A DNA stretch of 64,000 nt from an uncultured bacterium (GCA_963726455.1 CAVSCK010000004.1:1056001-1120000); one strand, 5' to 3'; shown: positions 1 to 64,000, numbered from the stretch's first letter. The notes: generated by a model from the sequence alone, not told the origin. Made by a program: numbers and translations.

Positions 1-235
1 GACAGTACCGGCAAATAATACTTCACGAACCCGATTTTGTCAAGCGCTAGCGGCAACTTGCGCGCACCGGAGGCTCCAGCAAACACGACAGTATTTGTCT
101 CCTAAGAGTTCCACGTTAGGACGAAAATTGCTACCTGTCGCTGCGACCAAGGGCTATATTGTTCGAAAGAACAAGTAACAATCTCAAGGTGGATCAGATA
201 TACCCGATTCCGCAAGATTGGGGCAGGAGGAAACA

Positions 236-1207
236 ATGAAAGCAAGAATTATGATTTGGTGCCTGGTTATGGCGACCGTGGCGATGGTATTCGGTTTGTT
301 GTCGTGCTCAAAGAAGGGTGGTAATGGAGGCGAGGACGACGGGAATACTCCGTACAACATCATTGATTTGCGGGTTGCCAAGGTCACCGACAGCTCCATC
401 ACCATAATCTGGACGGCGACCGGCGATGATGCTGATGTCGGCACGGCCACTTACTATGACGTTCGGCTTTGGGACGACTGGCTTACGATGGAGAGTTGGG
501 ACAGCGCCACACAGGTACAGGGTGAGCCGCACCCACGTCCTGCCGGACAGACTGACAGCATGGAAGTTCGCGGCTTGATGAAGGACTCGACTTACTACAT
601 CGGACTTCGGGCCGGCGACGAGGCAGGTAACTGGAATGCGCCCAGTTGCGTACGCGCCGTCTGTTTTGAGGACGTCATCGTAAACTTCCCCGACACCGCA
701 GTGGAGACCGCGGTGCGACTGAATATATCGAAACCGACGGGCGACATTCACCGGTCGGATGTTATGAACATGTGGTTTTTGGTCGCGAATTCGGCTAATG
801 TCACGAATCTAACCGGGCTGGAGTATTGCACGAGTTTGGCGGTGCTGTTTATGTCGAGCAATTCGATTACAAATCTGACTCCGCTGGCATCACTCAAAAA
901 GCTGAATGATCTGCAACTGGTGCAAAACGATATTTCTGACATTACGCCGCTTGCCAGTATAACGAATTTGCAGAATCTGTATCTGCGAGACAACCATCTC
1001 ACCGAAGTGCCGGCGGTATCCGGCTTGAATCGGCTCCACATTCTCGACATCGGCAACAACTATATCACCGACCTGGCGCCGCTGGTGGCTAATGCCGGTC
1101 TGGCGACTGCGGACACGGTGTACCTGACCAATCTCCAGCTTTCCCAGCAGGCGATTGATGTGCAGATTCCGGCGCTGCAGGCGCGGGGCGTGCAAATCAT
1201 CAGATAG
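236..1207 (+). CDS. Lipoprotein with FN3-like domain and internalin-like leucine-rich repeats
   Basis: SD AGGAGG before ATG 236; lipobox LLSC; FN3-like segment (WTATGDD...YYIGLRAGDEAGNW); LRR repeats (LTGLEYCTSLAVLFMSSNSITNLTPLASLKKLNDLQL). Confidence 0.8.
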   Translation: MKARIMIWCLVMATVAMVFGLLSCSKKGGNGGEDDGNTPYNIIDLRVAKVTDSSITIIWTATGDDADVGTATYYDVRLWDDWLTMESWDSATQVQGEPHPRPAGQTDSMEVRGLMKDSTYYIGLRAGDEAGNWNAPSCVRAVCFEDVIVNFPDTAVETAVRLNISKPTGDIHRSDVMNMWFLVANSANVTNLTGLEYCTSLAVLFMSSNSITNLTPLASLKKLNDLQLVQNDISDITPLASITNLQNLYLRDNHLTEVPAVSGLNRLHILDIGNNYITDLAPLVANAGLATADTVYLTNLQLSQQAIDVQIPALQARGVQIIR

Positions 1208-1233
1208 GCGGACGAGACAATTCCGATCACGAT

Positions 1234-1257
1234 GCGGCGCACGGAGACGTGCGCCGC
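1234..1257. repeat. GC-rich hairpin (REP-like or terminator)
   Basis: gcggcgcacg-gaga-cgtgcgccgc, perfect 10-bp stem between convergent genes. Confidence 0.5.
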
Positions 1258-1344
1258 GCACAATCCCCACACTCCTTCGCAAGAACTTAAAGTGGCATTA
1301 TCAGCGGCCAAGCTCGCAGAAATGAGAGTCTCCGCGAATGGCAA

Positions 1345-1377
1345 ATGAAAAGGCAGGTGTCACGTGACACCTGCCTT
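1345..1377 (-). terminator. Rho-independent terminator of PFOR
   Basis: Perfect 28-bp palindrome aaggcaggtgtcac/gtgacacctgcctt (1350-1377) followed by ttttcattt on the minus strand. Confidence 0.75.
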
Positions 1378-1418
1378 GAGGACAGCAAATCAAAGCTCAG
1401 GGACAGTGCCCTGACAAT

Positions 1419-5077
<3,659 letters not shown>

Positions 5078-5158
5078 AAGTATTACCTTGACCTTTCCTG
5101 GACCGTGGATGTCGCCGTGAGCACCCATCTATCAATGAATATGACTGATGATTCTAGT

Positions 5159-5721
5159 TCATGATTTGATTTTGGCATTGGTAATCTTACGCTGCGCCTG
5201 ATACTTCCCTTTCTTGTCGGCGTAGGAAACCCGGCAGACTTCATCGGCTTCAAGAAATATGATCTGAGCGATCCCTTCGTTGGCATATACTCGCACCGGC
5301 AATGGCGCGGTGTTGGAGATCGAGATCGTCGCGAATCCCTCCCATTCCGGTTCGAACGGCGTGACATTGACCACGAGACCGCAGCGAGCATAAGTCGACT
5401 TGCCGAAGCAGATGGTCAGAATTTCGCGCGGAATACGGAAATATTCCAGACTGCGACCGAGAATAAAAGAATTCGGCGGAATGAGCAGCGACTTGGCCTT
5501 GACGGAAACAAAGTTTGCCGACTGATGATTCTTGGGGTCGATTTCTTCGCCATTGACCGGCGTAAAGACCTGAAACTCGTCGGACAACCGCATGTCATAG
5601 CCATAGGCGGACAGTCCGTAGGAAATCACCTTACGTGATACCTGCTTATGCGCAAACGGAGAAATTATCTTTCTCTTTCTTGCCGCCATCGAGTAATCCA
5701 ACGATCAGACTTGATCGACAC
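5159..5721 (-). CDS. dcd: dCTP deaminase (one frameshift near N-terminus)
   Basis: GTG start gives MSIKSDRWI; [37 protein letters not shown] motifs. Confidence 0.9.
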
Positions 5722-5792
5722 ATCCAATCCTAATATCGAGTATACATCGGCAGCTCCCATATGCCGACCGTAATCATCTTGAATTAATTAAG

Positions 5793-6201
5793 CTAATCCT
5801 GCCATTCCGTCAAATCTTTTATCGTATGACTGGAGAAGACCTTAAGCAAACTTCCCTGCGCCCTCTCCAGCAGCTTGCGCAGACTGAGCATCGCCGGCGA
5901 CTGGCCGTCAATTGGTTCCGTCAGACACTTGGAAATGTAGTAAGGTCCCTGGATGGACTCCACAACCTCTTTGATCGTGATTTTGTCGGCGTGTCCTTCC
6001 CAGAGAGAATCCGCCCTTGACACCACGGTGGGAACGGACCAGTCCGGAGCGGCAAAGGGACTGGAAGATCTTTGCCAGGAATTTCTCGGGAACGTGCTGG
6101 TTTTCGGAAATCTCCGAAAGTGGAGTGATCTTGCCCTTGGTCTGCGTGGCAAGATACATGATACCAAAGATGCCGTATTCCTCGGCTTTTGTGAATTGCA
6201 T
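5793..6201 (-). CDS. Rrf2-family transcriptional regulator (one frameshift)
   Basis: MQFTKAEEYG...PEKFLAKIFQSL...SHRGVKGGFSL, joined to ITIKEVVESIQG in the next frame. Confidence 0.85.
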
Positions 6202-6264
6202 GAGGTTACCTCTTGTTATATATGGTCCCGATGATAGTCATAGCCACGACGCCGAGGGTGCGTA

Positions 6265-6282
6265 TTGTGAATGATTTCACAA
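6265..6282. promoter_or_regulatory. Rex-type operator (TTGTGAA-N4-TTCACAA)
   Basis: ttgtgaa-tgat-ttcacaa, perfect match, upstream of rrf2-dcd-PFOR; weaker copy tcgtgac-tttt-ttcacat at 6408-6425. Confidence 0.7.
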
Positions 6283-6370
6283 GACCTTGCGCCATAAAAA
6301 CCGTATGCTGCGTGCTTAATATCAATGTTTCCTCGGAGTCTAGTTTAACACCATGGTCATTCCAAAAGTG

Positions 6371-6399
6371 AACATAATTACTCATGTCTCTAAAGTCAA
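6371..6399 (-). promoter_or_regulatory. Sigma70-type promoter for rrf2
   Basis: TTGACT-N17-TATGTT on the minus strand in an AT-rich intergenic region. Confidence 0.55.
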
Positions 6400-6549
6400 C
6401 TACTATTTCGTGACTTTTTTCACATGATTGGATATATCTTTTTTTGTGTCCCCCTGCCCCCTCGACGGCTTTGGAAGACCGCATTTGACTTGGATTTGCG
6501 CCCCCTAAAGCGGTAAATTTACAGGTAGTTTCGACGCCGGGAGGGAGTT

Positions 6550-7099
6550 TTGGCGAAGCAAAACGAGGAAAAAGGTTTGACAATCGTTTATACCGGCGAC
6601 GGCAAAGGCAAGACCACTGCGGCCCTGGGAATGTGCATTCGTGCCGCCGGATACAAAAAGAAGATCAAAATTCTGCAGTTTGTGAAAGGGAGTTGGAAAT
6701 ACGGCGAGTTGGAAGGGATCAAACTGCTGAGTGATTTCGTCGAGATGGAACAAGTTGGTGAGGGCTTTGTTGGAATAGTTGATGACACCAAGGAATTTTC
6801 AGTTCATCAGGAAGCGGCCCGCCAGGGTTTGGAACACGCACGACAGGTGATGCATTCCGGGCAGAATATGATATCGTGATTCTGGATGAACTGAATATTG
6901 CGATTGATCTGGGGCTGGTGATCGCTTGATGAAGTGCTTGAGTTGGTTAAGAACAAGCCGGAAAAGCTGCATCTGGTGATAACGGGCAGAAATGCGCGCG
7001 CCGGAATTGATCGAAATTGCCGATCTGGTAACGGAGATGAAGGAGATCAAGCACCCCTATCAGAAAGGGATTCTGGCACAGCGGGCAGTTGATTGGTGA
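6550..7099 (+). CDS. cobO: Cob(I)alamin/cob(I)yrinate adenosyltransferase (frameshifted)
   Basis: [21 protein letters not shown]; continues in other frames as [38 protein letters not shown]. Confidence 0.9.
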
Positions 7100-7199
7100 G
7101 TGGCGCGCAGATCGCTCACGGCTGCCGCGGGCATTGTGTGACTTGAGTCGGAAAGTTGGAATTGGAATATAATCTGTAAGTATATATTTGCGGAGAATT

Positions 7200-8125
7200 A
7201 TGAAGACGGATTATGACATCATAATCGTGGGGGGCGGACCGGGTGGATCTCACGGCCGGAATGTACGGCTCACGCGCGAATCTGAAGACTGTTGCCATCG
7301 AGAAATATCTTCCCGGCGGCCAGATTGCGGCAACCGAGGAAGTCGAGGATTATCCCGGATTCGAGCACATATTGGGTTCGGAGCTCGCAGCCAAGTTCGA
7401 ATCGCATGCACGCAAATTCGGGCTGGAGATTTTATCCGATACGGTGGAAGAAATCTATCAGGAAGGGCGCGTCCATTTCGTCAAGACGTCGGAAGGGCTG
7501 TACACTTCCAAGACGGTGATCATCTCGACCGGCGGTTCGGCAAACAAGCTGAATGTGCCGGGCGAAATAGAATTTGCCGGCAAGGGCGTCTCCTACTGCG
7601 CGATTTGCGACGGCGCTTTCTTTAAGGATCAGGTGATCGTCGTGGTCGGAGGCGGTGACGCGGCCGTTGAGGAAGGGATGTTCCTGACGAAGTACGGTAC
7701 GAAGGTGATTCTGATACATCGTCGCGATAAACTTCGGGCGCAAAAGATTATTCAGGAACGCGCTTTCAAGAATCCGAAGATGGAATTTGTCTGGGAGAGC
7801 GTGGTCGACTCGATTGAAGGCGATAAGAAAGTGTCGCATATCAACGTGCGCAATGTCAAGACCGGCGTGGTGTCTCGCAGTAGATTGCGGCGCCGTGTTC
7901 GTGTTTGTCGGCTTTGTGCCGAATTCCAAACTAACGCGCACGCCGCTGGAACTTGATGCCAACGGTTACATCATGACCGATCAGAATATGGCGACATCGA
8001 TACCGGGCGTATTTGCGTGCGGTGATGTTCGTCATCAGTTGGTGCGGCAGGTGACTAATGCTGTTGGTGATGCCACCACGGCGGCGATGGCGGCGAGCAA
8101 GTATATTGAAGAGTTGGATGATTGA
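7200..8125 (+). CDS. trxB: Thioredoxin reductase (two frameshifts)
   Basis: YDIIIVGGGP, GVSYCAICDG redox motif, VGGGDAAVEE, GVFACGDV; TATAAT box and GGAG SD upstream. Confidence 0.92.
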
Positions 8126-8189
8126 ACGGAAATCACCTCGGCCAGATGAAATCCACGAATTTCAGATGATCCTGCACCTGTGGTAATGG

Positions 8190-8575
8190 TTACAGTTCGA
8201 CGGATGACTCGTCGATCAGAAACGTTTCCAGCTTCCGGCGCACCGCCTGAAGGAACGCTTCATCCTGGTGGACGTCGCCCGTCCGAACGGTACAGGCCGA
8301 CAAGAGGAATTCTGCTTCCGCTTCGCTGAAATTGCAGATTCCCTTTCCCCACTTGTATTCCAACTTGAACCCGCCCAGGAAGGGATCGTTGACTACCGGA
8401 AAATTAGCCTCCGAAATGGCTGTCAGATAGCGGTAGGCGGTCCACCGACTGACGCCACATTCTTGTTGAATCATTCGGATCGATACTGCCCGCCGGTGAT
8501 GCAGCAGGTTTAGTACTAATAGAATGTTGGTTAGAACCGCCAAGTAGGCGCTGCGCTTCCGTGTAGCCCCAGCAT
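8190..8575 (-). CDS. Small winged-HTH protein resembling the N-terminus of WYL/YafY regulators, no WYL domain
   Basis: LLVLNLLHHRRAVSIRMIQQECGVSRWTAYRYLTAISEANFPV; start uncertain (TTG 8543, or ATG 8575 with a homopolymer indel). Confidence 0.6.
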
Positions 8576-8600
8576 TGGTCCCAGTTAATTCAACCGCAAG

Positions 8601-10145
8601 CTACTGTCCTTGACACTTGCGTGGCAAAATGCCGTCCGAAAATATGTAACTGATCAATGCCACCACATCCGAAATATCCACCACGCCGTCACTGTTGTCG
8701 TCACCTAGGATGACATCCTTGGGCGCATACCCGCCCGAAAAGATATAGTCGATCAGGTAAACCGCATCCGAAATGTCAATACGCTTATCGTCATTGGCGT
8801 CACCGCAGGTGTAGCCAATGTCGGACACATCCATCGTCTGCATCAGCAGGTTCCACCCGGGCGCCAGCGAACCCCAGTCCCACCAAACTACGGCTACCAG
8901 CCCGTTGCGATTCATGTCCGCAGCATATATGTCTATGGCCGCTTCGTATGGTTTTCCCGGGACGTCGTTGATCCGATAATTGTCCCCAATTCGCTTACCG
9001 AGATAGTCAAATCGCTGGGCATAGTTGTCGAAATACGTGACGCCCCCTGCAACATTGACGTGAAAGACGCAAGTAAGGTTGCCAACTGAGTCTGACAACA
9101 TGAATGGATACCACGGAAACACGTAACAGTTGGATCGATCACTCACCAGAAAGTTAGGCCCCTTCGGCACCCCCTGCGCGGTAAATTGACGCGCGAAGTA
9201 ATGTTCTGTCCGGCAGTCCCAATCGTAATCCTTGCGATAGGCGACCGCAAAATCGCCATTGTCCTGAATGGAGGCACTGCACCAGTGTCCTGCCGCATTT
9301 CCCTGATAGAAGTATGTTGAATCGCCGCTGCAAGTTTCGGGGTAACCTTCACATGCAACAATGATCTCGTCAGTAACGGGATTACCGGCAACATCAAATA
9401 CTCTTGCCGTCGGCTGCGAAGGGTAGAACGGCCAGGAAATGACTTCTCGATCAGTGTCCCAGACGAGGACAAATCTACCCGATGGCGAAATCGCGATGGC
9501 CGGATAGGCGGCTTGATAATACTCGCCTGAGGAGTGGGAAGATGCCGAACGCGAATAGCCAATCCTCTGATTGTCCTTATCGTACATTGCATAATATAGC
9601 GAATCACCACTGGATATTTTGGAATTCTGCCACACGATGATAGTTTGACCCAGTTCATTGATAGCTATGTCGTTTCCCACTCCCGGCTCAGTCGGCTGCC
9701 GGTCAAGATCGTACTCTACTGGTGGTTGGAAGACTCCCGAGTTGTCCGACATCCACAAATAGGAACGGCGCCTCTTATCGCCATACATCATTGTTGATGA
9801 AACGGCAACCTTGCCCCAGGAATTTGCGGCAACAGACACACATCCCGTGGCGCTGGAGCCCGGTGACGTCAAGTCAACGACATCACACAATGGATTGCCT
9901 AATGTGTCATAGCATCGGTAGTACAGATGAAACCAATACGATGAGTCGATAGAACTCACCTGCCACGCCACATGAATCCGATTGAGGCCGTCGACCGCGA
10001 CTTCCAGGTTGTTTGGAACGACGCCGGAGCCGTCCCATGGGTCGATAATAAATGCTTTGTTTAGGGGAAACTTGGCCAGGGCGGGCGAGACAGTCAAACC
10101 CACGAACAAAACGACAACACCTAAGATGAGAATAGCGCTTCGCAT
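8601..10145 (-). CDS. Secreted beta-rich repeat protein with C-terminal dockerin-like domain
   Basis: Signal peptide MRSAILIL...ALA; repeats such as PAIAISPSGRFVLVW; C-terminal [23 protein letters not shown]...GDDNSDGVVDISDVVALISYIF. Confidence 0.75.
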   Translation of the reverse strand: MRSAILILGVVVLFVGLTVSPALAKFPLNKAFIIDPWDGSGVVPNNLEVAVDGLNRIHVAWQVSSIDSSYWFHLYYRCYDTLGNPLCDVVDLTSPGSSATGCVSVAANSWGKVAVSSTMMYGDKRRRSYLWMSDNSGVFQPPVEYDLDRQPTEPGVGNDIAINELGQTIIVWQNSKISSGDSLYYAMYDKDNQRIGYSRSASSHSSGEYYQAAYPAIAISPSGRFVLVWDTDREVISWPFYPSQPTARVFDVAGNPVTDEIIVACEGYPETCSGDSTYFYQGNAAGHWCSASIQDNGDFAVAYRKDYDWDCRTEHYFARQFTAQGVPKGPNFLVSDRSNCYVFPWYPFMLSDSVGNLTCVFHVNVAGGVTYFDNYAQRFDYLGKRIGDNYRINDVPGKPYEAAIDIYAADMNRNGLVAVVWWDWGSLAPGWNLLMQTMDVSDIGYTCGDANDDKRIDISDAVYLIDYIFSGGYAPKDVILGDDNSDGVVDISDVVALISYIFSDGILPRKCQGQ

Positions 10146-10537
10146 CAAGTGCACCCTCCCCAAAAAACAAGTCGACAGTAACGACACCAAGTTAGTCTAA
10201 ATTCCCCGATTGTCAAGTACAAAATCTGAAAAAATTCTGGGAAGGTGTGTCACGGATTGACACAGTCGCTAGTTAAAATAGGAAGCACTGGTTTATCAGT
10301 TCCGGCGCGCAAATCAGTCTCACTGACAGAAGCTGACAGTGAGGCGATCAGTCGTCCCATGTTGGAATGGTGAACGTATGTCGCCCGAATGCGAAAGGAG
10401 GTGGGAAATCACGGACCGATGGTGACGGCGAAGTGACCACTTCAGCATCTCACGAACTGTCACCTTTTCCACAATGTTGCGTGTCATCTAGCCATCAACA
10501 GATCAACCATCACAGCAATCTAGGGAGGAATTTGCTC

Positions 10538-13288
10538 ATGATCACTGGTACAAAGCGTTACAGCATACTCAGCGAATCCTTCGTCGCTCTATCAGTAGGT
10601 CTATTGCTGATAGCGGCGGGCCTTTTCGCGAGCGGCGGTGGACCCGGGCAAAAGGCCCTGAACGAAGTAGACTCGCAGGCAAAATTCTCGATTTCGGATG
10701 CGACCAACTTGCGGTTTGACGACCTTCATCAGGGCAAGCGGCTTGACGTATCTTTTGCTGATCCAGACACCAATCAAGTAGATGTCATCAGTGTCACTTT
10801 TTTGTATGATACTCTGTTCATAGCGATTGATTCCCTGGACGCTCACCAGGCCAACGGGTATCTCGATCCCACGGCAGGCACCGTTGACTCTATCAAGGTC
10901 AAAGAGGGGCCCGGCTGGTACGAGGTCGACTGCTTCGGAACCAAGTGCGCCCGCTTCGCCGATCGAGCGATTTTCGGTCTGTGGGTAAGCACGGACTGTA
11001 TGGAGCCGGAGGCATCTACGTCCATCATAATTGCCGATGGCCAGAATCCTCCGCCTTCTGCGGCATGCCAGTTTGAGGTATGTCCTTATGGTGACTTCTG
11101 GCCCGGAATCCGTGACACAAGTACCATTGCGCTCGCTGCCGATACAACATACATGTGGTTCCTTGGACAGGACTACGGTGACAGCACGTATGTTGGCGGT
11201 CAGGTCAAGATACCGGTCGAAATCTGGTCGACTTTTGCCCCAACTCATGGTTTCGGTGTAACAATAATCTACGATACCCTGCACCTGAGTTATGACGGCA
11301 TACAGAACGATGGGACTTGCTGGGCGACCTCAGGCGTAAGTGCAACGACCTCCTTAGACACGATCTTCATTATGTGTGGGGCAAACGGCTTCGCTCGCCC
11401 ACAATATACTTATAACGTCCTCACGTACGTCAAATGGAGTATTAGAGACAGTACATCCCTAAACAGTGAGCACGAAATCAATATCATCGCCGGGTATGCG
11501 TATGCCTGCGACGATTACGGCGGGCAGGCGAATGCCACCAGTAGCTCGCACGTCAAAGTGTGGCAATATAACGCCACATTCAAACTTGACCCCATATCTA
11601 TGCCTCGCAATTGTGACTACGCACACAGAAGAACCCAATCGGCGTCGCTAAAGAGCAACTTCCCTGTCGTGACGCGCTGGGGCTCGGGAAGCAGTCTTTC
11701 GGGCATGGCGTTTCATGTTCGAGATTCAAGCAGATTCACCACACTTACCAGCGATATCGACGGGGTCGCATATGGCCAAGACACCCTCATCTCCTGGGCG
11801 GTCTCGAACCATGGCAGCGGGGGAAAAGTATTCTCCACTGATTCGTGGTGTACCCCCTTCACAATTCCACCTTCCGAGTCGTACACGACCATCGGGTATC
11901 CGACATATACGTCTGGGAACTACTTAGGTACGGATACAACACGACTCCTAGCTGTTGATACTCTGGATTGTTTTCTCATGCCGGGTTACGGAGTTCCACT
12001 AATCAATGCTCATGACAATCCAGACAAGATACACTTCATGCACGGCACTGTGACAGTCCAAAATCCTCCGCCCGGTTGTCCTTACTTGTTTGCCTGGGAT
12101 GGCGCTCGCTTCGCTGAGGAAAACACGATCGTCGGAGATATCGCCAACGGAGCCCTGGCAAAACCTGCTCTTGACTTCTATAGGCTGCAGACCCGCATTG
12201 CTCCGGACAAAGGCCACTATCGTCTGCAAATCCGGGAGTTTGAACAGGAACGGTCAACCTTCGACAACTTCACCTTGGCCGCCATTGATCACCCCGAAGG
12301 GACGACGATCAATATCACGAGTGACGGTCGCATAACGGCTCACCGTGGTGAACTGCAACCGGTGTCCGCTGTGGACGATCGAGGGGTAGACTGCTTGGCC
12401 GAAATCAACAAAGAGGACGGCATCTTCTACTCGCGGGAAACGGAGGGCTCGCTGACATTGATCTACTCAATCGGTAAGGACTTTCTCCGTCAGTCGGTGG
12501 CGCTAGAGGACGAACCGCCACCACCTCCGGGACAGAAGAAGCTTGCTGCTGATTCCGGCAGCGCTTCAGGGCCGGGTGTCATGATTACGGAGGTTCAGAC
12601 AGCCGACGGCAATTGGGTGCGCGTGGATGCTCTCGCCGACCGCGCCAACGACGCCACCGAGAATGTCGCATTCAACCTTGCCGACTTCGTAGTGGACGGA
12701 CAGATCACGATAAGAAGAAGCTGGGAAACGCGAGCGTATGTCGACAAGATTTCACTCCTGTTGCCGAGCACAGTCGCTCCGCAAGCAAACCCGCTTCGAC
12801 TTACTTATGCCGCTCATTCCCTTCAAGGCGATGTGCTGGGTCTCTTGGCTGATGCTGACGATAACGTGACGACGCTTTCGCCGGGCGAGTCGATCGAACT
12901 CAGCTTCGAAGATTCCCAGCTGCAACCGGTGACTCCCGGATACGTGCGTGATTTCGTCTTTAGTGCGAAAGGATTCTACACTTCCTACAAGACGAATGCC
13001 ACGCTTCCCGAGACCTATCGTCTGTCACAAAACTACCCGAATCCGTTCAACCCGTCGACCTCCATCTATTACAATCTGGCCACCAACTCGCGAGTTGAAC
13101 TTTCCGTATACAATGCGCTCGGCCAGAAGGTCAGAACGTTGGTAGACGAGTCGCAGCAGGCCGGCAGCCACTCGGTATTGTGGGACGGAAAGGATGACGG
13201 AGGAAGTAACGTCGCCAGCGGCGTCTACCTCTACAAACTCACAGCCGGCGATTACACCGCCTCGCGTAAGATGATCCTGATGAAATAG
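10538..13288 (+). CDS. Large secreted protein with cohesin-like module and C-terminal FlgD/T9SS-like sorting domain
   Basis: SD GGAGG before ATG 10538; signal peptide; cohesin-like GGQVKIPVEI...GFGVTIIYD; GCPYLFAWDG module; LSQNYPNPFNPST...SGVYLYKL...KMILMK tail. Confidence 0.7.
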   Translation: MITGTKRYSILSESFVALSVGLLLIAAGLFASGGGPGQKALNEVDSQAKFSISDATNLRFDDLHQGKRLDVSFADPDTNQVDVISVTFLYDTLFIAIDSLDAHQANGYLDPTAGTVDSIKVKEGPGWYEVDCFGTKCARFADRAIFGLWVSTDCMEPEASTSIIIADGQNPPPSAACQFEVCPYGDFWPGIRDTSTIALAADTTYMWFLGQDYGDSTYVGGQVKIPVEIWSTFAPTHGFGVTIIYDTLHLSYDGIQNDGTCWATSGVSATTSLDTIFIMCGANGFARPQYTYNVLTYVKWSIRDSTSLNSEHEINIIAGYAYACDDYGGQANATSSSHVKVWQYNATFKLDPISMPRNCDYAHRRTQSASLKSNFPVVTRWGSGSSLSGMAFHVRDSSRFTTLTSDIDGVAYGQDTLISWAVSNHGSGGKVFSTDSWCTPFTIPPSESYTTIGYPTYTSGNYLGTDTTRLLAVDTLDCFLMPGYGVPLINAHDNPDKIHFMHGTVTVQNPPPGCPYLFAWDGARFAEENTIVGDIANGALAKPALDFYRLQTRIAPDKGHYRLQIREFEQERSTFDNFTLAAIDHPEGTTINITSDGRITAHRGELQPVSAVDDRGVDCLAEINKEDGIFYSRETEGSLTLIYSIGKDFLRQSVALEDEPPPPPGQKKLAADSGSASGPGVMITEVQTADGNWVRVDALADRANDATENVAFNLADFVVDGQITIRRSWETRAYVDKISLLLPSTVAPQANPLRLTYAAHSLQGDVLGLLADADDNVTTLSPGESIELSFEDSQLQPVTPGYVRDFVFSAKGFYTSYKTNATLPETYRLSQNYPNPFNPSTSIYYNLATNSRVELSVYNALGQKVRTLVDESQQAGSHSVLWDGKDDGGSNVASGVYLYKLTAGDYTASRKMILMK

Positions 13289-13326
13289 AGGCGAGCGGGA
13301 TATCAGTCGAACTTGCATCCAAACGA

Positions 13327-13354
13327 AACAGGGCGCCGAAGGCGACCTGTTTTC
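13327..13354. terminator. Probable bidirectional terminator
   Basis: aaacagg-gcgccgaaggcga-cctgtttt hairpin between convergent genes. Confidence 0.55.
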
Positions 13355-13412
13355 ACGAGTGAAGTTTGAAATAGCAGTAGTGCAACCGGATCACCGCCGG
13401 TTTGTAACGTAG

Positions 13413-14794
13413 CTAGCCGGGGTTCTCCCGGTTGTTATCAATTCCGTACTTCTTGATCTTCTCGAATAGCGTCGTGTAATCGATCTTAAGAATTTCCGCC
13501 GTCTTGCGTTTGTTGCCGTGAGTCTGCGCGAGTATCCGCAGGATCATGCCGCGTTCGGCCTGTGCCTGGGCATATTGTCCCACTTCGCGCAGTCCGGCGC
13601 CCTCGCGCAAGGCGAATTTCTTCGGTACTGGGCAGACGAATCGCCAGATGCTCCGGCTTGATCTTCTTCCCTTCCGCCAGAATGATCGAGCGCTCGACCG
13701 TGTTTTCCAGTTCGCGGACATTGCCCGGCCAGTGGTAGCGTTCGAGAATGGCGATGGCCTCGCGCGACAGCGACTTCTCCCCCTTTTTCATACGGCGGGA
13801 GTATTTCTCGACAAAGTAATTGGCGAGCGGCACGATGTCGTCGCGGCGTTCACGCAACGGAGGAATATGAATCGGAAACACCGACAAACGATAGAAAAGA
13901 TCCTCACGGAACTTCTGTTTGCCGATGGCTTCCTGCAAGATTCTGATTGGTGGCGGCAATAATGCGGACATCCACCTCAATCGGTTTGTTGCCGCCAAGA
14001 CGCTCGAATGAGTGCTCCTGCAGCACGCGCAATAGTTTCGCCTGCAGCGAAAATTCGAGATCACCGATTTCGTCGAGAAAGACGGTGCCACCATCGGCGA
14101 TTTCGAACTTGCCCATCTTGCGGGCATGCGATGAAGTAAACGCACCCTTCTCGGAACCGAACAATTCGTTCTCCAGAAGTTCGCCCGGAATGGCGGCGCA
14201 GTTGATCGTGATATAGGGTTTATTCTTGCGCTGCGACAACGAGTGGATGGCATGCGCGAACAATTCTTTACCGGTACCCGATTCGCCGGTGAGCAGAACG
14301 GCGGTGTCTGAGGGCGATACCTTCTGCACCAGCCGCGAGACTTCCAGCATGTTTTCGCTGGCGCCGATGATCTCGGCGAAACCGAGCGACTGCGCAAGTT
14401 CTTCACGCAGCAGCATATTCTCCGCAACCAGCCGCTGGTTTTCCAGAGCGCGTTCGACCAGCATTTGCAGATGATTGATGTCGAACGGCTTCTGCAGGAA
14501 ATCGAAAGCCCCGCGTTTCATCGCCTCGACAGCATTCTCGATTGTGCCGTAGGCGGTCATGACGATCACGGCGGTATCGGGGTCATGTTCCTTCACCTGC
14601 GACAACACTTCCAGCCCCGAGATGTCGGGCATCTTAAGATCGGTCAGCACCACATCGAAATGCTTCTCTTTGCTCTTGGCGATACCAATATCACCCGAGC
14701 CCGCGGCATCAACATCGTATCCTTCCGAAGTCAATGACGCCGACAACATGTCGCGCATGCTGTCCTTGTCGTCGATAACCAAAATAGCCGGCAT
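13413..14794 (-). CDS. Sigma54-dependent response regulator (NtrC/AtoC family; two frameshifts)
   Basis: REC domain (VIDDKD, LTDLKMP), Walker A TGESGTGKE, ELFGSEKGAFT, FLDEIG, REDLFYRL, WPGNVREL, Fis-type HTH. Confidence 0.9.
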
Positions 14795-14938
14795 AATTCC
14801 TTTCGCTACGGTTGGCGACAGTTGAACTGCTCCCATTCTCTTGTATCGTCATCGGCGGCAAAAGCTAAAGGGGACGGGTCAGTTGTGAAAACTACCGAAA
14901 TCGAGGAAGAGCCGGAATATTGTTGCGTTCTGAAACAG

Positions 14939-15604
14939 TCAGGCGCGTTTGGCGGCCACGAGTTGTCTGAGGAAATTGTACCAATTGTCCAGGCCGGCGC
15001 CGGTACGGCAGGAAGTCTCGAAGATCGTCAAATTGCCGTTGATGCTGAGCGCATTGCGGCGGACCCGCGCCATGTCGAAATCGGACAGGCCGAGCAGGTC
15101 GGTCTTGTTGACCACCATCACGGAAGAGCGCCGAAACATTGACGGGTATTTGAGCGGTTTGTCGTCCCCCTCGGTGGCACTGATCAACACGACCTTCATG
15201 TCTTCGCCGAGATCGTAACCAGCCGGACAGACCAGATTGCCGACGTTTTCGATGAAGAGCAGATCGACAACATTGAGATCGATTTGCGATAGCGCCTGCG
15301 TGACCATGCGCGCATCGAGATGACACGCGCCGCCGGTCACGATCGGCCGCACCAGTTTGCCACCCGCGCGCGTCAAGCGGTTGGCGTCGTTTTCGGTTTG
15401 AACATCTCCCGCAATCAGAGCAAGGCGCATTTCGGAATTGAGAGCGATGATGGTCTTTTCGAGCAGACTGGTCTTACCAGAACCGGGAGAACTGACCAGA
15501 TTGAGCGCGACAATCTTGTGTGCCGAAAGCCGCTGTCGGATGTCAGACGCCAGACGGTCGTTTTCGGATAGGACCTTCTTCTCGATGGGAATGCGATCGA
15601 CCAT
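14939..15604 (-). CDS. hypB: Hydrogenase nickel incorporation GTPase
   Basis: SSPGSGKT, GGACHLDA, IENVGNLVCPA, EGDDKPLKYP, NKTD. Confidence 0.95.
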   Translation of the reverse strand: MVDRIPIEKKVLSENDRLASDIRQRLSAHKIVALNLVSSPGSGKTSLLEKTIIALNSEMRLALIAGDVQTENDANRLTRAGGKLVRPIVTGGACHLDARMVTQALSQIDLNVVDLLFIENVGNLVCPAGYDLGEDMKVVLISATEGDDKPLKYPSMFRRSSVMVVNKTDLLGLSDFDMARVRRNALSINGNLTIFETSCRTGAGLDNWYNFLRQLVAAKRA

Positions 15605-15610
15605 GCTTAT

Positions 15611-15639
15611 AGCATAGGCGAGATTTAAGGGAAAATCAA
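15611..15639 (-). promoter_or_regulatory. Sigma70-type promoter directly ahead of hypB (likely leaderless)
   Basis: TTGATT-N17-TATGCT, then 6 nt to the ATG; no SD. Confidence 0.45.
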
Positions 15640-15870
15640 GGGTGAAGTATCGCTTAATAATACGAACATTCAGTTTGGCATCGCGATGACAAGGTCAAAC
15701 AAAAAGAGGTTATCCGAAGAGTTCCTTATATTCAATTTCGAGATCGCGCCAGTTCACAATTTCGCGCTGGGAGATCGGTTGTGTCAACGGTTTGCGAAAT
15801 GACCGCGCGAAATCAAGAACCGGCGCAACAACGCGAATGTCACTTGTGGGACGGCTTCGGAATGTTCAAC

Positions 15871-16212
15871 CTACTCGGCTTCGATGAATGTGATATCCAG
15901 TTCCTGCCCTTGAATGACCTCATTGTCAGAGGATTCGCAGTTAGGACAGACGAAGATGAAATCATTCGCTTCGAAGGACAATCCGCACTTGCGGCAGGTG
16001 GCTTTGATCGGCACCGCTTCGATTTCCAGAGTGCTGCCGGCCAAAGTCGTGTCGGCGATGAGAGTATCGTAGCCAAAGCGCAACGCCTCGGCATCGACGT
16101 TGGCAAGCGCGCCGATCCGCAGGCCGATTCGCTTCAGAGACTTCAGCCCTCGTTGTTGCATTTCCCCGGTTACGGTTTCGATGATCGAGGAGGCGATTGA
16201 AAGTTCGTGCAT
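15871..16212 (-). CDS. hypA: Hydrogenase maturation nickel metallochaperone
   Basis: MHELSIA start; CRKC and CPNC zinc motifs; GQEL. Confidence 0.95.
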   Translation of the reverse strand: MHELSIASSIIETVTGEMQQRGLKSLKRIGLRIGALANVDAEALRFGYDTLIADTTLAGSTLEIEAVPIKATCRKCGLSFEANDFIFVCPNCESSDNEVIQGQELDITFIEAE

Positions 16213-16231
16213 ACCGCGCGTCTAAACAGAA

Positions 16232-17614
16232 CTACTTGTGAATGTGCTTGAGAAATTCCTCAACCTCAGGTACGCCGCCCTGTAAAATCAAGTATCCGTT
16301 GTAAGGTTCGCGCTCGGTGATGTCGCTGGAAATCGGAGTTAGCATCATCTCTTTGACCTTGTCCAGGTCATTGGTCTGTCCCATCACCCAGCCGAGCTTG
16401 ATATAGGCAACTTCCGGCAGCATGTTAGACAGCGGGATAATACCTTTCGACATCAGGTCGCGGCCGGTGTCGTACACGAACATGTGGACATAACCCCAGA
16501 GCGTCTGTACGGTCATGAACATGGCGACGCCACGGTCACGGGCGCGTTCGATAGCCGGATACAGTGGTTTGTTGACATGTCCGAGGCCGGTGCCGGCGAT
16601 AATGATTCCGCGATAGCCGTTGTCCACCAGTGAATCGATGATGTCGGGCTGCATGTTGGGATAGTAATAAACGATGGCCACCTTCTCTTCGAAGAAGGGA
16701 TAAACTTTCGCTTTGCGATCGGTGCGACGATGATTGTAGTCGGATTGCAGCGGCGAAATTTTCTGGCGGTTGACCATCGCGAGCGGGATATCCCCTATCG
16801 TGCGAAAAGTCGAACGATAGGAGGAATGCATTTTGCGCACACGTGTACCGCGATGCAGCAAGCCGTATTCGTCAGAAGTTGGCCCAAACATGCAAACCAT
16901 TACTTCCGCCAGATCGGACTCGGCGGCCGTTTTTGTGGCATGCATGAGATTGAGGGCGGCATCGGAGCTAGGCCGATCCGAGGAACGCTGCGAGCCGACC
17001 ATCACGATCGGCACCGGCGAATCCTGAACCATATAGGCCAGCGCCGCGGCGGTGTGATGCATGGTGTCGGTGCCGTGACCAATCACTATACCGTCGATTC
17101 CCTTTTCGATTTCGCGGCCGATGGCGATTGCCAATGTCTTGTATTGTTCCGGCCCCATGTTCTCGCTGAAGACGGCGAATAGTTTCTCAGTGGTAAGATT
17201 ACAGATGTCGGCCAACTCGGGAACGGCGCCGTAAAGTTCCCCGGGAGAAAACGCGGGAATCACCGCGCCGGTGCGATAATCAAGACGTGAAGCGATCGTT
17301 CCGCCGGTGCCGAGAAGTTTGACATACGGCCTGCCCTTGGTGATCGGAAATTCCTTTTCGGGGATCTTGTAGTGCGCCTCTTTGTAGCCGACTTCTTTCA
17401 TTGCGAGAATGGTGCTAATGGCTACGCCGACGTTGTAGCCGCTCTGGAGTTTAACGACGATATGTTGGTCGTCATCAAATTCGCTGCGAGGCAGCAGAAT
17501 GCCGCGAAAATCTCCGCGAGTCGTCTTGATTTCCGTATCGCCCCAGACGCGCATATTGAATTCTTTCAGCGTGTTCAGCGCCGCGCCCTTATAGCCCTTG
17601 AATATGTCAGCCAT
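16232..17614 (-). CDS. gatD: Glu-tRNA(Gln) amidotransferase subunit D
   Basis: N-terminal barrel (IVVKLQSGYNVG), asparaginase-type TGGTIASR, HGTDTM, GSQRSSDRPSSD, KMHSSYR. Confidence 0.92.
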   Translation of the reverse strand: MADIFKGYKGAALNTLKEFNMRVWGDTEIKTTRGDFRGILLPRSEFDDDQHIVVKLQSGYNVGVAISTILAMKEVGYKEAHYKIPEKEFPITKGRPYVKLLGTGGTIASRLDYRTGAVIPAFSPGELYGAVPELADICNLTTEKLFAVFSENMGPEQYKTLAIAIGREIEKGIDGIVIGHGTDTMHHTAAALAYMVQDSPVPIVMVGSQRSSDRPSSDAALNLMHATKTAAESDLAEVMVCMFGPTSDEYGLLHRGTRVRKMHSSYRSTFRTIGDIPLAMVNRQKISPLQSDYNHRRTDRKAKVYPFFEEKVAIVYYYPNMQPDIIDSLVDNGYRGIIIAGTGLGHVNKPLYPAIERARDRGVAMFMTVQTLWGYVHMFVYDTGRDLMSKGIIPLSNMLPEVAYIKLGWVMGQTNDLDKVKEMMLTPISSDITEREPYNGYLILQGGVPEVEEFLKHIHK

Positions 17615-19589
17615 TAGCCACCTCTTTCACGACCTGATCGTACAATTCCTTAAGCGGCACGTTCCCGAGAGCGCGTTTGCGCAGATGCCCCATAATCCAG
17701 TCGACTTCCGCCTCCGGCCTGGTTGTTCTTCTGATCTCACGGAACTTGCGTCGGAAGGCAGAAGCGTACGACATGACCTCCGCTATTGAGAAGCGCCGGT
17801 AGTCGAGAGTTATCAGGACGGATTCAAAAGCCATGTTGGGATGTTGGTAGATAACCGGCAGCATGTCCTTCAGAATTTCGCGCTCCAAATTGCGCTCTTT
17901 GGCGAACAAGAACATGCCATAGATTTTTTTGTAGGTGAAGCCGGCCGCCGGGGGAAATTTGCCTTCAATGCGTTTGAGATGCTGCGCAAAGAGTGCGGCA
18001 GCAAAACGCGGTTCCTGACTGCATTCCAGCACGATACGCTCGATCATGCCGACCAGGTTGCGCCGCAGCAGGTAGGCGAATTGATCGACCGGGACATTCC
18101 ATTCTTTCAACTGACGGAAACGGTCGGAGATGTCCAACGGCAAATCCTTTTTCTTAGCTTCGATCAGGGATTCGGGAATCGGAATCGGCGCCGAATCGGT
18201 GTCGGGATACATGCGATCGGGACCGGGCAGCACACGTTCAAAAATAGTTGTGCCGTCCGGAAGGCCTTTGCGCGTTTCGTTGGGGACTCCGACCATGGCA
18301 AGTCGGCAGCGCTCTTCGATAGTCTCGATTGCCGTCTTGATGTCTTCGGCTGGTCCCCAGATGATCAATTGCGCGTCGTTTTCCTGCGAATTCAGAAGTC
18401 TTCTAATGATCTTAAATTCGGCGTCACCGAGAACGGGTTGTAACTCTTCCGAGTGAATCAAGTTCGGCCTTTCAAGGCAGGCGATAACCTTGACGCGTTC
18501 GCTGAGTTCGTCGGCGAACATCCTGCCGGGCTGCGTGAAGAATGACAAAATTCCTTTGAACTGCGGCAGATTCATCGCTACCAAACCTGAACCGTCCGTT
18601 CTGGCCAAACTCAGAGGCAGGTATTCGGAAAATAGCAGGTCGAAGTCAATTTCCTTATGGGTCGGCCGCCACTCGCGCGCATCAGGAATACGTTCGATGA
18701 GCCGCTTGCGGATTTCCAGCAGCGCCCACTGGCGGAAGGCCTCGTTGTGGACTAACTCGGGAATCCAGCGAATGTGAGCGACGCCCTTGATTTCCACGCG
18801 GCTGCCGCCGGTGACGCTGACATTGACGTCCTCACGCGCAGCGCCGATACCGGTGCGGACTTTACCCGAGCTGCGAGCTAAGAACCGCAAGTAGTTGGCG
18901 GCTTCAGCAACTTCATCCGGGGTTTTCATGTCGGGATAAGTTACGGTTTCGATCAACGGCATGCCGAGTCGGTCGGTGGTGTAAACTCGCCAGTGCCCCT
19001 GATCCGAGACTTCCCGGCAGGCGTCTTCCTCGACACTCAACTGGATGATCCGGACTTCCTTGTTCCGGAGCGGTATCTTGCCCTCGATGGCGACGATGCC
19101 GGTTCGTTGAAAGCCGGTGGGGATACTGCCGTCCAGGTACTGCTTGCGCGTGATGTGAAACTCGCCGACAATGCTCATCTTGAGCAACAACGCCACTTCG
19201 ATGGCAATGTCGAGCGCCTCGCGGTTGACCGGAAACGGCGGCGTGTCATCGTAGTCGTAGGTGCAGGCGGTTTCCTTCTTGATGCGATAAATCACGTTCT
19301 TGCGGGTCTTGAATTCCATCAGCGCCGTACCGTCGTACTCACCCAACTCCGAGAGGGTCGGTCGCATGTGGCGGACGACTTCCTGGTCGAAATCGGTGCC
19401 TTCCTGGTAAACACCGGCCGGGCAATGGCAGAACAACTTCTTGGCCGTTCGCAGTTGCTGATGTATTTCCAGTCCGCATTTGAACCCCAGGTGGTTATAG
19501 ATTTCCGGCGAGGCATCCTTGCGTGCGACGTAGCCGACAACCTGACGGGATGAGTCATAATTATTGGTGGGATCAAGTATTTGCTTCAT
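17607..19589 (-). CDS. gatE: Glu-tRNA(Gln) amidotransferase subunit E
   Basis: GLEIHQQL, KKLFCHC, RPTLSELGEYD, RKQYLDGSIPTGFQRT, DRLGMPLIE, GAD-like insertion, GVPNETR, RMYPDTD; overlaps gatD by 8 nt. Confidence 0.92.
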   Translation of the reverse strand: MKQILDPTNNYDSSRQVVGYVARKDASPEIYNHLGFKCGLEIHQQLRTAKKLFCHCPAGVYQEGTDFDQEVVRHMRPTLSELGEYDGTALMEFKTRKNVIYRIKKETACTYDYDDTPPFPVNREALDIAIEVALLLKMSIVGEFHITRKQYLDGSIPTGFQRTGIVAIEGKIPLRNKEVRIIQLSVEEDACREVSDQGHWRVYTTDRLGMPLIETVTYPDMKTPDEVAEAANYLRFLARSSGKVRTGIGAAREDVNVSVTGGSRVEIKGVAHIRWIPELVHNEAFRQWALLEIRKRLIERIPDAREWRPTHKEIDFDLLFSEYLPLSLARTDGSGLVAMNLPQFKGILSFFTQPGRMFADELSERVKVIACLERPNLIHSEELQPVLGDAEFKIIRRLLNSQENDAQLIIWGPAEDIKTAIETIEERCRLAMVGVPNETRKGLPDGTTIFERVLPGPDRMYPDTDSAPIPIPESLIEAKKKDLPLDISDRFRQLKEWNVPVDQFAYLLRRNLVGMIERIVLECSQEPRFAAALFAQHLKRIEGKFPPAAGFTYKKIYGMFLFAKERNLEREILKDMLPVIYQHPNMAFESVLITLDYRRFSIAEVMSYASAFRRKFREIRRTTRPEAEVDWIMGHLRKRALGNVPLKELYDQVVKEVANG

Positions 19590-20028
19590 GGGCTGCTGTC
19601 AACTCCAGTAATCGGTTCCATGTCATCCGCAGCCGAAGCTTGCGGAAACGCAAATTAGGCGAAGCCATGCAGGCATTCAAGAAGATTCGACGACTTCCCG
19701 GAAAAATAGTCATGCAGCGGAGGTACTAAGCATACTGACTTAATCTGCAATTCCCCGGCCATTGTGTTGCCGCGATTTGAGACCGTTGATACTAACTGAG
19801 ATGGGGCAAACTTTGATTGGGTCAAAAATACGATGGCAAACTCTAAATAGGCCTTGACATTAGCAGAAACCTACGCTTAATTATCAATACGGTTGAGCAC
19901 CAACCTTTCAAACCGTTTTAACTTTCAGGTACTTTTCTTGAATTAGAGTAACTCACGATAATTGCAGGTAATGTAGCGCAATTGTGTAAATGGATTTTGT
20001 AACACAAACCTTATCGGAGGAGGGAACA

Positions 20029-22305
20029 ATGAGGAACATCCGTCAGGCAGTTCTGTTGTTGTCAGTCTTTTTGCTGATAGGCGGGGCAGTGTTCGCTCAG
20101 GACCCGGGTATTCCGGACACAGTTCGGCTCGCCCATGTTTCCACGAATGCCGGCCAACGCGTGGGCGTACCGGTCTACGTCATTAACGATGAAGATCTGG
20201 GCGGATATTCGCTCGGATTTATCTGGAACACGGGGGACATCAGCGTCGATTCCGTGTCGTACATTGGGACGCGTCTGTCACCCGATGTAAACAAGATGAA
20301 GACGATTAATAATCCGGCACACCGGATCCTGGTCGGCATGGCGGATTTTACGGCCGGCAATCCACTGACGCCCGGTAACGGCCTGGTATTTACGATGTGG
20401 TTCACTGTAGGCGTCGGGGTACCGGATCAGTTCGTGGACATCGATACGTCATTTTTCCCGCCGGCCGGAAAAGTGGTATTGTCTGCCACCAGCGGGGCCA
20501 GTATCACGCCCCAATATTCGATGGGACAAATCAAAATCGGCAATCCGCAACCACCGCCGGTGATCGTGTTGAGCGGAAGTCTCTTCACTTTTGACGCTCT
20601 GGTTGGTGGCGGTAATCCGACCTCGCAAGTTCAGCAAATAATCAACGGCGGTGGACAGAGTCTTAACTGGACGGCAACCAAGAATACCAGTTGGTTGAAT
20701 CTGTCGCCGATGTTCGGGACGGCACCTTCCGTAATGGTGGTAGCCGTCAACACAACGGGACTAGGAGGCGGTGTATACGTCGACACTGTGACGATTTCTG
20801 CGACGGGGGCGACAAATACTCCGCAGAAGTTCGCTGTGCAACTGACGATGACAATTCCGCCGCCAACGATAAAGCTTACACCGACGCAATTCAGTTTTGC
20901 GGCGCAACAGAATTCGACGAATCCGCCGGGGCAAAATCTGAACATTGCCAATATCGGCCAGGGCGTGCTCAACTGGACTGCGACGAAGAATGCGTCCTGG
21001 TTGACACTGTCGGGCTACAGCGGCACAGCGCCGTCCAATGTTACGGTCACGGTAGACAATACCGGACTGGTCGCAGGAGTATATGTCGATTCGATCGCGA
21101 TTGCCGATCCGACGGCCACCAATAGCCCGCAATATGCGCGCGTGACTTTCGAAGTGTTCTCAGAGTTCCCGGTGATATTGCCTGATCCGGACTCAATCTT
21201 TGCCGTCGGCAGCGACACCCAGAACCCCTATCCGCACATTTTGCTGATTAGGAACAACGGCAGCGGTGTGATGAATTGGCATGTCTCCAAAAAGTCAAGC
21301 TGGATGAGTTTCGACAAGGATTCCGGCTCGGCGACGCAGGCCGAACCGGGGGTGCTGACGCTCAATTTCGATCGCACACAGGTCTACTTCGGCCAGAGTC
21401 GCGATACGATCGTGATTACGTCGACCAACGCGATCAACTCGCCGCAGCGGGTTCCGGTTATATTCTGGAAAGCGGAAGTTCCGCAACAGCTCAATGTCAG
21501 CACTCATGCTCTCACCTTCTGGGAGTTCGAGTGCGGTAGCTATCCGGGCGTACAACCGCAAACTTTCAATGTTACGCCCAGCACGATATCGCCACCTTTG
21601 GCGTGGCATTCCACCCACAACGCAAGTTGGCTCACGGTGACTCCAACATCTGCCCCTAACGCCGCGGCGGTGACAGTGCGCGTGTCGGTGGCCGGGCTTA
21701 CACCGGGAGTTTACACCGATACGATAACGATTACATCGGCAGTGGTGATCAACCCACCGGAGAAAGTCGTCGTGACCTTCAATGTGAATCCGACTCCGGG
21801 GATAAAGAACCTGGCACTGACGCGCGATTCGCTGCTCTTTATTTACAAGTACACTCAAGTCGGATCGGCGGAGCAGGACGTAACGGTCTACAACTTCGCC
21901 GGCGGCTGTATCGACTGGCAAGCCACCGCGAATGTGCCGTGGGTGGAGGCGGTACCAAACTCGGGCACCACTACCGAGACAATTGTGGTTCGCGCCAACT
22001 CGGTTGGTGTGCCGTTGGGAAGGCATGAAGGCAAACTTATCTTCACTTCCAGCGTTGCCGCCAATTCACCAAAGAATCTGCCGGTTGTCCTCTGGATCTA
22101 CACGTTCGGGGATGCCAACGGCGACGGCTACATCGACATCAGCGACGTGGTCTACATCATGCAGTACATATTCTATGACGGTCCGGCGCCGGTTCCAGTG
22201 TTCTGGTCGGGAGATGTGGACTGCTCCAGAACGATTGACATAAGTGATTGCGTCTACCTTATTAACTACATTTTCGACCAAGGTGCACCGCCTTGTCTCT
22301 GGTAG
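20029..22305 (+). CDS. Secreted scaffoldin-like protein: cohesin-like domain, about 5 BACON-like repeats, dockerin
   Basis: SD GGAGG; signal peptide ending AVFA; cohesin-like N-domain (GQRVGVPVYV...LTPGNGLVFTMWFTV); repeats LNWTATKNxSWL...GVYVDTVTI; C-terminal GDANGDGYIDISD...GDVDCSRTIDISD. Confidence 0.75.
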   Translation: MRNIRQAVLLLSVFLLIGGAVFAQDPGIPDTVRLAHVSTNAGQRVGVPVYVINDEDLGGYSLGFIWNTGDISVDSVSYIGTRLSPDVNKMKTINNPAHRILVGMADFTAGNPLTPGNGLVFTMWFTVGVGVPDQFVDIDTSFFPPAGKVVLSATSGASITPQYSMGQIKIGNPQPPPVIVLSGSLFTFDALVGGGNPTSQVQQIINGGGQSLNWTATKNTSWLNLSPMFGTAPSVMVVAVNTTGLGGGVYVDTVTISATGATNTPQKFAVQLTMTIPPPTIKLTPTQFSFAAQQNSTNPPGQNLNIANIGQGVLNWTATKNASWLTLSGYSGTAPSNVTVTVDNTGLVAGVYVDSIAIADPTATNSPQYARVTFEVFSEFPVILPDPDSIFAVGSDTQNPYPHILLIRNNGSGVMNWHVSKKSSWMSFDKDSGSATQAEPGVLTLNFDRTQVYFGQSRDTIVITSTNAINSPQRVPVIFWKAEVPQQLNVSTHALTFWEFECGSYPGVQPQTFNVTPSTISPPLAWHSTHNASWLTVTPTSAPNAAAVTVRVSVAGLTPGVYTDTITITSAVVINPPEKVVVTFNVNPTPGIKNLALTRDSLLFIYKYTQVGSAEQDVTVYNFAGGCIDWQATANVPWVEAVPNSGTTTETIVVRANSVGVPLGRHEGKLIFTSSVAANSPKNLPVVLWIYTFGDANGDGYIDISDVVYIMQYIFYDGPAPVPVFWSGDVDCSRTIDISDCVYLINYIFDQGAPPCLW

Positions 22306-22329
22306 CAACAATACGCTCATGATCTTCGC

Positions 22330-22364
22330 AAGGGATCGCGCTACGGCGCGATCCCTTCTTTTTT
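22330..22364 (+). terminator. Rho-independent terminator
   Basis: aagggatcgcgc-tacg-gcgcgatccctt followed by cttttttt-like U tract. Confidence 0.85.
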
Positions 22365-22394
22365 GAAGGGGCGTCTGGGCATCACTCGAGCGGC

Positions 22395-22422
22395 TTGACT
22401 ATTTCGCGAAAGTCGTTATATT
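22395..22422 (+). promoter_or_regulatory. Sigma70-type promoter for the M1 peptidase gene
   Basis: TTGACT-N16-TATATT. Confidence 0.45.
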
Positions 22423-22583
22423 GCTTTGACAAGCGGAACTGAACGGTGTCCGCTACTGGTCTGATCTTGATACTTCTAACGCCTTGCAGCGTACGAGATA
22501 GTGACAATACGTACCATTCCAGTCAGGCCGTCAGGCCCTTTCGACTTCCTTCCCGAAGAACCGAGCATCTATAGGAGGAACGT

Positions 22584-24840
22584 GTGCTTCATTGGTTAAC
22601 TTCTTGGAAATCATCCGGACTATCAGTGGCAATGCGAGCGGCCTTGTTATGTCTAATTCCCTTTTCGCTTGCCGTCTCCGCGGATTACCAAAGAATCCCG
22701 ATTGAACAGGCCATTCGCGAGTCCAAAGAGTCTCATCAACTCGAACAGCAGATGAAAGCGCGCCAACTGCAGAAGCAGCGCGGACTTCAACAGACGTTAG
22801 GCACCATGGGAGCGCTGCCGTCTCAATACCTTTACGACGTGAAATATTATCGCATGGAAATGAGAGTCAATGTTGCCGCGGAGACGATCTACGCGCGCGT
22901 CGACCAGATGTCAATGGCGACGCAGGACAACGTTACTTACTGCGACATCGACCTTTACTCCAATATGGCAATAGACTCCGTTCGAGTGGACGATGCGACG
23001 GCCACGTACACTCGCAACGGTAATGTCTACCGCGTGAATCTGCCGAGTCCGGTCAATACCGGCCAGATGTTCACCGTGCGTACCTGGTATCGCGGCCATC
23101 CGGTCGAGGGCGGGTTCCAGGCGATGAGTTTCGAACTTGTCGATGGACAGCCGCTGGTATCGACTCTGTCCGAACCATACCTGGCGCGCACCTGGTGGCC
23201 CTGCAAGGACTATCCGGAGGACAAGGCGGATTCAGTTGACATCATCGTTACCAATCCGGTCGACATGTTTTGCACTTCGAACGGCAAGATGACGAACAAT
23301 GTCGACAACGGCAACGGCACTCGTACGACCACGTGGAAAATTCGTTACCCGATCACGACCTATCTCATAAGTCTGACGATTTCTGATTTTTCTCACTGGC
23401 GCGATTGGATGAAGTACTCACCATCCGACTCGATGCCGGTGGACTTCTGGGTTTTCCCGGCCGATTCGGTCGGCGCTTCGTCAGGATATGCGGTAACGGT
23501 GCCGATGCTGGACACCCTGTCGCGGTTGTTCGGGCTGTATCCGTTTATCAACGAGAAATACGCCATGACGGAATTTACCTGGGGCGGCGCAATGGAGCAT
23601 CAGACGAACACTTCGATTATCAGGGATTACTATGCCCAATCGATAATCGTCCATGAAATGGGACATCAGTGGTGGGGCGATATGATCACCTGCCGCGACT
23701 GGCACCATATCTGGATGAACGAAGGATTTGCCAGCTATGTCGAAGCGCTGTGGTTCGAGACATCAGGAGGAGCCACCGCTCTTCACGATTACATGTACAG
23801 TATGCGCTATCTGTCAGGCGGATCGGTTTACTGCGTCGACACCACCAACGTCTGGGCGATATTCGACAGCAGAGTGTACGACAAGGGTGCGTGGGTGCTG
23901 CACACGCTGCGGCACGTCGTAGGCGATCAGACCTTCTTCAATATTCTCCGCGCCTATTACGCCGACCCGCGCTACAAGTGGAAAGATGTTTCGACCGAAG
24001 ACTTCCGCGATCTTTGTGAGCAGGTGTCCGGTATGGATTTGCACGCGTTCTTCCAGGATTGGGTCTATGGCACATATTATCCGAGGTACGCGTACTCCTT
24101 CACGTCCGAACAGCTTGGCACCGGGTCCTATCGCGTATATGTTCACGTCCGGCAAACGCAGGCCACTCTTCCGCAGGTGTTCCACATGCCCAAGATTGAC
24201 CTGTCGATATACAACGGCGGTTATATAGATTTCCACGTGCCGATGATGGACCGGGAGAAGGATTACGTTATCGATCTGACAAACGCGCTGGCGGCGCCGA
24301 CAGCAATTGCGGTTGACCGCAATGATTGGATCATCAAGACGGCAACGTCGGAGGCCTACGGCTTGCACGTGATCTATGACACTTTGAAGTCCGGCGTGCA
24401 GTTCTACCCCCTATCTCGATTCGGTCATTGTGCGTGGCGGCACCAAGCCGTATACGTTCACCGTGACAAGCGGCAGCTTGCCGGCCGGGCTCGCGCTCGG
24501 GTCAACCACCGGATTTTTGACCGGCACGCCGGTTGACACCGGTACTGCGACTTTCACAGTAACAGTCACCGGAACGGGCGCAGGCGGGGGTTCAGATTCG
24601 AAGCAAATAACCACGCATTTTACTCCTGGAGCATACGTGGCCGGTGATGCCAACGGTGATGGCGCCGTCGATATATCCGATGCCGTCTTTCTAATAGAAT
24701 ACATCTTTGCGGGCGGCCCGGCACCGACACCAACCGGTGCGGGAGACGCAAACCATGATTGCTCGGTTGATATCAGTGACGCCGTGTATTTGATCAGTTA
24801 TATCTTTGGCGGCGGACCGGCTCCCCTGCCCGGCTGTTAG
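22584..24840 (+). CDS. Secreted M1 aminopeptidase with Ig-like (He_PIG-type) and dockerin domains (frameshift near 24410)
   Basis: [16 protein letters not shown]...NEGFA zinc motif, [13 protein letters not shown]; second frame gives GSLPAGLAL...LTGTP and [13 protein letters not shown] x2. Confidence 0.88.
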
Positions 24841-24885
24841 CTGAACTGGCTCTGAAGCCATCTTACCAGGAAACGCCACTATATT

Positions 24886-24917
24886 GGGGCGGACCTCGAG
24901 TCCGCCCCTTTCTTTTG
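24886..24917 (+). terminator. Rho-independent terminator
   Basis: ggggcggac-ctcga-gtccgcccc followed by tttctttt. Confidence 0.8.
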
Positions 24918-25030
24918 TGCAGGCGCGCTGATTGCCGTCTTTGGGCCGAATTTGGGCCAAATTCAAAAATTGCTTGCCGGAGATTCAAACTTTAACTTTA
25001 ATCTTAGCAGCTAACCTTAGGAAGAGGGCG

Positions 25031-25183
25031 ATGTTCGTAGCATTCTTTTTGGTGGCACTGGGAGTATTATTTCTCCTGAAAAATTTGGACGTGATACAGG
25101 GCGATGTTTGGGACATATTGTGGCCGCTCTTGATCATCGCGTTCGGAGCATCGTTGATTTTCAAGAGACGGCACCGCTGTTGA
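25031..25183 (+). CDS. Small membrane protein (DUF5668/LiaF-TM-like)
   Basis: LVALGVLFLLKNL...ILWPLLIIAFGASLI, two hydrophobic helices, SD-like GAGGG. Confidence 0.65.
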   Translation: MFVAFFLVALGVLFLLKNLDVIQGDVWDILWPLLIIAFGASLIFKRRHRC

Positions 25184-25339
25184 GGATAGCGGTGCGACCA
25201 GTGATTTGATATTACTTCGCAGTGTGTGTTTCGGCGGCAGTCGCTGAGAGTACTTCTATAACAGGCAGGATATCCGCCAGGAATTCATGCTGTTAGACTT
25301 CGTTAACCGGTCGGTACAGAAGGCAGAATAGAGTAATCT

Positions 25340-28040
25340 ATGGGCGCTCAAGTTTATGGTTTGATCATTGCCGCAGTCGCCGGCGGATTGATGCCGGTGG
25401 TGGCGAATTTGCGCAGGCAGTTATTCAGTGTGAGTCCGTTCGGGTGGGGAAAGTTGTATGGTGGGTTGGCCGGTTTTGTGATTGCGGGCCTGTTGTTTGC
25501 GTTTCGATCGACCACAGCGCTGGTAGGTCTGTTTGTTCCGGCGGTCGGCGACTGGCTGAGCGCGATTGCATATTTGATAGTGGCGGGTGGATTGGTGATG
25601 TTGATGTGGGGCATTGGTACAATCGTGTCTTCCGTCAAGCAGATTGAATATCAGAAGAGCGACGACGAAGAATGGCGCAATCTATACTTACAGTTGCAGG
25701 ATCTCTCGCAGCAACCATACTCATTCGTCGAGATACTGAATCTGGCCTTGAATCAACTCCTGAAACGCGCCGAGGCGGATGGCGCCGCGGTCATGCTGTT
25801 CAAAGAGAATTCGACTGAGTTGATATTGGCGTCTTTCTCGAACCTTTCACCTGATACCACCAAAAAGTTCGAACTGCTGAAGGTTTCGGGCGATATCTTC
25901 GGCCGAGCGCAAAAACTGGGACGCATCCAGACAGTGGCGAACCTGTCCGAGGGCGATCGTGCCACGGTGCAATTGTTCGAAGGTTCGGGATTCATGTCGG
26001 CATCGGTGTTCCCGTTGCGTTCACGGGACAAAATACTGGGATCGATAGGCCTGTTCTCGGCGCGTCCGTTCTTCTTTTCGCCGACACGGAATGAAGCGAT
26101 TGCCGTTGCCACGAATCATCTGGCGACCTTGTTGGAAGCCGTTCGCAATGACAAGGAAATCACGCGGCTCAAGGATCGGCTGAAACCCTCAGAGGAAGCC
26201 AAACGCATTGTCGAGGAATTGTTCTTCCGTCGTGGTATGGGCGGCAATCTCGAATTGCGGGAAGCGCTGGAATTCGAGCGCGTGCGGCGCTTTTTCGACG
26301 CCGATTCGATCAAGCTTGTTTTTCGCGACAACGACGGCGAATATCGCATCAAGGCGTCATCCGGTGGCGCCGAAACCGGCCTATTGCTCGATCGTCGCAA
26401 ACTGACGGGTATGAACCGCGCTGTCTCCGAGAAGAAACTGTTGCTGTTGACATCCCCTGCTTCATCCCCGGCTGGAAACGGATACGATTCCATGCCGCGC
26501 CAGACGCTGTTTATTCCGGTCCCCTATCCGGATCGCGATGATCTGGTGCTGCTATTGGAAAGCGAAACCGCGGGTCTGGAATTTTCCGAGGAGAAATTGT
26601 CGGCGGTACGGGTGGCATCAGTCTATCTGGCTGACCTGCACTTCTTGTTTATAGCGAAGAGGGACGGCGACCGCTTCCGCACCTCGCTGGCCCAACTCGA
26701 TGAAGCAATCGCCCGCATCATGCACGCCACATCGCGCAGTCAACTGGCGGCGGCCTTGGGTGAGGCCTGCGCGACTGTGCTTCCGGCCAGCAAGGGGCGA
26801 CTGGTTATTCTTGCGGCCGCCGAAGGTGACGACGATTTGTTGATTGCCGATGCATCCGGATTGACTGTGTCGGACGAGATGGACTGGATTCGTTATAATC
26901 GTTTCCTAAAAGCCATGCAAAGCATCCTGGTCGAGAGCGGTACCGGAGAAAGACGCGTCGATAAGTCAGCGCTCGCGAACGGCATTCCGCAGGATTTGCG
27001 GGAGCGCTTCGAAAAATACAGTGCGAATCTGCCCCAGGTGATGATGCAGCAAGTGATTCCGATTGAATATGGCGATCGCCAATACGGAGTAGTCGGCTTG
27101 TATTTCTCGGAAAATGAACCGGCTCCGCGCGAAACGTTGGCGCTGTTCCGCCGCCTGGTGCACTTGACGTCACTGGAACTGTACGCTACGGGACGCCTGT
27201 CGACCAGCGATCGCGACGTCAGAGGCACGGTAGCTCCTGTCGAAACGGTAACGACGCCGGAAAATGGTAATAGCCCTGAAGAGGGGAATAACTCGACCGG
27301 CTGGGAGGCAATCGATACCAATCTGGTGTTGGATCAGATGCCGATTAGCGAGCGTAGCACGCTGACGACTACTGTTGAGATGCTGGTTATGCGCCTGTTC
27401 CAATCGTATCCAAAAGAGAAACTATATCTATCTACCTTCAGCGACGAGGGTCTTTCGATATTACCAGATTTCGCTGGACCGCACGGAGAGTGTGCGTTTC
27501 CGGGAAGGCATTGTTGAAAGCGATGAGTGGAGCGTTTGCGCGGCAGCGACGGCGATGCCGGACGGATTCAGGTCGCTATCGGGTGAATATCAGAACCGGA
27601 TTGCGGATGGGAAATTGCTCAGTGTCACCTGGCGCCTGCCGGCGGAGGAAAAGCCGAAGGATCGTACGCGCCGAATCAACGTGCTGGGCATAGATGACCA
27701 GGAGGTCATTCGCGACCTGCTGCAAAACATCATCAGCAGAATGGGACATAGAATCGTGACCGCCACCAACGGTTACGAGGCGCTCAAGCTCTTCAAACAG
27801 GAAACGTTCGACGTCGTGATAGTCGAATCCGGCCTGCCCGGCATTGATGGCTGGGACATTGCTGCGCAAGTAAAAGCGTTGTCTCCGGCGACACCGGTGA
27901 TCATGCTTTCCGGCTGGGGTCCCTTCTCGGATCGCGAAAGTGTTCTGCAACGAAACGCCGATTTCGTGCTGACTAAGCCCTTCAAAATGGATCAGTTGGG
28001 TGAGGTGATCTCGGCGGCGTGCCAGATGATTGCTAGCTGA
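25340..28040 (+). CDS. Membrane-anchored multi-GAF protein with C-terminal receiver domain (frameshift near 27400)
   Basis: Three N-terminal hydrophobic helices; GAF motifs (VFPLRSRDKILGSIGL; IPIEYGDRQYGVVGL); REC (IDDQE...KPF) in the next frame. Confidence 0.7.
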
Positions 28041-28114
28041 AGAACCTGCTTTAGAATCCCTTCGTTTCTTCCGATACCTCTAATAATTGAAGTATCTCCT
28101 TTCCGACGGATAGT

Positions 28115-29416
28115 ATGGAAAAGATTCGCCTGCTTGAAAACATCGACGCCCTCAAGGATCTGCTTTCCCTGCCGGATACGCTGGTAAAAATTCTGGAAGT
28201 CGTCTCCAATGATGAGACTTCTCCCGAGCAGATAGCCACCATCATTCTCAGAGATCCATCGTTGACGGCGAGAACGTTGCGCATGGCAAATTCCAGCTAC
28301 TATCGCCGGGCTGCCGCGATCAAGACGGTCCATCAGGCAGTGATGGTCCTGGGCGCCAACGCGGTGAAATGCATTGCATTGTCGGTCAGCGTATTTACGC
28401 CGCCGAAAGGCAAAGCGGCCGAGTTGGAGATGTTCCGCCAATTCTACTTCCATTCGTTGGGCGTAGGTATTCTGGCGCGTGCCATCGCCGAAAAGACCGG
28501 AAACCAGAATGCCGAAGAGGCGTTCATCGCCGGCCTGCTTCACGATCTCGGCAAGTTGCACATCATGCAACGGTACCCGCAGATTTGTCTGGAAATGAAG
28601 CCGATGCTCGAAAGAGGCGATGATATTATCGAGGTCGAACGGAGATTTTTCGATGTCGATCACGCCGAATTGGGAAGTATAATTGCCAATCGCTGGCGCC
28701 TGCCCGAAGGCCTGCAGCGTTCGATTCGCGGACACCATCATATTAACGACATCAAGTCCGACCATTTGACCAATATCGTCATGTTGGCCAATCTCATGGC
28801 GGTCATAATCCAGACGCCAAACTTGAAAATGATGGAGCGATATGCCGGTATCACTGCGCGACTGGCGGAGACACTGGCACTGGACCGGGAGACTCTGGAC
28901 TGCCTGACATTCCTGCTGCTCGAGGAGACCATCCGCGCTGCTTCGAATATCGGCCTCGACATCGGCGAGACCAATGAGTTGTTGAACCGCGCCAATCGTG
29001 AAATCTGCAAAGCGTACCTGCTGATCGAGGGATTGTTCCGGGAACGCCAGGAACTCTCCGGAAAGTTGCTAGCTGAGGAGCGGATGGCGGGAATGATGCG
29101 CTCCAAAAACATCGCTATTGCCACGCTCTCCCACTATCTCAACAATGTTGCCACGGCGATTTCCGGCCGCGTACAGTTGATGCAGATGTCGCTGGAAAAG
29201 AAGGAAATCGTTGACACCTCAGATAAGTTTTCGGGTTCCCTTAAGGTAATCGAAAGCTCGATTCTCAAGCTGTTGGCGGTGCTGGCCGAACTGAAATCTT
29301 TGTCACGCTTCGACGATCAAAGCTTCTACAACGACTCCGACGCGCTAAACATTGACGAGCGCATCAAGGTGCGGATGCAGTCAATCGATCAGGGCATGGC
29401 AAAAACCACCCAATAG
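28115..29416 (+). CDS. HDOD-domain protein with C-terminal HisKA-like helix pair
   Basis: DPSLTARTLRMANSSYY, AFIAGLLHDLGK, DHAELGSIIANRWRLP; H-box-like ATLSHYLNN; no HATPase_c domain. Confidence 0.85.
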   Translation: MEKIRLLENIDALKDLLSLPDTLVKILEVVSNDETSPEQIATIILRDPSLTARTLRMANSSYYRRAAAIKTVHQAVMVLGANAVKCIALSVSVFTPPKGKAAELEMFRQFYFHSLGVGILARAIAEKTGNQNAEEAFIAGLLHDLGKLHIMQRYPQICLEMKPMLERGDDIIEVERRFFDVDHAELGSIIANRWRLPEGLQRSIRGHHHINDIKSDHLTNIVMLANLMAVIIQTPNLKMMERYAGITARLAETLALDRETLDCLTFLLLEETIRAASNIGLDIGETNELLNRANREICKAYLLIEGLFRERQELSGKLLAEERMAGMMRSKNIAIATLSHYLNNVATAISGRVQLMQMSLEKKEIVDTSDKFSGSLKVIESSILKLLAVLAELKSLSRFDDQSFYNDSDALNIDERIKVRMQSIDQGMAKTTQ

Positions 29417-29498
29417 ATATTTCACTGAAACTATTTCCTTCACGTATAAATAAGCATACTTTCGGGGCGGGCTTATAACGAAAGGACCCCTATCGGTC

Positions 29499-30463
29499 AT
29501 GTTGAAATCGACTATTTCAGGAAACTATCCCAAATTGCCTACGCAAAGGGGAGACGTTAACATTCGCCGCGTTTTGCATCGTTTCGACCAGGGCGAAATC
29601 GATCAGAAGGAAGTCGAGAACGCCTACGAAAAGGTCACCGCGCGCGTTGTCAACGAACAAATTGAGGCAGGAATTGATCTCCCCACTGACGGTCAAATCC
29701 GTTGGGACGACATTGTCACGCCGTTTGCGGGCAAAGTCGGCGGCTTCGAGATCAACGGCCTGATCCGGTGGTTCGACAATAACGTGTACTACCGCAAGCC
29801 GGTAATCGTTGACGACATCAAATGGCGGGAGCCGGTCGCGGCACCGGCATACAAGCAGGCAGCGTCTCTGACGGCCAAGCCACTTAAGGCCGTACTGCCG
29901 GGACCGTACAGCTTCGTGATGTTGTCGGAAAATAAGCATTACGCGAAGCGGGAGACTTTACTGAAAGACATGGCGACAATGTTGCGGGAAGAGGTCAATG
30001 CCCTGATTCAAGCGGGCTGTCGCCAGATCCAGTTCGATGAACCCTGCCTGGCTGATCATCCCGAAGATTGTGCAATGGCGGCAGATGCGGTAAACGGTAT
30101 GATAAAAGACTTTCCCGGCCTGTTTTGGATCAATTTCTATTTCCAAAGCATCGATAAGATAGCAAAAGAGCTGGAGCGGTTCAAAGTCAACGTGCTCTCA
30201 GTCGATTGCGTGTCGGCGCCGGGCAACTTTGAGATACTGCTTCAGTATGCCAGTCACGTACTCCCTGTTTTGGATTATTCGACGCGCGAAATATCAAGCT
30301 TGAAGACGAGAATGGCTTGCGCCGTATGTACGGCAGGATTGCCGAGCGCTATCCCGATGCTTACGTCAGTTCCTCGTGCGGACTGGAGTTTTTGCCGCAC
30401 GTAAATGCGTTGGAAAAGGTGAGACTATTGGGCCGCACAGTCAGGGAATTCCGTGGAGAGTAA
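29499..30463 (+). CDS. Split cobalamin-independent methionine synthase, N-terminal non-catalytic half (frameshift near 30260)
   Basis: TDGQIRWDD, RWFDNNVYYRKP, KAVLPGPYS, IQFDEP; continues GLFDARN...SSCGLEFLP; HxC zinc motif replaced by NFY. Confidence 0.78.
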
Positions 30464-30467
30464 GATC

Positions 30468-31434
30468 ATGTTGCCTACCACAACCGTGGGAAGTTTTCCC
30501 AAACCGGATTATTTGCAGAAGGCGCGAACGCAGTTTTCAGCCGGCAAACTGACTGAGGCGGACTTACGAGCGCTGGAATTGCAGGCGACCCGCGAAGTTG
30601 TGAGGCAACAGGAAGAAGTCGGGCTGGACATACTCGTTCACGGTGAGATGGAACGCGGCGACATGACGACCTACTTCGCGGAGAAGTTGGTAGGCATGGG
30701 AATCAGCGACCTCGTGAGATCATACGGCAACCGGTATTATCGCAAGCCGATCGTTGAGGGCGCGCTGCAACGTCCGGCGCCTATGACCGTGGAGAGTGTT
30801 CAACTATACGCAGTCATTGACATCCAAGCCCGTCAAAGGCATGCTCACCGGTCCGTACACCATGTGCGACTGGTCGTTCAACACCTACTACGAGACGAGG
30901 CGCGAAGTCGTGCTGGCGTTCGCAAGATTGTTGCATGACGAGGTTGCCGACCTGGAGAAGGCGGGAGCAAAGTATATACAGATCGACGAACCGGCAATTT
31001 CGACACGTCCGGAGGAGCTTGATCTGGCTATCGAAGCGATGGGAATAGTGACCAACGGCATCAGGGCGAAGACGATTTCGCATATCTGCTATGGAGATTT
31101 CAAGACGATCTATCCGCACATTCTCGACTTACCGGTCGATCAGCTTGATCTGGAGTTTGCCAATTCGGGATATTCCAACCTCGACATCTTCCGCAAGCCG
31201 AAATTCCGTAAAGAGATCGCGTTTGGTGTGCTCGACATTCACAGCCATCGGGTCGAAAGCGTCGACGAAATCGTGGCGGGTATTCGCAAGGGGCTGGATG
31301 TATTTGATGCGGACAAGATGACTATTGATCCTGATTGCGGCCTCAAAACACGCACCACTGAAGAAGCATTCGCTAAATTGCGCAATATGATAGCCGCCGT
31401 TCGACAGGTAAAGGCGGAACTGAATTTTAGCTGA
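30468..31434 (+). CDS. metE: Split cobalamin-independent methionine synthase, catalytic half (frameshift near 30795)
   Basis: LPTTTVGSFP, GLDILVHGEMER, KGMLTGPYT, IQIDEPA; zinc ligands HICYG, LE, DPDCGLKT. Confidence 0.88.
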
Positions 31435-31443
31435 TCGCCGATT

Positions 31444-33267
31444 ATGAATCCATTCATCGCGAGAATCAGGGAGGGTCCGCTTTTGGGCGACGGCGCCATG
31501 GGCACTTACCTGTACGCCAAGGGCGCATCTGCAACACGCTGCTTTGACGAACTCAACATCACAAATCCGCAATTGGTTGGGCAGGTTCACGATGATTATA
31601 TCGCCGCCGGCAGTGAACTGGTCGAAACCAACACCTACGGCGCCAATCGGCAGAAACTCGCGCAGCACGGCTTGGCATCGTTTGCGCGCGATATAAACCT
31701 GAAGGGGGCGAAGATCGCCCGCGATCGTCGCGAGGCGTCCGGCAAGGACATCTACATAGCCGGATCGATTGGACCAATCGGCAAACGCGTTGGTCACCAC
31801 AGCGGCATAACCAAAGCCGATGCGCGCAGTGCATTTGCCGAACAGGCCGAAGCGCTCTTGGAAGGCGGTGTCGATCTGTTCATGGTGGAAACCATTGCCG
31901 ATGTGGAAGAGTTGCGAATCGCCGTCGAGGAAATCCGCAGGATTTGCAGTCTACCGGTCGTCGCGCAGTTGACGATTACAGATGACCTGACTACGATCAA
32001 TGGTGACACCCCTATTGATCTGCTTGAAGCAGCGCGCGCACTCAAGATAGAAGTGATCGGCGCAAACTGCTCAGTCGGTCCGCAACGATTATATGACTTC
32101 GTATCCATCCTGCGGGCGACCTCCGACTTCATTTTGTCCGCACAACCGAATGCCGGCCAACCCCGCTACTATGAAGGGCGATTCTTCTATGTTTCCTCGC
32201 CCGATTACTTCGCGGAGTATTGCCTCAAATTCCTAAGTCTGGGCGTTTCGCTAATCGGCGGCTGCTGCGGTACAACGCCGGAGCATATCCGCGCCATGCG
32301 CAAAGTATTTGATTCTTACAAGCGAGTCAGCACCGAGTCGTCAGTAACTGCGATTGCGGAACCTCCGAAAAGGCCGGAGCGGGCCGCGCCGACGGCGCGC
32401 GTGTCCAATTTCGCGTCCAAGTTGGGGAACAAATTTGTCGTGTCGGTTGAAATCGATCCTCCCAGAGGCGCTAATCCGGAAAAGCTGTTGAACGCCGCCG
32501 TCAAACTCAGAGACTCGGGCGTTGATGCCGTCAACGTTGCCGATTCGCCGATGGCGCGCGTACGGATGAGCTGCCTGGCGATGGCGGGGTTGATCACCGA
32601 TCGCGTCGGTTTGGATGTGATCCTGCATTTCACCTGCCGCGACCGCAACCTGATGGGACTCCACGCCGATCTGATCGGAGCACATGCTCTTGGAATACGT
32701 AACGTTCTGGCACTGACCGGCGATCCGCCTTCACTCGGAGACTATCCAAACGCGACTGCCGTCTACGATGTCGATGCCATTGGACTGGTCGAGATCATCA
32801 GCAAGTTGAACAACGGCACCGATCTCGCCGGCAACGCGCTCGGTTCACACACGGAATTCTCGATCGGCGTCGCGATCAATCCCACGGCGGACAATCTCGA
32901 CGTTGAACTGGAACGACTGAAGCGCAAGATCGCTGCCGGTGCGCAGTTTGCCATGACGCAGCCGATGTACAAACTTGATATTCTGGAACGATTCCTTACG
33001 AAAGCGCAGAAGTTCGGGATTCCCACATTGCTCGGATTGTTGCCGTTGCAGTCGTATCGACATGCCGAGTTCCTCCATAACGAAGTACCCGGAATCGACA
33101 TCCCGCGCGAAACGCGCGACCGCATGAGCCACGCCGGGAAAGACGCCGCACAGGTCGGAATCGAGACTTGCCGCGATCTGTTGCACCAGGCCAAAGGTCT
33201 CGTGCAGGGTGCTTATCTGATGCCTTCCTTCGGCAGATATGAAACGATACTGCAAGTTTTAGAGTGA
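31444..33267 (+). CDS. yitJ: Bifunctional homocysteine S-methyltransferase / 5,10-methylene-THF reductase (YitJ-like)
   Basis: DGAMGT, ETNTYGAN, GANCSVGP, GGCCGTTPEHI; C-terminal MTHFR (VEIDPP, HFTCRDRN, LALTGDP, AMTQP). Confidence 0.9.
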   Translation: MNPFIARIREGPLLGDGAMGTYLYAKGASATRCFDELNITNPQLVGQVHDDYIAAGSELVETNTYGANRQKLAQHGLASFARDINLKGAKIARDRREASGKDIYIAGSIGPIGKRVGHHSGITKADARSAFAEQAEALLEGGVDLFMVETIADVEELRIAVEEIRRICSLPVVAQLTITDDLTTINGDTPIDLLEAARALKIEVIGANCSVGPQRLYDFVSILRATSDFILSAQPNAGQPRYYEGRFFYVSSPDYFAEYCLKFLSLGVSLIGGCCGTTPEHIRAMRKVFDSYKRVSTESSVTAIAEPPKRPERAAPTARVSNFASKLGNKFVVSVEIDPPRGANPEKLLNAAVKLRDSGVDAVNVADSPMARVRMSCLAMAGLITDRVGLDVILHFTCRDRNLMGLHADLIGAHALGIRNVLALTGDPPSLGDYPNATAVYDVDAIGLVEIISKLNNGTDLAGNALGSHTEFSIGVAINPTADNLDVELERLKRKIAAGAQFAMTQPMYKLDILERFLTKAQKFGIPTLLGLLPLQSYRHAEFLHNEVPGIDIPRETRDRMSHAGKDAAQVGIETCRDLLHQAKGLVQGAYLMPSFGRYETILQVLE

Positions 33268-33329
33268 CATCCACTCCCCTGCATCGTATTCATTCATTGT
33301 GATGACTTTATTACTTACGAGGTGTACCT

Positions 33330-34823
33330 GTGCGCGTTAACTGCGATATACTTTCCAAGAAATCATTGCGAACCGACCTGCTCTGCGTTGTCGTCTTCGA
33401 AGACAAACATGAAGATGAGAATCTGAAAGCGCTCGATCGCTTACTACTCGGACAGATCCGGCAGCTACTTAGGGATAAACACTTTTCGGGAAAGCCCGGC
33501 GAAACGCATTCGCTGATCGTGTTCCCGAAAAAAGATTTCAAACAGCTTATGCTGTTGGGTGTCGGCAAGAGCAAAGAAGTCGACATTGAGAAGCTGCGCA
33601 AGGCCGCCGGTACGGCAGGCCTTCGGGCAGTTGCTGCCAAGGCGACAGCAGCCGTATTTCTGCTTCCCAAACAGACGATGCCCAAAGAGCTGAGTGCCGA
33701 ACTGATTGGGCGCGCCCTCACCGAGGGATTCAATCTCGGCAGTTATTTCTTTGATCGATTCAAGAGCGGCGACGACAAAAAGGCCAGGCCGAAATCGCTA
33801 ACCTTGCTCTTCCCCAACCAGCGCGATGCCTCAAAGGCAACGTCCGGAGCGCGCACCGGTTTGATTGTTTCCGATTTGCAGAATTACTGCCGCGATTTGG
33901 CGGGTTCGCCGGGCAATGTTGTCACTCCCCCGTATCTCGCGAGCGAGGCACGCCGCCTGGCCAAGCGATACGGATTGCGCGTACAAGTAATGGGAAGGCC
34001 GCAAATTGAGAAACTCAAGATGGGCGCGTTTCTTTCAGTTGCGAAAGGATCTGTCGAGCCGCCACAACTAATTCGCATTGATTACAAACCGAAAGTCAAA
34101 GCCAGCAAGCGCGTGATTCTCGTCGGCAAAGGCATCACGTTCGATACCGGCGGCATCACTCTCAAACCGGGCGCCGATATGCATGAGATGAAGCAGGATA
34201 TGACCGGCGCCGCGGTGGTGATTTCCACGCTGGCGGCGATTGCCCAGCTTAAGCCACGTTTGGAAGTCACGGGATTCATGCCCATTTGCGAGAATATGCC
34301 GGGGAGCCGCGCTTACAAACCCGGCGATGTGCTGACAACCAGCATTGGCAAGACTATTGAAGTGATCAGTACTGATGCCGAGGGCAGACTTCTGCTCGCG
34401 GACGTCCTCGGATATGCATCAAAGATGAAGCCCGATTACCTGATCGATGTCGCAACTCTGACCGGCGCGGTGATTGTGGCACTCGGATACACCGGGGCTG
34501 CCATGCTGTCTACTTCCAATGAACTGCTGAAATGTTTCCGGGAAGCCGCCGATGTTACCGGCGAGAAAGTCTGGCAGTTGCCGTTATGGCCCGAGTATGA
34601 GAACTCAATCAAGTCGCCGATTGCGGACATGAAGAATTCCGGTGGACGCCCGGCCGGTACCTGCGTCGCCGCGACTATACTCAAGCAGTTCGTTGGCGAC
34701 GTTCCGTGGCTGCATCTCGATATCGCGGGCATGGATCTGGAACATAACGGCAGGGAATACACGCCCAAAGGCGCTTCGGGATACGGAGTGCGTTTGTTGA
34801 CTGAAGTGCTTTGCCGCTTGTGA
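33330..34823 (+). CDS. pepA: Leucyl aminopeptidase (M17)
   Basis: VGKGITFDTGG, MKQDMTG, STDAEGRL, ATLTGA, HLDIAG. Confidence 0.95.
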   Translation: MRVNCDILSKKSLRTDLLCVVVFEDKHEDENLKALDRLLLGQIRQLLRDKHFSGKPGETHSLIVFPKKDFKQLMLLGVGKSKEVDIEKLRKAAGTAGLRAVAAKATAAVFLLPKQTMPKELSAELIGRALTEGFNLGSYFFDRFKSGDDKKARPKSLTLLFPNQRDASKATSGARTGLIVSDLQNYCRDLAGSPGNVVTPPYLASEARRLAKRYGLRVQVMGRPQIEKLKMGAFLSVAKGSVEPPQLIRIDYKPKVKASKRVILVGKGITFDTGGITLKPGADMHEMKQDMTGAAVVISTLAAIAQLKPRLEVTGFMPICENMPGSRAYKPGDVLTTSIGKTIEVISTDAEGRLLLADVLGYASKMKPDYLIDVATLTGAVIVALGYTGAAMLSTSNELLKCFREAADVTGEKVWQLPLWPEYENSIKSPIADMKNSGGRPAGTCVAATILKQFVGDVPWLHLDIAGMDLEHNGREYTPKGASGYGVRLLTEVLCRL

Positions 34824-34830
34824 CAACTGA

Positions 34831-35583
34831 TCAGGGAAGTTGCATTACGTAAAAGACGTAACCGTAGTGGTCTGAATATTTCCGATAGATGTTGATCTCA
34901 GTCTGAGATGCTTCGATTATACCGAGCGCCCTTTCGTCTCTGGCATATGCTTGGCGCTTTTCATTCAGGCGATTTTCCAGCGGTGTGTAATAGTCATTCC
35001 ACCACGATGACGACGGCAGAGTAAAATAGCCCACGACAGAGTAGCCGAGATCAGTAATGATCTTCAGGTTGCTATGCACCGGCTGCATGGCCGGATATTC
35101 CTTGCCCCAATATTCGCGAACTTCGGCGGGCGGGTCGGCCGTCAGCCAACTGATTTCAGTCACAGCTATATAACCGCGCGGCTTCAGAAGGCGTCTCCAT
35201 TCCGCGAGCCCTTTCTCGAAACCGATGATGTATATCGCCCCCTCAGACCAGATGATATCAAAATAGCGGTCGGCATATTTCAGGTCCGTCATGTCGGCGT
35301 GGACAACGCGAACGCGATTGCTGATTCCCATTTCGACTGACTTAAGTTGCAGCGCGCCCAGAAACGGGCGATGCTTGTCAAGCGCGATGATTTCACACTC
35401 ACAGGCCTGCGCCAGATCGAGAGTCTGGGCGCCCGAACCACAGCCGATATCGAGAATGAGCGGATGCACCGGTCTCTTGGTCATCAGCGACAGTGCCCGC
35501 ACTGTCGAATCCGTGTCGCCGGGTCCCTGTCGTGGGAGGCCCTTGTAAACATCGAAGAAAACTTTGGTCAAGTGCTCGGTCAT
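34831..35583 (-). CDS. Class I SAM-dependent methyltransferase
   Basis: LPRQGPG, ILDIGCGSG, FDIIWSEGAIY. Confidence 0.88.
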   Translation of the reverse strand: MTEHLTKVFFDVYKGLPRQGPGDTDSTVRALSLMTKRPVHPLILDIGCGSGAQTLDLAQACECEIIALDKHRPFLGALQLKSVEMGISNRVRVVHADMTDLKYADRYFDIIWSEGAIYIIGFEKGLAEWRRLLKPRGYIAVTEISWLTADPPAEVREYWGKEYPAMQPVHSNLKIITDLGYSVVGYFTLPSSSWWNDYYTPLENRLNEKRQAYARDERALGIIEASQTEINIYRKYSDHYGYVFYVMQLP

Positions 35584-35713
35584 ATAGCTGATAAGGCGAG
35601 ACAGGACGATAACGTCCTGACGCCGGATAAATTATGCGAGATGGCTCGCGGTTCAGAAGTAACTGAGCTGTCCCGTTTACACGGGGCAATTATCACTCAA
35701 TAACAATAGCGGT

Positions 35714-36700
35714 CTAGTTGCACCATGACGGCGACGAATCATTTCCGGGACCGGACAATCTTACGGGTGCGCCGCCGCTAACAGAAATCTTATAGATGGT
35801 GCCCTTCTGTGTCGCAAACAGAAGCGACTTGGAATCAGGCGACCATGAAGGAACGGACAATGACAGCCCGTCTTGCTGCGGATCGGTCGGCGCCCACAGC
35901 TTTGTCTTGGCGGTCAAATCGGGTTTGATAATGAAAAGTCCCTGATTGCTTACGTCATTGGACACATAGGCGATCCACTGCCCGTCAGGCGACCAGGACG
36001 GCAGCGTTGCTCCGGTGAGCTTGCCCGCCTTCGCCAGGATGGCTTGATCTTTCAACGGATACTCAGCGACTGAGGCAATGGCAATTCCGGCCGGGACAAA
36101 TTGCTGACCCTGAACTCGGGTGACGGTGAACGCCACCTGCTTCATGTCGGGGGACATCGTGGGCGCGGCGCACAGCAATTCGGAGGTCGGCTCCTGCTCA
36201 AGATCACGCAATAAGAAGCTCTTGGTGTCGTAGAAGCTGAGACGCCATTTCGGCAACGTCGCATTTACTGTATTGGCAGCGCGATCATGAACAAACAGAA
36301 TCCTGCTACCGTCGCGACTGAATTCGGGAGACTGGCCGCCCATGGTTTCCGTGATCCCTTCCCAGAAACTATTGGTGGAATCGGTGTAGCCGTAGAAAAG
36401 ATCGTATATTTTGTGCTGGCCGCCACCGCCATCAGGATACTTTATCGCGAGATCGCCGCGCCGAACAAAGGCAATCTTGCGATTGTCGGGCGACCAACTC
36501 AAACGGCCTACCACGTTCGAAATACCGGCGATAAACGGGCGCTGGTTGGAGCCGTCCGATTCCATCAGCCAAATGTCGCCGCTACGGACAAAAGCGATGG
36601 TCTGACCTTTCTTGATTCCGTTGGCAGCTACAGCAGCGATGGCCAAAGCTACGACAAATGCAAATGTAATGATGGCGAAGCGTCTCATATCTCTCCTCAA
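35714..36700 (-). CDS. Secreted TolB-like/PD40 beta-propeller protein
   Basis: Signal peptide; repeated WSPD motifs (LSWSPDNRKIAF, PSWSPDGQWIAY, PSWSPDSKSLLF). Confidence 0.8.
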   Translation of the reverse strand: MRRDMRRFAIITFAFVVALAIAAVAANGIKKGQTIAFVRSGDIWLMESDGSNQRPFIAGISNVVGRLSWSPDNRKIAFVRRGDLAIKYPDGGGGQHKIYDLFYGYTDSTNSFWEGITETMGGQSPEFSRDGSRILFVHDRAANTVNATLPKWRLSFYDTKSFLLRDLEQEPTSELLCAAPTMSPDMKQVAFTVTRVQGQQFVPAGIAIASVAEYPLKDQAILAKAGKLTGATLPSWSPDGQWIAYVSNDVSNQGLFIIKPDLTAKTKLWAPTDPQQDGLSLSVPSWSPDSKSLLFATQKGTIYKISVSGGAPVRLSGPGNDSSPSWCN

Positions 36701-36889
36701 GTCACATAGTCTATTGACGAAAGTTCATCCTACCTAATCTTTTTACCCGTAAAGCCCCGATTGTTTCAAATTATCGGTAAGCTATTGATTTAGCTTGAGA
36801 TGTCAACCAATAAGTGGAGACGTTTTCCCTGCGTCTTGGAGTCTCGTGGGACTACTCTGCCTGAGAACATCGAAGCAAATTATGTCCTA

Positions 36890-36925
36890 AATCAAACAGG
36901 GCGGTCTTACGACCGCCCTGCTTTT
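36890..36925. terminator. Terminator of the hdr-nuo-mvh operon
   Basis: cagggcggtc-ttac-gaccgccctg with T-rich flanks on both strands. Confidence 0.75.
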
Positions 36926-36965
36926 CACGGGAGCGAAACTGGGAAGAGAGCCTTCCACATGGGGA

Positions 36966-37442
36966 TTACTTACTCACGGTCTTGGCGGCAATCCAATTCT
37001 TCACCGCAGTTAAGGCCGTTTCCACTGATTTCTCGACTTGCGGCGTCATTTGTTCGCCGAGAGTTTCAACATCCTGCGCCTCAACTGCCAACACCTGAAT
37101 GTCTTTGGGCATCGCCATCTGCAGTTGTGTTCCGAGTTCAATGGCGGTTGGCAAATTGATCTGGTGGCTGTTGATGAGATTGTACGACGGCGTCAACGCA
37201 CCGGCGGGGAAAAAATGAACCGTGCCCGGCCGGGATTTGCCGGTTATGATCGCATCGACAATGAGAACCGCCTTGCGGCCTTTCAACAAATCCAACAATC
37301 CGAATCCGGCGGTCGGGGCAAATATCACTTCGACCATATCGTGATCGAGGCCGTTTTCATTCAGCCGGCGGGCAACCGCAGGGCCGAATGAGTCATCCGA
37401 AAGTATGTCGTTACCCAGGCATAAGATGAGAAGTGGTGTCAA
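36966..37442 (-). CDS. Hydrogenase maturation protease
   Basis: LCLGNDILSDDSFG, LIVDAI, NSHQ; overlaps the mvhA stop by 4 nt. Confidence 0.9.
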   Translation of the reverse strand: MTPLLILCLGNDILSDDSFGPAVARRLNENGLDHDMVEVIFAPTAGFGLLDLLKGRKAVLIVDAIITGKSRPGTVHFFPAGALTPSYNLINSHQINLPTAIELGTQLQMAMPKDIQVLAVEAQDVETLGEQMTPQVEKSVETALTAVKNWIAAKTVSK

Positions 37443-38923
37443 ACGTTCCTCCGAGCAGTCTGGATTATTTCACCGGTTGCAGCATCATGTATGATTAATT
37501 CCAGCGGCATTTCGCCGGGAAGCGTGTGAGTCGCGCAACCAAAACAGGGATCGTACGCACGAAACGCCATTTCAATTCGATTGAGAATTCCGTCCGTAAC
37601 TGTCACGCCCTTCTTGATCAATCCCTCGGCGGCTTTCTTGATCGACATAGATATCGGCGCGTTGTTGTTGGTGGTGCCGACGATCAGGTTAGCTTCAGTG
37701 ACTATGCCGTTCCTGTCGGTCTTGTAGTGATGTGTCAGCGTCCCGCGCGGAGCTTCCACGATTCCGACCCCTTCGCCGACGATGCCGGTTGGCGGTTCGA
37801 GGATTTTGTCAGACGTGATTTCGTCGTCCTGCGCCTGCTCCAAAGTCGCCTCGGCGGCAAACATCAGTTCGACCACGCGAGCCCAATGAGTGGCCAACGT
37901 CGAATGAATCGGAGTCTTGCCGGTGCGGTCACCGGTCAGAGTTTCATACATGCGTTCGTATTCGGCCTGCGCCAGCGGGGTCGCCATACCGTCTGCCACG
38001 TTGCAGCGTGACAGCGGCGTCGCTTTGTACACACCCGAATCCATGCCGTCGACGAATCCCTTCCAGCCGACCTTCTTCAGGTACGGATACTTGAGATAGC
38101 TGTACGGCTCGACGTGTTCGGCGACATATTCGAGATAGTCCTTTGGCTCATATTCGGCGTGCTTGCTGCCGTCGGGAGCAGTAACTCTCACCTTGCCGTC
38201 ATAGAAGTTGGTCTTGCCGTTCGCATCCACCAGACCCATGTTGTAAGTCTTGTGCGTGAACATGTCGGAAATGATCAGATCGACATAACCCTTGTTCGCG
38301 AGCACGATGTCGTTCAACACCTGAATCGTGAACTTGGCGAACTCGACCATGCCCTTCGCCAGCTCGATAATCTCCTGCTGTTCTTGCTTGGTAACACGCT
38401 TGGTATTGCCGCCAGGAACAGCCGTTACCGGATGCACCTTCTTGCCGCCGATGATTTCGATTACACGTTGTCCGGCGGCACGCTGAGCAATAACTTTCTT
38501 GCCGGCATCAATTCCGACCTTGGCTACGACGCCGAGGATATTTCGTTCAGCCGGCGGCGCATCAGGACCGCAAACGAAATCGGGGCCACCCAGCGCATAG
38601 AAATGCGTGGTGTGGTCGCCCGCGTAGAACGCGTTGTACATCAATTCGCGCAACTTACGAGCTGCACTCGGAATCGTAACACCGTACACTGCGTCCGCTG
38701 CCTTTGCGGCAGCGAGATGATGCGCATCGGGACAGACGCCGCAAATGCGTGTCGTGATGCGGCACATTTCCTCGACCGGACGACCCTGCGCGAATTTCTC
38801 GAAGCCGCGCAGTTCCGGAACCTGGAAATAGCAGTTCGCCAAGCCGCCGTCATCATTGACGAACAGATGAATCTTGCCATGCCCTTCGAGACGGGTGATC
38901 GGGTCAATCAGTATCTGTTTCAT
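37439..38923 (-). CDS. mvhA: [NiFe]-hydrogenase large subunit, group 3c type
   Basis: DPITRLEGHG, RICGVC, EAPRGTL, AYDPCFGCATH plus cleavable C-terminal extension. Confidence 0.93.
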   Translation of the reverse strand: MKQILIDPITRLEGHGKIHLFVNDDGGLANCYFQVPELRGFEKFAQGRPVEEMCRITTRICGVCPDAHHLAAAKAADAVYGVTIPSAARKLRELMYNAFYAGDHTTHFYALGGPDFVCGPDAPPAERNILGVVAKVGIDAGKKVIAQRAAGQRVIEIIGGKKVHPVTAVPGGNTKRVTKQEQQEIIELAKGMVEFAKFTIQVLNDIVLANKGYVDLIISDMFTHKTYNMGLVDANGKTNFYDGKVRVTAPDGSKHAEYEPKDYLEYVAEHVEPYSYLKYPYLKKVGWKGFVDGMDSGVYKATPLSRCNVADGMATPLAQAEYERMYETLTGDRTGKTPIHSTLATHWARVVELMFAAEATLEQAQDDEITSDKILEPPTGIVGEGVGIVEAPRGTLTHHYKTDRNGIVTEANLIVGTTNNNAPISMSIKKAAEGLIKKGVTVTDGILNRIEMAFRAYDPCFGCATHTLPGEMPLELIIHDAATGEIIQTARRNV

Positions 38924-39900
38924 TGCTGCACCCTCCTTAACATCGAAGTCGGCAAGCTGAACCGATAGAACGTTCCCAGGGGATCAGGAATTGTATCCAG
39001 AATCTGTTCGACCTCCTGCTCGTCGATGGAATCTATCACACTCGCCAATGCCGACGCCATCTTGGCGCCCTGATCGCGCACGTTGGACGGCAACCCGTAG
39101 CAACCGCGACACGGCACACCCGCTTTGACGCACTTTGCGCCACATCCTGAACGCGTCGCCGGACCAAGGCAGACAATCCCCTGCTCCATCAGGCAAAGGT
39201 CGGGATCGGTGACCTTTTCAAAGGGACGAATGAACTTCTTGATCTTCTTGACATTGCGCTGGCGCGGGCATTCATCGCAACAGGATTTTTCGCTGGCGCC
39301 CAGCACCGTGCCTTTCGGCGGCAGCGGCTTGCTGTTCTTGAGAATGTCAACGACGGCATCAATCACAGCCGCGATCTGATTTGACTGTGGCGGACAACCG
39401 GGAATGATGTAGTCGACGTCCACGACCTGCGGAAGTGTGCGGACGGTGTTCCACAGGAACGGAATATGAACCATGCCTTCAGCAACTTTCACTTCCGGCT
39501 GCGGCATGATGCCGTTGCCCGGTTCCAGTGACGGCGACAGTTTGTAAACATATTCCATGATCGATTGTTTGTCATAGAAGTTTGCCAGTCCGGGAATACA
39601 ACCTTCGGAAGCGCAACTGCCAAAGGCGCACAGCACGACCGATTTGTCCCGCAGCAGGCGCGCGATTTCATAATTCTCGTCACTGCGAATCGCGCCATTG
39701 AAAAGAGTGAGTGTGATTTCTTTGTCCTGCATCTTGCGAACGTCGTCATACTTGAAATCAAGGGCGCAAGGCCAGAACACAATGTCGAAGAAGTCGGCGA
39801 CCTCAAGGATCTTCGCCTCGATATCGAGAATCGCGACATCGCAGCCCCCGCAGGAGGAGGCCCAGTATATTGCTAGTTTCGGTTTTGCCATCTTGCTCAC
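38920..39900 (-). CDS. mvhG: [NiFe]-hydrogenase small subunit
   Basis: SSCGGC, FGSCASEG, PGCPP, CCDECP, CLGPATRSGCGAKC...PCRGCYG. Confidence 0.92.
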   Translation of the reverse strand: MSKMAKPKLAIYWASSCGGCDVAILDIEAKILEVADFFDIVFWPCALDFKYDDVRKMQDKEITLTLFNGAIRSDENYEIARLLRDKSVVLCAFGSCASEGCIPGLANFYDKQSIMEYVYKLSPSLEPGNGIMPQPEVKVAEGMVHIPFLWNTVRTLPQVVDVDYIIPGCPPQSNQIAAVIDAVVDILKNSKPLPPKGTVLGASEKSCCDECPRQRNVKKIKKFIRPFEKVTDPDLCLMEQGIVCLGPATRSGCGAKCVKAGVPCRGCYGLPSNVRDQGAKMASALASVIDSIDEQEVEQILDTIPDPLGTFYRFSLPTSMLRRVQQ

Positions 39901-40355
39901 TCCCCTGCCGCGACGGCAGCAGCTTCCGCCTGTTCAGGTACGAACGCCCATTCCTGCAAACGTAGCGGTCCGAGCGCACGAATCTGCGCGGTAAAGCTGT
40001 CGACCACTTCCTGAAAACGGGCTCCTTCAGATGCCGACACCCATTCGAGACGCAGGCGTTCCGGGGAGATACCCATGCCTTTCAGAATCCGCTTGGTGAT
40101 TGCCACGCGACGCATGCACTTGTGATTCCCCTCGACATAGTGGCAGTCACCGAAATGGCAACCGCACAAAAGCACGCCGTCAGCGCCGGCGCGAAACGAA
40201 TCGAGAACAAACCCGGGATCGACGCGGCCGGAACACATCACGCGCACCGTCATCACATTAGGGGCATACTTCATGCGCGCGGTGCCGGCCAGATCGGCTC
40301 CGGTATAACTGCACCAATTGCAGAGAAATCCGACAATACGTGGTTCGAAACTCAT
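39897..40355 (-). CDS. mvhD: Hydrogenase iron-sulfur subunit ([2Fe-2S] adaptor)
   Basis: GFLCNWCSYTGADLAG, VMCSGRVDP, GCHFGDCHY, WVSASEG. Confidence 0.95.
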   Translation of the reverse strand: MSFEPRIVGFLCNWCSYTGADLAGTARMKYAPNVMTVRVMCSGRVDPGFVLDSFRAGADGVLLCGCHFGDCHYVEGNHKCMRRVAITKRILKGMGISPERLRLEWVSASEGARFQEVVDSFTAQIRALGPLRLQEWAFVPEQAEAAAVAAGE

Positions 40356-42115
40356 GTAAGCATCCCCTCGATCTGAGCATAGATTTGTTCATCGGTGAAT
40401 TGGCGGGCCATTATCGCGCCCGAAGGACAGGCGGCTACGCAAGTGCCGCAGCCCTTGCACTGAGCTGAATTCACGACGCTCACTTTCTTGGCTTCGTCAT
40501 AGCTGACCGCAGTGTACGGGCACATATCGTTGCAGATTTTGCAGCCGCTGCAGAATTCCTCCATGATTTCAGCGTAGGCCGCATCCATCATGATCTCGCC
40601 TTGTGCCATCAATTTCATCGCCTGTGCAGCGGCAGCCCCGCCCTGTGCGACGCTGTCGGGAATATCTTTGGCGCCCTGGCATGCTCCGGCCAAGAAAATG
40701 CCGTCGGTAGTCGTCGACACCGGAGCGAGCTTCGGATGCGCTTCGATAAACCAGCCATCAGCGCCGGTGGAGATATTGAATTTGCGCCCGAACTCCTTGG
40801 CATCCTTGCGGGCCTCCAAAGCCGTGCAGAGAATGACCATATCGACCGGTATTTCTCGATACTTGCCGATCAGCGTGTCTTCGCAACGGACGATCAGATG
40901 ACCTTCCTCGTCGCGGCGATAGCCCGATGGCACAACCTCTGCGCCCTTGCCGCGAATAACATTGACGCCTTCTTCGAGAATGCGAGCGTAGAATTCTTCG
41001 TATCCCTTTCCGAAGGCGCGCATGTCGATGTAAAGTTGGTATACCTCGGCAGAGGTCTTCTCTTTTACGAGATGCGAGAATTTCAACGCGTACATGCAGC
41101 ACACGCGGCTGCAATATTTATGGTGGTCATGATCACGGCTGCCAACACAATGCAGAATCGCAATCGCCCGCGGTTCTTCGCCGTTTTCGAGCACGATCTT
41201 GCCGCCGGTCGGTCCCGCGGCATTGTTCATGATCTCGAACTCTTCGGAAGAAATCACATTCGGTATTTTGCCGTAGCCATACTGTTTCATTGGCGTCGGA
41301 TCAAAACTGTCGAACCCGGTTGCAATCACCACAGCCCCAACTTCGACTTCTTCGGTTTTCGGGCCGTCGCCATAATCAATGCATTCTTTGGGACAGACCT
41401 TAGAACAAACCATGCAGCCGCCGGTCTTGTAGTGAATGCAGTTTTCACGTACGATCTGCGGGACGTTGGGCACCGCCTGTCGGAAAGGCAGGGTGATTGC
41501 GGCATTCGGCGACAAGTTCATCTCCTGATGGACGATGAAGCGATTTTCGATCTCTTCCATCTTGATGTATCCCGTCGGACAATGTTTGGCACAGGCGCCG
41601 CAGAGAATGCAGGAATCGGAATCGCGGCCGAAGGGCGTCGAAATATCGCGTTTGGCGCCCCGGTTGACGAATGCCAGCGCGTGCGCGCCGACAACTTCGT
41701 CGCAGATACGGACACACAGCCCGCACAGTATGCACGTGTAATTCCCCGTTCCCCAGCGCGGCTCGGGAATGCCAAGTTGTTCGGCGAGTCGCTGCAACAC
41801 AGGCACAGGCGAGCAGTTGGCCATCAGCATTTCCAAATTCGTCCGCCGAGCGTTGATCACGCGCGGCGTGTCCGTCACGATTTCGAGTCCATCCCAAACC
41901 GGGTAGTTGCAGGCCGTCACGATTTTCGACCAGCCACCTGCGCTGCGCGCCTCGACGCAACAGATGCGGCAAGCGGCGTACGGCACCATATAGGGATAGT
42001 AACAGAGCGTCGGAATCTCTACACCGATCGACTTGGCCGCCTCCAGAACATAAGTACCGTCGTCGACCTCGATCTCCTGACCGTCAATAGTAATTTTCAC
42101 TTTGTCCATAGCCAT
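40352..42115 (-). CDS. Fusion of NuoG/HoxU/HydA-N-like Fe-S domain to the C-terminal half of HdrA
   Basis: N-terminal IPTLC..ACRIC..TAC [2Fe-2S] plus CILCGLCVRIC and CILCGACAKHCP; then HdrA PFRQAVP, VIATGF, HCVGSRD..CSRVCCMYALK, DMRAFGKGYEE, GACQGAKDIP, C-terminal 2x[4Fe-4S]. Confidence 0.9.
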   Translation of the reverse strand: MAMDKVKITIDGQEIEVDDGTYVLEAAKSIGVEIPTLCYYPYMVPYAACRICCVEARSAGGWSKIVTACNYPVWDGLEIVTDTPRVINARRTNLEMLMANCSPVPVLQRLAEQLGIPEPRWGTGNYTCILCGLCVRICDEVVGAHALAFVNRGAKRDISTPFGRDSDSCILCGACAKHCPTGYIKMEEIENRFIVHQEMNLSPNAAITLPFRQAVPNVPQIVRENCIHYKTGGCMVCSKVCPKECIDYGDGPKTEEVEVGAVVIATGFDSFDPTPMKQYGYGKIPNVISSEEFEIMNNAAGPTGGKIVLENGEEPRAIAILHCVGSRDHDHHKYCSRVCCMYALKFSHLVKEKTSAEVYQLYIDMRAFGKGYEEFYARILEEGVNVIRGKGAEVVPSGYRRDEEGHLIVRCEDTLIGKYREIPVDMVILCTALEARKDAKEFGRKFNISTGADGWFIEAHPKLAPVSTTTDGIFLAGACQGAKDIPDSVAQGGAAAAQAMKLMAQGEIMMDAAYAEIMEEFCSGCKICNDMCPYTAVSYDEAKKVSVVNSAQCKGCGTCVAACPSGAIMARQFTDEQIYAQIEGMLT

Positions 42116-42119
42116 ACTC

Positions 42120-44129
42120 CTACACCACCTCCGCCGCTATTTTTTTGATGGGCGGTTGCCACAACTCACGCGCACGTTCTTGCAGTTTGTCACCGTCACC
42201 ACGCTTGACACGTTTGATTGAGTTGTAGCGGCAAATCTGGTAACAGGCGCCGCATTGAATGCACTTGTCCTGCAGGATGTAGTGCAGACGCTTCGGTTCG
42301 CCGACGATCGCGCTGGTCGGGCATGATTTCAGGCACGCGTGACAACCATTGCAGGTGTTGTCGATGGCGTGCGACACCAGGTCTTTGCAGACACCGGCCG
42401 GACAGCGTTTGTCGATGACATGTGCCAGATATTCCTGACGGAAATAGCGGATGGTAGACAACACCGGATTCGGCGCGCTGCCGCCCAACTGGCACAGACT
42501 GGTGTCGATAATTACCTGCGATAGTTCTTCGAGATACTCGATGTCCTCGATCGTACCCTTTCCTTCACAAATCTTTTTGAGGATGTTCAACATCACGACC
42601 AATCCCTCGCGACAGGGAACGCATTTGCCGCAGCTCTCTTCCGTGAGGAAATTGATGAAGTATCGCGCGACATCGACCATGCAGGAATCCTCGTCCATCA
42701 CGATCATTCCTCCCGATCCCATCATCGATCCGGCCTTGGTCAATTCATCAAAGTCTATGGGCAGATCGAGCAGGCTGACCGCCTCGTCTTCCTCGCGGAT
42801 ATCGCCATGAGCTACCATACTGGCGTGAATTTTCGCTTCGGCAGTTTCGACAATGAGCGTGCCGCCCGACGGTCCGCCTGTCTGCACGGCCTTGAAGCGC
42901 TTGCCACCCGGCACACCGCCACCGATATCGTACAGAATTTCGCGCAAGGTAATTCCCATCGGTACTTCGACCAGGCCGGTGTTGTTGATCTTGCCGGTCA
43001 AAGCAAAAACCTTGGTACCTTTGGAACCCTCGGTGCCGATTCCGGCAAACCACGCCGAACCGCGCTCGATAATTGGTGGGACGTTCGCCCAGGTTTCGAC
43101 GTTGTTCAAGTTCGAGGGTTTCTCCCACAGTCCCGCTTCGACGGTGTGAATGTACTTGGCGCGCGGTTCGCCGACCTTGCCTTCCAGCGAAGCCATCAGC
43201 GCCGTCGACTCACCGCAGACAAACGCGCCGCCGCCGCGCGAAATCTCAATATCGAAACCAAAGCCGGTTCCGAGAATATTCTCGCCGAGCAGTCCGTAAT
43301 CGCGCGCTGCTTTGAGTGCGATCGCCAGGTTTTTGACTGCCAACGGGTACTCATTGCGGACATAGACAAAACCTTCGTGGCTGCCAATGGCGTAAGCGCC
43401 GATGATCATTCCTTCGATGACCTGATGCGGATTGCCTTCCAGCAGGGAGCGATCCATAAAAGCGCCCGGATCACCCTCATCCGCGTTGCAGATCACATAT
43501 TTGGGTTGTCCTTTGGCTGCCCGGCACGATGCCCATTTCTTTCCGGCCGGGTAGCCACCACCTCCGCGGCCGCGCAGACCGGATTTCTTGATCTCATCTA
43601 TGACCTGTTCGGCTTTCATCGTGGTTAATGCCTTGACAACCGCTTGATATCCGCCGAGCAGGATGTAGTCATTGATCGCGGTCGGATCCATCACGCCGTT
43701 CTTGCCGAAGATGATTCGCTGTTGCTTCTTGTAGAAAGGTATATCCTTCTCGTGTTTGATTATCTGGTTGGTTTGGGGATCGCGATACAACAGTTTATTG
43801 ACCAGTTGACCGCCTTTGACCGTCTGCTCCCAGATCAACTTGGCATCTGCCGGCTTGACGCGCTGGTAGAAGACTCTCTGGGGATGAACTACAACCAACG
43901 GTCCGCGCTCACAGAATCCGTGGCAGCCGGTTGACTTGATCTCAACTTCATTTTCCAGGCGATCCTTCTCGCATTCATCGCGGAACGCTTTCAGAACGCT
44001 CTCGCATCCACACGCCAGACAACCGGTCCCAGAGCAAACGGTGACCATCGTCTTGTTCGCGTTGCGGCTCTTTTCAAGATGATCTTTCAGCGCCAACAGG
44101 TCGGCGGTGGTTTTTAGTTTCTGGATCAT
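42120..44129 (-). CDS. NuoF/HydB-like NAD(H)/FMN subunit
   Basis: N-terminal CSGTGC..GCHGFC [2Fe-2S]; GLRGRGGGGYP; NADEGDPGAFMDR; FVCGESTA; GGPSGG; ESCGKCVPCREG; C-terminal 2x[4Fe-4S]. Confidence 0.93.
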   Translation of the reverse strand: MIQKLKTTADLLALKDHLEKSRNANKTMVTVCSGTGCLACGCESVLKAFRDECEKDRLENEVEIKSTGCHGFCERGPLVVVHPQRVFYQRVKPADAKLIWEQTVKGGQLVNKLLYRDPQTNQIIKHEKDIPFYKKQQRIIFGKNGVMDPTAINDYILLGGYQAVVKALTTMKAEQVIDEIKKSGLRGRGGGGYPAGKKWASCRAAKGQPKYVICNADEGDPGAFMDRSLLEGNPHQVIEGMIIGAYAIGSHEGFVYVRNEYPLAVKNLAIALKAARDYGLLGENILGTGFGFDIEISRGGGAFVCGESTALMASLEGKVGEPRAKYIHTVEAGLWEKPSNLNNVETWANVPPIIERGSAWFAGIGTEGSKGTKVFALTGKINNTGLVEVPMGITLREILYDIGGGVPGGKRFKAVQTGGPSGGTLIVETAEAKIHASMVAHGDIREEDEAVSLLDLPIDFDELTKAGSMMGSGGMIVMDEDSCMVDVARYFINFLTEESCGKCVPCREGLVVMLNILKKICEGKGTIEDIEYLEELSQVIIDTSLCQLGGSAPNPVLSTIRYFRQEYLAHVIDKRCPAGVCKDLVSHAIDNTCNGCHACLKSCPTSAIVGEPKRLHYILQDKCIQCGACYQICRYNSIKRVKRGDGDKLQERARELWQPPIKKIAAEVV

Positions 44130-44647
44130 GCCGCCTCCGTTCCGCTTGCGGATTTCTTCTTGTGCAGCAACTCATCAAGCATCTTGTCAACCTTGGTGAC
44201 CGTCATGTGGCCGTAGTAGACTCCGTTTGCCGTCACCAACGGACCCAGGGCGCAGGCGCCCAGGCAGTTGACAGTTTCGAGACTCACTTCCCCGTCAGGA
44301 GAGGTGTCTCCTGACTGAAGTCGAAGATCGCGCTCCAGTTTGTCGACAATCACTTTCGCCTGCCGAACGTGACAGGCCGTGCCCGTGCAGACGCAGATAT
44401 GATTTCTGCCGGTCGGTTTGAGCGTGAAGGCGCGATAGAAAGTCGCGACACCGTAAATTTGAGCCAGCGGCAGTTTCATGTTCTTGGACACTGCGCGCAA
44501 TGCGTCCTCCGGCAGATAGCGATAATGCTTCTGAATATCCTGAAGTATCATAATCAGCGCGGTCGGTTTGGCGCCATATTCGCCGACGATCTCTTCAATC
44601 TTGCTGTCGAGATCATAGGCGGTGTTAGCTGCAACTGTTATGGTCAT
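44126..44647 (-). CDS. NuoE/HydC-like [2Fe-2S] subunit
   Basis: LQDIQ..YLP, GVATFY, VCTGTACHV, NCLGACALGP. Confidence 0.93.
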   Translation of the reverse strand: MTITVAANTAYDLDSKIEEIVGEYGAKPTALIMILQDIQKHYRYLPEDALRAVSKNMKLPLAQIYGVATFYRAFTLKPTGRNHICVCTGTACHVRQAKVIVDKLERDLRLQSGDTSPDGEVSLETVNCLGACALGPLVTANGVYYGHMTVTKVDKMLDELLHKKKSASGTEAA

Positions 44648-45633
44648 GGCTTAACTCCTTCCAGCGCTTCTTCCGCAGTCGTCTCCACATTCTCCGGCAT
44701 CGGTTGCGCGCCGGTCAGAGGCGTCAGGTCGTGTTTTGGCCCCATCGACCACTTGTCCTGCACGTCCAGCAATCGCCCTTCGCGATAGACCAGATCGCCC
44801 AGGATCATGCGGCGATTCTGTGGATACGGCACGCTGGGACAGGCCTCATAGCATGAGCCGCAACTGTTGCACTTCAGCGGATCAACGTACCGGGCTTTCT
44901 TCTTGATCTTGACTTTGAAGTTGCCGATGTAGCCCTCGACGTTTTCGATCTCCGCGTAAGTCACCAGCTTGATGTTGGGATGCTTCCCGACCGAAACCAT
45001 CTTCGGCGTCAGAATGCAGGCAGCGCAATCGAGGGTCGGGAAGGTCTTATCAAAGTGTGACATGTGTCCGCCGATGGAAGCATCGCGTTCGACCAATATC
45101 ACCTCGTATCCGGCGTCCGCCATTTGAAGCGCGGCTTCAATACCTGCAATGCCCGCGCCAACGACCAGGACTCGGCGAGTAATCGGCACACGACGCATTT
45201 CCAGCGGTACCTGGTAGCGAACGCGCGCGACGGCAGCTTTGACGAGCGCTGTGGCTTTAGCCGTCGCGGCTTTGGGATCAATCGTCACCCAACTTACCTG
45301 TTCGCGCACGTTGGCCATTTCGAACAGGTAGCGGTTCATCCCGGCAACTTCCACCGCTTTACGGAAAGTATTTTCGTGCATCAGCGGGCTGCAGGCAGCA
45401 ACTACGACGCGATCGAGTTTGAGTTCCTTGATATCTTTCTGAATCATTTCCTGGCCGGGGTCGGAGCACATGAAACGATAATGTCTGGCGACCACTACGC
45501 CGGGGAGCGACTTGGCGGCCTCGGCGACTTTGGCGACATCCACCGTCTTGGCGATGTTGGTGCCGCAATGACACACGTACACGCCGATGCGCGGGATGCC
45601 GTTGCCGCCGCCAACCTTGAGATTGTCAGTCAT
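44644..45633 (-). CDS. hdrA: Heterodisulfide reductase subunit A, N-terminal half
   Basis: IGVYVCHCGTNI, CSDPGQ, AACSP, GAGIAG FAD motif, DKTFPTLDCAACIL, ARYVDPLKCNSCGSCYEACP, then stop. Confidence 0.9.
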   Translation of the reverse strand: MTDNLKVGGGNGIPRIGVYVCHCGTNIAKTVDVAKVAEAAKSLPGVVVARHYRFMCSDPGQEMIQKDIKELKLDRVVVAACSPLMHENTFRKAVEVAGMNRYLFEMANVREQVSWVTIDPKAATAKATALVKAAVARVRYQVPLEMRRVPITRRVLVVGAGIAGIEAALQMADAGYEVILVERDASIGGHMSHFDKTFPTLDCAACILTPKMVSVGKHPNIKLVTYAEIENVEGYIGNFKVKIKKKARYVDPLKCNSCGSCYEACPSVPYPQNRRMILGDLVYREGRLLDVQDKWSMGPKHDLTPLTGAQPMPENVETTAEEALEGVKP

Positions 45634-46511
45634 GCCCTAACCTCCTTTGCACAGGCGATTAGCTTGTCCGGCGAGATCAGAAAATCGTTCAATCCCATCC
45701 GGGCGGGCGGAACTCCAAGCGCGACGCCGACCAGGTGGCTGAAATAGACGATCGGTATGTTGAAGTTCCGGTCGAAGGCCTGATTTATCTTCTTCTGATA
45801 GGCCTCCAGATTCATTTGGCAAAGCGGACACGCGGTGGCAATCAGCTCCGCCCCATTATCCACAGCCGCTTGCAAGAGAGTCATATTCAATTTCAGGGCG
45901 ACACTTTCTTCGGTAGTCATCAACATGCCGCCGCAGCAGCGCACTTTGCCGGGAAAGTTGGTTACTTCGGCGCCAAGCGCGCGCAACAGATTGTCCATCG
46001 TGATTGGATCATCGACGTCGTCGAAGAAGCCATAAGGCCTTACAATCTGGCAGCCGTAGTAAGGCGCGACTTTGATACCCGTCAGTGGATTGACGACTTT
46101 CGCTTTGATAGCTTCAATGCCGGTGTCGTTGACGAGAATATCGACTGGGTGACGTACCTCGGTCTTGGCATCATACGAGAGATTGGCGGCGCCAAGCGCT
46201 TGATTGATCTTATCGCGCTCTTTCGGATCCCAGCAAAGATGCCGATTGGTCTTCCGCAGAATTGTGAAACAACTGCTGCAGGGAGCGCAGACGTCCATTC
46301 CCATTTTCTGCGCGATCGCGAGATTACGGGCGCTGATCGAAAAGGCGACCGTGTTGTTGACGGACATGTACATCGTGGCGCCGCAGCAGTTCCAGTCTTC
46401 AATTTCGTGCAGGCCGATGCCCAGCAACTTGAAAACCTCGCGGATCGACTTGTCGTACGGACTCGCTGCCGTTTCCAAGCTGCAACCGGGATAGTAGGCG
46501 TAGTCCGACAT
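45630..46511 (-). CDS. hdrB: Heterodisulfide reductase subunit B
   Basis: YYPGCS, two CCG domains (WNCCGA..PCSSC; YYGCQ..RCCGG..ACPLC). Confidence 0.93.
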   Translation of the reverse strand: MSDYAYYPGCSLETAASPYDKSIREVFKLLGIGLHEIEDWNCCGATMYMSVNNTVAFSISARNLAIAQKMGMDVCAPCSSCFTILRKTNRHLCWDPKERDKINQALGAANLSYDAKTEVRHPVDILVNDTGIEAIKAKVVNPLTGIKVAPYYGCQIVRPYGFFDDVDDPITMDNLLRALGAEVTNFPGKVRCCGGMLMTTEESVALKLNMTLLQAAVDNGAELIATACPLCQMNLEAYQKKINQAFDRNFNIPIVYFSHLVGVALGVPPARMGLNDFLISPDKLIACAKEVRA

Positions 46512-47098
46512 CAGTTCTCTCCTAGCTGGTTTGCGCGTTTGATAATTGCGCGAACTTCGTTGATGCGTTTGATCCTGCTGGGTAACACCGCCAGCCGTCC
46601 GCGGCGAAACATGGCCAAACCGAAGCCCGCCATTGTGAACATTTTCACAAAATTGGACTTTAGTAGATACCGAACAACGAGTCCAAGCTCGTGGTTTCTG
46701 CCGTAACGGTAGACGTTGTCTATGAACGCCTTGGACAGCGAATGCACCGGAAATTTGGCCGGATAAATCTTACGCGACATCGCGATACGCTTGAGCGCGT
46801 ACAATGTGTCGGTCACCCTGATTCCCGAAGGACAGCGGACGGTACACGAGTAACACGAAGCGCAGATCCAGATCGTGCGGCTATGAAGAATATCTTCGAT
46901 CCGTCCAGCACGAAACAACGCCACCGTCTGTCGCGGCGTGATGTCCATCGCATATGACACTGGACAGGCGCCACTGCAGGTGCCGCACTGAATGCACGAC
47001 TTGATCTTGTCGCCTTCCGGGACGTTCTTCAACTGTCCCCAGAAAGCCGATCGTAACTCGGCCTCGCTCTTGGGAAAAGGTTCGATTTTTTCGATCAT
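46511..47098 (-). CDS. hdrC: Heterodisulfide reductase subunit C
   Basis: CIQCGTCSGACP and WICASCYSCTVRCP; TGATG overlap with hdrB. Confidence 0.92.
   Translation of the reverse strand: MIEKIEPFPKSEAELRSAFWGQLKNVPEGDKIKSCIQCGTCSGACPVSYAMDITPRQTVALFRAGRIEDILHSRTIWICASCYSCTVRCPSGIRVTDTLYALKRIAMSRKIYPAKFPVHSLSKAFIDNVYRYGRNHELGLVVRYLLKSNFVKMFTMAGFGLAMFRRGRLAVLPSRIKRINEVRAIIKRANQLGEN
46633..46650. promoter_or_regulatory. Perfect Rex-type operator inside hdrC
   Basis: ttgtgaa-catt-ttcacaa. Confidence 0.55.
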
Positions 47099-47223
47099 AC
47101 ATACTCCCGCATCTCGGAAAGTTCGGAACCGTTATCGCTGCCGCGACAATGCTCCGGCACACGTCTTCCCCGCGTGCTCCAGAAGGTACACTAAACTTGT
47201 CTTTCATCGTTTAGTGTGTCTAT

Positions 47224-47268
47224 ATTCTACTCCCCGCACCGGCACGTGTCAAGAGATTTTTTTCACAA
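47224..47268 (-). promoter_or_regulatory. Sigma70 promoter of the hdr-nuo-mvh operon with abutting Rex half-site
   Basis: TTGACA (47252-47247)-N17-TAGAAT (47229-47224); ttcacaa half-site at 47262-47268. Confidence 0.7.
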
Positions 47269-47561
47269 AGTCATCATATTGTTTGTGTCGGCACTCTCCC
47301 GCAATCACCTTAACTGGCGCATGTCAGAACACAGGTTACGCCCTCCGGTTTTTCACCTACATCGCCGCTTCCTGGCACAAGTATCCGGCAATTGAGCTTA
47401 CCGATGCAGCCCAAATCCGATCTCTTTTTTGCGTTTTCAGAACCCAGAATTGTGATTGCGTATTACATTGCCGCGCAATATATAAGCTTTGTATTTTAGT
47501 CGGGCAGCGGGCAGGATGGGAACTTCACCGGAAAGGACGCGTAAGCTCTTTATACAACGCT

Positions 47562-49244
47562 ATGGACGCCAAGCAATACACTACAGAAAGCCGATTCTCG
47601 GAATCGCGGACGAAAACCGTCAGCGAGTTCTATGACGAAGTCAAGGGGCTCCTCCAGACTAACGCACTGGCAGTACTGATCTACCATCGGCTCCGCATGG
47701 AGCTGGAGGTTCGACTGTTCATGCCGTCCGAACTGCGGACGTTTTCTCTGCGCGAGATTGCCCCCAACGAGTTCGAGGAATTGGCTCTTGCCGACCTTCC
47801 GCCGCGAAACCCGGTCTATCTGGCTTTGTGCGACATTGTGGGTTATTGCCCCTCCGGTCACAAGGCATATCTCGTTCACGCCGAAGGGTATATATCGGCC
47901 ATGTTCCTGCTTTTTGCGCAGGAAGACCTGCAACCATTATCGGAATATCTGGAGCGTCACATTGAGCTATTCTCCTTGAAGCTCCACCATGCGATTCTCG
48001 TCGACGCTTACCACCGCAGCATGCTGGAACTGGAACTGCTTCAGGAAACTGGCGAAGTACTCTCCATGTCATTCCACATGGAGGAGGTATTCAAGGGAAT
48101 TGTCAGTGCCATACAGAAACTGCATCCGTTCGACGCACTGGGTATCTTCATTCTGAGCCCCAATAACGAGACCATGGAAGAGATCTTCTCAAAGGGTTAC
48201 GAATCCGAATCATCACGGCACATGCTGGAAATAAAGGCCGATCGCGGCCTGGTCGGCTGGGTCACCAAGACCGGCGAGCCGGTGATTGTGCCCAACGTCC
48301 AGGAGGATCCCCGATACGTCAATACCCGGGAAACCACTCACTCAGAGCTGGTCGTGCCGCTCTATTCCGGCAAACAGGTAATCGGCGCCTTTAATTTGGA
48401 GTCCGATCAATATGACGCTTATTCCCCGCTCGATCTGGAAATGGTGCGGGCGTTTGCCAACCAGGTCTCGCTATCAGTTACGCGGGCACGGCTTTACAAG
48501 GAACTCGTGATCAAGAATCGCATTGACGATCAACTGGAAGTGGCGCGGGACATTCAAAAATCTTTCCTTCCCGCCGGGCCACCGAAATATACCGGATTCG
48601 ATTTTGACGCGATCAATATCTCGTCTGAGCAGGTTGGAGGCGACTATTTTGACTTTATCCCGATTGTCGACCAGCAATTGGGGGTCACAATAGCCGATGT
48701 TTCCGGCAAAGGGCTGCCCGCGTCATTAATCATGGCGTCGTATCGCGCGTCTCTTATAGCAGAGATAAGGAACAACTATGCCATCCGGACAATCATGCGC
48801 AAAGTGAACAATCTGATCTGTGAATCTGTAGAACGAGGAAACTTTGTCACGGCTGTCTATGGCGTCTTGGATACCAGAAATCGGGTGTTCACTTTCTCCA
48901 ACGCCGGTCATAATCCACCATTTGTCTTGCGCAAATCAGGGGAAGTCGAATTCCTCACGGATGGTGGGCTTATCTTAGGAATTATGCCGGATCGCGACTA
49001 TCAGGAGCGCCCGCTTCACATTGGCACCGGCGATATTCTGGTATTGTATACCGACGGAGTTACCGATTCAGAGAATGAGAAGGGGGATCAGTTCGGCACG
49101 GAGCGGCTGGTGGAATTAGTTCGATTAAACAAGCGGTTGCCGGCCAGGGAAATCAGAACCAGAATAGTCACGGCCATTGACCAATTTCGCACCGGTGACG
49201 GCCAGCCGGATGACCTGACGCTGGTCGTAATCAAGTCTGAATAG
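47562..49244 (+). CDS. GAF + PP2C (SpoIIE/RsbU-like) phosphatase
   Basis: GLVGWV..SELVVPL GAF; VGGDYFD, IADVSGKG, NAGHNPP, LYTDGV, DDLT; ORF extension upstream of 47562 is likely non-coding. Confidence 0.9.
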   Translation: MDAKQYTTESRFSESRTKTVSEFYDEVKGLLQTNALAVLIYHRLRMELEVRLFMPSELRTFSLREIAPNEFEELALADLPPRNPVYLALCDIVGYCPSGHKAYLVHAEGYISAMFLLFAQEDLQPLSEYLERHIELFSLKLHHAILVDAYHRSMLELELLQETGEVLSMSFHMEEVFKGIVSAIQKLHPFDALGIFILSPNNETMEEIFSKGYESESSRHMLEIKADRGLVGWVTKTGEPVIVPNVQEDPRYVNTRETTHSELVVPLYSGKQVIGAFNLESDQYDAYSPLDLEMVRAFANQVSLSVTRARLYKELVIKNRIDDQLEVARDIQKSFLPAGPPKYTGFDFDAINISSEQVGGDYFDFIPIVDQQLGVTIADVSGKGLPASLIMASYRASLIAEIRNNYAIRTIMRKVNNLICESVERGNFVTAVYGVLDTRNRVFTFSNAGHNPPFVLRKSGEVEFLTDGGLILGIMPDRDYQERPLHIGTGDILVLYTDGVTDSENEKGDQFGTERLVELVRLNKRLPAREIRTRIVTAIDQFRTGDGQPDDLTLVVIKSE

Positions 49245-49246
49245 CG

Positions 49247-49275
49247 TTGACACTCTAACTCACCCGTGTTATACT
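49247..49275 (+). promoter_or_regulatory. Sigma70 promoter
   Basis: TTGACA-N17-TATACT with extended -10 TG. Confidence 0.7.
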
Positions 49276-49309
49276 TGACCGGGTGGCTAACGGATAGATT
49301 GGAGATTCT

Positions 49310-50401
49310 ATGAGTCGGAAATGGCTTACCCTGGCCGGAATCGCACTTTTCGCTTTAACTTCCCTGATCGTTTCAAGTTGCAGCAAGGACAAAGGCGCGG
49401 TAAATACTGACCCCTCCAACACCGTAATTGTTAAGCTCGTGTCAACTCCTCCGGACACGCTTGACCTGATAAATGATCCCGGCTGGGCTAGCGCTGAAGA
49501 AACCAGTATTCGCATTGGCGTGGACGCAGCTCACAGCAATGATCTCGGCGTCGGCCTGGTCAAAGTCCAAGCCATTAGCGACAATACGAACCTGTACATG
49601 AAGTTCAACTGGCGCGATTCGAGCCAGTCCATCCGCCCGGGCTATTGGAGTTACCTGCCGGACACAGCTGCCTGTCCCGGAAAAGTCTGGGCACAGAATC
49701 TCGGCGCCAACTGCACCGAAATCGATAACGCCGTCACTCCCCGTTGGGAGAACGAGGACGTATTGGCTCTGATGCTGGATATGGGAACCAACGGCACTGA
49801 CAAAGCCGATTGCGGCAACACCTGCCATCTTCTCATTGACACGACCATGCAGGGACTCAGACACTATACTTCGGGCGGAACGGTAGATGCCTGGGTCTGG
49901 CGTGCCGGACGCACCGATCCTCTGCATCTGGCGGATGACGAATGCTGGGGACCGCGCGAGCAGCTCACACGCCATGACTCATTCACGGTCGAGATCTACA
50001 CAATGAATGCCGACGAGCGGGAGGACAACAGACTACCGATTAAGATGCATTCGTCCGGTCATGGGTTTACCGGCAACGTACTCTTGGAACCGGAAACTAT
50101 TCCGTTTGCTCAGGATATAACAGTCGGCTGGGCTCCGCGAGACGGCCTCCCCGGTTGGATCATCAAGCCGGATTGGTATTACAACAAAGTTTCACGTTAT
50201 GATGTCAAGGCCAAATCCGAGTACGACGATGTTGTCAAGCGCTGGACCGTTGTTTTGTATCGAAAGCTAACGACGACTGACCTGCAGGAAGACGTCAATT
50301 TCAACGACGGCAGAAAAGAATATCAGGCGACCATGGCGGTGATGAATCACGCGTTTGAGCGGCACTCCGGATCACTGCCGTTCATCATCAAATTCCCTTA
50401 G
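49310..50401 (+). CDS. Lipoprotein with ethylbenzene-dehydrogenase-type (DOMON-like) heme-binding domain
   Basis: Lipobox VSSC; LYMKFNWRD, EDVLALM, CGNTCH, DAWVWRAGRT, WTVVLYRKL, terminal H. Confidence 0.7.
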   Translation: MSRKWLTLAGIALFALTSLIVSSCSKDKGAVNTDPSNTVIVKLVSTPPDTLDLINDPGWASAEETSIRIGVDAAHSNDLGVGLVKVQAISDNTNLYMKFNWRDSSQSIRPGYWSYLPDTAACPGKVWAQNLGANCTEIDNAVTPRWENEDVLALMLDMGTNGTDKADCGNTCHLLIDTTMQGLRHYTSGGTVDAWVWRAGRTDPLHLADDECWGPREQLTRHDSFTVEIYTMNADEREDNRLPIKMHSSGHGFTGNVLLEPETIPFAQDITVGWAPRDGLPGWIIKPDWYYNKVSRYDVKAKSEYDDVVKRWTVVLYRKLTTTDLQEDVNFNDGRKEYQATMAVMNHAFERHSGSLPFIIKFP

Positions 50402-50425
50402 AGACATAGCCCAAGATGAAATAAG

Positions 50426-50465
50426 AGAAGCCCACCACCTGCGAAGATGGCGGGCTTCCTATTTT
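50426..50465. terminator. Probable terminator
   Basis: gaagcccaccac...gatggcgggcttc imperfect hairpin plus tatttt between convergent genes. Confidence 0.5.
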
Positions 50466-50511
50466 AGCGTGCTTTACTTAACCTCAAGTCGGGCAATTAT
50501 GCACTGATGTC

Positions 50512-50859
50512 CTAATCGTGTTTCAGGGGCAGTACTGAGACGATCACCAACTCCGAGTCACCGGTGTTTTTGATCTGGTGAACCTGACCGCCCGGCACGA
50601 AGACTACATCGTCCTTCTCCATGCGACATTCCCGGCTGCCGTCAGTCACGAGTCCTTTTCCCTTAACAACAAACAGCAAGTGTTCGTAATCGTGCGTATG
50701 AAGGGGCGTATATCCTTCCGGATCGACCTCCAGTATTCGCATAACGATGTCTTTGGCGCCGTCTTCCTCGGCAATTGCCACTCGCATGCTGACACCAACG
50801 GCCTTTTCCTTGAGAAATGCACCACGCTTTTCAACTTTGTTGTAATTCCTGACCTTCAT
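50512..50859 (-). CDS. Cupin domain protein
   Basis: TPLHTHDYEH, GKG, VFVPGGQVHQIKNTG. Confidence 0.88.
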   Translation of the reverse strand: MKVRNYNKVEKRGAFLKEKAVGVSMRVAIAEEDGAKDIVMRILEVDPEGYTPLHTHDYEHLLFVVKGKGLVTDGSRECRMEKDDVVFVPGGQVHQIKNTGDSELVIVSVLPLKHD

Positions 50860-50953
50860 CTCTGCCAGTCTCCTCTGCCGGAAATTACTCTGCGGCCGTC
50901 TGGATGTCAAATTATTCTTGACAACGACCGAAATGCCGTCGTTTATCGAGTAA

Positions 50954-51757
50954 ATGGAACTCGCCATCGGTACCTGCTTTGACTATAAAATCCCAATTTC
51001 CGAGCAATTGGAGAAAATCGGCGCCACGCCGTTTCGACTTGTAAGTTTGGGGGGCGATGCGACGCATTCAGGTTACTTGACCCCGGGCGGACGGTTGCGA
51101 GTATCTACTCTGGCAGAAGAACAGGGTATCAAGATCGATTCGCTGCATGCTCCATACGGCGTCAGGCACGATCTGTCGCTGGTCGACTCGGAGGAAAGAA
51201 TGGCGGCTGTCTGTCGGATTGCCATGACGATGGCGGCGGCTGTAGAGCTGAAAGCAAATACGGTAATACTTCACCTTCAGTCCTGGCCGGCTGAGCCGGG
51301 CGTTCAAAACATCGATGCGTTATTGCGGTCGCTTGAAGCGCTGATCGAGTCGGCAGAAAATATGCGAATACGCCTCGCCGCCGAAAACCTTCCCGGACAG
51401 ATAGCGCACGATTTTCTCACGCGGGCGTTTGACGAATTTCAGTCCGACTATTTCGGATTCTGCTATGATTCGTCTCACGATCAACTTGGCCCGGAAAAGC
51501 CGTACGAGATTATAGAGCGGTACGCCGACCGCCTGTTTGCCGTGCATCTCTCTGACAATGACGGAGCCGATGATCGCCACTGGATACCATTTACCGGAAT
51601 TGTCGATTGGGAACGCATCTGCTACATTCTTAACAAGTCCCGTTATACCCATTCCCTATTGCTTGAGGTCGAGAATCCGCAACAGATTCCGACAGAGGAA
51701 TTCCTTACCAAGTCCGCGGACGCTGCCCTGCGTCTCAACAAATTGATTGAGTCGTGA
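50954..51757 (+). CDS. Sugar phosphate isomerase/epimerase (xylose isomerase-like TIM barrel)
   Basis: SLHAPY, LAAEN, CYDSSH, VHLSDNDG..DRHWIP, LLEV. Confidence 0.85.
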   Translation: MELAIGTCFDYKIPISEQLEKIGATPFRLVSLGGDATHSGYLTPGGRLRVSTLAEEQGIKIDSLHAPYGVRHDLSLVDSEERMAAVCRIAMTMAAAVELKANTVILHLQSWPAEPGVQNIDALLRSLEALIESAENMRIRLAAENLPGQIAHDFLTRAFDEFQSDYFGFCYDSSHDQLGPEKPYEIIERYADRLFAVHLSDNDGADDRHWIPFTGIVDWERICYILNKSRYTHSLLLEVENPQQIPTEEFLTKSADAALRLNKLIES

Positions 51758-51811
51758 TCGGGAAATTTGTCTGCCACCCGGAAGCCAAAAGATGCTAAGA
51801 ACGGTCTTGAC

Positions 51812-52693
51812 CTACCCGCGCTGTGTCAAGAACACGCCTCCGATTACCATTACGCCGCCGAGGTAGAATGATGTCGAAAGCGACTCACCCACCAACAACA
51901 CGGCAAGCACCGTCGCAAACACCGGCTGTAGATTCTGAAAAATGGCCAATTTGGATGTGTCCATTCTTGCGAGCGCCCAATACCAGATCGAGTACGAAAT
52001 CACCGAGGTCATCAGTGCGATGTATCCCAATGACAGCCATGCCTTGAGCGGAACCTGTGCATAATCAAAATGAATTGCCGGATACAATCCGAACGGCAAA
52101 TAGGCGAGTGTGCCCGCTGTCAGTGCATAGGCCGTGATCGTAAGCGATCCGTATTTGTTCAACAGGTCTTTACCCAGAACCGTGTAACCCGCCCAGGCGA
52201 CGACGGCGAGTATCACCAGGAAATCTCCGAACAGTACTCCCTTACCCGCATGTCCTCCTCCATGTAGGATGACGCCAACACCGGCAAACGAAACGACGAT
52301 GCCTAGCACTTTCAGGATGGTCGCTTTCTCTTTGAGGAAGAAAGTCGCAAGCAGAAACACGAAGATTGGTGTCGCCCCAAAATAGAGAGCGGATCGACCC
52401 GCCGTGGTGTACTGCAATCCACAAAGGAACAGCAATTGATTCGCGGGTACCGCCAACAATCCGACGATCAGAATCCGCAGCATATCGCGGCGTTCAACCT
52501 TGCGCAGCCGGTGGGTCAACGAAATGAGTGTCATCAAAGCGATCGAGGCGATACTGAACCGCAGTAATGCGAGCGTCAACGGTTCGATGGAAGTGACCGC
52601 GATCTTGGCGATCGGGAAGGTTCCAGCCGCTACAAGTTGGCCGAATATGATGATCGGGAAGATCCAACGGGCGGAGGGTTTGGGTAAGTTCAA
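51812..52693 (-). CDS. DMT/EamA family transporter
   Basis: About 10 hydrophobic helices in two EamA repeats (LALLRF, FFLKEK, NLQPVFA). Confidence 0.88.
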   Translation of the reverse strand: MNLPKPSARWIFPIIIFGQLVAAGTFPIAKIAVTSIEPLTLALLRFSIASIALMTLISLTHRLRKVERRDMLRILIVGLLAVPANQLLFLCGLQYTTAGRSALYFGATPIFVFLLATFFLKEKATILKVLGIVVSFAGVGVILHGGGHAGKGVLFGDFLVILAVVAWAGYTVLGKDLLNKYGSLTITAYALTAGTLAYLPFGLYPAIHFDYAQVPLKAWLSLGYIALMTSVISYSIWYWALARMDTSKLAIFQNLQPVFATVLAVLLVGESLSTSFYLGGVMVIGGVFLTQRG

Positions 52694-52701
52694 GGTGCGC
52701 T

Positions 52702-53490
52702 TCAGATCGTCTTTATGTAACCGCCGTCGATGTTCAGTGCCACTCCCGTTATGTAGCCCGCCTTTTCGCTTGCCAGAAACGCCGCCAGATATCCGAGCTC
52801 CTCTGGTTTTGCCAGCCGCCCGGCAGGAATCATTTTCTTCCAGCGATCGTAAACCTTTTCCGTCGACGTGCCGGTCGCCTTGGATGTCACTGCCGCTAGT
52901 TCGATCAATCGTTCGGTATTGGTATAACCGGGACAGATCGTATTGACCGTGATACCGTAAGCGGCGTACTCGTTCGACAATGCTTTGGTGAGACCATGGA
53001 CACCGGGACGAATTGTGCTGGACAGTATCAGGGTTTCACTGGCCTCGATGGCAGATATCGAAGTGATGTTGATGATTCTTCCCCACTTCTGCTGCTTCAT
53101 CGCCGGAATTACGGCGGAGCAGAGGCGGATCGTCGATTTGAGATTCAGATTGTAGGCCGAATCCCAAGCATCATCTGCAATCTGTTCGAAGCGCTGCATG
53201 GGAGGTCCGCCGGCGTTGCAGACAAGAATATTGACGACGCCAAGACGCTTGTTGACTTTGGTGATCGCGGCTTCGATGCGCTTCTTGTTCGTGACGTCAC
53301 AAACGACCGGCAATACATCGTTCCCGGATTTCGAAGAGATATCATTGGCGGCTGTACTGATACGCTCCTTGTCGCGCGATAAAACGGCAACGCGAGCGCC
53401 TTCTTCGCTGAGAACCTGCGCGATTGCTTTGCCTATGCCCGACGATGCCCCGGCTACCAATGCGACTTTGCCGGTCAAACCCAAATCCAC
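52702..53490 (-). CDS. SDR family oxidoreductase
   Basis: AGASSGIG, VCNAGGP, GRIINITS, TICPG. Confidence 0.9.
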   Translation of the reverse strand: MDLGLTGKVALVAGASSGIGKAIAQVLSEEGARVAVLSRDKERISTAANDISSKSGNDVLPVVCDVTNKKRIEAAITKVNKRLGVVNILVCNAGGPPMQRFEQIADDAWDSAYNLNLKSTIRLCSAVIPAMKQQKWGRIINITSISAIEASETLILSSTIRPGVHGLTKALSNEYAAYGITVNTICPGYTNTERLIELAAVTSKATGTSTEKVYDRWKKMIPAGRLAKPEELGYLAAFLASEKAGYITGVALNIDGGYIKTI

Positions 53491-54848
53491 TATTTCAATC
53501 CCTCGTACAGATACGCCGCTGTGACGATGCCCTGATGGAAGTCACCCAGGGACATTCTTTCATTCGGAGAATGAACATTGTCGTCATTCTGGCAGAAACC
53601 GAGCAGCAGCGTTTCGAGGCCAAGTTCTTCCTTGAACGTGTTGACGATCGGAATCGAACCGCCTTCGCGCATAAACACCGGCTTCTTGCCGAATCCCTTC
53701 TCCAGCGCGCTCACTGCGGCTGTGACCATAAAGTTGTCTCGCTCAACGAGTGCCGGCTTGGCTCCGACAGTATGGCCAACCTCGACCTTAACCGCCGGTG
53801 AGGCAACCTTGCGCACATACTTCTTGAATTTCTCCAGGATGTCATCCGGATTCTGATTCGGCACCAGGCGCATCGTGACTTTGCAGCCCGCCCATGAAGG
53901 CACGATAGTCTTTCCGCCTTCGCCTTCATAACCGCCATAGATGCCGTTGATCTCGCACGTGGGACGCGCCCAAACGCGTTCGAGCGTGCTGTATCCTTTT
54001 TCGCCGACAACGTCCGGTGAATTGGTCTTTGCCAGCCAGTCCTTGTCGGAATGCGGTAATGCTCCCCACATGTCGCGCTCCCACGGTTCCAATTCGCGCA
54101 CGTCGTCGTAGAAGCCATCGATTTTGACGTGATAGTTGTCGTCATGGAATCTCGCAATGAGCCGCGCCATCTCTGTGATCGGGTTGGCAATCGAACCGCC
54201 GTACGTGCCGGAGTGCAGATCACGATCCGGGCCGAAGACTTTGATTTCGGCAGCCGCGATTCCACGCAGGCCGTAGGTGATTGCCGGCAGTCCCTTGGCG
54301 AACATCGCGGTGTCAGACACGATTACGCCATCAGCTTTCAGGAGCTCTTTGTTCTGGGGTATAAAATCGAACAGGTGGCTGGGGCCGCTTTCCTCTTCGC
54401 CTTCGAGAACGAATTTAAGATTGACGGGAAGCTGGAGCCCTGACTTTAAGTAAGCTTCAACGGCCAGAACGTGGATTAGCATCTGTCCCTTGTCATCCGA
54501 TGCGCCGCGGGCGTAAATCCGGTCGCCGTCGATGTACGGTTCAAACGGCGGATGCTTCCACAGGTTAAGTGGATCAACCGGCTGCACGTCGTAGTGTCCG
54601 TACACCAGCAGCGTCCGCCTATTCTCAGGATTTATGTATTCGGCATAAACAATCGGATGCCCTGCGGTGGGATAGACTTTGGCTTTAAGCCCGAGCGATT
54701 CGAATTTCGCTTTGAGATAATCGGCGCACTTGAGCAGGTCGTTCTTGTATTTCGAATCCGCCGAAATAGACGGAAATTTCAGCAATTCCACCAGATCATT
54801 GACGAATTTCTTGCGATTGCTTTCAATGTAACCGAGCACCTTTTCCAT
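53490..54848 (-). CDS. M20 family dipeptidase
   Basis: YGHYDVQP, ARGASDDKG, EGEEE, DLHSG, GGSIP, HSPNE. Confidence 0.92.
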   Translation of the reverse strand: MEKVLGYIESNRKKFVNDLVELLKFPSISADSKYKNDLLKCADYLKAKFESLGLKAKVYPTAGHPIVYAEYINPENRRTLLVYGHYDVQPVDPLNLWKHPPFEPYIDGDRIYARGASDDKGQMLIHVLAVEAYLKSGLQLPVNLKFVLEGEEESGPSHLFDFIPQNKELLKADGVIVSDTAMFAKGLPAITYGLRGIAAAEIKVFGPDRDLHSGTYGGSIANPITEMARLIARFHDDNYHVKIDGFYDDVRELEPWERDMWGALPHSDKDWLAKTNSPDVVGEKGYSTLERVWARPTCEINGIYGGYEGEGGKTIVPSWAGCKVTMRLVPNQNPDDILEKFKKYVRKVASPAVKVEVGHTVGAKPALVERDNFMVTAAVSALEKGFGKKPVFMREGGSIPIVNTFKEELGLETLLLGFCQNDDNVHSPNERMSLGDFHQGIVTAAYLYEGLK

Positions 54849-55181
54849 GTATGTTTACTCCTCGTTTTGGTCGAAAGTTGGACGTAAACTATCGCCAAAG
54901 GCGCTAATGTCAAGGGGATTGTGTTTGCGGCCGTTCCAAGTATTGTAGGCTGATTTCTCCGGGAACCCAATCGCCGAAAGCGTGTTACATACTTTGAGAG
55001 GTTATTTTGATAAGCTGCGGCACTGACTTGTAGAAATACTCAATTTATGATCGCGACCGGCAACCAAGAATCACCCACAAATCTGCGTAGAATGATTTGT
55101 CCCATGCAAATTCGACTGGTTAATTAGACGACAGGATAATTGTTTCGAGAATATAGGTAGCTTTTCATTAACGGAGGAACA

Positions 55182-55703
55182 ATGCGTATCGGAGAAAAAG
55201 CCCCATTCTTCAAGGCAGTCGCAGTGCTGCCCAACAAGGACTTCAAAGAAGTTCAGTTAAATGATTTCCGAGGCAAGTGGCTCGTGCTCTTCTTCTATCC
55301 TCTCGATTTCACTTTTGTCTGCCCGACCGAAATCAAGGGGTTTGCCGCCAACTACAAGAAATTCACCGAAGTCGGAGCCGAAATTCTGGGCTGCTCGGTT
55401 GATTCGCATTTTTCGCACCTGGCCTGGATCGAGCAAGACCTTAAGCCATTGCCGTTTCCATTGGCGTCCGATATCACCAAGGATATCGCCCGCGCCTACG
55501 GCGTGCTTCTCCCCGATGACGGTATCGCATTGCGCGGAACTTTTATCATCGATCCCGAAGGCGTTTTGAAATCAATAGTTGTCAACGACACGGCGATCGG
55601 CCGTTCAATAGACGAGACTCTCCGCACGTTAAAAGCTTTGCAGACCGGAGAACTCACCGGCTGCGGCTGGCAACCGGGCGAAAAGACACTGGGACGAGTA
55701 TAA
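55182..55703 (+). CDS. ahpC: Peroxiredoxin (AhpC/Prx1 type)
   Basis: FFYPLDFTFVCPTE, ALRGTFIIDP, GRSIDE. Confidence 0.9.
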   Translation: MRIGEKAPFFKAVAVLPNKDFKEVQLNDFRGKWLVLFFYPLDFTFVCPTEIKGFAANYKKFTEVGAEILGCSVDSHFSHLAWIEQDLKPLPFPLASDITKDIARAYGVLLPDDGIALRGTFIIDPEGVLKSIVVNDTAIGRSIDETLRTLKALQTGELTGCGWQPGEKTLGRV

Positions 55704-55785
55704 CAACAACAATTGCTGCGGACCCCTCAGGTTACAGCAGAGGGGTTCGCCGCAACAGATTCAATAGTTCAGAAAGGAACCAAAA

Positions 55786-56303
55786 ATGGCAGACAGACCA
55801 GGGGCAGTAACGATTCAAGGGGAATCCGTTTACGTTGACAGGTCAGGAACTCAAAGTGGGCGATGCGATGCCCAATGTCGAAATGATTGCCAACGATATG
55901 CATCCGGTGAAGCTGTCACAGTATCACGGCAAGGTTAGTTATCCTCTCAGCGGTGCACTCGCTGGATACGGCCGTTTGCGACACCGAGACCCGGCGCTTC
56001 AACAAGGAAGCTGCGCAGCTCGGCAATGACATCGTTATCCTCACCGTCAGCATGGATCTTCCTTTTGCGCAAGCACGTTGGTGCGGCGCGGCAGGCATCG
56101 ACAAGGTGCAGACTTTATCAGACTATCGCGAAGCAAAATTCGGCAAGAGTTTCGGTGTGCTGATTAAGGAACTGTATCTGCTGGCCAGGTCTATATTCGT
56201 GGTCGACAAGCATGGTGTGGTCCGATACATCCAGTTGGTCAAGGAAGTCGCCAGTGAACCCAACTACGATGAAGTCATCGCCGCCGCCAAGAAGCTTCTG
56301 TAA
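55786..56303 (+). CDS. tpx: Thiol peroxidase (two frameshifts)
   Basis: SD AAAGGA, MADRPGAVT; SLDTAVC, SMDLPFAQARWCGAAG, EPNYD. Confidence 0.88.
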
Positions 56304-56315
56304 CTGCTGATCATT

Positions 56316-56398
56316 TCCCCTCTCGAGAGGGGACCAAGGGGTGTGTACTTGTTGCGTCAGGTCCTGCCGTTCGCCCCGCGAACGGTGTGACCTGACGC
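56316..56398. repeat. Two adjacent REP-like palindromes
   Basis: tcccctctc/gagagggga perfect 18-mer; gcgtcaggtc..ccgttcgc-ccc-gcgaacgg..gacctgacgc long hairpin. Confidence 0.6.
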
Positions 56399-56411
56399 CC
56401 CGCTATCGCAC

Positions 56412-56927
56412 CTACCTCAACACCGTCTTCGACAGGAACACACCGATCATCGTCAGCGCCAGCGCAACCTGAAGAACGGTGCCGATCATAAACGCGATGA
56501 AGGTGCCGCAGCCGGCCTTCAATGATTCGAAAATCCTCCGCCCCAGCATCATCTCGAACAATGTGGCACCAACCAATGGGCCAAGGATCATCGCCCACAG
56601 ATTGGCCATTGATACGCCCACAATCATGCCGATAAATGCGCCGATCATCCCCCACTTGGAGGCGCCCATCTTCTTCGCGCCATACGCCTTGAATATGTAT
56701 TCGAGTATTATCAGCGCGGCCGAGGCCAGACCAAAGTGCAACAGGTATTGTTGCGTGATGACCTGGTAGCCGGTGAAGTGCGCGTACAGAAACGCTCCCA
56801 CCCACACCAGCGGCAGTCCGGGCAGAATCGGTAGAATCACTCCCAGCACGCCGATTGCCATTACGATCAGCGCTCCGCCGGTGAGCAGGATTTCTTTGAA
56901 TGTCATTCCGTCGGTGGAAATAGTCAT
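56412..56927 (-). CDS. DUF456-like membrane protein
   Basis: GVILPILPG, GAKKMGASKWG, GPLVGA; hydrophobic throughout. Confidence 0.8.
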   Translation of the reverse strand: MTISTDGMTFKEILLTGGALIVMAIGVLGVILPILPGLPLVWVGAFLYAHFTGYQVITQQYLLHFGLASAALIILEYIFKAYGAKKMGASKWGMIGAFIGMIVGVSMANLWAMILGPLVGATLFEMMLGRRIFESLKAGCGTFIAFMIGTVLQVALALTMIGVFLSKTVLR

Positions 56928-57079
56928 TGTTGCCTCATCATTTGAGGATCGAATTTGAGAAATTGAAGAATTGCGCGCAACAGATTTGTTGGTGCACTGC
57001 TCCGCCCAAAAAGCCCTTGACAAATAATTGTCTGCGGTGCAATATTGCTTCATAACTCAATTCTGATTCGAAGGAAGAC

Positions 57080-57994
57080 ATGCGAAAGGTAATAGCTATC
57101 GTAGCTTGCTCAATAGCAGTCGGTCTCTGGCCGACAATTGCAGGAGCGCAGACAGAAACTGATTCACTTCCTGCCAAGGCTTTTGCTGGGCGCATTTGGA
57201 CGATGAGCGAGTTGGATACGCTCAGCGGTCACAAGTGGGTTTGGATTGACAAGTCGTTTAAGGAAGTAGTTCCAGAAGCCCCCGACATAAGTCAAACGCC
57301 GACGGAAGAACCTTTGCTGAGGAAACAACCGGCAATAGGCTATCCCAAAGCCGCTCGCGAGAGCGGCGTCGACGCTGTCGTACGCCTGCGAGTCTTGATT
57401 GATAGGAATGGTAAAGCACGCACTGCATACATTCTGGAAGATTCCGGCTATGAGGATCTCGACTTTGAAGAAACTGCCATCGAGGCGATGAAGCAGAACC
57501 GGTGGGAGCCAGCTCTCTTGAACGATACGCCGGTATCAACCTGGGTCACTTTCGCGACCACATTCCATTTCTTCATGACGAGTAAAGGCATGCCCATCAC
57601 CAGGGTTGACAAATGGAACTGGTCCGTTCCGAGCCCGGAACTTACTTCCGACGAATCTCCTGCAGATAGCCTCTCTGCCGCGAAGACACCACAGCCCGAC
57701 GATTTCGTCAACGTTGAAGAATGGCCCACGCCTCTCGACCTGCCCGCGCCCAAGTATCCGAGAACCGCGGTACAAAGCGGGGAAGAGGGAAGTGTATGGG
57801 TAAAAGTGCTGATTGATACAAAGGGAGCTGTGCGGGACGCGATGGTCGTCAAACCCTCAGGCGTCTGCGTGGGGTGCGGGTTCGAGGAGGCGGCACTGAA
57901 AGCTGCGGTGGAGGCGAAATGGAAGCCGGCACGATATGCGGGAAAGCCGATCATGGCCTGGGTGAGTTACGAAATAAGATTCCGCATGCGGTAA
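57080..57994 (+). CDS. Secreted protein with two TonB C-terminal domains
   Basis: Signal peptide; YPKAARESG..VLIDRNG..WEPA and PKYP..EGSVWVKVLIDTKG..WKPA; TTGACA-N17-CAATAT upstream. Confidence 0.82.
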   Translation: MRKVIAIVACSIAVGLWPTIAGAQTETDSLPAKAFAGRIWTMSELDTLSGHKWVWIDKSFKEVVPEAPDISQTPTEEPLLRKQPAIGYPKAARESGVDAVVRLRVLIDRNGKARTAYILEDSGYEDLDFEETAIEAMKQNRWEPALLNDTPVSTWVTFATTFHFFMTSKGMPITRVDKWNWSVPSPELTSDESPADSLSAAKTPQPDDFVNVEEWPTPLDLPAPKYPRTAVQSGEEGSVWVKVLIDTKGAVRDAMVVKPSGVCVGCGFEEAALKAAVEAKWKPARYAGKPIMAWVSYEIRFRMR

Positions 57995-58028
57995 TGCCAA
58001 TTGTGGGACAACTCGAATCAGAATAGCA

Positions 58029-58052
58029 ACAGGGGCGCTTCCGCGCCCCTGC
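58029..58052. terminator. Hairpin between convergent genes
   Basis: caggggcgc-ttcc-gcgcccctg. Confidence 0.55.
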
Positions 58053-58083
58053 ATATCGAGTCTCAGCTTCTTACCACGCGAGA

Positions 58084-59170
58084 CTAATTCTTCTTCTTGA
58101 AATCCGCCATGAACTGCACCAGCTTCTCAACTGCGGCAACCGGCAGCGCGTTGTACATCGACACGCGAATACCACCGACCGAGCGATGGCCTTTCAGACC
58201 GATCATTCCCGCGGCCTTGGCTTCCTTTACGAACTTCTCTTCAAGTTCTTCCGAGCCGAGCCGCATCGTGGCATTCATTCCCGAACGGCTGTCGGGACGA
58301 ACCGTGCCCTTGTAGTAACCACCGGAATTGTCGATGGCGCTATACAGCAGTATCTTTCTTCTGTTTGTTGCGTTTTTCGATTTCCGCCAGCCCGCCGATC
58401 TGATCCATCCACTGCAGGGTCAACTTGATCATGTAGATGATGTAAGTCGGCGGCGTGTTGTATAGCGAGTTTTCCTTGATATGCGTCGAGTAGCTGAGAA
58501 TCTTCGACAGACCCTGATTTCTGCTTGGCGGCAAAATCAGGATCCATGATGACCACCGTCACGCCGGCCGGGCCGATATTCTTCTGCGCGCCGGCGTAGA
58601 TCATCGCGAACTTGGAGACATCCACTTTGCGTGACATGATATCCGACGACATATCGCAGATCAACGGTTTGCCATGCACATCCGGCCAATACTGCCATTG
58701 CGTGCCGAAGATCGTATTGTTCGACGTCATGTGCACGTAGACGGCATCCGGATTGAATTTCAATTCGTTCTGCGAGGGAATGAAAGTGAACTTGGCTTCC
58801 TCCGACGATCCGGCAATGTTAACCTTGCCGAAAAGCTTGGCTTCGGCAATTGCCTTCTGCGACCAGGCGCCGGTGTTGATGTAATCCGCAGTCTGGTCGG
58901 ATGAAAGGAAATTCATCGGAATCATCGCGAACTGCAACGAAGCGCCGCCGCCGAGAAAGAGGATGTGATACTTGTCCGGAATGCCGAGGAGTTTCTCGCA
59001 TCAGCGCCTGCGTGTCATCGAGGATCGCCTCGAAATCTTTGCAGCGATGGCTCATTTCGAGCACCGACATTCCGAGCCCTTTGTAGTCGAGCAATCTCGT
59101 TCTTCGCGATTTCTAGCACCTCAACGGGTAACGTCGCCGGACCGGGATTGAAATTGAAGATTCTATTCAT
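58084..59170 (-). CDS. serC: Phosphoserine aminotransferase (several frameshifts)
   Basis: [54 protein letters not shown]. Confidence 0.92.
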
Positions 59171-59260
59171 AGATCACCTGTTCGGTTTAATGTATTCACG
59201 GCGGTTAGATTAATCCGCCTGACAATGCCTCTATCCATAAGCCGCCACAAGGGACGGCGA

Positions 59261-60142
59261 CTACTTGCGCTCCACAAACTCGCCGATAATCTGGTCGACT
59301 TGTTTGCCGATGCGCAGCAGATTTTCATTGGTCGAAGCCCCGATGTGCGGAGCCATCAGCACGTTCGGCGCATTCGATCAACGGTGAATTCTCCGGCGGA
59401 TCGGAATACCAGACGTCGGTGGCATACGCGGCAAGTTTGCCTTCTTTCAGCGCGTCCACAATATCCTGCTCGACAACGCATTTGCCACGACCGGTGTTCA
59501 CGATCACGACGCCTTTCTTCATCTTGGCGATTGTGTCCTTGTTGATCATCCCTCGCGTCTGATCGTTCAACGGCGTGTGCAGCGACATGTAATCGCACAG
59601 CGGCAGCATCGCATCCAGGGACGGCTTCAATTCGATATATTCCGATTTCGTGACGATCGGATCGTAACCGACTACTTTCATTCCGAAGGCCAGCGCGCGT
59701 TTGGCGACTTCACTGCCGATTCGCCCGCAACCGACTATGCCGAGCGTCTTGCCGAACAGTTCCGTGCGCTTCAACTCTTTCTTGAGCCACTTGCCTTCCT
59801 TCATCGAGTTGTGCGCCTCAACCAAACGATTGGGCACGGCGATCATCATCGCGAATGCCAGTTCGGCTACCGCGATACTCGATGCTTCCGGCGTATTCTT
59901 GACTGTAATGCCCTTCTCTCTGGCAGTAAACCGAATCGACATTGTCCAGGCCGACGCCGCCGCGAATGATCATCTTCAGTTTCTTGGCCTGGTCGATGTA
60001 CTCTTTCGTGGCTTTGGTCTTGCTGCGGATCAGCACGATGTCGGCATCCGGCAATTGCGCGGCGTCGGCGGTGACATCGCCGTACTTGCGCAAAACATCG
60101 GGCAGCGACGCATCAAATGAATCGGCTAAGTAGTATTTTCAT
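59261..60142 (-). CDS. serA: D-3-phosphoglycerate dehydrogenase-like (frameshifted)
   Basis: IRGGVGLDNVD, NTPEAS, GIVGCGRIG, SLHTPL, NTGRG; located between DUF1015 and serC. Confidence 0.82.
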
Positions 60143-60183
60143 AAATCACTTCATCCTTTTGTTTATGGGTCAAAGCACCTATC

Positions 60184-61437
60184 TCAAAGCAAATAGACCA
60201 CCAGGCCACTGCGAAGTTTGGGTTCAAACCAGGTCGACTTGGGCGGCATCACACCACCTGAATCGGCGACATCTTTCAGCGCCTGCATCGATGACCGGCG
60301 GCATGGAAAACGCAACTTTGAATTTGCCGCAATCAACCAGCTTGCACCAATTCGCTTGTTCCACGAATGCCGCCGACAAAATCAATGCGCTTGTCGGTGC
60401 GCGGATTGGTGATTCCGAGATATCGGATCCAGCAGATTGCGAGACAGAATGCTGGCATCCAGTCGTTCGATCGGATCGAACTTGTTGAAGCTGTCGGACA
60501 GCGGCACGATGCGGTACCACTTGCCGTCGAGGTACATTCCGATCACGTGCTCATCTTCCGACTTCAACCGGCTTGCCACTGCTTTCCAGGTTCCACCGAA
60601 AAGCGAGTTCGCACTTGCTGAACAAACGCGTTCGGTGACATCCCTTTCAGATCGGTGACCACGCGATTGTAAGGAAGAATCCGCAACTGGTCTGACGGGA
60701 AATACGACGGTCAGGAAATAGTTGAACGGCTCGGTAGCCATTGAAGTCGGGATTGGCGAAGCGCCGGTTCTTGCAGACATTTACCGCAGCGGCGCAGCGA
60801 TGGTGGCCGTCGGCAATATAGGTCGCATCGACTTTCTCAAAACCGTCGGTTATCTTCTGGTCATCTTCCTGGCATCGTCGACGACCCAAAGCTGATGTCG
60901 TACGTCGTCGGCTTCAAAATCATATTCGGGCTGGCCTTTAGCCACTTCCGCGAGAAGCAAGTCCAGATCATCGGCGGATGGATAGAACAGAGAACACCGG
61001 TCCCGCCTGCGCATTAAGAGTTTCCTCCAGGCGCGTGCGTCCGGCCTCCTTGTCGGCGCGCGTGAATTCGTGGCGCTTGATTTGTCCCTGAAGATAATCA
61101 TCCACCGCCGAGAGCAGCATGAATCCGGTTTGCTGGCGTGCCACGCCAGGTAAGCCGATACACGTAGATGCATCTCTTTATCGTCCTGCACCAGGGCATG
61201 TTCGTCAATCAGTCTTTGGAGATTTCTCTTACCCGCTTGTGCGGCTTCATCGCCATCTGGATCGGCGCCTGGCGGAAGTGAGATTTCCATCTTCTCCACA
61301 TACAAAAACGATATTGGATTGTTGGCCGCTAGCGCCTGCGCCTCGTCGGCAGACAGCACGTCGTACGGCGGTGATGCCACCTGCGCCACCAAATCCTTCT
61401 TCGGTCTCAAGCCCTTGAGTGCCTTTACCATTACCAT
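60184..61437 (-). CDS. DUF1015 family protein (many frameshifts)
   Basis: ASPPYDV, YIADGHHR, ERLDASIL, MPPKSTWFEPKLRSGL. Confidence 0.85.
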
Positions 61438-61928
61438 AAATCTTACCTGTCCGTTGAGTGATGCATAATCAAGTGTAAATCCATAGACACCAGGGGATAA
61501 TTAAGCCAAACCGGGCGCTAAGGCAAGTGCTTCTTTTCACAAGCTCCTGCGGGCGTTAAGTCTCGTTGCCCGCCTATTCACATTGTTTACGCAGATGGCC
61601 AAAAGAAGATTCACGTCGGTTGAACAGGGTGCACCTCTGTCCATTTACGCGGAATACTCAAAGCAAAGTAACTGGACTTCAATTTCCGGAATGGAGATCA
61701 GAGCGAAAATCGAAAATTGATACGGCACCGACGCACTCCGGCTTACTAATTCCACCCGACTACATCCTTCTTCTGGATCAGGAAGAATCTCATACAGTTG
61801 CGAGCACGTCCGAGTTCGCTGCAACCAATCCGCACTCTGGCGACCGCAAATGCCCACTTTACGAAAAATAAAAGATTGCTTGACAACCTGGGGCTTCGCC
61901 TGTTGGATGATGCCTGGCGGGCGAATCG

Positions 61929-62822
61929 ATGCGGTGGATGACAAAGTCGCAACCGACTACTAATCAACTTCCTCATCGAAAGCTGTATCCCCTATTCAGA
62001 CTATTCTTGTCGGCGTTTCTGCTGTGTGCCACTGTGTCCTCATACTCGGCAACAATGTCCCGGCGCGATACGCTGGCGATCAGGTCCGAGTTACTCATTC
62101 CCGACACGATTTTGATCAATCAGCCGTTCGAAATCCGGTTTAGTGTGACGATTCTCGATTCCGTAGTACACCAAAATAACACGGCCGATGAGATTGACCT
62201 GATTTTGCCGCCCGAATGCGAGATCGTGGCCGGAAGCCCGAGCTGGCGAGGTAAACTAGATTGCGGTATCACCGTAACGCTTCAGATAACAGCAAGGGCG
62301 ACACGGCCTTTTCGGGACTCATTTGAAGGATTTGTTTATACCGACTTCGTTCCGGGACACATGAATCTTTACCGCACAGTCAACGCGGTCTTGTCCAAAG
62401 AATACTCCGTATTGGCCCTCCGCGAACCGTCACCGGTTGACCCCGAGAGACCGGGCAGTCAAGAACTGACCACTCGGACCGTTGTTCCGCGGTGCCCATA
62501 TTCCGGCGCAGTTGATTCACTGATCCGGGTCGAACTCGTCAAGGGGAAACTTCTCCCAACCCCGACTTTCAACATCACCCGCAAGGCACAGCACCACCTC
62601 GGCTTCTGGATCAAAAATCCTGCCGATGCCAATATTGTGAAAGCACTGCCGTCGCGATGGGATCTCAGTTGCCCGCTCTATGACATGGCGCTCAATCGCG
62701 ACTCCACAACCGCTCTTTTGGTCGACAAAGAGATCGACACGACGACGGTCTCGGTGGAAATCGACGGTACTCGATACCAGGTGCGACTTCGTGTCACCGA
62801 TCGCTTGCGGTCTGAAGATTAA
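61929..62822 (+). CDS. Hypothetical secreted protein
   Basis: 297-codon ORF with hydrophobic signal-like segment and Ig-like beta pattern; start uncertain. Confidence 0.55.
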   Translation: MRWMTKSQPTTNQLPHRKLYPLFRLFLSAFLLCATVSSYSATMSRRDTLAIRSELLIPDTILINQPFEIRFSVTILDSVVHQNNTADEIDLILPPECEIVAGSPSWRGKLDCGITVTLQITARATRPFRDSFEGFVYTDFVPGHMNLYRTVNAVLSKEYSVLALREPSPVDPERPGSQELTTRTVVPRCPYSGAVDSLIRVELVKGKLLPTPTFNITRKAQHHLGFWIKNPADANIVKALPSRWDLSCPLYDMALNRDSTTALLVDKEIDTTTVSVEIDGTRYQVRLRVTDRLRSED

Positions 62823-62828
62823 ATGAGC

Positions 62829-62868
62829 GCCCCACTGCCTTGGCTCTTTGGGTCACGGCAGTGGGGTC
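62829..62868. terminator. Hairpin between convergent genes
   Basis: ccccactgcc...ggcagtgggg inverted repeat. Confidence 0.55.
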
Positions 62869-62933
62869 ATTCTTACTTCTTGTAGACTCGAATTTATCCG
62901 AACGCGGAAAGCTATCCCCGGGATCAGTATCCT

Positions 62934-64000
62934 CTACTCACAAAGATCGCACGGCATCGCGCCGCCTTCGAAGATGTAGCTGATCAAGACTACGACATCA
63001 TTTATGTCGACCGTGCCGCTGCAGTTGGCATCTGCCTTCTCAAGTGGCACCGGCGCCGGACCGCCGCTGAAAATGTAGGCGATGAGATAGATGGCATCAG
63101 ATATGTCGACAGACATACTTCCGTCAACATCACCGCAGATGGCTGCAAAGTCAGAGAGTGGTCGCTTCCAAACACCATCCCCGAAGGTCCCCGCATACAG
63201 GTCGTTGCCAATTATCGCCAACGCCCTGACATCGCGACCGCCCAAGCCCCGATTAACGCGCAACCAACCATGCCCACCATTTCGAGTGCAAAAGACTCCG
63301 TTGCCGGTGCCGGCAAAGAGCACATCCGAGCCTGCAGCGAAAGATTTCACATAGGTGCCGACAATTCCGTAGTTGGCGGGATTCCAGCTCGTGCCGCCGT
63401 CGGAAGAGGCATAGACACCCAATGTCAATGTCGCGGCGAACCATTTCTCGCCACTGAAGGCGAGAGCTTCGATGTTGGGTTGCGGCAGTCCGGCATTTGC
63501 GGACGACCAGGTGGCGCCCTGGTTTGTCGTTACGAAGACTCCTCGGTCCGCCGTCCCTGCGAGAGCGCGTTGATCGTTGGCAACAAGAGCGTTTATGTAC
63601 GGACTAGTCAATCCTGCATTGACCGGTGTCCAGTTTACTCCGTCATCATTCGACCGATAGACGCCAAGTGAACCTGTTCCAGCCAAAATCTGACCTATCC
63701 GGCCGGCAAAGCACTTAACATCCGCATGTGTCAGTCCACTATTGACCAAATTCCAGCTGTCACCGTTGTCGGTTGAGCGGAAAGCGCCATAGCTGCCCAG
63801 GGTACCTGCAAGCATGCTGCCGCCGGTCTTTGAGAGTGCGGAAATTATGTAGCCGGACATCCCGGCATTTATTCCTAGCCAGTTCTCACCGGCATCCATT
63901 GAGCGAAATACGCCACTCAATCTTGAGCCCACGAAGATACTGGAATCATTTGCAGCAAGTGACATCACCGAATGTGCAGTCAGTCCATTGCTGGCGGCTG
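62934..64000 (-). CDS. BNR/Asp-box beta-propeller protein with C-terminal dockerin (5' end outside window)
   Basis: Repeats GVxRSxDxGxxW..NxGL; C-terminal CGDVDGSMSVDISD..DANCSGTVDIND. Confidence 0.82.
   Translation of the reverse strand, partial: AASNGLTAHSVMSLAANDSSIFVGSRLSGVFRSMDAGENWLGINAGMSGYIISALSKTGGSMLAGTLGSYGAFRSTDNGDSWNLVNSGLTHADVKCFAGRIGQILAGTGSLGVYRSNDDGVNWTPVNAGLTSPYINALVANDQRALAGTADRGVFVTTNQGATWSSANAGLPQPNIEALAFSGEKWFAATLTLGVYASSDGGTSWNPANYGIVGTYVKSFAAGSDVLFAGTGNGVFCTRNGGHGWLRVNRGLGGRDVRALAIIGNDLYAGTFGDGVWKRPLSDFAAICGDVDGSMSVDISDAIYLIAYIFSGGPAPVPLEKADANCSGTVDINDVVVLISYIFEGGAMPCDLCE

Follow-up and report, generated by a model that had tools for sequence, protein, structure and literature searches.

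An intact gene pair for an archaeal-type GatDE amidotransferase sits in the chromosome of a bacterium, probably a member of the Zixibacteria, that also encodes GlnRS. Judged from sequence, the pair would form an active, heterodimeric, tRNA-dependent amidotransferase of a bacterial GatDE branch, operating in parallel to GlnRS on bacterial tRNA, a reading that is given a probability of roughly 0.55. The window analysed is a stretch of 64,000 nucleotides from an uncultured bacterium, and it was considered together with its host genome and with related loci and genomes of other bacteria.

Identity and structure of the gatE-gatD pair

Both genes lie on the minus strand, gatE (660 amino acids) at 17607..19589 and gatD (460 amino acids) at 16232..17614, where the first-pass annotation had reported an intact, overlapping pair with catalytic motifs, a description borne out in each respect. 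The two open reading frames share 8 nt (17607..17614, minus strand, sequence ATGGCTGA), the gatD start lying inside the gatE stop, an arrangement that suggests translational coupling. Both proteins score above their equivalog cut-offs, GatE with 481.1 bits on the NCBIfam equivalog NF003107 (cut-off 456) and 412.8 bits on TIGR00134 (319.55), and GatD with 506.4 bits on NF003217 (310) and 502.3 bits on TIGR02153 (324). A GatB identity for the first of these was considered and rejected, the protein reaching only 57–123 bits on six GatB models with cut-offs of 314.8–680 (119–123 bits against 314.8–338 on TIGR00133 and NF004012), and the host genome holding neither GatB nor GatA above cut-off. By their sequences the proteins are identified as a true GatE and a true GatD, neither a GatB nor a plain asparaginase.

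GatE consists of a cradle domain, within which an AspRS-like insertion domain absent from GatB is present, followed by a helical C-terminal region; Pfam recognises GatB_N (277 positions) within residues 37–477, and GatD_N, Asparaginase and Asparaginase_C in the partner protein. Relative to archaeal GatE the protein has an N-terminal extension of ~23–30 residues, and GatD has a C-terminal extension of ~20 residues that is kept throughout the sub-clade to which the window pair belongs. Sequence matches in the PDB are 2d6f_C and 1zq1_C for GatE, and 1zq1_A (391 bits, residues 35–442) and 2d6f_A (383 bits) for GatD. An AlphaFold2 model of GatE (pLDDT 93) finds its best fold matches in 1zq1_C (TMt 0.84) and 2d6f, superposing on them over 512–536 columns with TMt 0.79–0.84, and AspRS chains appear as weak fold matches (E 0.017–0.06).

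The catalytic residues are retained in both subunits. The GatD motifs GTGGTIAS (residues 102–109), HGTDTM (180–185) and VRKMH (259–263) have residues identical to those of both solved GatD chains, and nearly all of their columns show no variation among 69 bacterial sequences. The roles assigned to them, a Thr nucleophile and a Thr-Lys-Asp triad, partly follow PMC2330236, which also gives H15, E157 and E184 as the Mg ligands of Methanothermobacter thermautotrophicus GatE. Residues H43, E187 and E214 of the window GatE align with these ligands and are invariant across a 60-sequence GatE alignment.

The locus and its surroundings

Downstream of gatD and on the same (minus) strand lie hypA (15871–16212, Pfam HypA), which begins 19 nt past the gatD stop, and hypB (14939–15604, Pfam CobW/HypB). 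On the other side, the ORF map shows a divergent intergenic region of 400 nt (19590..19989) between gatE and a gene for a BACON-domain protein, in which the gatED promoter is presumed to lie. No sigma-70-like site above chance was found in this region, promoter and terminator scans returned fewer sites than in shuffled sequences, and Rfam gave zero family matches throughout the window. A look-up of sequencing runs, whether of RNA or of DNA, listed none. Besides hypB, hypA and the BACON-domain protein, the bacterial neighbours include a T9SS-tail protein, an M1 peptidase and a frame-split sigma-54 response regulator (13486–14836). Of the bacterial flanks described at first pass, the sigma-54 regulator is present, and the TonB_C gene (57080–57994) counted as a neighbour exists but is ~37 kb from gatED.

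No tRNA lies beside gatED in the window, and among 48 related loci scanned a tRNA was found nearby in only two (tRNA-Leu and tRNA-Gly), none of them conserved. Likewise, across 80 loci there is no third conserved gene family besides gatE and gatD, and hypA and hypB are context only, not conserved partners of the pair. Since gatED matches the rest of the window in GC content, GC3 and tetranucleotide make-up (rank 2 of 61 windows), and the genes sit on a 1.9-Mb contig, nothing points to a chimera, and their place in a genuine bacterial chromosome is confirmed. Both open reading frames are intact, although the assembly frame-splits many genes (the sigma-54 regulator, metE, AsnRS, AsnB, AspRS).

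Distribution of bacterial GatDE

All 80 loci kept from a scan of species genomes are bacterial by record title, with 52–63% identity, and nine of them belong to strains in culture (Marinifilum, Labilibaculum, Perlabentimonas); bacterial gatED is therefore no binning artefact. Wherever both genes were called (70 loci), gatE precedes gatD on the same strand. The spacing ranges from a 17-nt overlap to 33 nt apart in 66 loci, with wider gaps of 128 and 188 nt in two and of ~1.2–1.3 kb in three, and protein lengths are almost fixed. GatD is 70–84% identical among the 69 bacterial sequences, drawn by title from Bacteroidota, Neomarinimicrobiota, Ignavibacteria, Cloacimonadales and others, and 197 of its 460 columns are invariant, a pattern indicating strong purifying selection. 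The NCBI and JGI pipelines already label many bacterial copies GatE, so the suspicion voiced in the first-pass annotation that similar copies were already in databases was correct; no paper describing a bacterial GatDE was found in the literature searched, whose coverage lies outside subscription journals.

Closer to the host, GatE exceeds its cut-off in 15 of 20 genomes of the family, with which the window protein groups, and in the host class GatDE is mostly found together with GatB-like genes. Within the genus the picture differs: the three other genomes all have both flanking regions and no gatED anywhere, so the pair is dispensable in these three. In two of the gatED-less genomes (G001 and G003) both flanks are kept, but on separate contigs and beside other genes.

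Phylogeny and origin

The bacterial GatE proteins form one clade (support 100), separate from the sampled representatives of archaeal clusters, and within it the sub-clade of the window protein stands on a long stem (0.5 changes per column, support 100). A quick GatB-rooted tree placed the bacterial clade beside a representative labelled Heimdallarchaeota, and an archaeal donor was considered on this basis and rejected: a constrained tree, in which the sampled archaeal GatE form one clade that excludes the bacterial one, gains 17 log-likelihood units over the quick tree and is not rejected by the AU test (p-AU 0.70), and no donor can be named. Because of this result, the native composition and the size of the bacterial clade, a recent or isolated transfer of gatED, one reading of the horizontal acquisition inferred at first pass, seems unlikely. 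By its sequence relationships the window locus is one ordinary member of a large bacterial clade, and its GatDE was most likely inherited within the host lineage and not recently imported.

tRNA charging in the host and its relatives

The host genome, which is 100% complete, encodes GlnRS (739 bits), a frame-split AsnRS and a frame-split AsnB (335 + 168 bits). The checks called for by the first-pass annotation, on glnS, gatCAB and GluRS, further showed a single copy of GluRS, with no second or archaeal-type GluRS found in the genome; the sole TIGR00133 (GatB) match in the genome is GatE itself, and the best match to the GatA model reaches 201 bits against a cut-off of 481. U1-A72 and G73 are found in each of the two tRNA-Gln genes. 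With GlnRS present, as are AsnRS and AsnB, the pair is not needed for Gln-tRNA synthesis, and of the two options offered at first pass, the archaeal-like tRNA-Gln is removed by the U1-A72 pairs, while altered GatE specificity is plausible.

A single residue of GluRS was tried as a marker of tRNA discrimination and set aside. Residue R358 of T. thermophilus GluRS, which is involved in reading C36, has an equivalent position (R364 in the host) that was counted by hand from a HMMER alignment to the T. thermophilus protein; it is Arg in 41 of 41 class genomes, the comparison set being the host and the single GluRS from each of 40 relatives. As the set includes GlnRS-less genomes, which must have a non-discriminating GluRS, the marker tells nothing.

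The charging set of the host recurs in other bacteria with GatDE, GlnRS being present in 41 and AsnRS in 43 of 44 such genomes. GatB exceeds its cut-off in three of the 44 and is frame-split in one more, leaving 40 without an intact GatB. At the thresholds used, 14 of the 44 have neither AsnB nor AsnA, a count that has no control group and comes from genomes of unestablished completeness. With GlnRS in the host, in 41 of these 44 genomes and in all 20 genomes of the host family, there is no evident need for a Glu-AdT.

tRNA-facing features and comparison with known systems

[quoted passage not shown] At loop position 246 archaeal GatE has Arg in 96% of sequences, whereas the sub-clade of the window protein has Thr in 88%, and residues 250–251, Thr-Ile in archaeal proteins, are Ala-Ala in the window and Ala-Gly/Ala in the sub-clade. 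The tail, which in known GatE is a YqeY-like domain that reads the D-loop of the tRNA, is likewise distinct. The NF003107 alignment extends to model position 615 of 630, and residues 485–660 are modelled as helices with pLDDT 85–96; Pfam GatB_Yqey (PF02637) has no match on the window GatE and is recorded for few of its listed close relatives. The tail consensus of the sub-clade is 'WiMGqlr..A.GN', compared with 'lmg..M...rg..dg' in archaea, and both extensions and tail are conserved within the sub-clade, unlike those of archaeal and other bacterial GatE. These systematic differences of loop and tail from archaeal GatE make an altered specificity plausible, and the diverged tail could mean a different tRNA target.

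With the archaeal enzymes (M. thermautotrophicus, 2D6F; Pyrococcus abyssi, 1ZQ1) the window pair has in common the subunits, domain order, equivalog models, catalytic motifs and fold, at a GatE identity of ~30–40% to archaeal cluster representatives. It differs from them in its two extensions and diverged tail, in a bacterial host that has GlnRS, and in a tRNA-Gln with U1-A72 in place of the archaeal A1-U72. Recognition of A1-U72 and a GlnRS-less archaeal host, neither of which is seen here, belong to the archaeal members known so far, not to the GatE fold itself.

A second bacterial form, here called A-type, belongs to one clade with the window's sub-clade, and bacterial-specific cradle-domain motifs are common to both. 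A-type proteins also occur in the host class (in genomes G024, G027, G031 and G033), and their source names include KSB1, Calditrichia, Latescibacteria, Krumholzibacteria, Aminicenantes, Desulfaltia and Deltaproteobacteria, among others. They are 40–46% identical to the window GatE, have ~640 amino acids, lack the N-terminal extension, have a tail matched by the Pfam model GatB_Yqey, and at the loop position have Arg in 47% and Thr in 45%.

GatB of the bacterial GatCAB has a kinase/transamidase core paralogous to that of GatE and, according to PMC2811023, reads U1-A72 and the D-loop. The window GatE differs from it in having the AspRS-like insertion and in lacking the 3-10 turn and the Lys-rich tail motif, and its partner is an asparaginase-type GatD in place of the amidase GatA with GatC.

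Proposed function and alternatives

By homology with the archaeal enzymes, GatE would bind mis-acylated tRNA and phosphorylate the side-chain carboxylate via the Mg site formed by H43, E187 and E214, while GatD would hydrolyse Gln or Asn by means of a Thr nucleophile in GTGGTIAS, a Thr-Asp pair in HGTDTM and the Lys of VRKMH; ammonia would then pass from GatD to GatE to form the amide. The likeliest substrate would be Glu-tRNA(Gln) with the bacterial U1-A72 pair, which GatE may read through its altered loop (Arg to Thr at 246) and remodelled tail domain. GatDE would be an accessory and not an essential route, because GlnRS, AsnRS and AsnB are present; alongside GlnRS, its task might be the repair of Glu-tRNA(Gln) that GluRS has produced, or the conditional synthesis of Gln-tRNA. 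The co-occurrence of GatDE with GatB-like genes in the host class fits the archaeal division of labour, in which GatDE serves Gln and GatCAB serves Asn. Against this reading are the absence of gatED from three genomes of the genus, the lone GluRS, the diverged tail and the presence of GlnRS.

Among other explanations, the one that fares best, though doubtful, is that GatDE stands in for GatCAB, adapted to U1-A72 and amidating Asp-tRNA(Asn), alone or along with Glu-tRNA(Gln). Bacterial tRNA-Asn, like tRNA-Gln, has U1-A72. Such a tRNA-dependent route to asparagine would resemble that of GatCAB in Thermus and Deinococcus, organisms with AsnRS and GlnRS (according to PMC4206432, GatCAB coexists with both enzymes in Thermus, Deinococcus and Bdellovibrio). 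The lack of an intact GatB in the host and in 40 of 44 GatDE-bearing genomes speaks for it, as does the lack of AsnB and AsnA in 14 of them, with the caveats of control and completeness attached to that count. It is opposed by AsnB and AsnRS in the host and AsnRS in 43 of 44 genomes, by the pairing of GatDE with GatB-like genes in the host class, which is no replacement, and by archaeal GatDE, which according to PMC2811023 and PMC2330236 does not use Asp-tRNA(Asn).

A change of function in the sub-clade, with the kinase and amidase chemistry kept and directed to another acyl-tRNA or a non-tRNA carrier, is unlikely. The long stem branch, the sub-clade-specific extensions of GatE and GatD with the remodelled tail, and a full set of enzymes for direct aminoacylation in almost every host, leaving no obvious canonical job, would all suit such a change. 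Yet the whole of GatE, including its tRNA-binding regions, is confidently modelled and, as a prediction, superposes on solved GatE; neither a conserved third gene nor a nearby tRNA hints at a new pathway; and the A-type, with its ordinary tail, also occurs with GlnRS in three of the four class genomes that carry it.

Still more improbable is that gatED in this genome is a dispensable remnant of an indirect route used by its ancestors, redundant with GlnRS and being lost as in sister species. Its absence from the other genomes of the genus, despite conserved flanks, and the host's GlnRS, AsnRS and AsnB agree with this idea, but both reading frames are intact amid many frame-split genes, every catalytic residue is retained, and redundancy with GlnRS has been stable in hundreds of species under strong constraint. 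A recent import from an archaeon, requiring A1-U72 tRNA-Gln, is highly improbable, for although archaea are where the family is otherwise known and the quick tree favoured a Heimdallarchaeota-labelled representative as neighbour of the bacterial clade, the two tRNA-Gln genes of the host carry U1-A72, gatED has neither an adjoining tRNA nor foreign composition, its nearest relatives are all bacterial by title, and the tree with archaeal monophyly is the better one.

Implications

Reviews up to 2022 describe GatDE as restricted to archaea and as an archaeal signature enzyme, and explain by the co-evolution of GatDE with A1-U72 tRNA-Gln why archaea never adopted GlnRS. The restriction to archaea is contradicted by a large, constrained bacterial GatDE clade whose hosts have GlnRS and U1-A72 tRNA-Gln as well. 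A wider scenario, which is offered only tentatively, is that of an old, monophyletic bacterial GatDE branch, sister to the sampled archaeal GatE, in which the 660-residue sub-clade of the FCB group was re-tuned to U1-A72 (through the loop change from Arg to Thr, the tail and the extensions) and may perform a job beyond GlnRS and AsnRS, which would be either the surveillance of mis-acylated tRNA-Gln and tRNA-Asn or a dual Gln/Asn role in place of GatCAB. If true, it would overturn the status of GatDE as an archaeal signature protein, and would bear on the proposal of Sheppard and Soll, as relayed in PMC9499178, that GatDE arose before the domains diverged. As several hosts (Marinifilum, Labilibaculum, Perlabentimonas) are in culture, the function is directly testable. 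With bacterial GatDE, nature provides an experiment on how the tRNA identity rules of an amidotransferase can shift, and an origin of GatDE before the archaeal lineage comes up for discussion again.

The gatED gene pair and its genomic setting

Two ORFs on the minus strand, gatE (17607-19589, 660 aa) and gatD (16232-17614, 460 aa), were found exactly where the first-pass annotation had placed them, overlapping by 8 nt so that the gatD ATG lies within the end of gatE. GatE passes the NCBIfam equivalog models NF003107 (481.1 bits, cut-off 456) and TIGR00134 (412.8 bits, cut-off 319.55) and fails all GatB models (57-123 bits, cut-offs 314.8-680), while GatD passes NF003217 (506.4 bits, cut-off 310) and TIGR02153 (502.3 bits, cut-off 324). 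Pfam stretches GatB_N across GatE residues 37-477, and recognizes GatD_N and both asparaginase domains in GatD. The Mg ligands of M. thermautotrophicus GatE, H15, E157 and E184, described in a section of PMC2330236 as essential by mutation, align with H43, E187 and E214 of the window protein; none of the three varies among 60 aligned sequences from bacteria and archaea. The GatD motifs GTGGTIAS, HGTDTM and VRKMH, identical in both solved GatD chains, are likewise retained. An AlphaFold2 model of GatE (pLDDT 93, pTM 0.90) has its best fold matches in P. abyssi and M. thermautotrophicus GatE (TMt 0.79-0.84).

The window lies in a contig of 1.9 Mb, one of five that make up the 3.64-Mb genome (completeness 100%, contamination 2.1%), and gatED does not stand out from the window in GC, GC3 or tetranucleotide make-up. 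Flanking genes are bacterial (sigma-54 response regulator, HypA, HypB, a T9SS-sorting-tail protein, a BACON-domain protein and an M1 peptidase), as had been proposed, but the TonB_C gene also named as a flank is 37 kb away. Proteins with T9SS sorting tails or BACON domains are typical of the FCB group, so that a 973-aa protein (10367-13288, plus strand) with a T9SS C-terminal sorting domain and a FlgD-Ig domain, and a 771-aa protein (19990-22305, plus strand) with BACON domains, support the taxonomic placement of the host. The nearest named GatE proteins, among the matches listed, belong to Zixibacteria MAGs (63-67% identity), and the GatE of one genome of the host's family is identical to one of these.

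Several host genes are split between frames, both in the window (sigma-54 response regulator, 13486-14836; MetE, 29499-31434; POR subunit, 4262-5128) and elsewhere in the host genome, G000 (AsnRS, G000:C4:623033-624303; AsnB, G000:C3:71780-73460; AspRS, G000:C3:660694-662480). Since essential genes are among those hit, these look like assembly indel errors rather than decay or pseudogenes. The maturation genes hypA and hypB (14939-16212, minus strand), directly downstream of gatD, are separated by 20 kb from a NiFe-hydrogenase cluster (36966-45633, minus strand) encoding large and small subunits, MvhD/FlpD-like, NuoF-like and NuoE-like proteins and a HycI protease. A tRNA-Sec gene at G000:C3:131302-131395 indicates that the host probably uses selenocysteine.

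A bacterial clade of GatDE

Scanning one genome per prokaryotic species yielded at least 599 candidate stretches, 571 of which encode relatives. The best 80 of these 571 share 52-63% identity and carry bacterial record titles without exception (including Bacteroidales, Marinifilaceae, Lentimicrobiaceae, Saprospiraceae, Neomarinimicrobiota, Ignavibacteria, Cloacimonadales and Chlorobiota), nine of the 80 loci coming from cultured strains (Marinifilum, Labilibaculum, Perlabentimonas). Across these taxa GatD is 70-84% identical to the window protein, with 197 of 460 columns invariant. Wherever both genes were called (70 loci), gatE is followed by gatD on the same strand, with spacings from a 17-nt overlap to 33 nt apart in 66 of the 70; no further gene and no tRNA emerged as a conserved neighbour among the related loci compared. 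A protein-collection search returned at least 8000 matches (E <= 1e-20), many labelled GatE by NCBI/JGI pipelines, in line with the earlier expectation that similar bacterial copies would be in databases. The genes themselves are already correctly named, and the pair in the window is therefore an ordinary representative of the bacterial clade. Passages of PMC2330236 (2008), PMC2811023 (2009) and PMC9499178 (2022) treat GatDE as confined to archaea. A literature search with most subscription journals outside its coverage found no paper on bacterial GatDE, and the clade seems undiscussed in print.

For phylogeny, one representative was taken per 50%-identity cluster, the best 150 of 625 clusters (E <= 1e-30) being used. 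FastTree divided 137 full-length rows into two groups, each with support of 100. Group B (84 rows) could be named for five of ten members looked up, all archaeal (Thermoprotei, Parvarchaeota/Jingweiarchaeum, Methanofastidiosum, Heimdallarchaeota, Thorarchaeota). Group A (53 rows) contains every bacterial locus, and where its other members could be named they are bacterial: of ten looked up, one is deltaproteobacterial, and a profile search added names such as KSB1, Calditrichia, Aminicenantes, Latescibacteria, Krumholzibacteria, Desulfaltia and Clostridiales, none of its 120 listed rows carrying an archaeal one. Within group A the window's GatE falls in a sub-clade (F-type; support 100, stem 0.5), the remaining bacterial proteins being termed A-type, and the host's class contains both types. 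In a rapid IQ-TREE analysis with six bacterial GatB sequences as root, the bacterial clade adjoins a Heimdallarchaeota-labelled representative, but the best tree with archaeal rows constrained together is 17 log-likelihood units better (p-AU 0.70), under LG+G4, with bacterial GatB as the only outgroup and archaeal clusters drawn from the best 150 matches. On these sequences, bacterial GatE is a single and deep clade, which may derive from an archaeon or may match the archaeal branch in age.

Departures from archaeal GatE

According to part of PMC2811023, GatE carries a short, positively charged, well-conserved loop in place of the 3-10 turn with which bacterial GatB reads U1-A72. Aligning 117 F-type, 57 A-type and 83 archaeal sequences showed loop position 246 to be Arg in 96% of archaeal proteins, whereas it is Thr in 88% of F-type and divided between Arg (47%) and Thr (45%) in A-type proteins; bacteria have Ala-Ala or Ala-Gly at positions 250-251, where archaea have Thr-Ile. 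Unlike archaeal proteins, F-type GatE has some 23-30 extra, conserved residues at its N-terminus (residues 1-30 of the window protein, 19500-19589), and F-type GatD a conserved C-terminal extension (REPYNGYLILQGG..., residues about 437-460, 16232-16306). The F-type GatE tail has a consensus of its own, and the Pfam GatB_Yqey model, recorded for most A-type proteins, does not match the window GatE. The changes are consistent with re-tuning of the enzyme to some bacterial tRNA.

Aminoacylation genes and tRNAs

The host encodes GlnRS (739 bits in the genome search), so that GatDE is unnecessary there for Gln-tRNA synthesis. Both tRNA-Gln genes (CUG, UUG) have the bacterial U1-A72 and G73, and the archaeal-like tRNA-Gln suggested earlier as one of two possible requirements is therefore absent. 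GluRS is single and bacterial; one sequence marker for its making Glu-tRNA(Gln) proved uninformative. The genome also encodes AsnRS (in two frames), a bacterial AspRS and AsnB. AsnA was not found, nor was GatB, the sole match to whose model is GatE itself, and no GatA exceeded the cut-off, the top match being an amidase (201 bits).

Host tRNA genes (46 by ARAGORN, 45 by Rfam) cover all amino acids besides Asn, for which none was found in the whole genome. The missing gene probably falls in an assembly gap, since contigs end in tRNA genes (contig C2 both starts and finishes inside one). An AsnRS-like paralogue (G000:C4:1647399-1648400, 154 bits) comprises the catalytic core alone (model positions 117-451) and contains a single in-frame TAA. 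This paralogue may be an asparagine synthetase related to AsnRS, in which case it would matter for how the host makes asparagine.

Possible functions

Among 44 other genomes with F-type GatDE, of unknown completeness, GlnRS exceeds the cut-off in 41, AsnRS in 43 and GatB in three, with one further frame-split copy. Across the host and 40 relatives in its class (41 genomes), GatE exceeds the cut-off in 21 (15 of 20 in the host's family), GlnRS in 32 (with matches in 20/20 of the family) and AsnRS in 38, and a GatB-like gene is also present in many GatE-bearing relatives (partial matches, confirmed in three genomes). GatE is absent from all three other genomes of the host's genus, although these keep both gatED flanks (67-82% nucleotide identity). 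GatDE thus replaces neither GlnRS nor, in this class, GatCAB, and is an extra. One class relative, G027, has no GlnRS match, a GatB-like gene and an A-type GatE (G027:C1:147816-149687) with one in-frame TAG; in this bacterium GatDE may contribute to the only route to Gln-tRNA.

The main rival explanation, that GatDE substitutes for GatCAB and acts on Asp-tRNA(Asn), is favoured by the lack of GatB in most F-type hosts and of both AsnA and AsnB in about a third (14/44; AsnB exceeds the cut-off in 27/44, AsnA in 10/44). AsnRS and AsnB are present, however, and GatDE co-occurs with GatB in the host's class, which makes this reading unlikely. That GatDE has acquired a new substrate, or that in this one genome the pair is a relic heading for loss, is less probable still. 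Taken together, our analysis most likely describes an active GatDE that would amidate bacterial-type Glu-tRNA(Gln) in parallel with GlnRS, where it could serve in the repair of mischarged tRNA or as a conditional second route.

Follow-up and report, generated by a model that had tools for sequence, protein, structure and literature searches.

A hydrogenase/heterodisulfide reductase operon with HdrA split around a putative Bfu-type module in an uncultured bacterium

Gene content of the operon

Ten closely packed genes, defined by their ORF coordinates, occupy positions 36966-47098 on the minus strand of the window, which is the whole stretch of 64,000 nt analysed here (Table 1). They are arranged in the order hdrC, hdrB, hdrA-N, bfuC (NuoE-like), bfuB (NuoF/HydB-like), bfuA::hdrA-C, mvhD, mvhG, mvhA and a protease gene. 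Seven of the junctions are 4-nt overlaps, one is a 1-nt overlap and one is a 4-nt gap (42115/42120), and every frame is open. The gene order, the start/stop overlaps with one 4-nt gap and the lack of frameshifts given in the first-pass annotation are thus borne out. Promoter-like sites numbered nine, against a mean of 6.1 in shuffled sequences.

Table 1. Features of the operon and of its upstream region, with the evidence for each assignment
Feature	Position	Strand	Product	Evidence and remarks
Promoter-like TTGACA-17-TAGAAT	47224..47252	-		~125 nt upstream of hdrC; 11/12 consensus positions; consensus match only
hdrC	46511..47098	-	195 aa, 2x[4Fe-4S] subunit	Pfam Fer4_8 + Fer4_17 (4Fe-4S dicluster)
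hdrB	45630..46511	-	293 aa, predicted disulfide-reducing site	two CCG domains, E 2.3e-27, 2 stretches
hdrA-N	44644..45633	-	329 aa	FAD Rossmann + one Fer4 (Pfam); 5odc_A alignment
bfuC	44126..44647	-	173 aa, NuoE/HydC-like [2Fe-2S] thioredoxin-like protein	2Fe-2S_thioredx, E 5.2e-48
bfuB	42120..44129	-	669 aa, NuoF/HydB-like	Pfam; alignments to 7t2r_B, 9mqx_B, 8a6t_B
Fusion, BfuA part	41576..42115	-	aa 1-180	colinear with WorA 9mqx_A
Fusion, HdrA-C part	40352..41575	-	aa 181-587	5odc_A alignment
mvhD	39897..40355	-	152 aa, [2Fe-2S] adaptor	FlpD, E 3.2e-53
mvhG	38920..39900	-	326 aa, [NiFe]-hydrogenase small subunit	Pfam Oxidored_q6
mvhA	37439..38923	-	494 aa, [NiFe]-hydrogenase large subunit	NiFeSe_Hases; ICGVCPDAH + AYDPCFGCATH
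Hydrogenase maturation protease	36966..37442	-	158 aa	HycI; TIGR00072, 116.6 bits, above cut-off

The two MvhA motifs correspond to the group-3c motifs L1 (ICGxCxxxH) and L2 (AYDPCxxCATH), as defined in the excerpt of PMC6085437, and the Oxidored_q6 (MvhG) and FlpD (MvhD) genes lie directly upstream of mvhA. Against more specific family models, HdrC scored 72.6 bits (CoB_CoM_SS_C, cut-off 160) and HdrB 193 bits (CoB_CoM_SS_B, cut-off 345; both NCBIfam), MvhG scored 219 bits (VhuG model, cut-off 450), and BfuC did not reach the cut-offs of the NCBIfam HoxE/NuoE models. The operon shares all six subunit types with MvhAGD-HdrABC of hydrogenotrophic methanogens (5ODC, M. thermolithotrophicus), and holds them as one operon. 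Whereas that complex comes from methanogens, the host of the window is bacterial; in the related Zixibacteria genome RBG-1, the CoM/CoB pathways are absent (Castelle 2013).

Complementarity of the two HdrA pieces

Residues 14-272 of HdrA-N match residues 4-262 of M. thermolithotrophicus HdrA (5odc_A; E 1.6e-102), and residues 165-586 of the fusion match residues 242-650 of the same chain (E 6.2e-107). The two matches overlap only over ~20 residues, in the stretch of a single CxxCxxCxxxCP motif. On the NCBIfam HdrA2 profile (777 positions), hdrA-N covers 1-256, the fusion 262-640 and mvhD 647-774; the two halves score 383 and 432 bits each, far under the cut-off of 1100. The alignment to Methanothermococcus HdrA, a check suggested in the first-pass annotation, confirms that the pieces are complementary and that the break falls at the inserted ferredoxin domain. 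In the 2026 BCRII preprint, this domain is described as the site where low-potential electrons leave HdrA-type modules.

HdrA-N comprises the N-terminal cluster domain and the first of the two halves of the FAD (TrxR-like) domain. It also carries motif I (C255/258/261/265) of the inserted ferredoxin domain, invariant in 25/25 orthologues, and a 64-residue tail, whose sequence ...GPxHDLTxLTGAQPMPE is kept where bfuC abuts. The fusion gene as a whole (40352-42115) encodes Pfam domains Fer2_4, a Fer4 dicluster, the C-terminal part of Pyr_redox_2 and a C-terminal Fer4 dicluster. In its HdrA-C part, a linker and motif II (C226/234/237/241) of the inserted ferredoxin domain are followed by the second FAD half with CSRVCCMYALK and by the C-terminal 2x[4Fe-4S] domain. 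The FAD motif previously noted in HdrA-N agrees with the Pfam assignment, and both DKTFPTLDC and CSRVCCMYALK are found in the translations. K345, in CCMYALK, aligns with CCMYAMK of 5odc_A and shows a conservation of at least 90% across 27 orthologues; its equivalent in 5ODC is K409, numbered by count along the alignment. A conserved Lys at FAD N5 is a hallmark of bifurcating HdrA-type flavins, with a role described for Lys280 of BamE (2026 BCRII preprint). Moreover, none of the four Cys motifs that flank the break varies (25/25 HdrA-N and 27/27 fusion orthologues).

Hence the HdrA domains align with those of the methanogen enzyme (N-terminal cluster, FAD with Lys, inserted and C-terminal ferredoxin domains), and all four are present, but the break at the inserted ferredoxin domain places them on two polypeptides, with BfuC, BfuB and BfuA in between. 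In a model of HdrA-N with the fusion alone, the two halves are predicted to form one HdrA fold. The ipSAE was 0.82 (0.82, 0.82 and 0.83 in three runs), compared with 0.28 for the best of three controls; it passes a mark reached by 58/80 solved complexes and 2/110 mismatched pairs, partly through resemblance to solved HdrA structures. The runs share at least 84% of contacts, and partner pLDDT is at least 81.

Composition of the inserted module

BfuB contains an N-terminal [2Fe-2S] domain (2Fe-2S_thioredx), an FMN/NAD(H) core (Complex1_51K), an N3-type [4Fe-4S] domain (NADH_4Fe-4S) and a C-terminal 2x[4Fe-4S] domain, and carries a 26-residue insert at ~428-453. It matches 7t2r_B (E 9.7e-228), 9mqx_B (3.2e-223) and 8a6t_B (2.8e-217). 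The alignment runs end to end both with 8a6t_B (T. kivui-type HydB; residues 4-638) and with 7t2r_B (A. mobile NiFe-HydB), and it takes in the N-terminal CxxxxC...CxxxC, RCPAGVC and the two C-terminal CxxCxxCxxxC motifs. According to Schut 2022, homologues that do not bifurcate are devoid of clusters B2-B5 (N-terminal [2Fe-2S], C-terminal 2x[4Fe-4S], B2/Zn site). Since BfuB has the domains that separate the two types, the module is assigned from its domain content to the bifurcating, full Bfu/HydABC type and not to a plain NuoEFG.

The BfuA part of the fusion resembles WorA of WorABCSL: fusion residues 4-191 are colinear with residues 3-191 of 9mqx_A (E 1.2e-34), with the A1/A2/A4 set in common. 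The ligands are C38/49/52/69 for the A1 [2Fe-2S] cluster and C128/131/134/138 with C169/172/175/179 for the A2/A4 dicluster, and all 12 Cys are invariant in 27/27 orthologues. In the alignment with 9mqx_A, the His-ligated cluster (A3) is absent, as it is from WorA. WorA holds A1, A2 and A4 without A3, and electrons enter it at A4 (9MQX work). Pfam and the WorA alignment agree with the earlier description of a NuoG/HydA-N-like [2Fe-2S]+2x[4Fe-4S] domain fused before HdrA-C. What had been called a NuoEFG'/HydCBA'-like module therefore stands as an NAD(H)-linked insert, refined to a Bfu type with a small WorA-like BfuA.

Within the Bfu family, the B subunits of A. mobile NiFe-HydABCSL (7T2R) and WorABCSL (9MQX) are the most similar to BfuB and share all its cluster-binding domains. 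In these enzymes, the third-substrate module is a hydrogenase or a WOR docked on BfuA, whereas in the window its place is taken by the covalently joined low-potential arm of a second, putatively bifurcating flavoprotein. The part of the Schut 2022 main text covered here does not name an Hdr/Mvh-Bfu type.

Conservation and distribution

The ten-gene operon is kept across many uncultured sediment bacteria. The best 120 database clusters for the fusion are all 579-604 aa long with Fer2_4; the full-length fusion was found in 47/60 loci examined and in 40/201 genomes of the host phylum. The hdrA-N/bfuCB/fusion order recurs: bfuB is directly upstream in 44 of the 47 fusion loci, mvhD is directly downstream in 44/47, and the complete ten-gene order is seen in 26/47.

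We give practically no credence to an artefact of assembly or annotation, or to an hdrA in decay as a pseudogene, in line with the initial opinion that the split is unlikely to be an artefact. Nothing was found that favours such an explanation, and it is refuted for practical purposes by the identical split and order in dozens of independently assembled genomes; in addition, the frames are open throughout, the Cys ligands are invariant on both sides of the break, and the fusion belongs to the sole HdrA of the host, whose 100%-complete genome encodes one HdrA-N and one HdrA-C.

At two loci (L032 and L035), bfuCB is missing and the fusion comes straight after hdrA-N; a close BfuB was not found in these possibly incomplete genomes (best identities 39% and 36%). 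Because of these loci, the BfuA-like domain may work without BfuBC in some lineages. They also speak for the view that this domain is a mere Fe-S extension of HdrA-C, BfuCB being a separate or loosely docked enzyme and the hydrogenase acting like canonical Mvh-Hdr, which reduces free ferredoxin. We consider this view quite improbable, given that bfuB is nearly always the upstream neighbour of the fusion, only 4 nt away in the window, and that BfuBC without BfuA or a third-substrate partner would be an orphan.

Sister operons have the identical hdrCB-...-mvhDG frame. Some of them encode an unsplit HdrA, and others carry an NfnB/GltD-like NAD(P)H module, in frame, at or next to the inserted ferredoxin domain; in L046 and L057 this insert lies between the two Cys motifs of the domain. 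The L057 form nests within the split clade and retains the BfuA dicluster as well as the tail of HdrA-N. In Pfam searches, the NfnB/GltD-like module (Fer4_20 + Pyr_redox_2) was absent from both HdrA pieces of the window. Given these unsplit and NfnB-bearing sister forms, the inserted ferredoxin domain acts as a recurrent plug-in site. The NfnB-bearing forms belong with the large HdrA of HdrL type, a name that reportedly comes from Desulfobacterium autotrophicum genomics, in which a pyridine-nucleotide-linked, potentially bifurcating module lies between the Cys motifs of the inserted ferredoxin domain; in Zixibacteria it shares the hdrCB-...-mvhDGA operon frame. The HdrL type differs in being a single polypeptide with an FAD/NfnB-like insert, whereas the module of the window is of the FMN/Bfu type.

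Predicted electron flow

Taken together, the operon appears to build an H2-oxidising enzyme with two different electron-bifurcating machines in series. The enzyme would be a group-3c-type [NiFe]-hydrogenase/heterodisulfide reductase (MvhAGD-HdrABC), with a complete Bfu NAD(H)/ferredoxin module spliced in at the HdrA break. We hold it to be rather probable that the products form one cytoplasmic Mvh-Hdr-Bfu complex, in which Bfu sits on the low-potential arm of HdrA and one bifurcation site follows the other. The initial proposal of one complex, with an NAD(H)/FMN module on that arm and possibly two bifurcation sites, is favoured by the BfuB cofactor set, the fusion point, the conservation and the model of the HdrA halves. 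The sequences show the anatomy, the fit of the two HdrA pieces, the residues that bind cofactors and the conservation, and we infer from there that BfuBC joins the assembly, which way the electrons run and what the substrate is.

H2 would be oxidised at MvhA, and electrons would reach the HdrA FAD via MvhG, the C-terminal ferredoxin domain of HdrA and MvhD. After bifurcation at this FAD, the high-potential electron would pass through HdrC to the CCG clusters of HdrB and on to a disulfide, for which DsrC, encoded in the host genome, is a candidate substrate. The low-potential electron would leave by the inserted ferredoxin domain and move straight into the fused BfuA, by way of its clusters A4, A2 and A1. 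The BfuBC core, as a second bifurcation site, would then share electrons between NAD+ and ferredoxin, with a putative stoichiometry of 4 H2 + 2 RSSR' + NAD+ + 2 Fd(ox) -> 4 thiols + NADH + 2 Fd(red). In the methanogen MvhAGD-HdrABC, the arm ends in a free ferredoxin-binding domain, whereas here it would continue into BfuA-BfuB-BfuC. It counts against this reading that thermodynamics gives no obvious reason to bifurcate a second time after an arm whose potential is low already.

The same complex might run in the reverse direction, NADH and reduced ferredoxin being confurcated at BfuBC and the electrons entering via the inserted ferredoxin domain, to be confurcated at the FAD with those of thiol oxidation (HdrBC) and to yield H2 at MvhA. 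Bfu/HydABC enzymes are indeed reversible, and confurcation is the direction in which BamGHI operates; moreover, because no [FeFe]-hydrogenase was found in the host genome, an NADH/ferredoxin-linked route of H2 evolution would need an [NiFe] enzyme. We nevertheless regard the reverse direction as unlikely. According to the excerpted text of PMC11216029, those group 3c enzymes that have been characterised act as H2 oxidisers in the cell, and since A. mobile HydABCSL (7t2r) is a NiFe-Bfu hydrogenase that does without Hdr, HdrBC would be left unexplained. Thiol oxidation as a co-donor would also lack a known physiological rationale.

The closest precedent is class II benzoyl-CoA reductase, Bam[(BC)2DEFGHI]2 (Bam-Bfu) of Geobacter metallireducens, which unites HdrA-type and HydBC/Bfu-type bifurcation modules, an MvhD-like adaptor and an HdrBC-like subunit, and which is the only Hdr-Bfu combination described in the excerpts of Schut 2022 and of the 2026 BCRII preprint. 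According to the preprint, Bfu is the input, with electrons passing from BamI through the C-terminal ferredoxin domain and BamF to the FAD, and the tungsten subunits BamBC are supplied by the inserted ferredoxin domain; BCRII has no hydrogenase, and its BamE is a fused HdrA dimer. Judged from the gene fusion and content, the wiring of the window differs from that of BCRII, where Bfu feeds the input side: here the input is predicted to be held by the hydrogenase, Bfu is linked by gene fusion to the inserted ferredoxin domain, and HdrA is split, not duplicated. The BCRII precedent, in which BamGHI serves the HdrA-type BamE as just such a donor, favours Bfu as a second input, where NADH with reduced ferredoxin, or H2, would feed the HdrA FAD and the low-potential electron would go to another acceptor. 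We see only a slim chance of this: BfuA is covalently attached to the inserted ferredoxin domain, a complete MvhAGD encoded immediately downstream already takes up the input side, and Pfam and ORF analysis found no AOR-family (BamB) or BamC-like output subunit gene in the operon.

In the literature searched, we found no published description of a Mvh-Hdr-Bfu wiring, in keeping with the first-pass annotation, which had not recognised the architecture as described. If the reading as one Mvh-Hdr-Bfu complex is true, the operon would hold a wiring that we have not found described in print, one that joins two bifurcating machines in series.

Organization of the operon and its surroundings

Ten minus-strand ORFs succeed one another at 36966–47098, joined by seven 4-nt overlaps, one 1-nt overlap and one 4-nt gap, and their identities were named from Pfam and NCBIfam. 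According to the ORF coordinates and translations, the gene order, junctions and motifs quoted in the first-pass annotation were all correct. Here, Bfu denotes the HydABC-type NAD(H)/ferredoxin bifurcating module, with BfuC and BfuB as its NuoE- and NuoF-like subunits, and the product of gene 6 is called the fusion, in which a BfuA-like Fe-S domain (residues 1–180) is joined to the C-terminal half of HdrA (HdrA-C, residues 181–587).

Operon genes and further features (window coordinates unless a contig, C, of the same genome G000 or a fetched locus, L, is named)
Feature	Position	Strand	Basis or detail
Operon gene 1, HdrC		minus	Pfam/NCBIfam
Operon gene 2, HdrB, two CCG stretches		minus	Pfam/NCBIfam
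Operon gene 3, HdrA N-terminal half (HdrA-N)		minus	Pfam/NCBIfam
Operon gene 4, NuoE/HydC-like [2Fe-2S] protein (BfuC)		minus	Pfam/NCBIfam
Operon gene 5, NuoF/HydB-like protein, 669 aa (BfuB)		minus	Pfam/NCBIfam
Operon gene 6, 587-aa protein with Fer2_4, Fe-S dicluster and HdrA C-terminal half (fusion)		minus	Pfam/NCBIfam
Operon genes 7, 8 and 9, MvhD, MvhG and MvhA		minus	Pfam/NCBIfam
Operon gene 10, hydrogenase maturation protease		minus	Pfam/NCBIfam
Sigma-70-like site TTGACA-17-TAGAAT	~125 nt upstream of operon gene 1		Strong match, to consensus only
Divergent GAF+SpoIIE phosphatase gene	46992–49244	plus	Longest ORF begins within hdrC, on the opposite strand
HdrA-N conserved C-terminal tail, residues 266–329	44644–44838		PSxPxPxxRRLILGxxVFKEGR...GPxHDLTxLTGAQPMPE
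BfuB insert of ~26 residues, residues ~428–453	42771–42848		ETAEAKIHASMVAHGDIREEDEAVS...; between FMN/SLBB and helical [4Fe-4S] parts
Neighbouring genes with GatD_N+Asparaginase and GatB_N/GatE-type domains	16232–19589	minus	
Cobalamin-independent methionine synthase (Meth_synt_1/2) as two ORFs	29499–31434	plus	301 and 212 aa, ~390 nt apart
Homocysteine S-methyltransferase fused to MTHFR	31444–33267		Gene after the two-ORF metE
Further BfuB-like gene	G000:C1:43018–44847		
Further BfuB-like gene	G000:C5:403075–404738		
DsrC-family gene and following genes	G000:C4:1339565–1341890 (L097:5565–7890)		DsrC end CKIAGLPKPDGCV
Second cytoplasmic [NiFe]-hydrogenase operon	G000:C5:~97000–105500 (L098)		
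Genes between hdrA-N and bfuC	L036:2411–5178		Also in L033, L042–L044
hdrC-hdrB-[1243-aa HdrA]-mvhDGA operon	L057:5646–9377		

Since the domains of the divergent GAF+SpoIIE gene start only at residue ~363, its true start probably lies further downstream; this phosphatase could be a regulator adjoining the promoter region of the operon. Elsewhere in the window, the two Gat-domain genes resemble a GatDE amidotransferase pair of the archaeal type, although the genome is bacterial, and the two Meth_synt_1/2 ORFs may represent a metE that is broken or split.

HdrA is encoded as two complementary halves

The first-pass annotation had read hdrA as split in two, and the break was located by aligning both parts to 5odc_A, the solved HdrA of M. 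thermolithotrophicus. HdrA-N 14–272 aligned with 5odc_A 4–262 (E 1.6e-102) and fusion residues 165–586 with 242–650 (E 6.2e-107), while on the 777 positions of the NCBIfam HdrA2 (HdrA-MvhD) profile hdrA-N takes 1–256, the fusion 262–640 and mvhD 647–774. Because the halves tile both references, with an overlap in the 5odc_A alignments limited to one CxxCxxCxxxCP motif, the breakpoint falls where the inserted ferredoxin domain, the low-potential exit of HdrA, begins.

Two independent paralogues, as opposed to halves of one protein, would overlap or lack core residues; here the overlap is that one Cys motif and the core is kept. HdrA-N retains the N-terminal cluster cysteines, the GxGxxG FAD motif and DKTFPTLDC, and it ends with C255/258/261/265, invariant in 25 of 25 orthologues, followed by a 64-residue tail. 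HdrA-C retains CSRVCCMYALK, whose K345 aligns to the lysine of CCMYAMK in 5odc_A (K409, counted on the alignment); a conserved lysine at flavin N5 is named as a hallmark of the Hdr-type bifurcating FAD in the 2026 preprint on class II benzoyl-CoA reductase (BCRII). Moreover, the genome (3.64 Mb, 5 contigs, 100% complete) contains no second HdrA-N, and the fusion was matched only once in it.

A complex model of HdrA-N with the fusion reached an ipSAE of 0.82 (runs 0.82, 0.82 and 0.83), the highest of three controls being 0.28. Since solved HdrA structures exist, the score of the pair reflects likeness to HdrA and is not independent proof of binding. Among solved complexes, 58 of 80 attained the ipSAE mark, as did 2 of 110 mismatched pairs. 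At least 84% of contacts agreed between runs, and partner pLDDT was at least 81.

Solved HdrA lacks an equivalent of the conserved HdrA-N tail. This tail is found where hdrA-N abuts bfuC and is short or missing in three fetched loci (L032, L033 and L036), and its residues 266–291 contact the fusion in the complex model. The tail may serve the Bfu module as an adaptor.

The inserted module is of the Bfu type

By Pfam, the NuoF-like protein has a thioredoxin-like [2Fe-2S] domain at its N-terminus and a 2x[4Fe-4S] domain at its C-terminus. Among solved chains it is closest to B subunits of bifurcating enzymes, namely 7t2r_B from A. mobile NiFe-HydABCSL (E 9.7e-228), 9mqx_B (E 3.2e-223) and the HydB chain 8a6t_B (E 2.8e-217, over residues 4–638). 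A plain NuoEFG or HoxEFU diaphorase was rejected because BfuB has extra cluster domains; clusters B2–B5 are missing in non-bifurcating homologues according to section 5 part 1 of Schut et al. 2022. Judged by sequence, the inserted module belongs to the Bfu type rather than being an ordinary NADH dehydrogenase module.

Over its first 190 residues, the fusion aligns colinearly with 9mqx_A (E 1.2e-34). 9MQX is the A. mobile WorABCSL, whose WorA is described as holding A1 [2Fe-2S], A2 and A4, without A3, electrons entering at A4. Across 27 of 27 orthologues, the fusion cysteines C38/49/52/69, C128/131/134/138, C169/172/175/179 and C226/234/237/241 are invariant.

The ~26-residue insert of BfuB is missing from the solved HydB, WorB and NiFe-HydB chains, and the alignments are interrupted there. 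The two further BfuB-like genes of the genome show identities of 53% and, in pieces, 54–63%; the match of the copy on contig C5 is split over four separate frames or pieces, and this copy may be frameshifted.

A possible iron-sulfur domain shared between two chains

The break is flanked by four CxxCxxCxxxC-type motifs, which suffices for two two-cluster ferredoxin-like domains. The C128/C169 domain of the fusion matches CpI 146–206, 7t2r_A 138–213 and WorA, and by homology these two motifs are the A2/A4 domain of BfuA. In the 5odc_A alignments, the HdrA-N motif corresponds to motif I of the HdrA inserted domain and the fusion C226 motif to motif II, and fusion 181–225 is homologous to the HdrA linker between them. 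Because this motif and linker homology implies it, we infer that the inserted ferredoxin domain is reassembled in trans, directly beside A4. The confident interface of the complex model, given as residues and not as motif pairs, includes fusion 169–178 and parts of both 127–147 and 224–241, against HdrA-N 254–291.

The arrangement recurs across genomes

The best 120 database clusters related to the fusion were all 579–604 aa long, 66–90% identical and equipped with Fer2_4. We fetched 61 loci from species genomes; 60 matched, 47 of them with a full-length fusion. Among these 47, the gene directly upstream is bfuB in 44 and hdrA-N without bfuCB in two (L032 and L035), one having no sequence there, and mvhD lies directly downstream in 44. 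All ten genes stand in the window's order in 26 of the 47, the others showing contig ends, frameshift breakage or extra genes. A search of the L032 and L035 genomes returned no close BfuB. Among the names in the record titles are Zixibacteria, KSB1, Calditrichota and Acidobacteriota, and some records are labelled Ignavibacteria or Alphaproteobacteria (record labels only). Within an even sample of the window's phylum (n = 201 genomes), the fusion has one full-length open match in each of 40 and broken matches in 2 more. An artefact or a pseudogene was rejected, since fusion and synteny recur across fetched loci and phylum genomes; the hdrA-N/bfuC/bfuB/fusion order, for which the first-pass annotation had left uniqueness to this assembly as an objection, is not confined to it.

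hdrA-N abuts bfuC in 35 loci. In five others, 3–4 kb separate them, holding genes for a CBS+HATPase protein, a PHP-domain protein and a small HATPase_c protein. Such CBS/HATPase, PHP and HATPase genes are companions of HydABC operons.

Sister operons and the HdrA-C tree

A further 20 matches from the phylum sample were hand-picked to represent each match type, then fetched and examined. Nine encode an unsplit HdrA of ~670 aa in the order hdrC-hdrB-hdrA-mvhD-mvhG, four an HdrA of 1135–1161 aa in the order hdrB-hdrA-mvhD-mvhG, three a divergent bfuB-fusion-mvhD-mvhG and three a distant HdrA-like type taken as outgroup; the last, L090 (genome G086), is identical to L057. In L046 (Desulfobacterales, 1214 aa) and L057 (Zixibacteria, 1243 aa), the inserted ferredoxin domain carries an NfnB/GltD-like module (Fer4_20 and Pyr_redox_2 in L046) between its two Cys motifs, a form that we take to be the single-chain HdrL type. 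From their length and match pattern, the four 1135–1161-aa HdrAs look like HdrL as well.

A maximum-likelihood tree of HdrA-C (49 rows, 412 columns) was rooted at the midpoint only, so that the order of events is not fixed. The main split clade holds 27 rows (support 95/99, starred), with L057/L090 nested within. In the L057 HdrA, the HdrA-N tail leads in frame into an NfnB/GltD-like module, followed by the BfuA A2/A4 dicluster and HdrA-C; because of its nested position this protein looks like a re-joined derivative, with NfnB in place of BfuC, BfuB and the A1 domain. All canonical HdrAs group in a single clade (100/99, starred) inside a starred 12-row clade that is otherwise split or HdrL. 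Four labels placed on the tree need 6 changes against a minimum of 3. A single origin of the split is not supported, as the split label takes 5 changes and the starred branches force at least 4. Clearly, the plug-in was swapped several times or the region recombined.

Possible redox partners in the genome

DsrC is a candidate disulfide substrate for Hdr. After the genome's one DsrC-family gene, in which both C-terminal cysteines are present, come a 213-aa ORF without Pfam match and a 448-aa Fer4_8+CCG (DsrK/HdrD-like) protein, and this locus could supply Hdr with a thiol/disulfide partner.

The one other [NiFe] hydrogenase of the genome is a group-3b-like operon with hypF, and no [FeFe] hydrogenase was found in the genome. 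This second operon encodes Fer4_22, cNMP-binding and NAD_binding_1/DHODB Fe-S proteins, small and large subunits, a protease and HypF. It resembles a group-3b type, in which the internal cyclic-nucleotide-binding gene is unusual.

Relation to known systems and a proposed mechanism

Flavin-based electron bifurcation gives strict anaerobes low-potential electrons without ATP cost. The closest described system is BCRII (Bam-Bfu), which likewise joins HdrA-type and HydBC-type modules, with BamGHI on the donor side, BamE as a fused HdrA dimer, and BamBC and ETF as outputs. According to the introduction of the 2026 BCRII preprint, no supercomplex with two distinct bifurcation modules had been reported before BCRII. 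The Bfu types listed by Schut 2022 are Nfn, Fdh, F420, Wor, FdhFeFe, Bam, Codh, Por, Mbh, NiFe, Nuo and Rub; neither section 5 parts 1–2 nor its ten mentions of HdrA, heterodisulfide or Mvh include an Hdr/Mvh type. In the portions covered, Castelle 2013 annotates a Zixibacteria cluster simply as MvhADG/HdrABC, and PMC4046663 describes Desulfotignum nuoEFG-mvhD-hdrA clusters without a split. A full-text literature search turned up no account of an Mvh-Hdr operon in which a split HdrA is combined with Bfu/NuoEF, nor did the parts covered of PMC9012536, PMC7325909, PMC5861303, PMC11216029, PMC6085437 and the 2024 HdrA preprint. Judged by this search, the operon is a new way of joining known parts, and a widespread one.

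In HdrA-type enzymes, as set out in section 4 parts 1–2 of the BCRII preprint, a C-terminal ferredoxin domain and an MvhD-like adaptor feed the FAD; the preprint assigns the high-potential output to an HdrBC-like subunit and the low-potential output to the inserted ferredoxin domain. The operon supplies MvhAGD on the input side and HdrBC on the high-potential side, with BfuA covalently at the low-potential output. Electrons would pass from FAD to the inserted ferredoxin domain, then through A4, A2 and A1 to the BfuBC core, and on to NAD+ and ferredoxin. The junction would be a two-cluster ferredoxin-like domain with Cys ligands from both chains (motif I of HdrA-N, motif II of the fusion). In such a bifurcation cascade, Bfu would split again the low-potential electron from the HdrA flavin, and H2 oxidation, drawn by disulfide reduction, would charge the NADH and ferredoxin pools, with a putative net reaction of 4 H2 + 2 RSSR' + NAD+ + 2 Fd(ox) → 4 thiols + NADH + 2 Fd(red). 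On the potentials quoted in Schut 2022 (H2 −414 mV, heterodisulfide −140 mV, NADH ~−280 mV, ferredoxin ~−500 mV), this reaction would be more exergonic per H2 than the canonical one, and therefore the enzyme could work with less H2 or hold ferredoxin in a more reduced state. In evolution, the inserted ferredoxin domain may have acted as a socket, empty, filled by an NfnB-like module or filled by Bfu, several times.

The operon suggests a second, differently wired two-module combination, common in uncultured sediment lineages. A cascade, a two-chain Fe-S domain and an exchangeable socket might together make it the second natural coupling of two unrelated bifurcation engines, with a topology opposite to that of BCRII, a tentative proposal that we consider somewhat more doubtful than probable. 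In principle, such a cascade could operate where the H2 pressure is very low, or bring an acceptor to a potential lower than is usual for ferredoxin. If the reading is true, genome-based 'group 3c Mvh-Hdr' calls in such bacteria would need re-reading, as these enzymes would couple H2 to NADH besides ferredoxin and a thiol/disulfide couple. The inserted ferredoxin domain would then be a modular docking point, and structural biologists would have a natural test case for onward electron transfer from the low-potential arm of HdrA.
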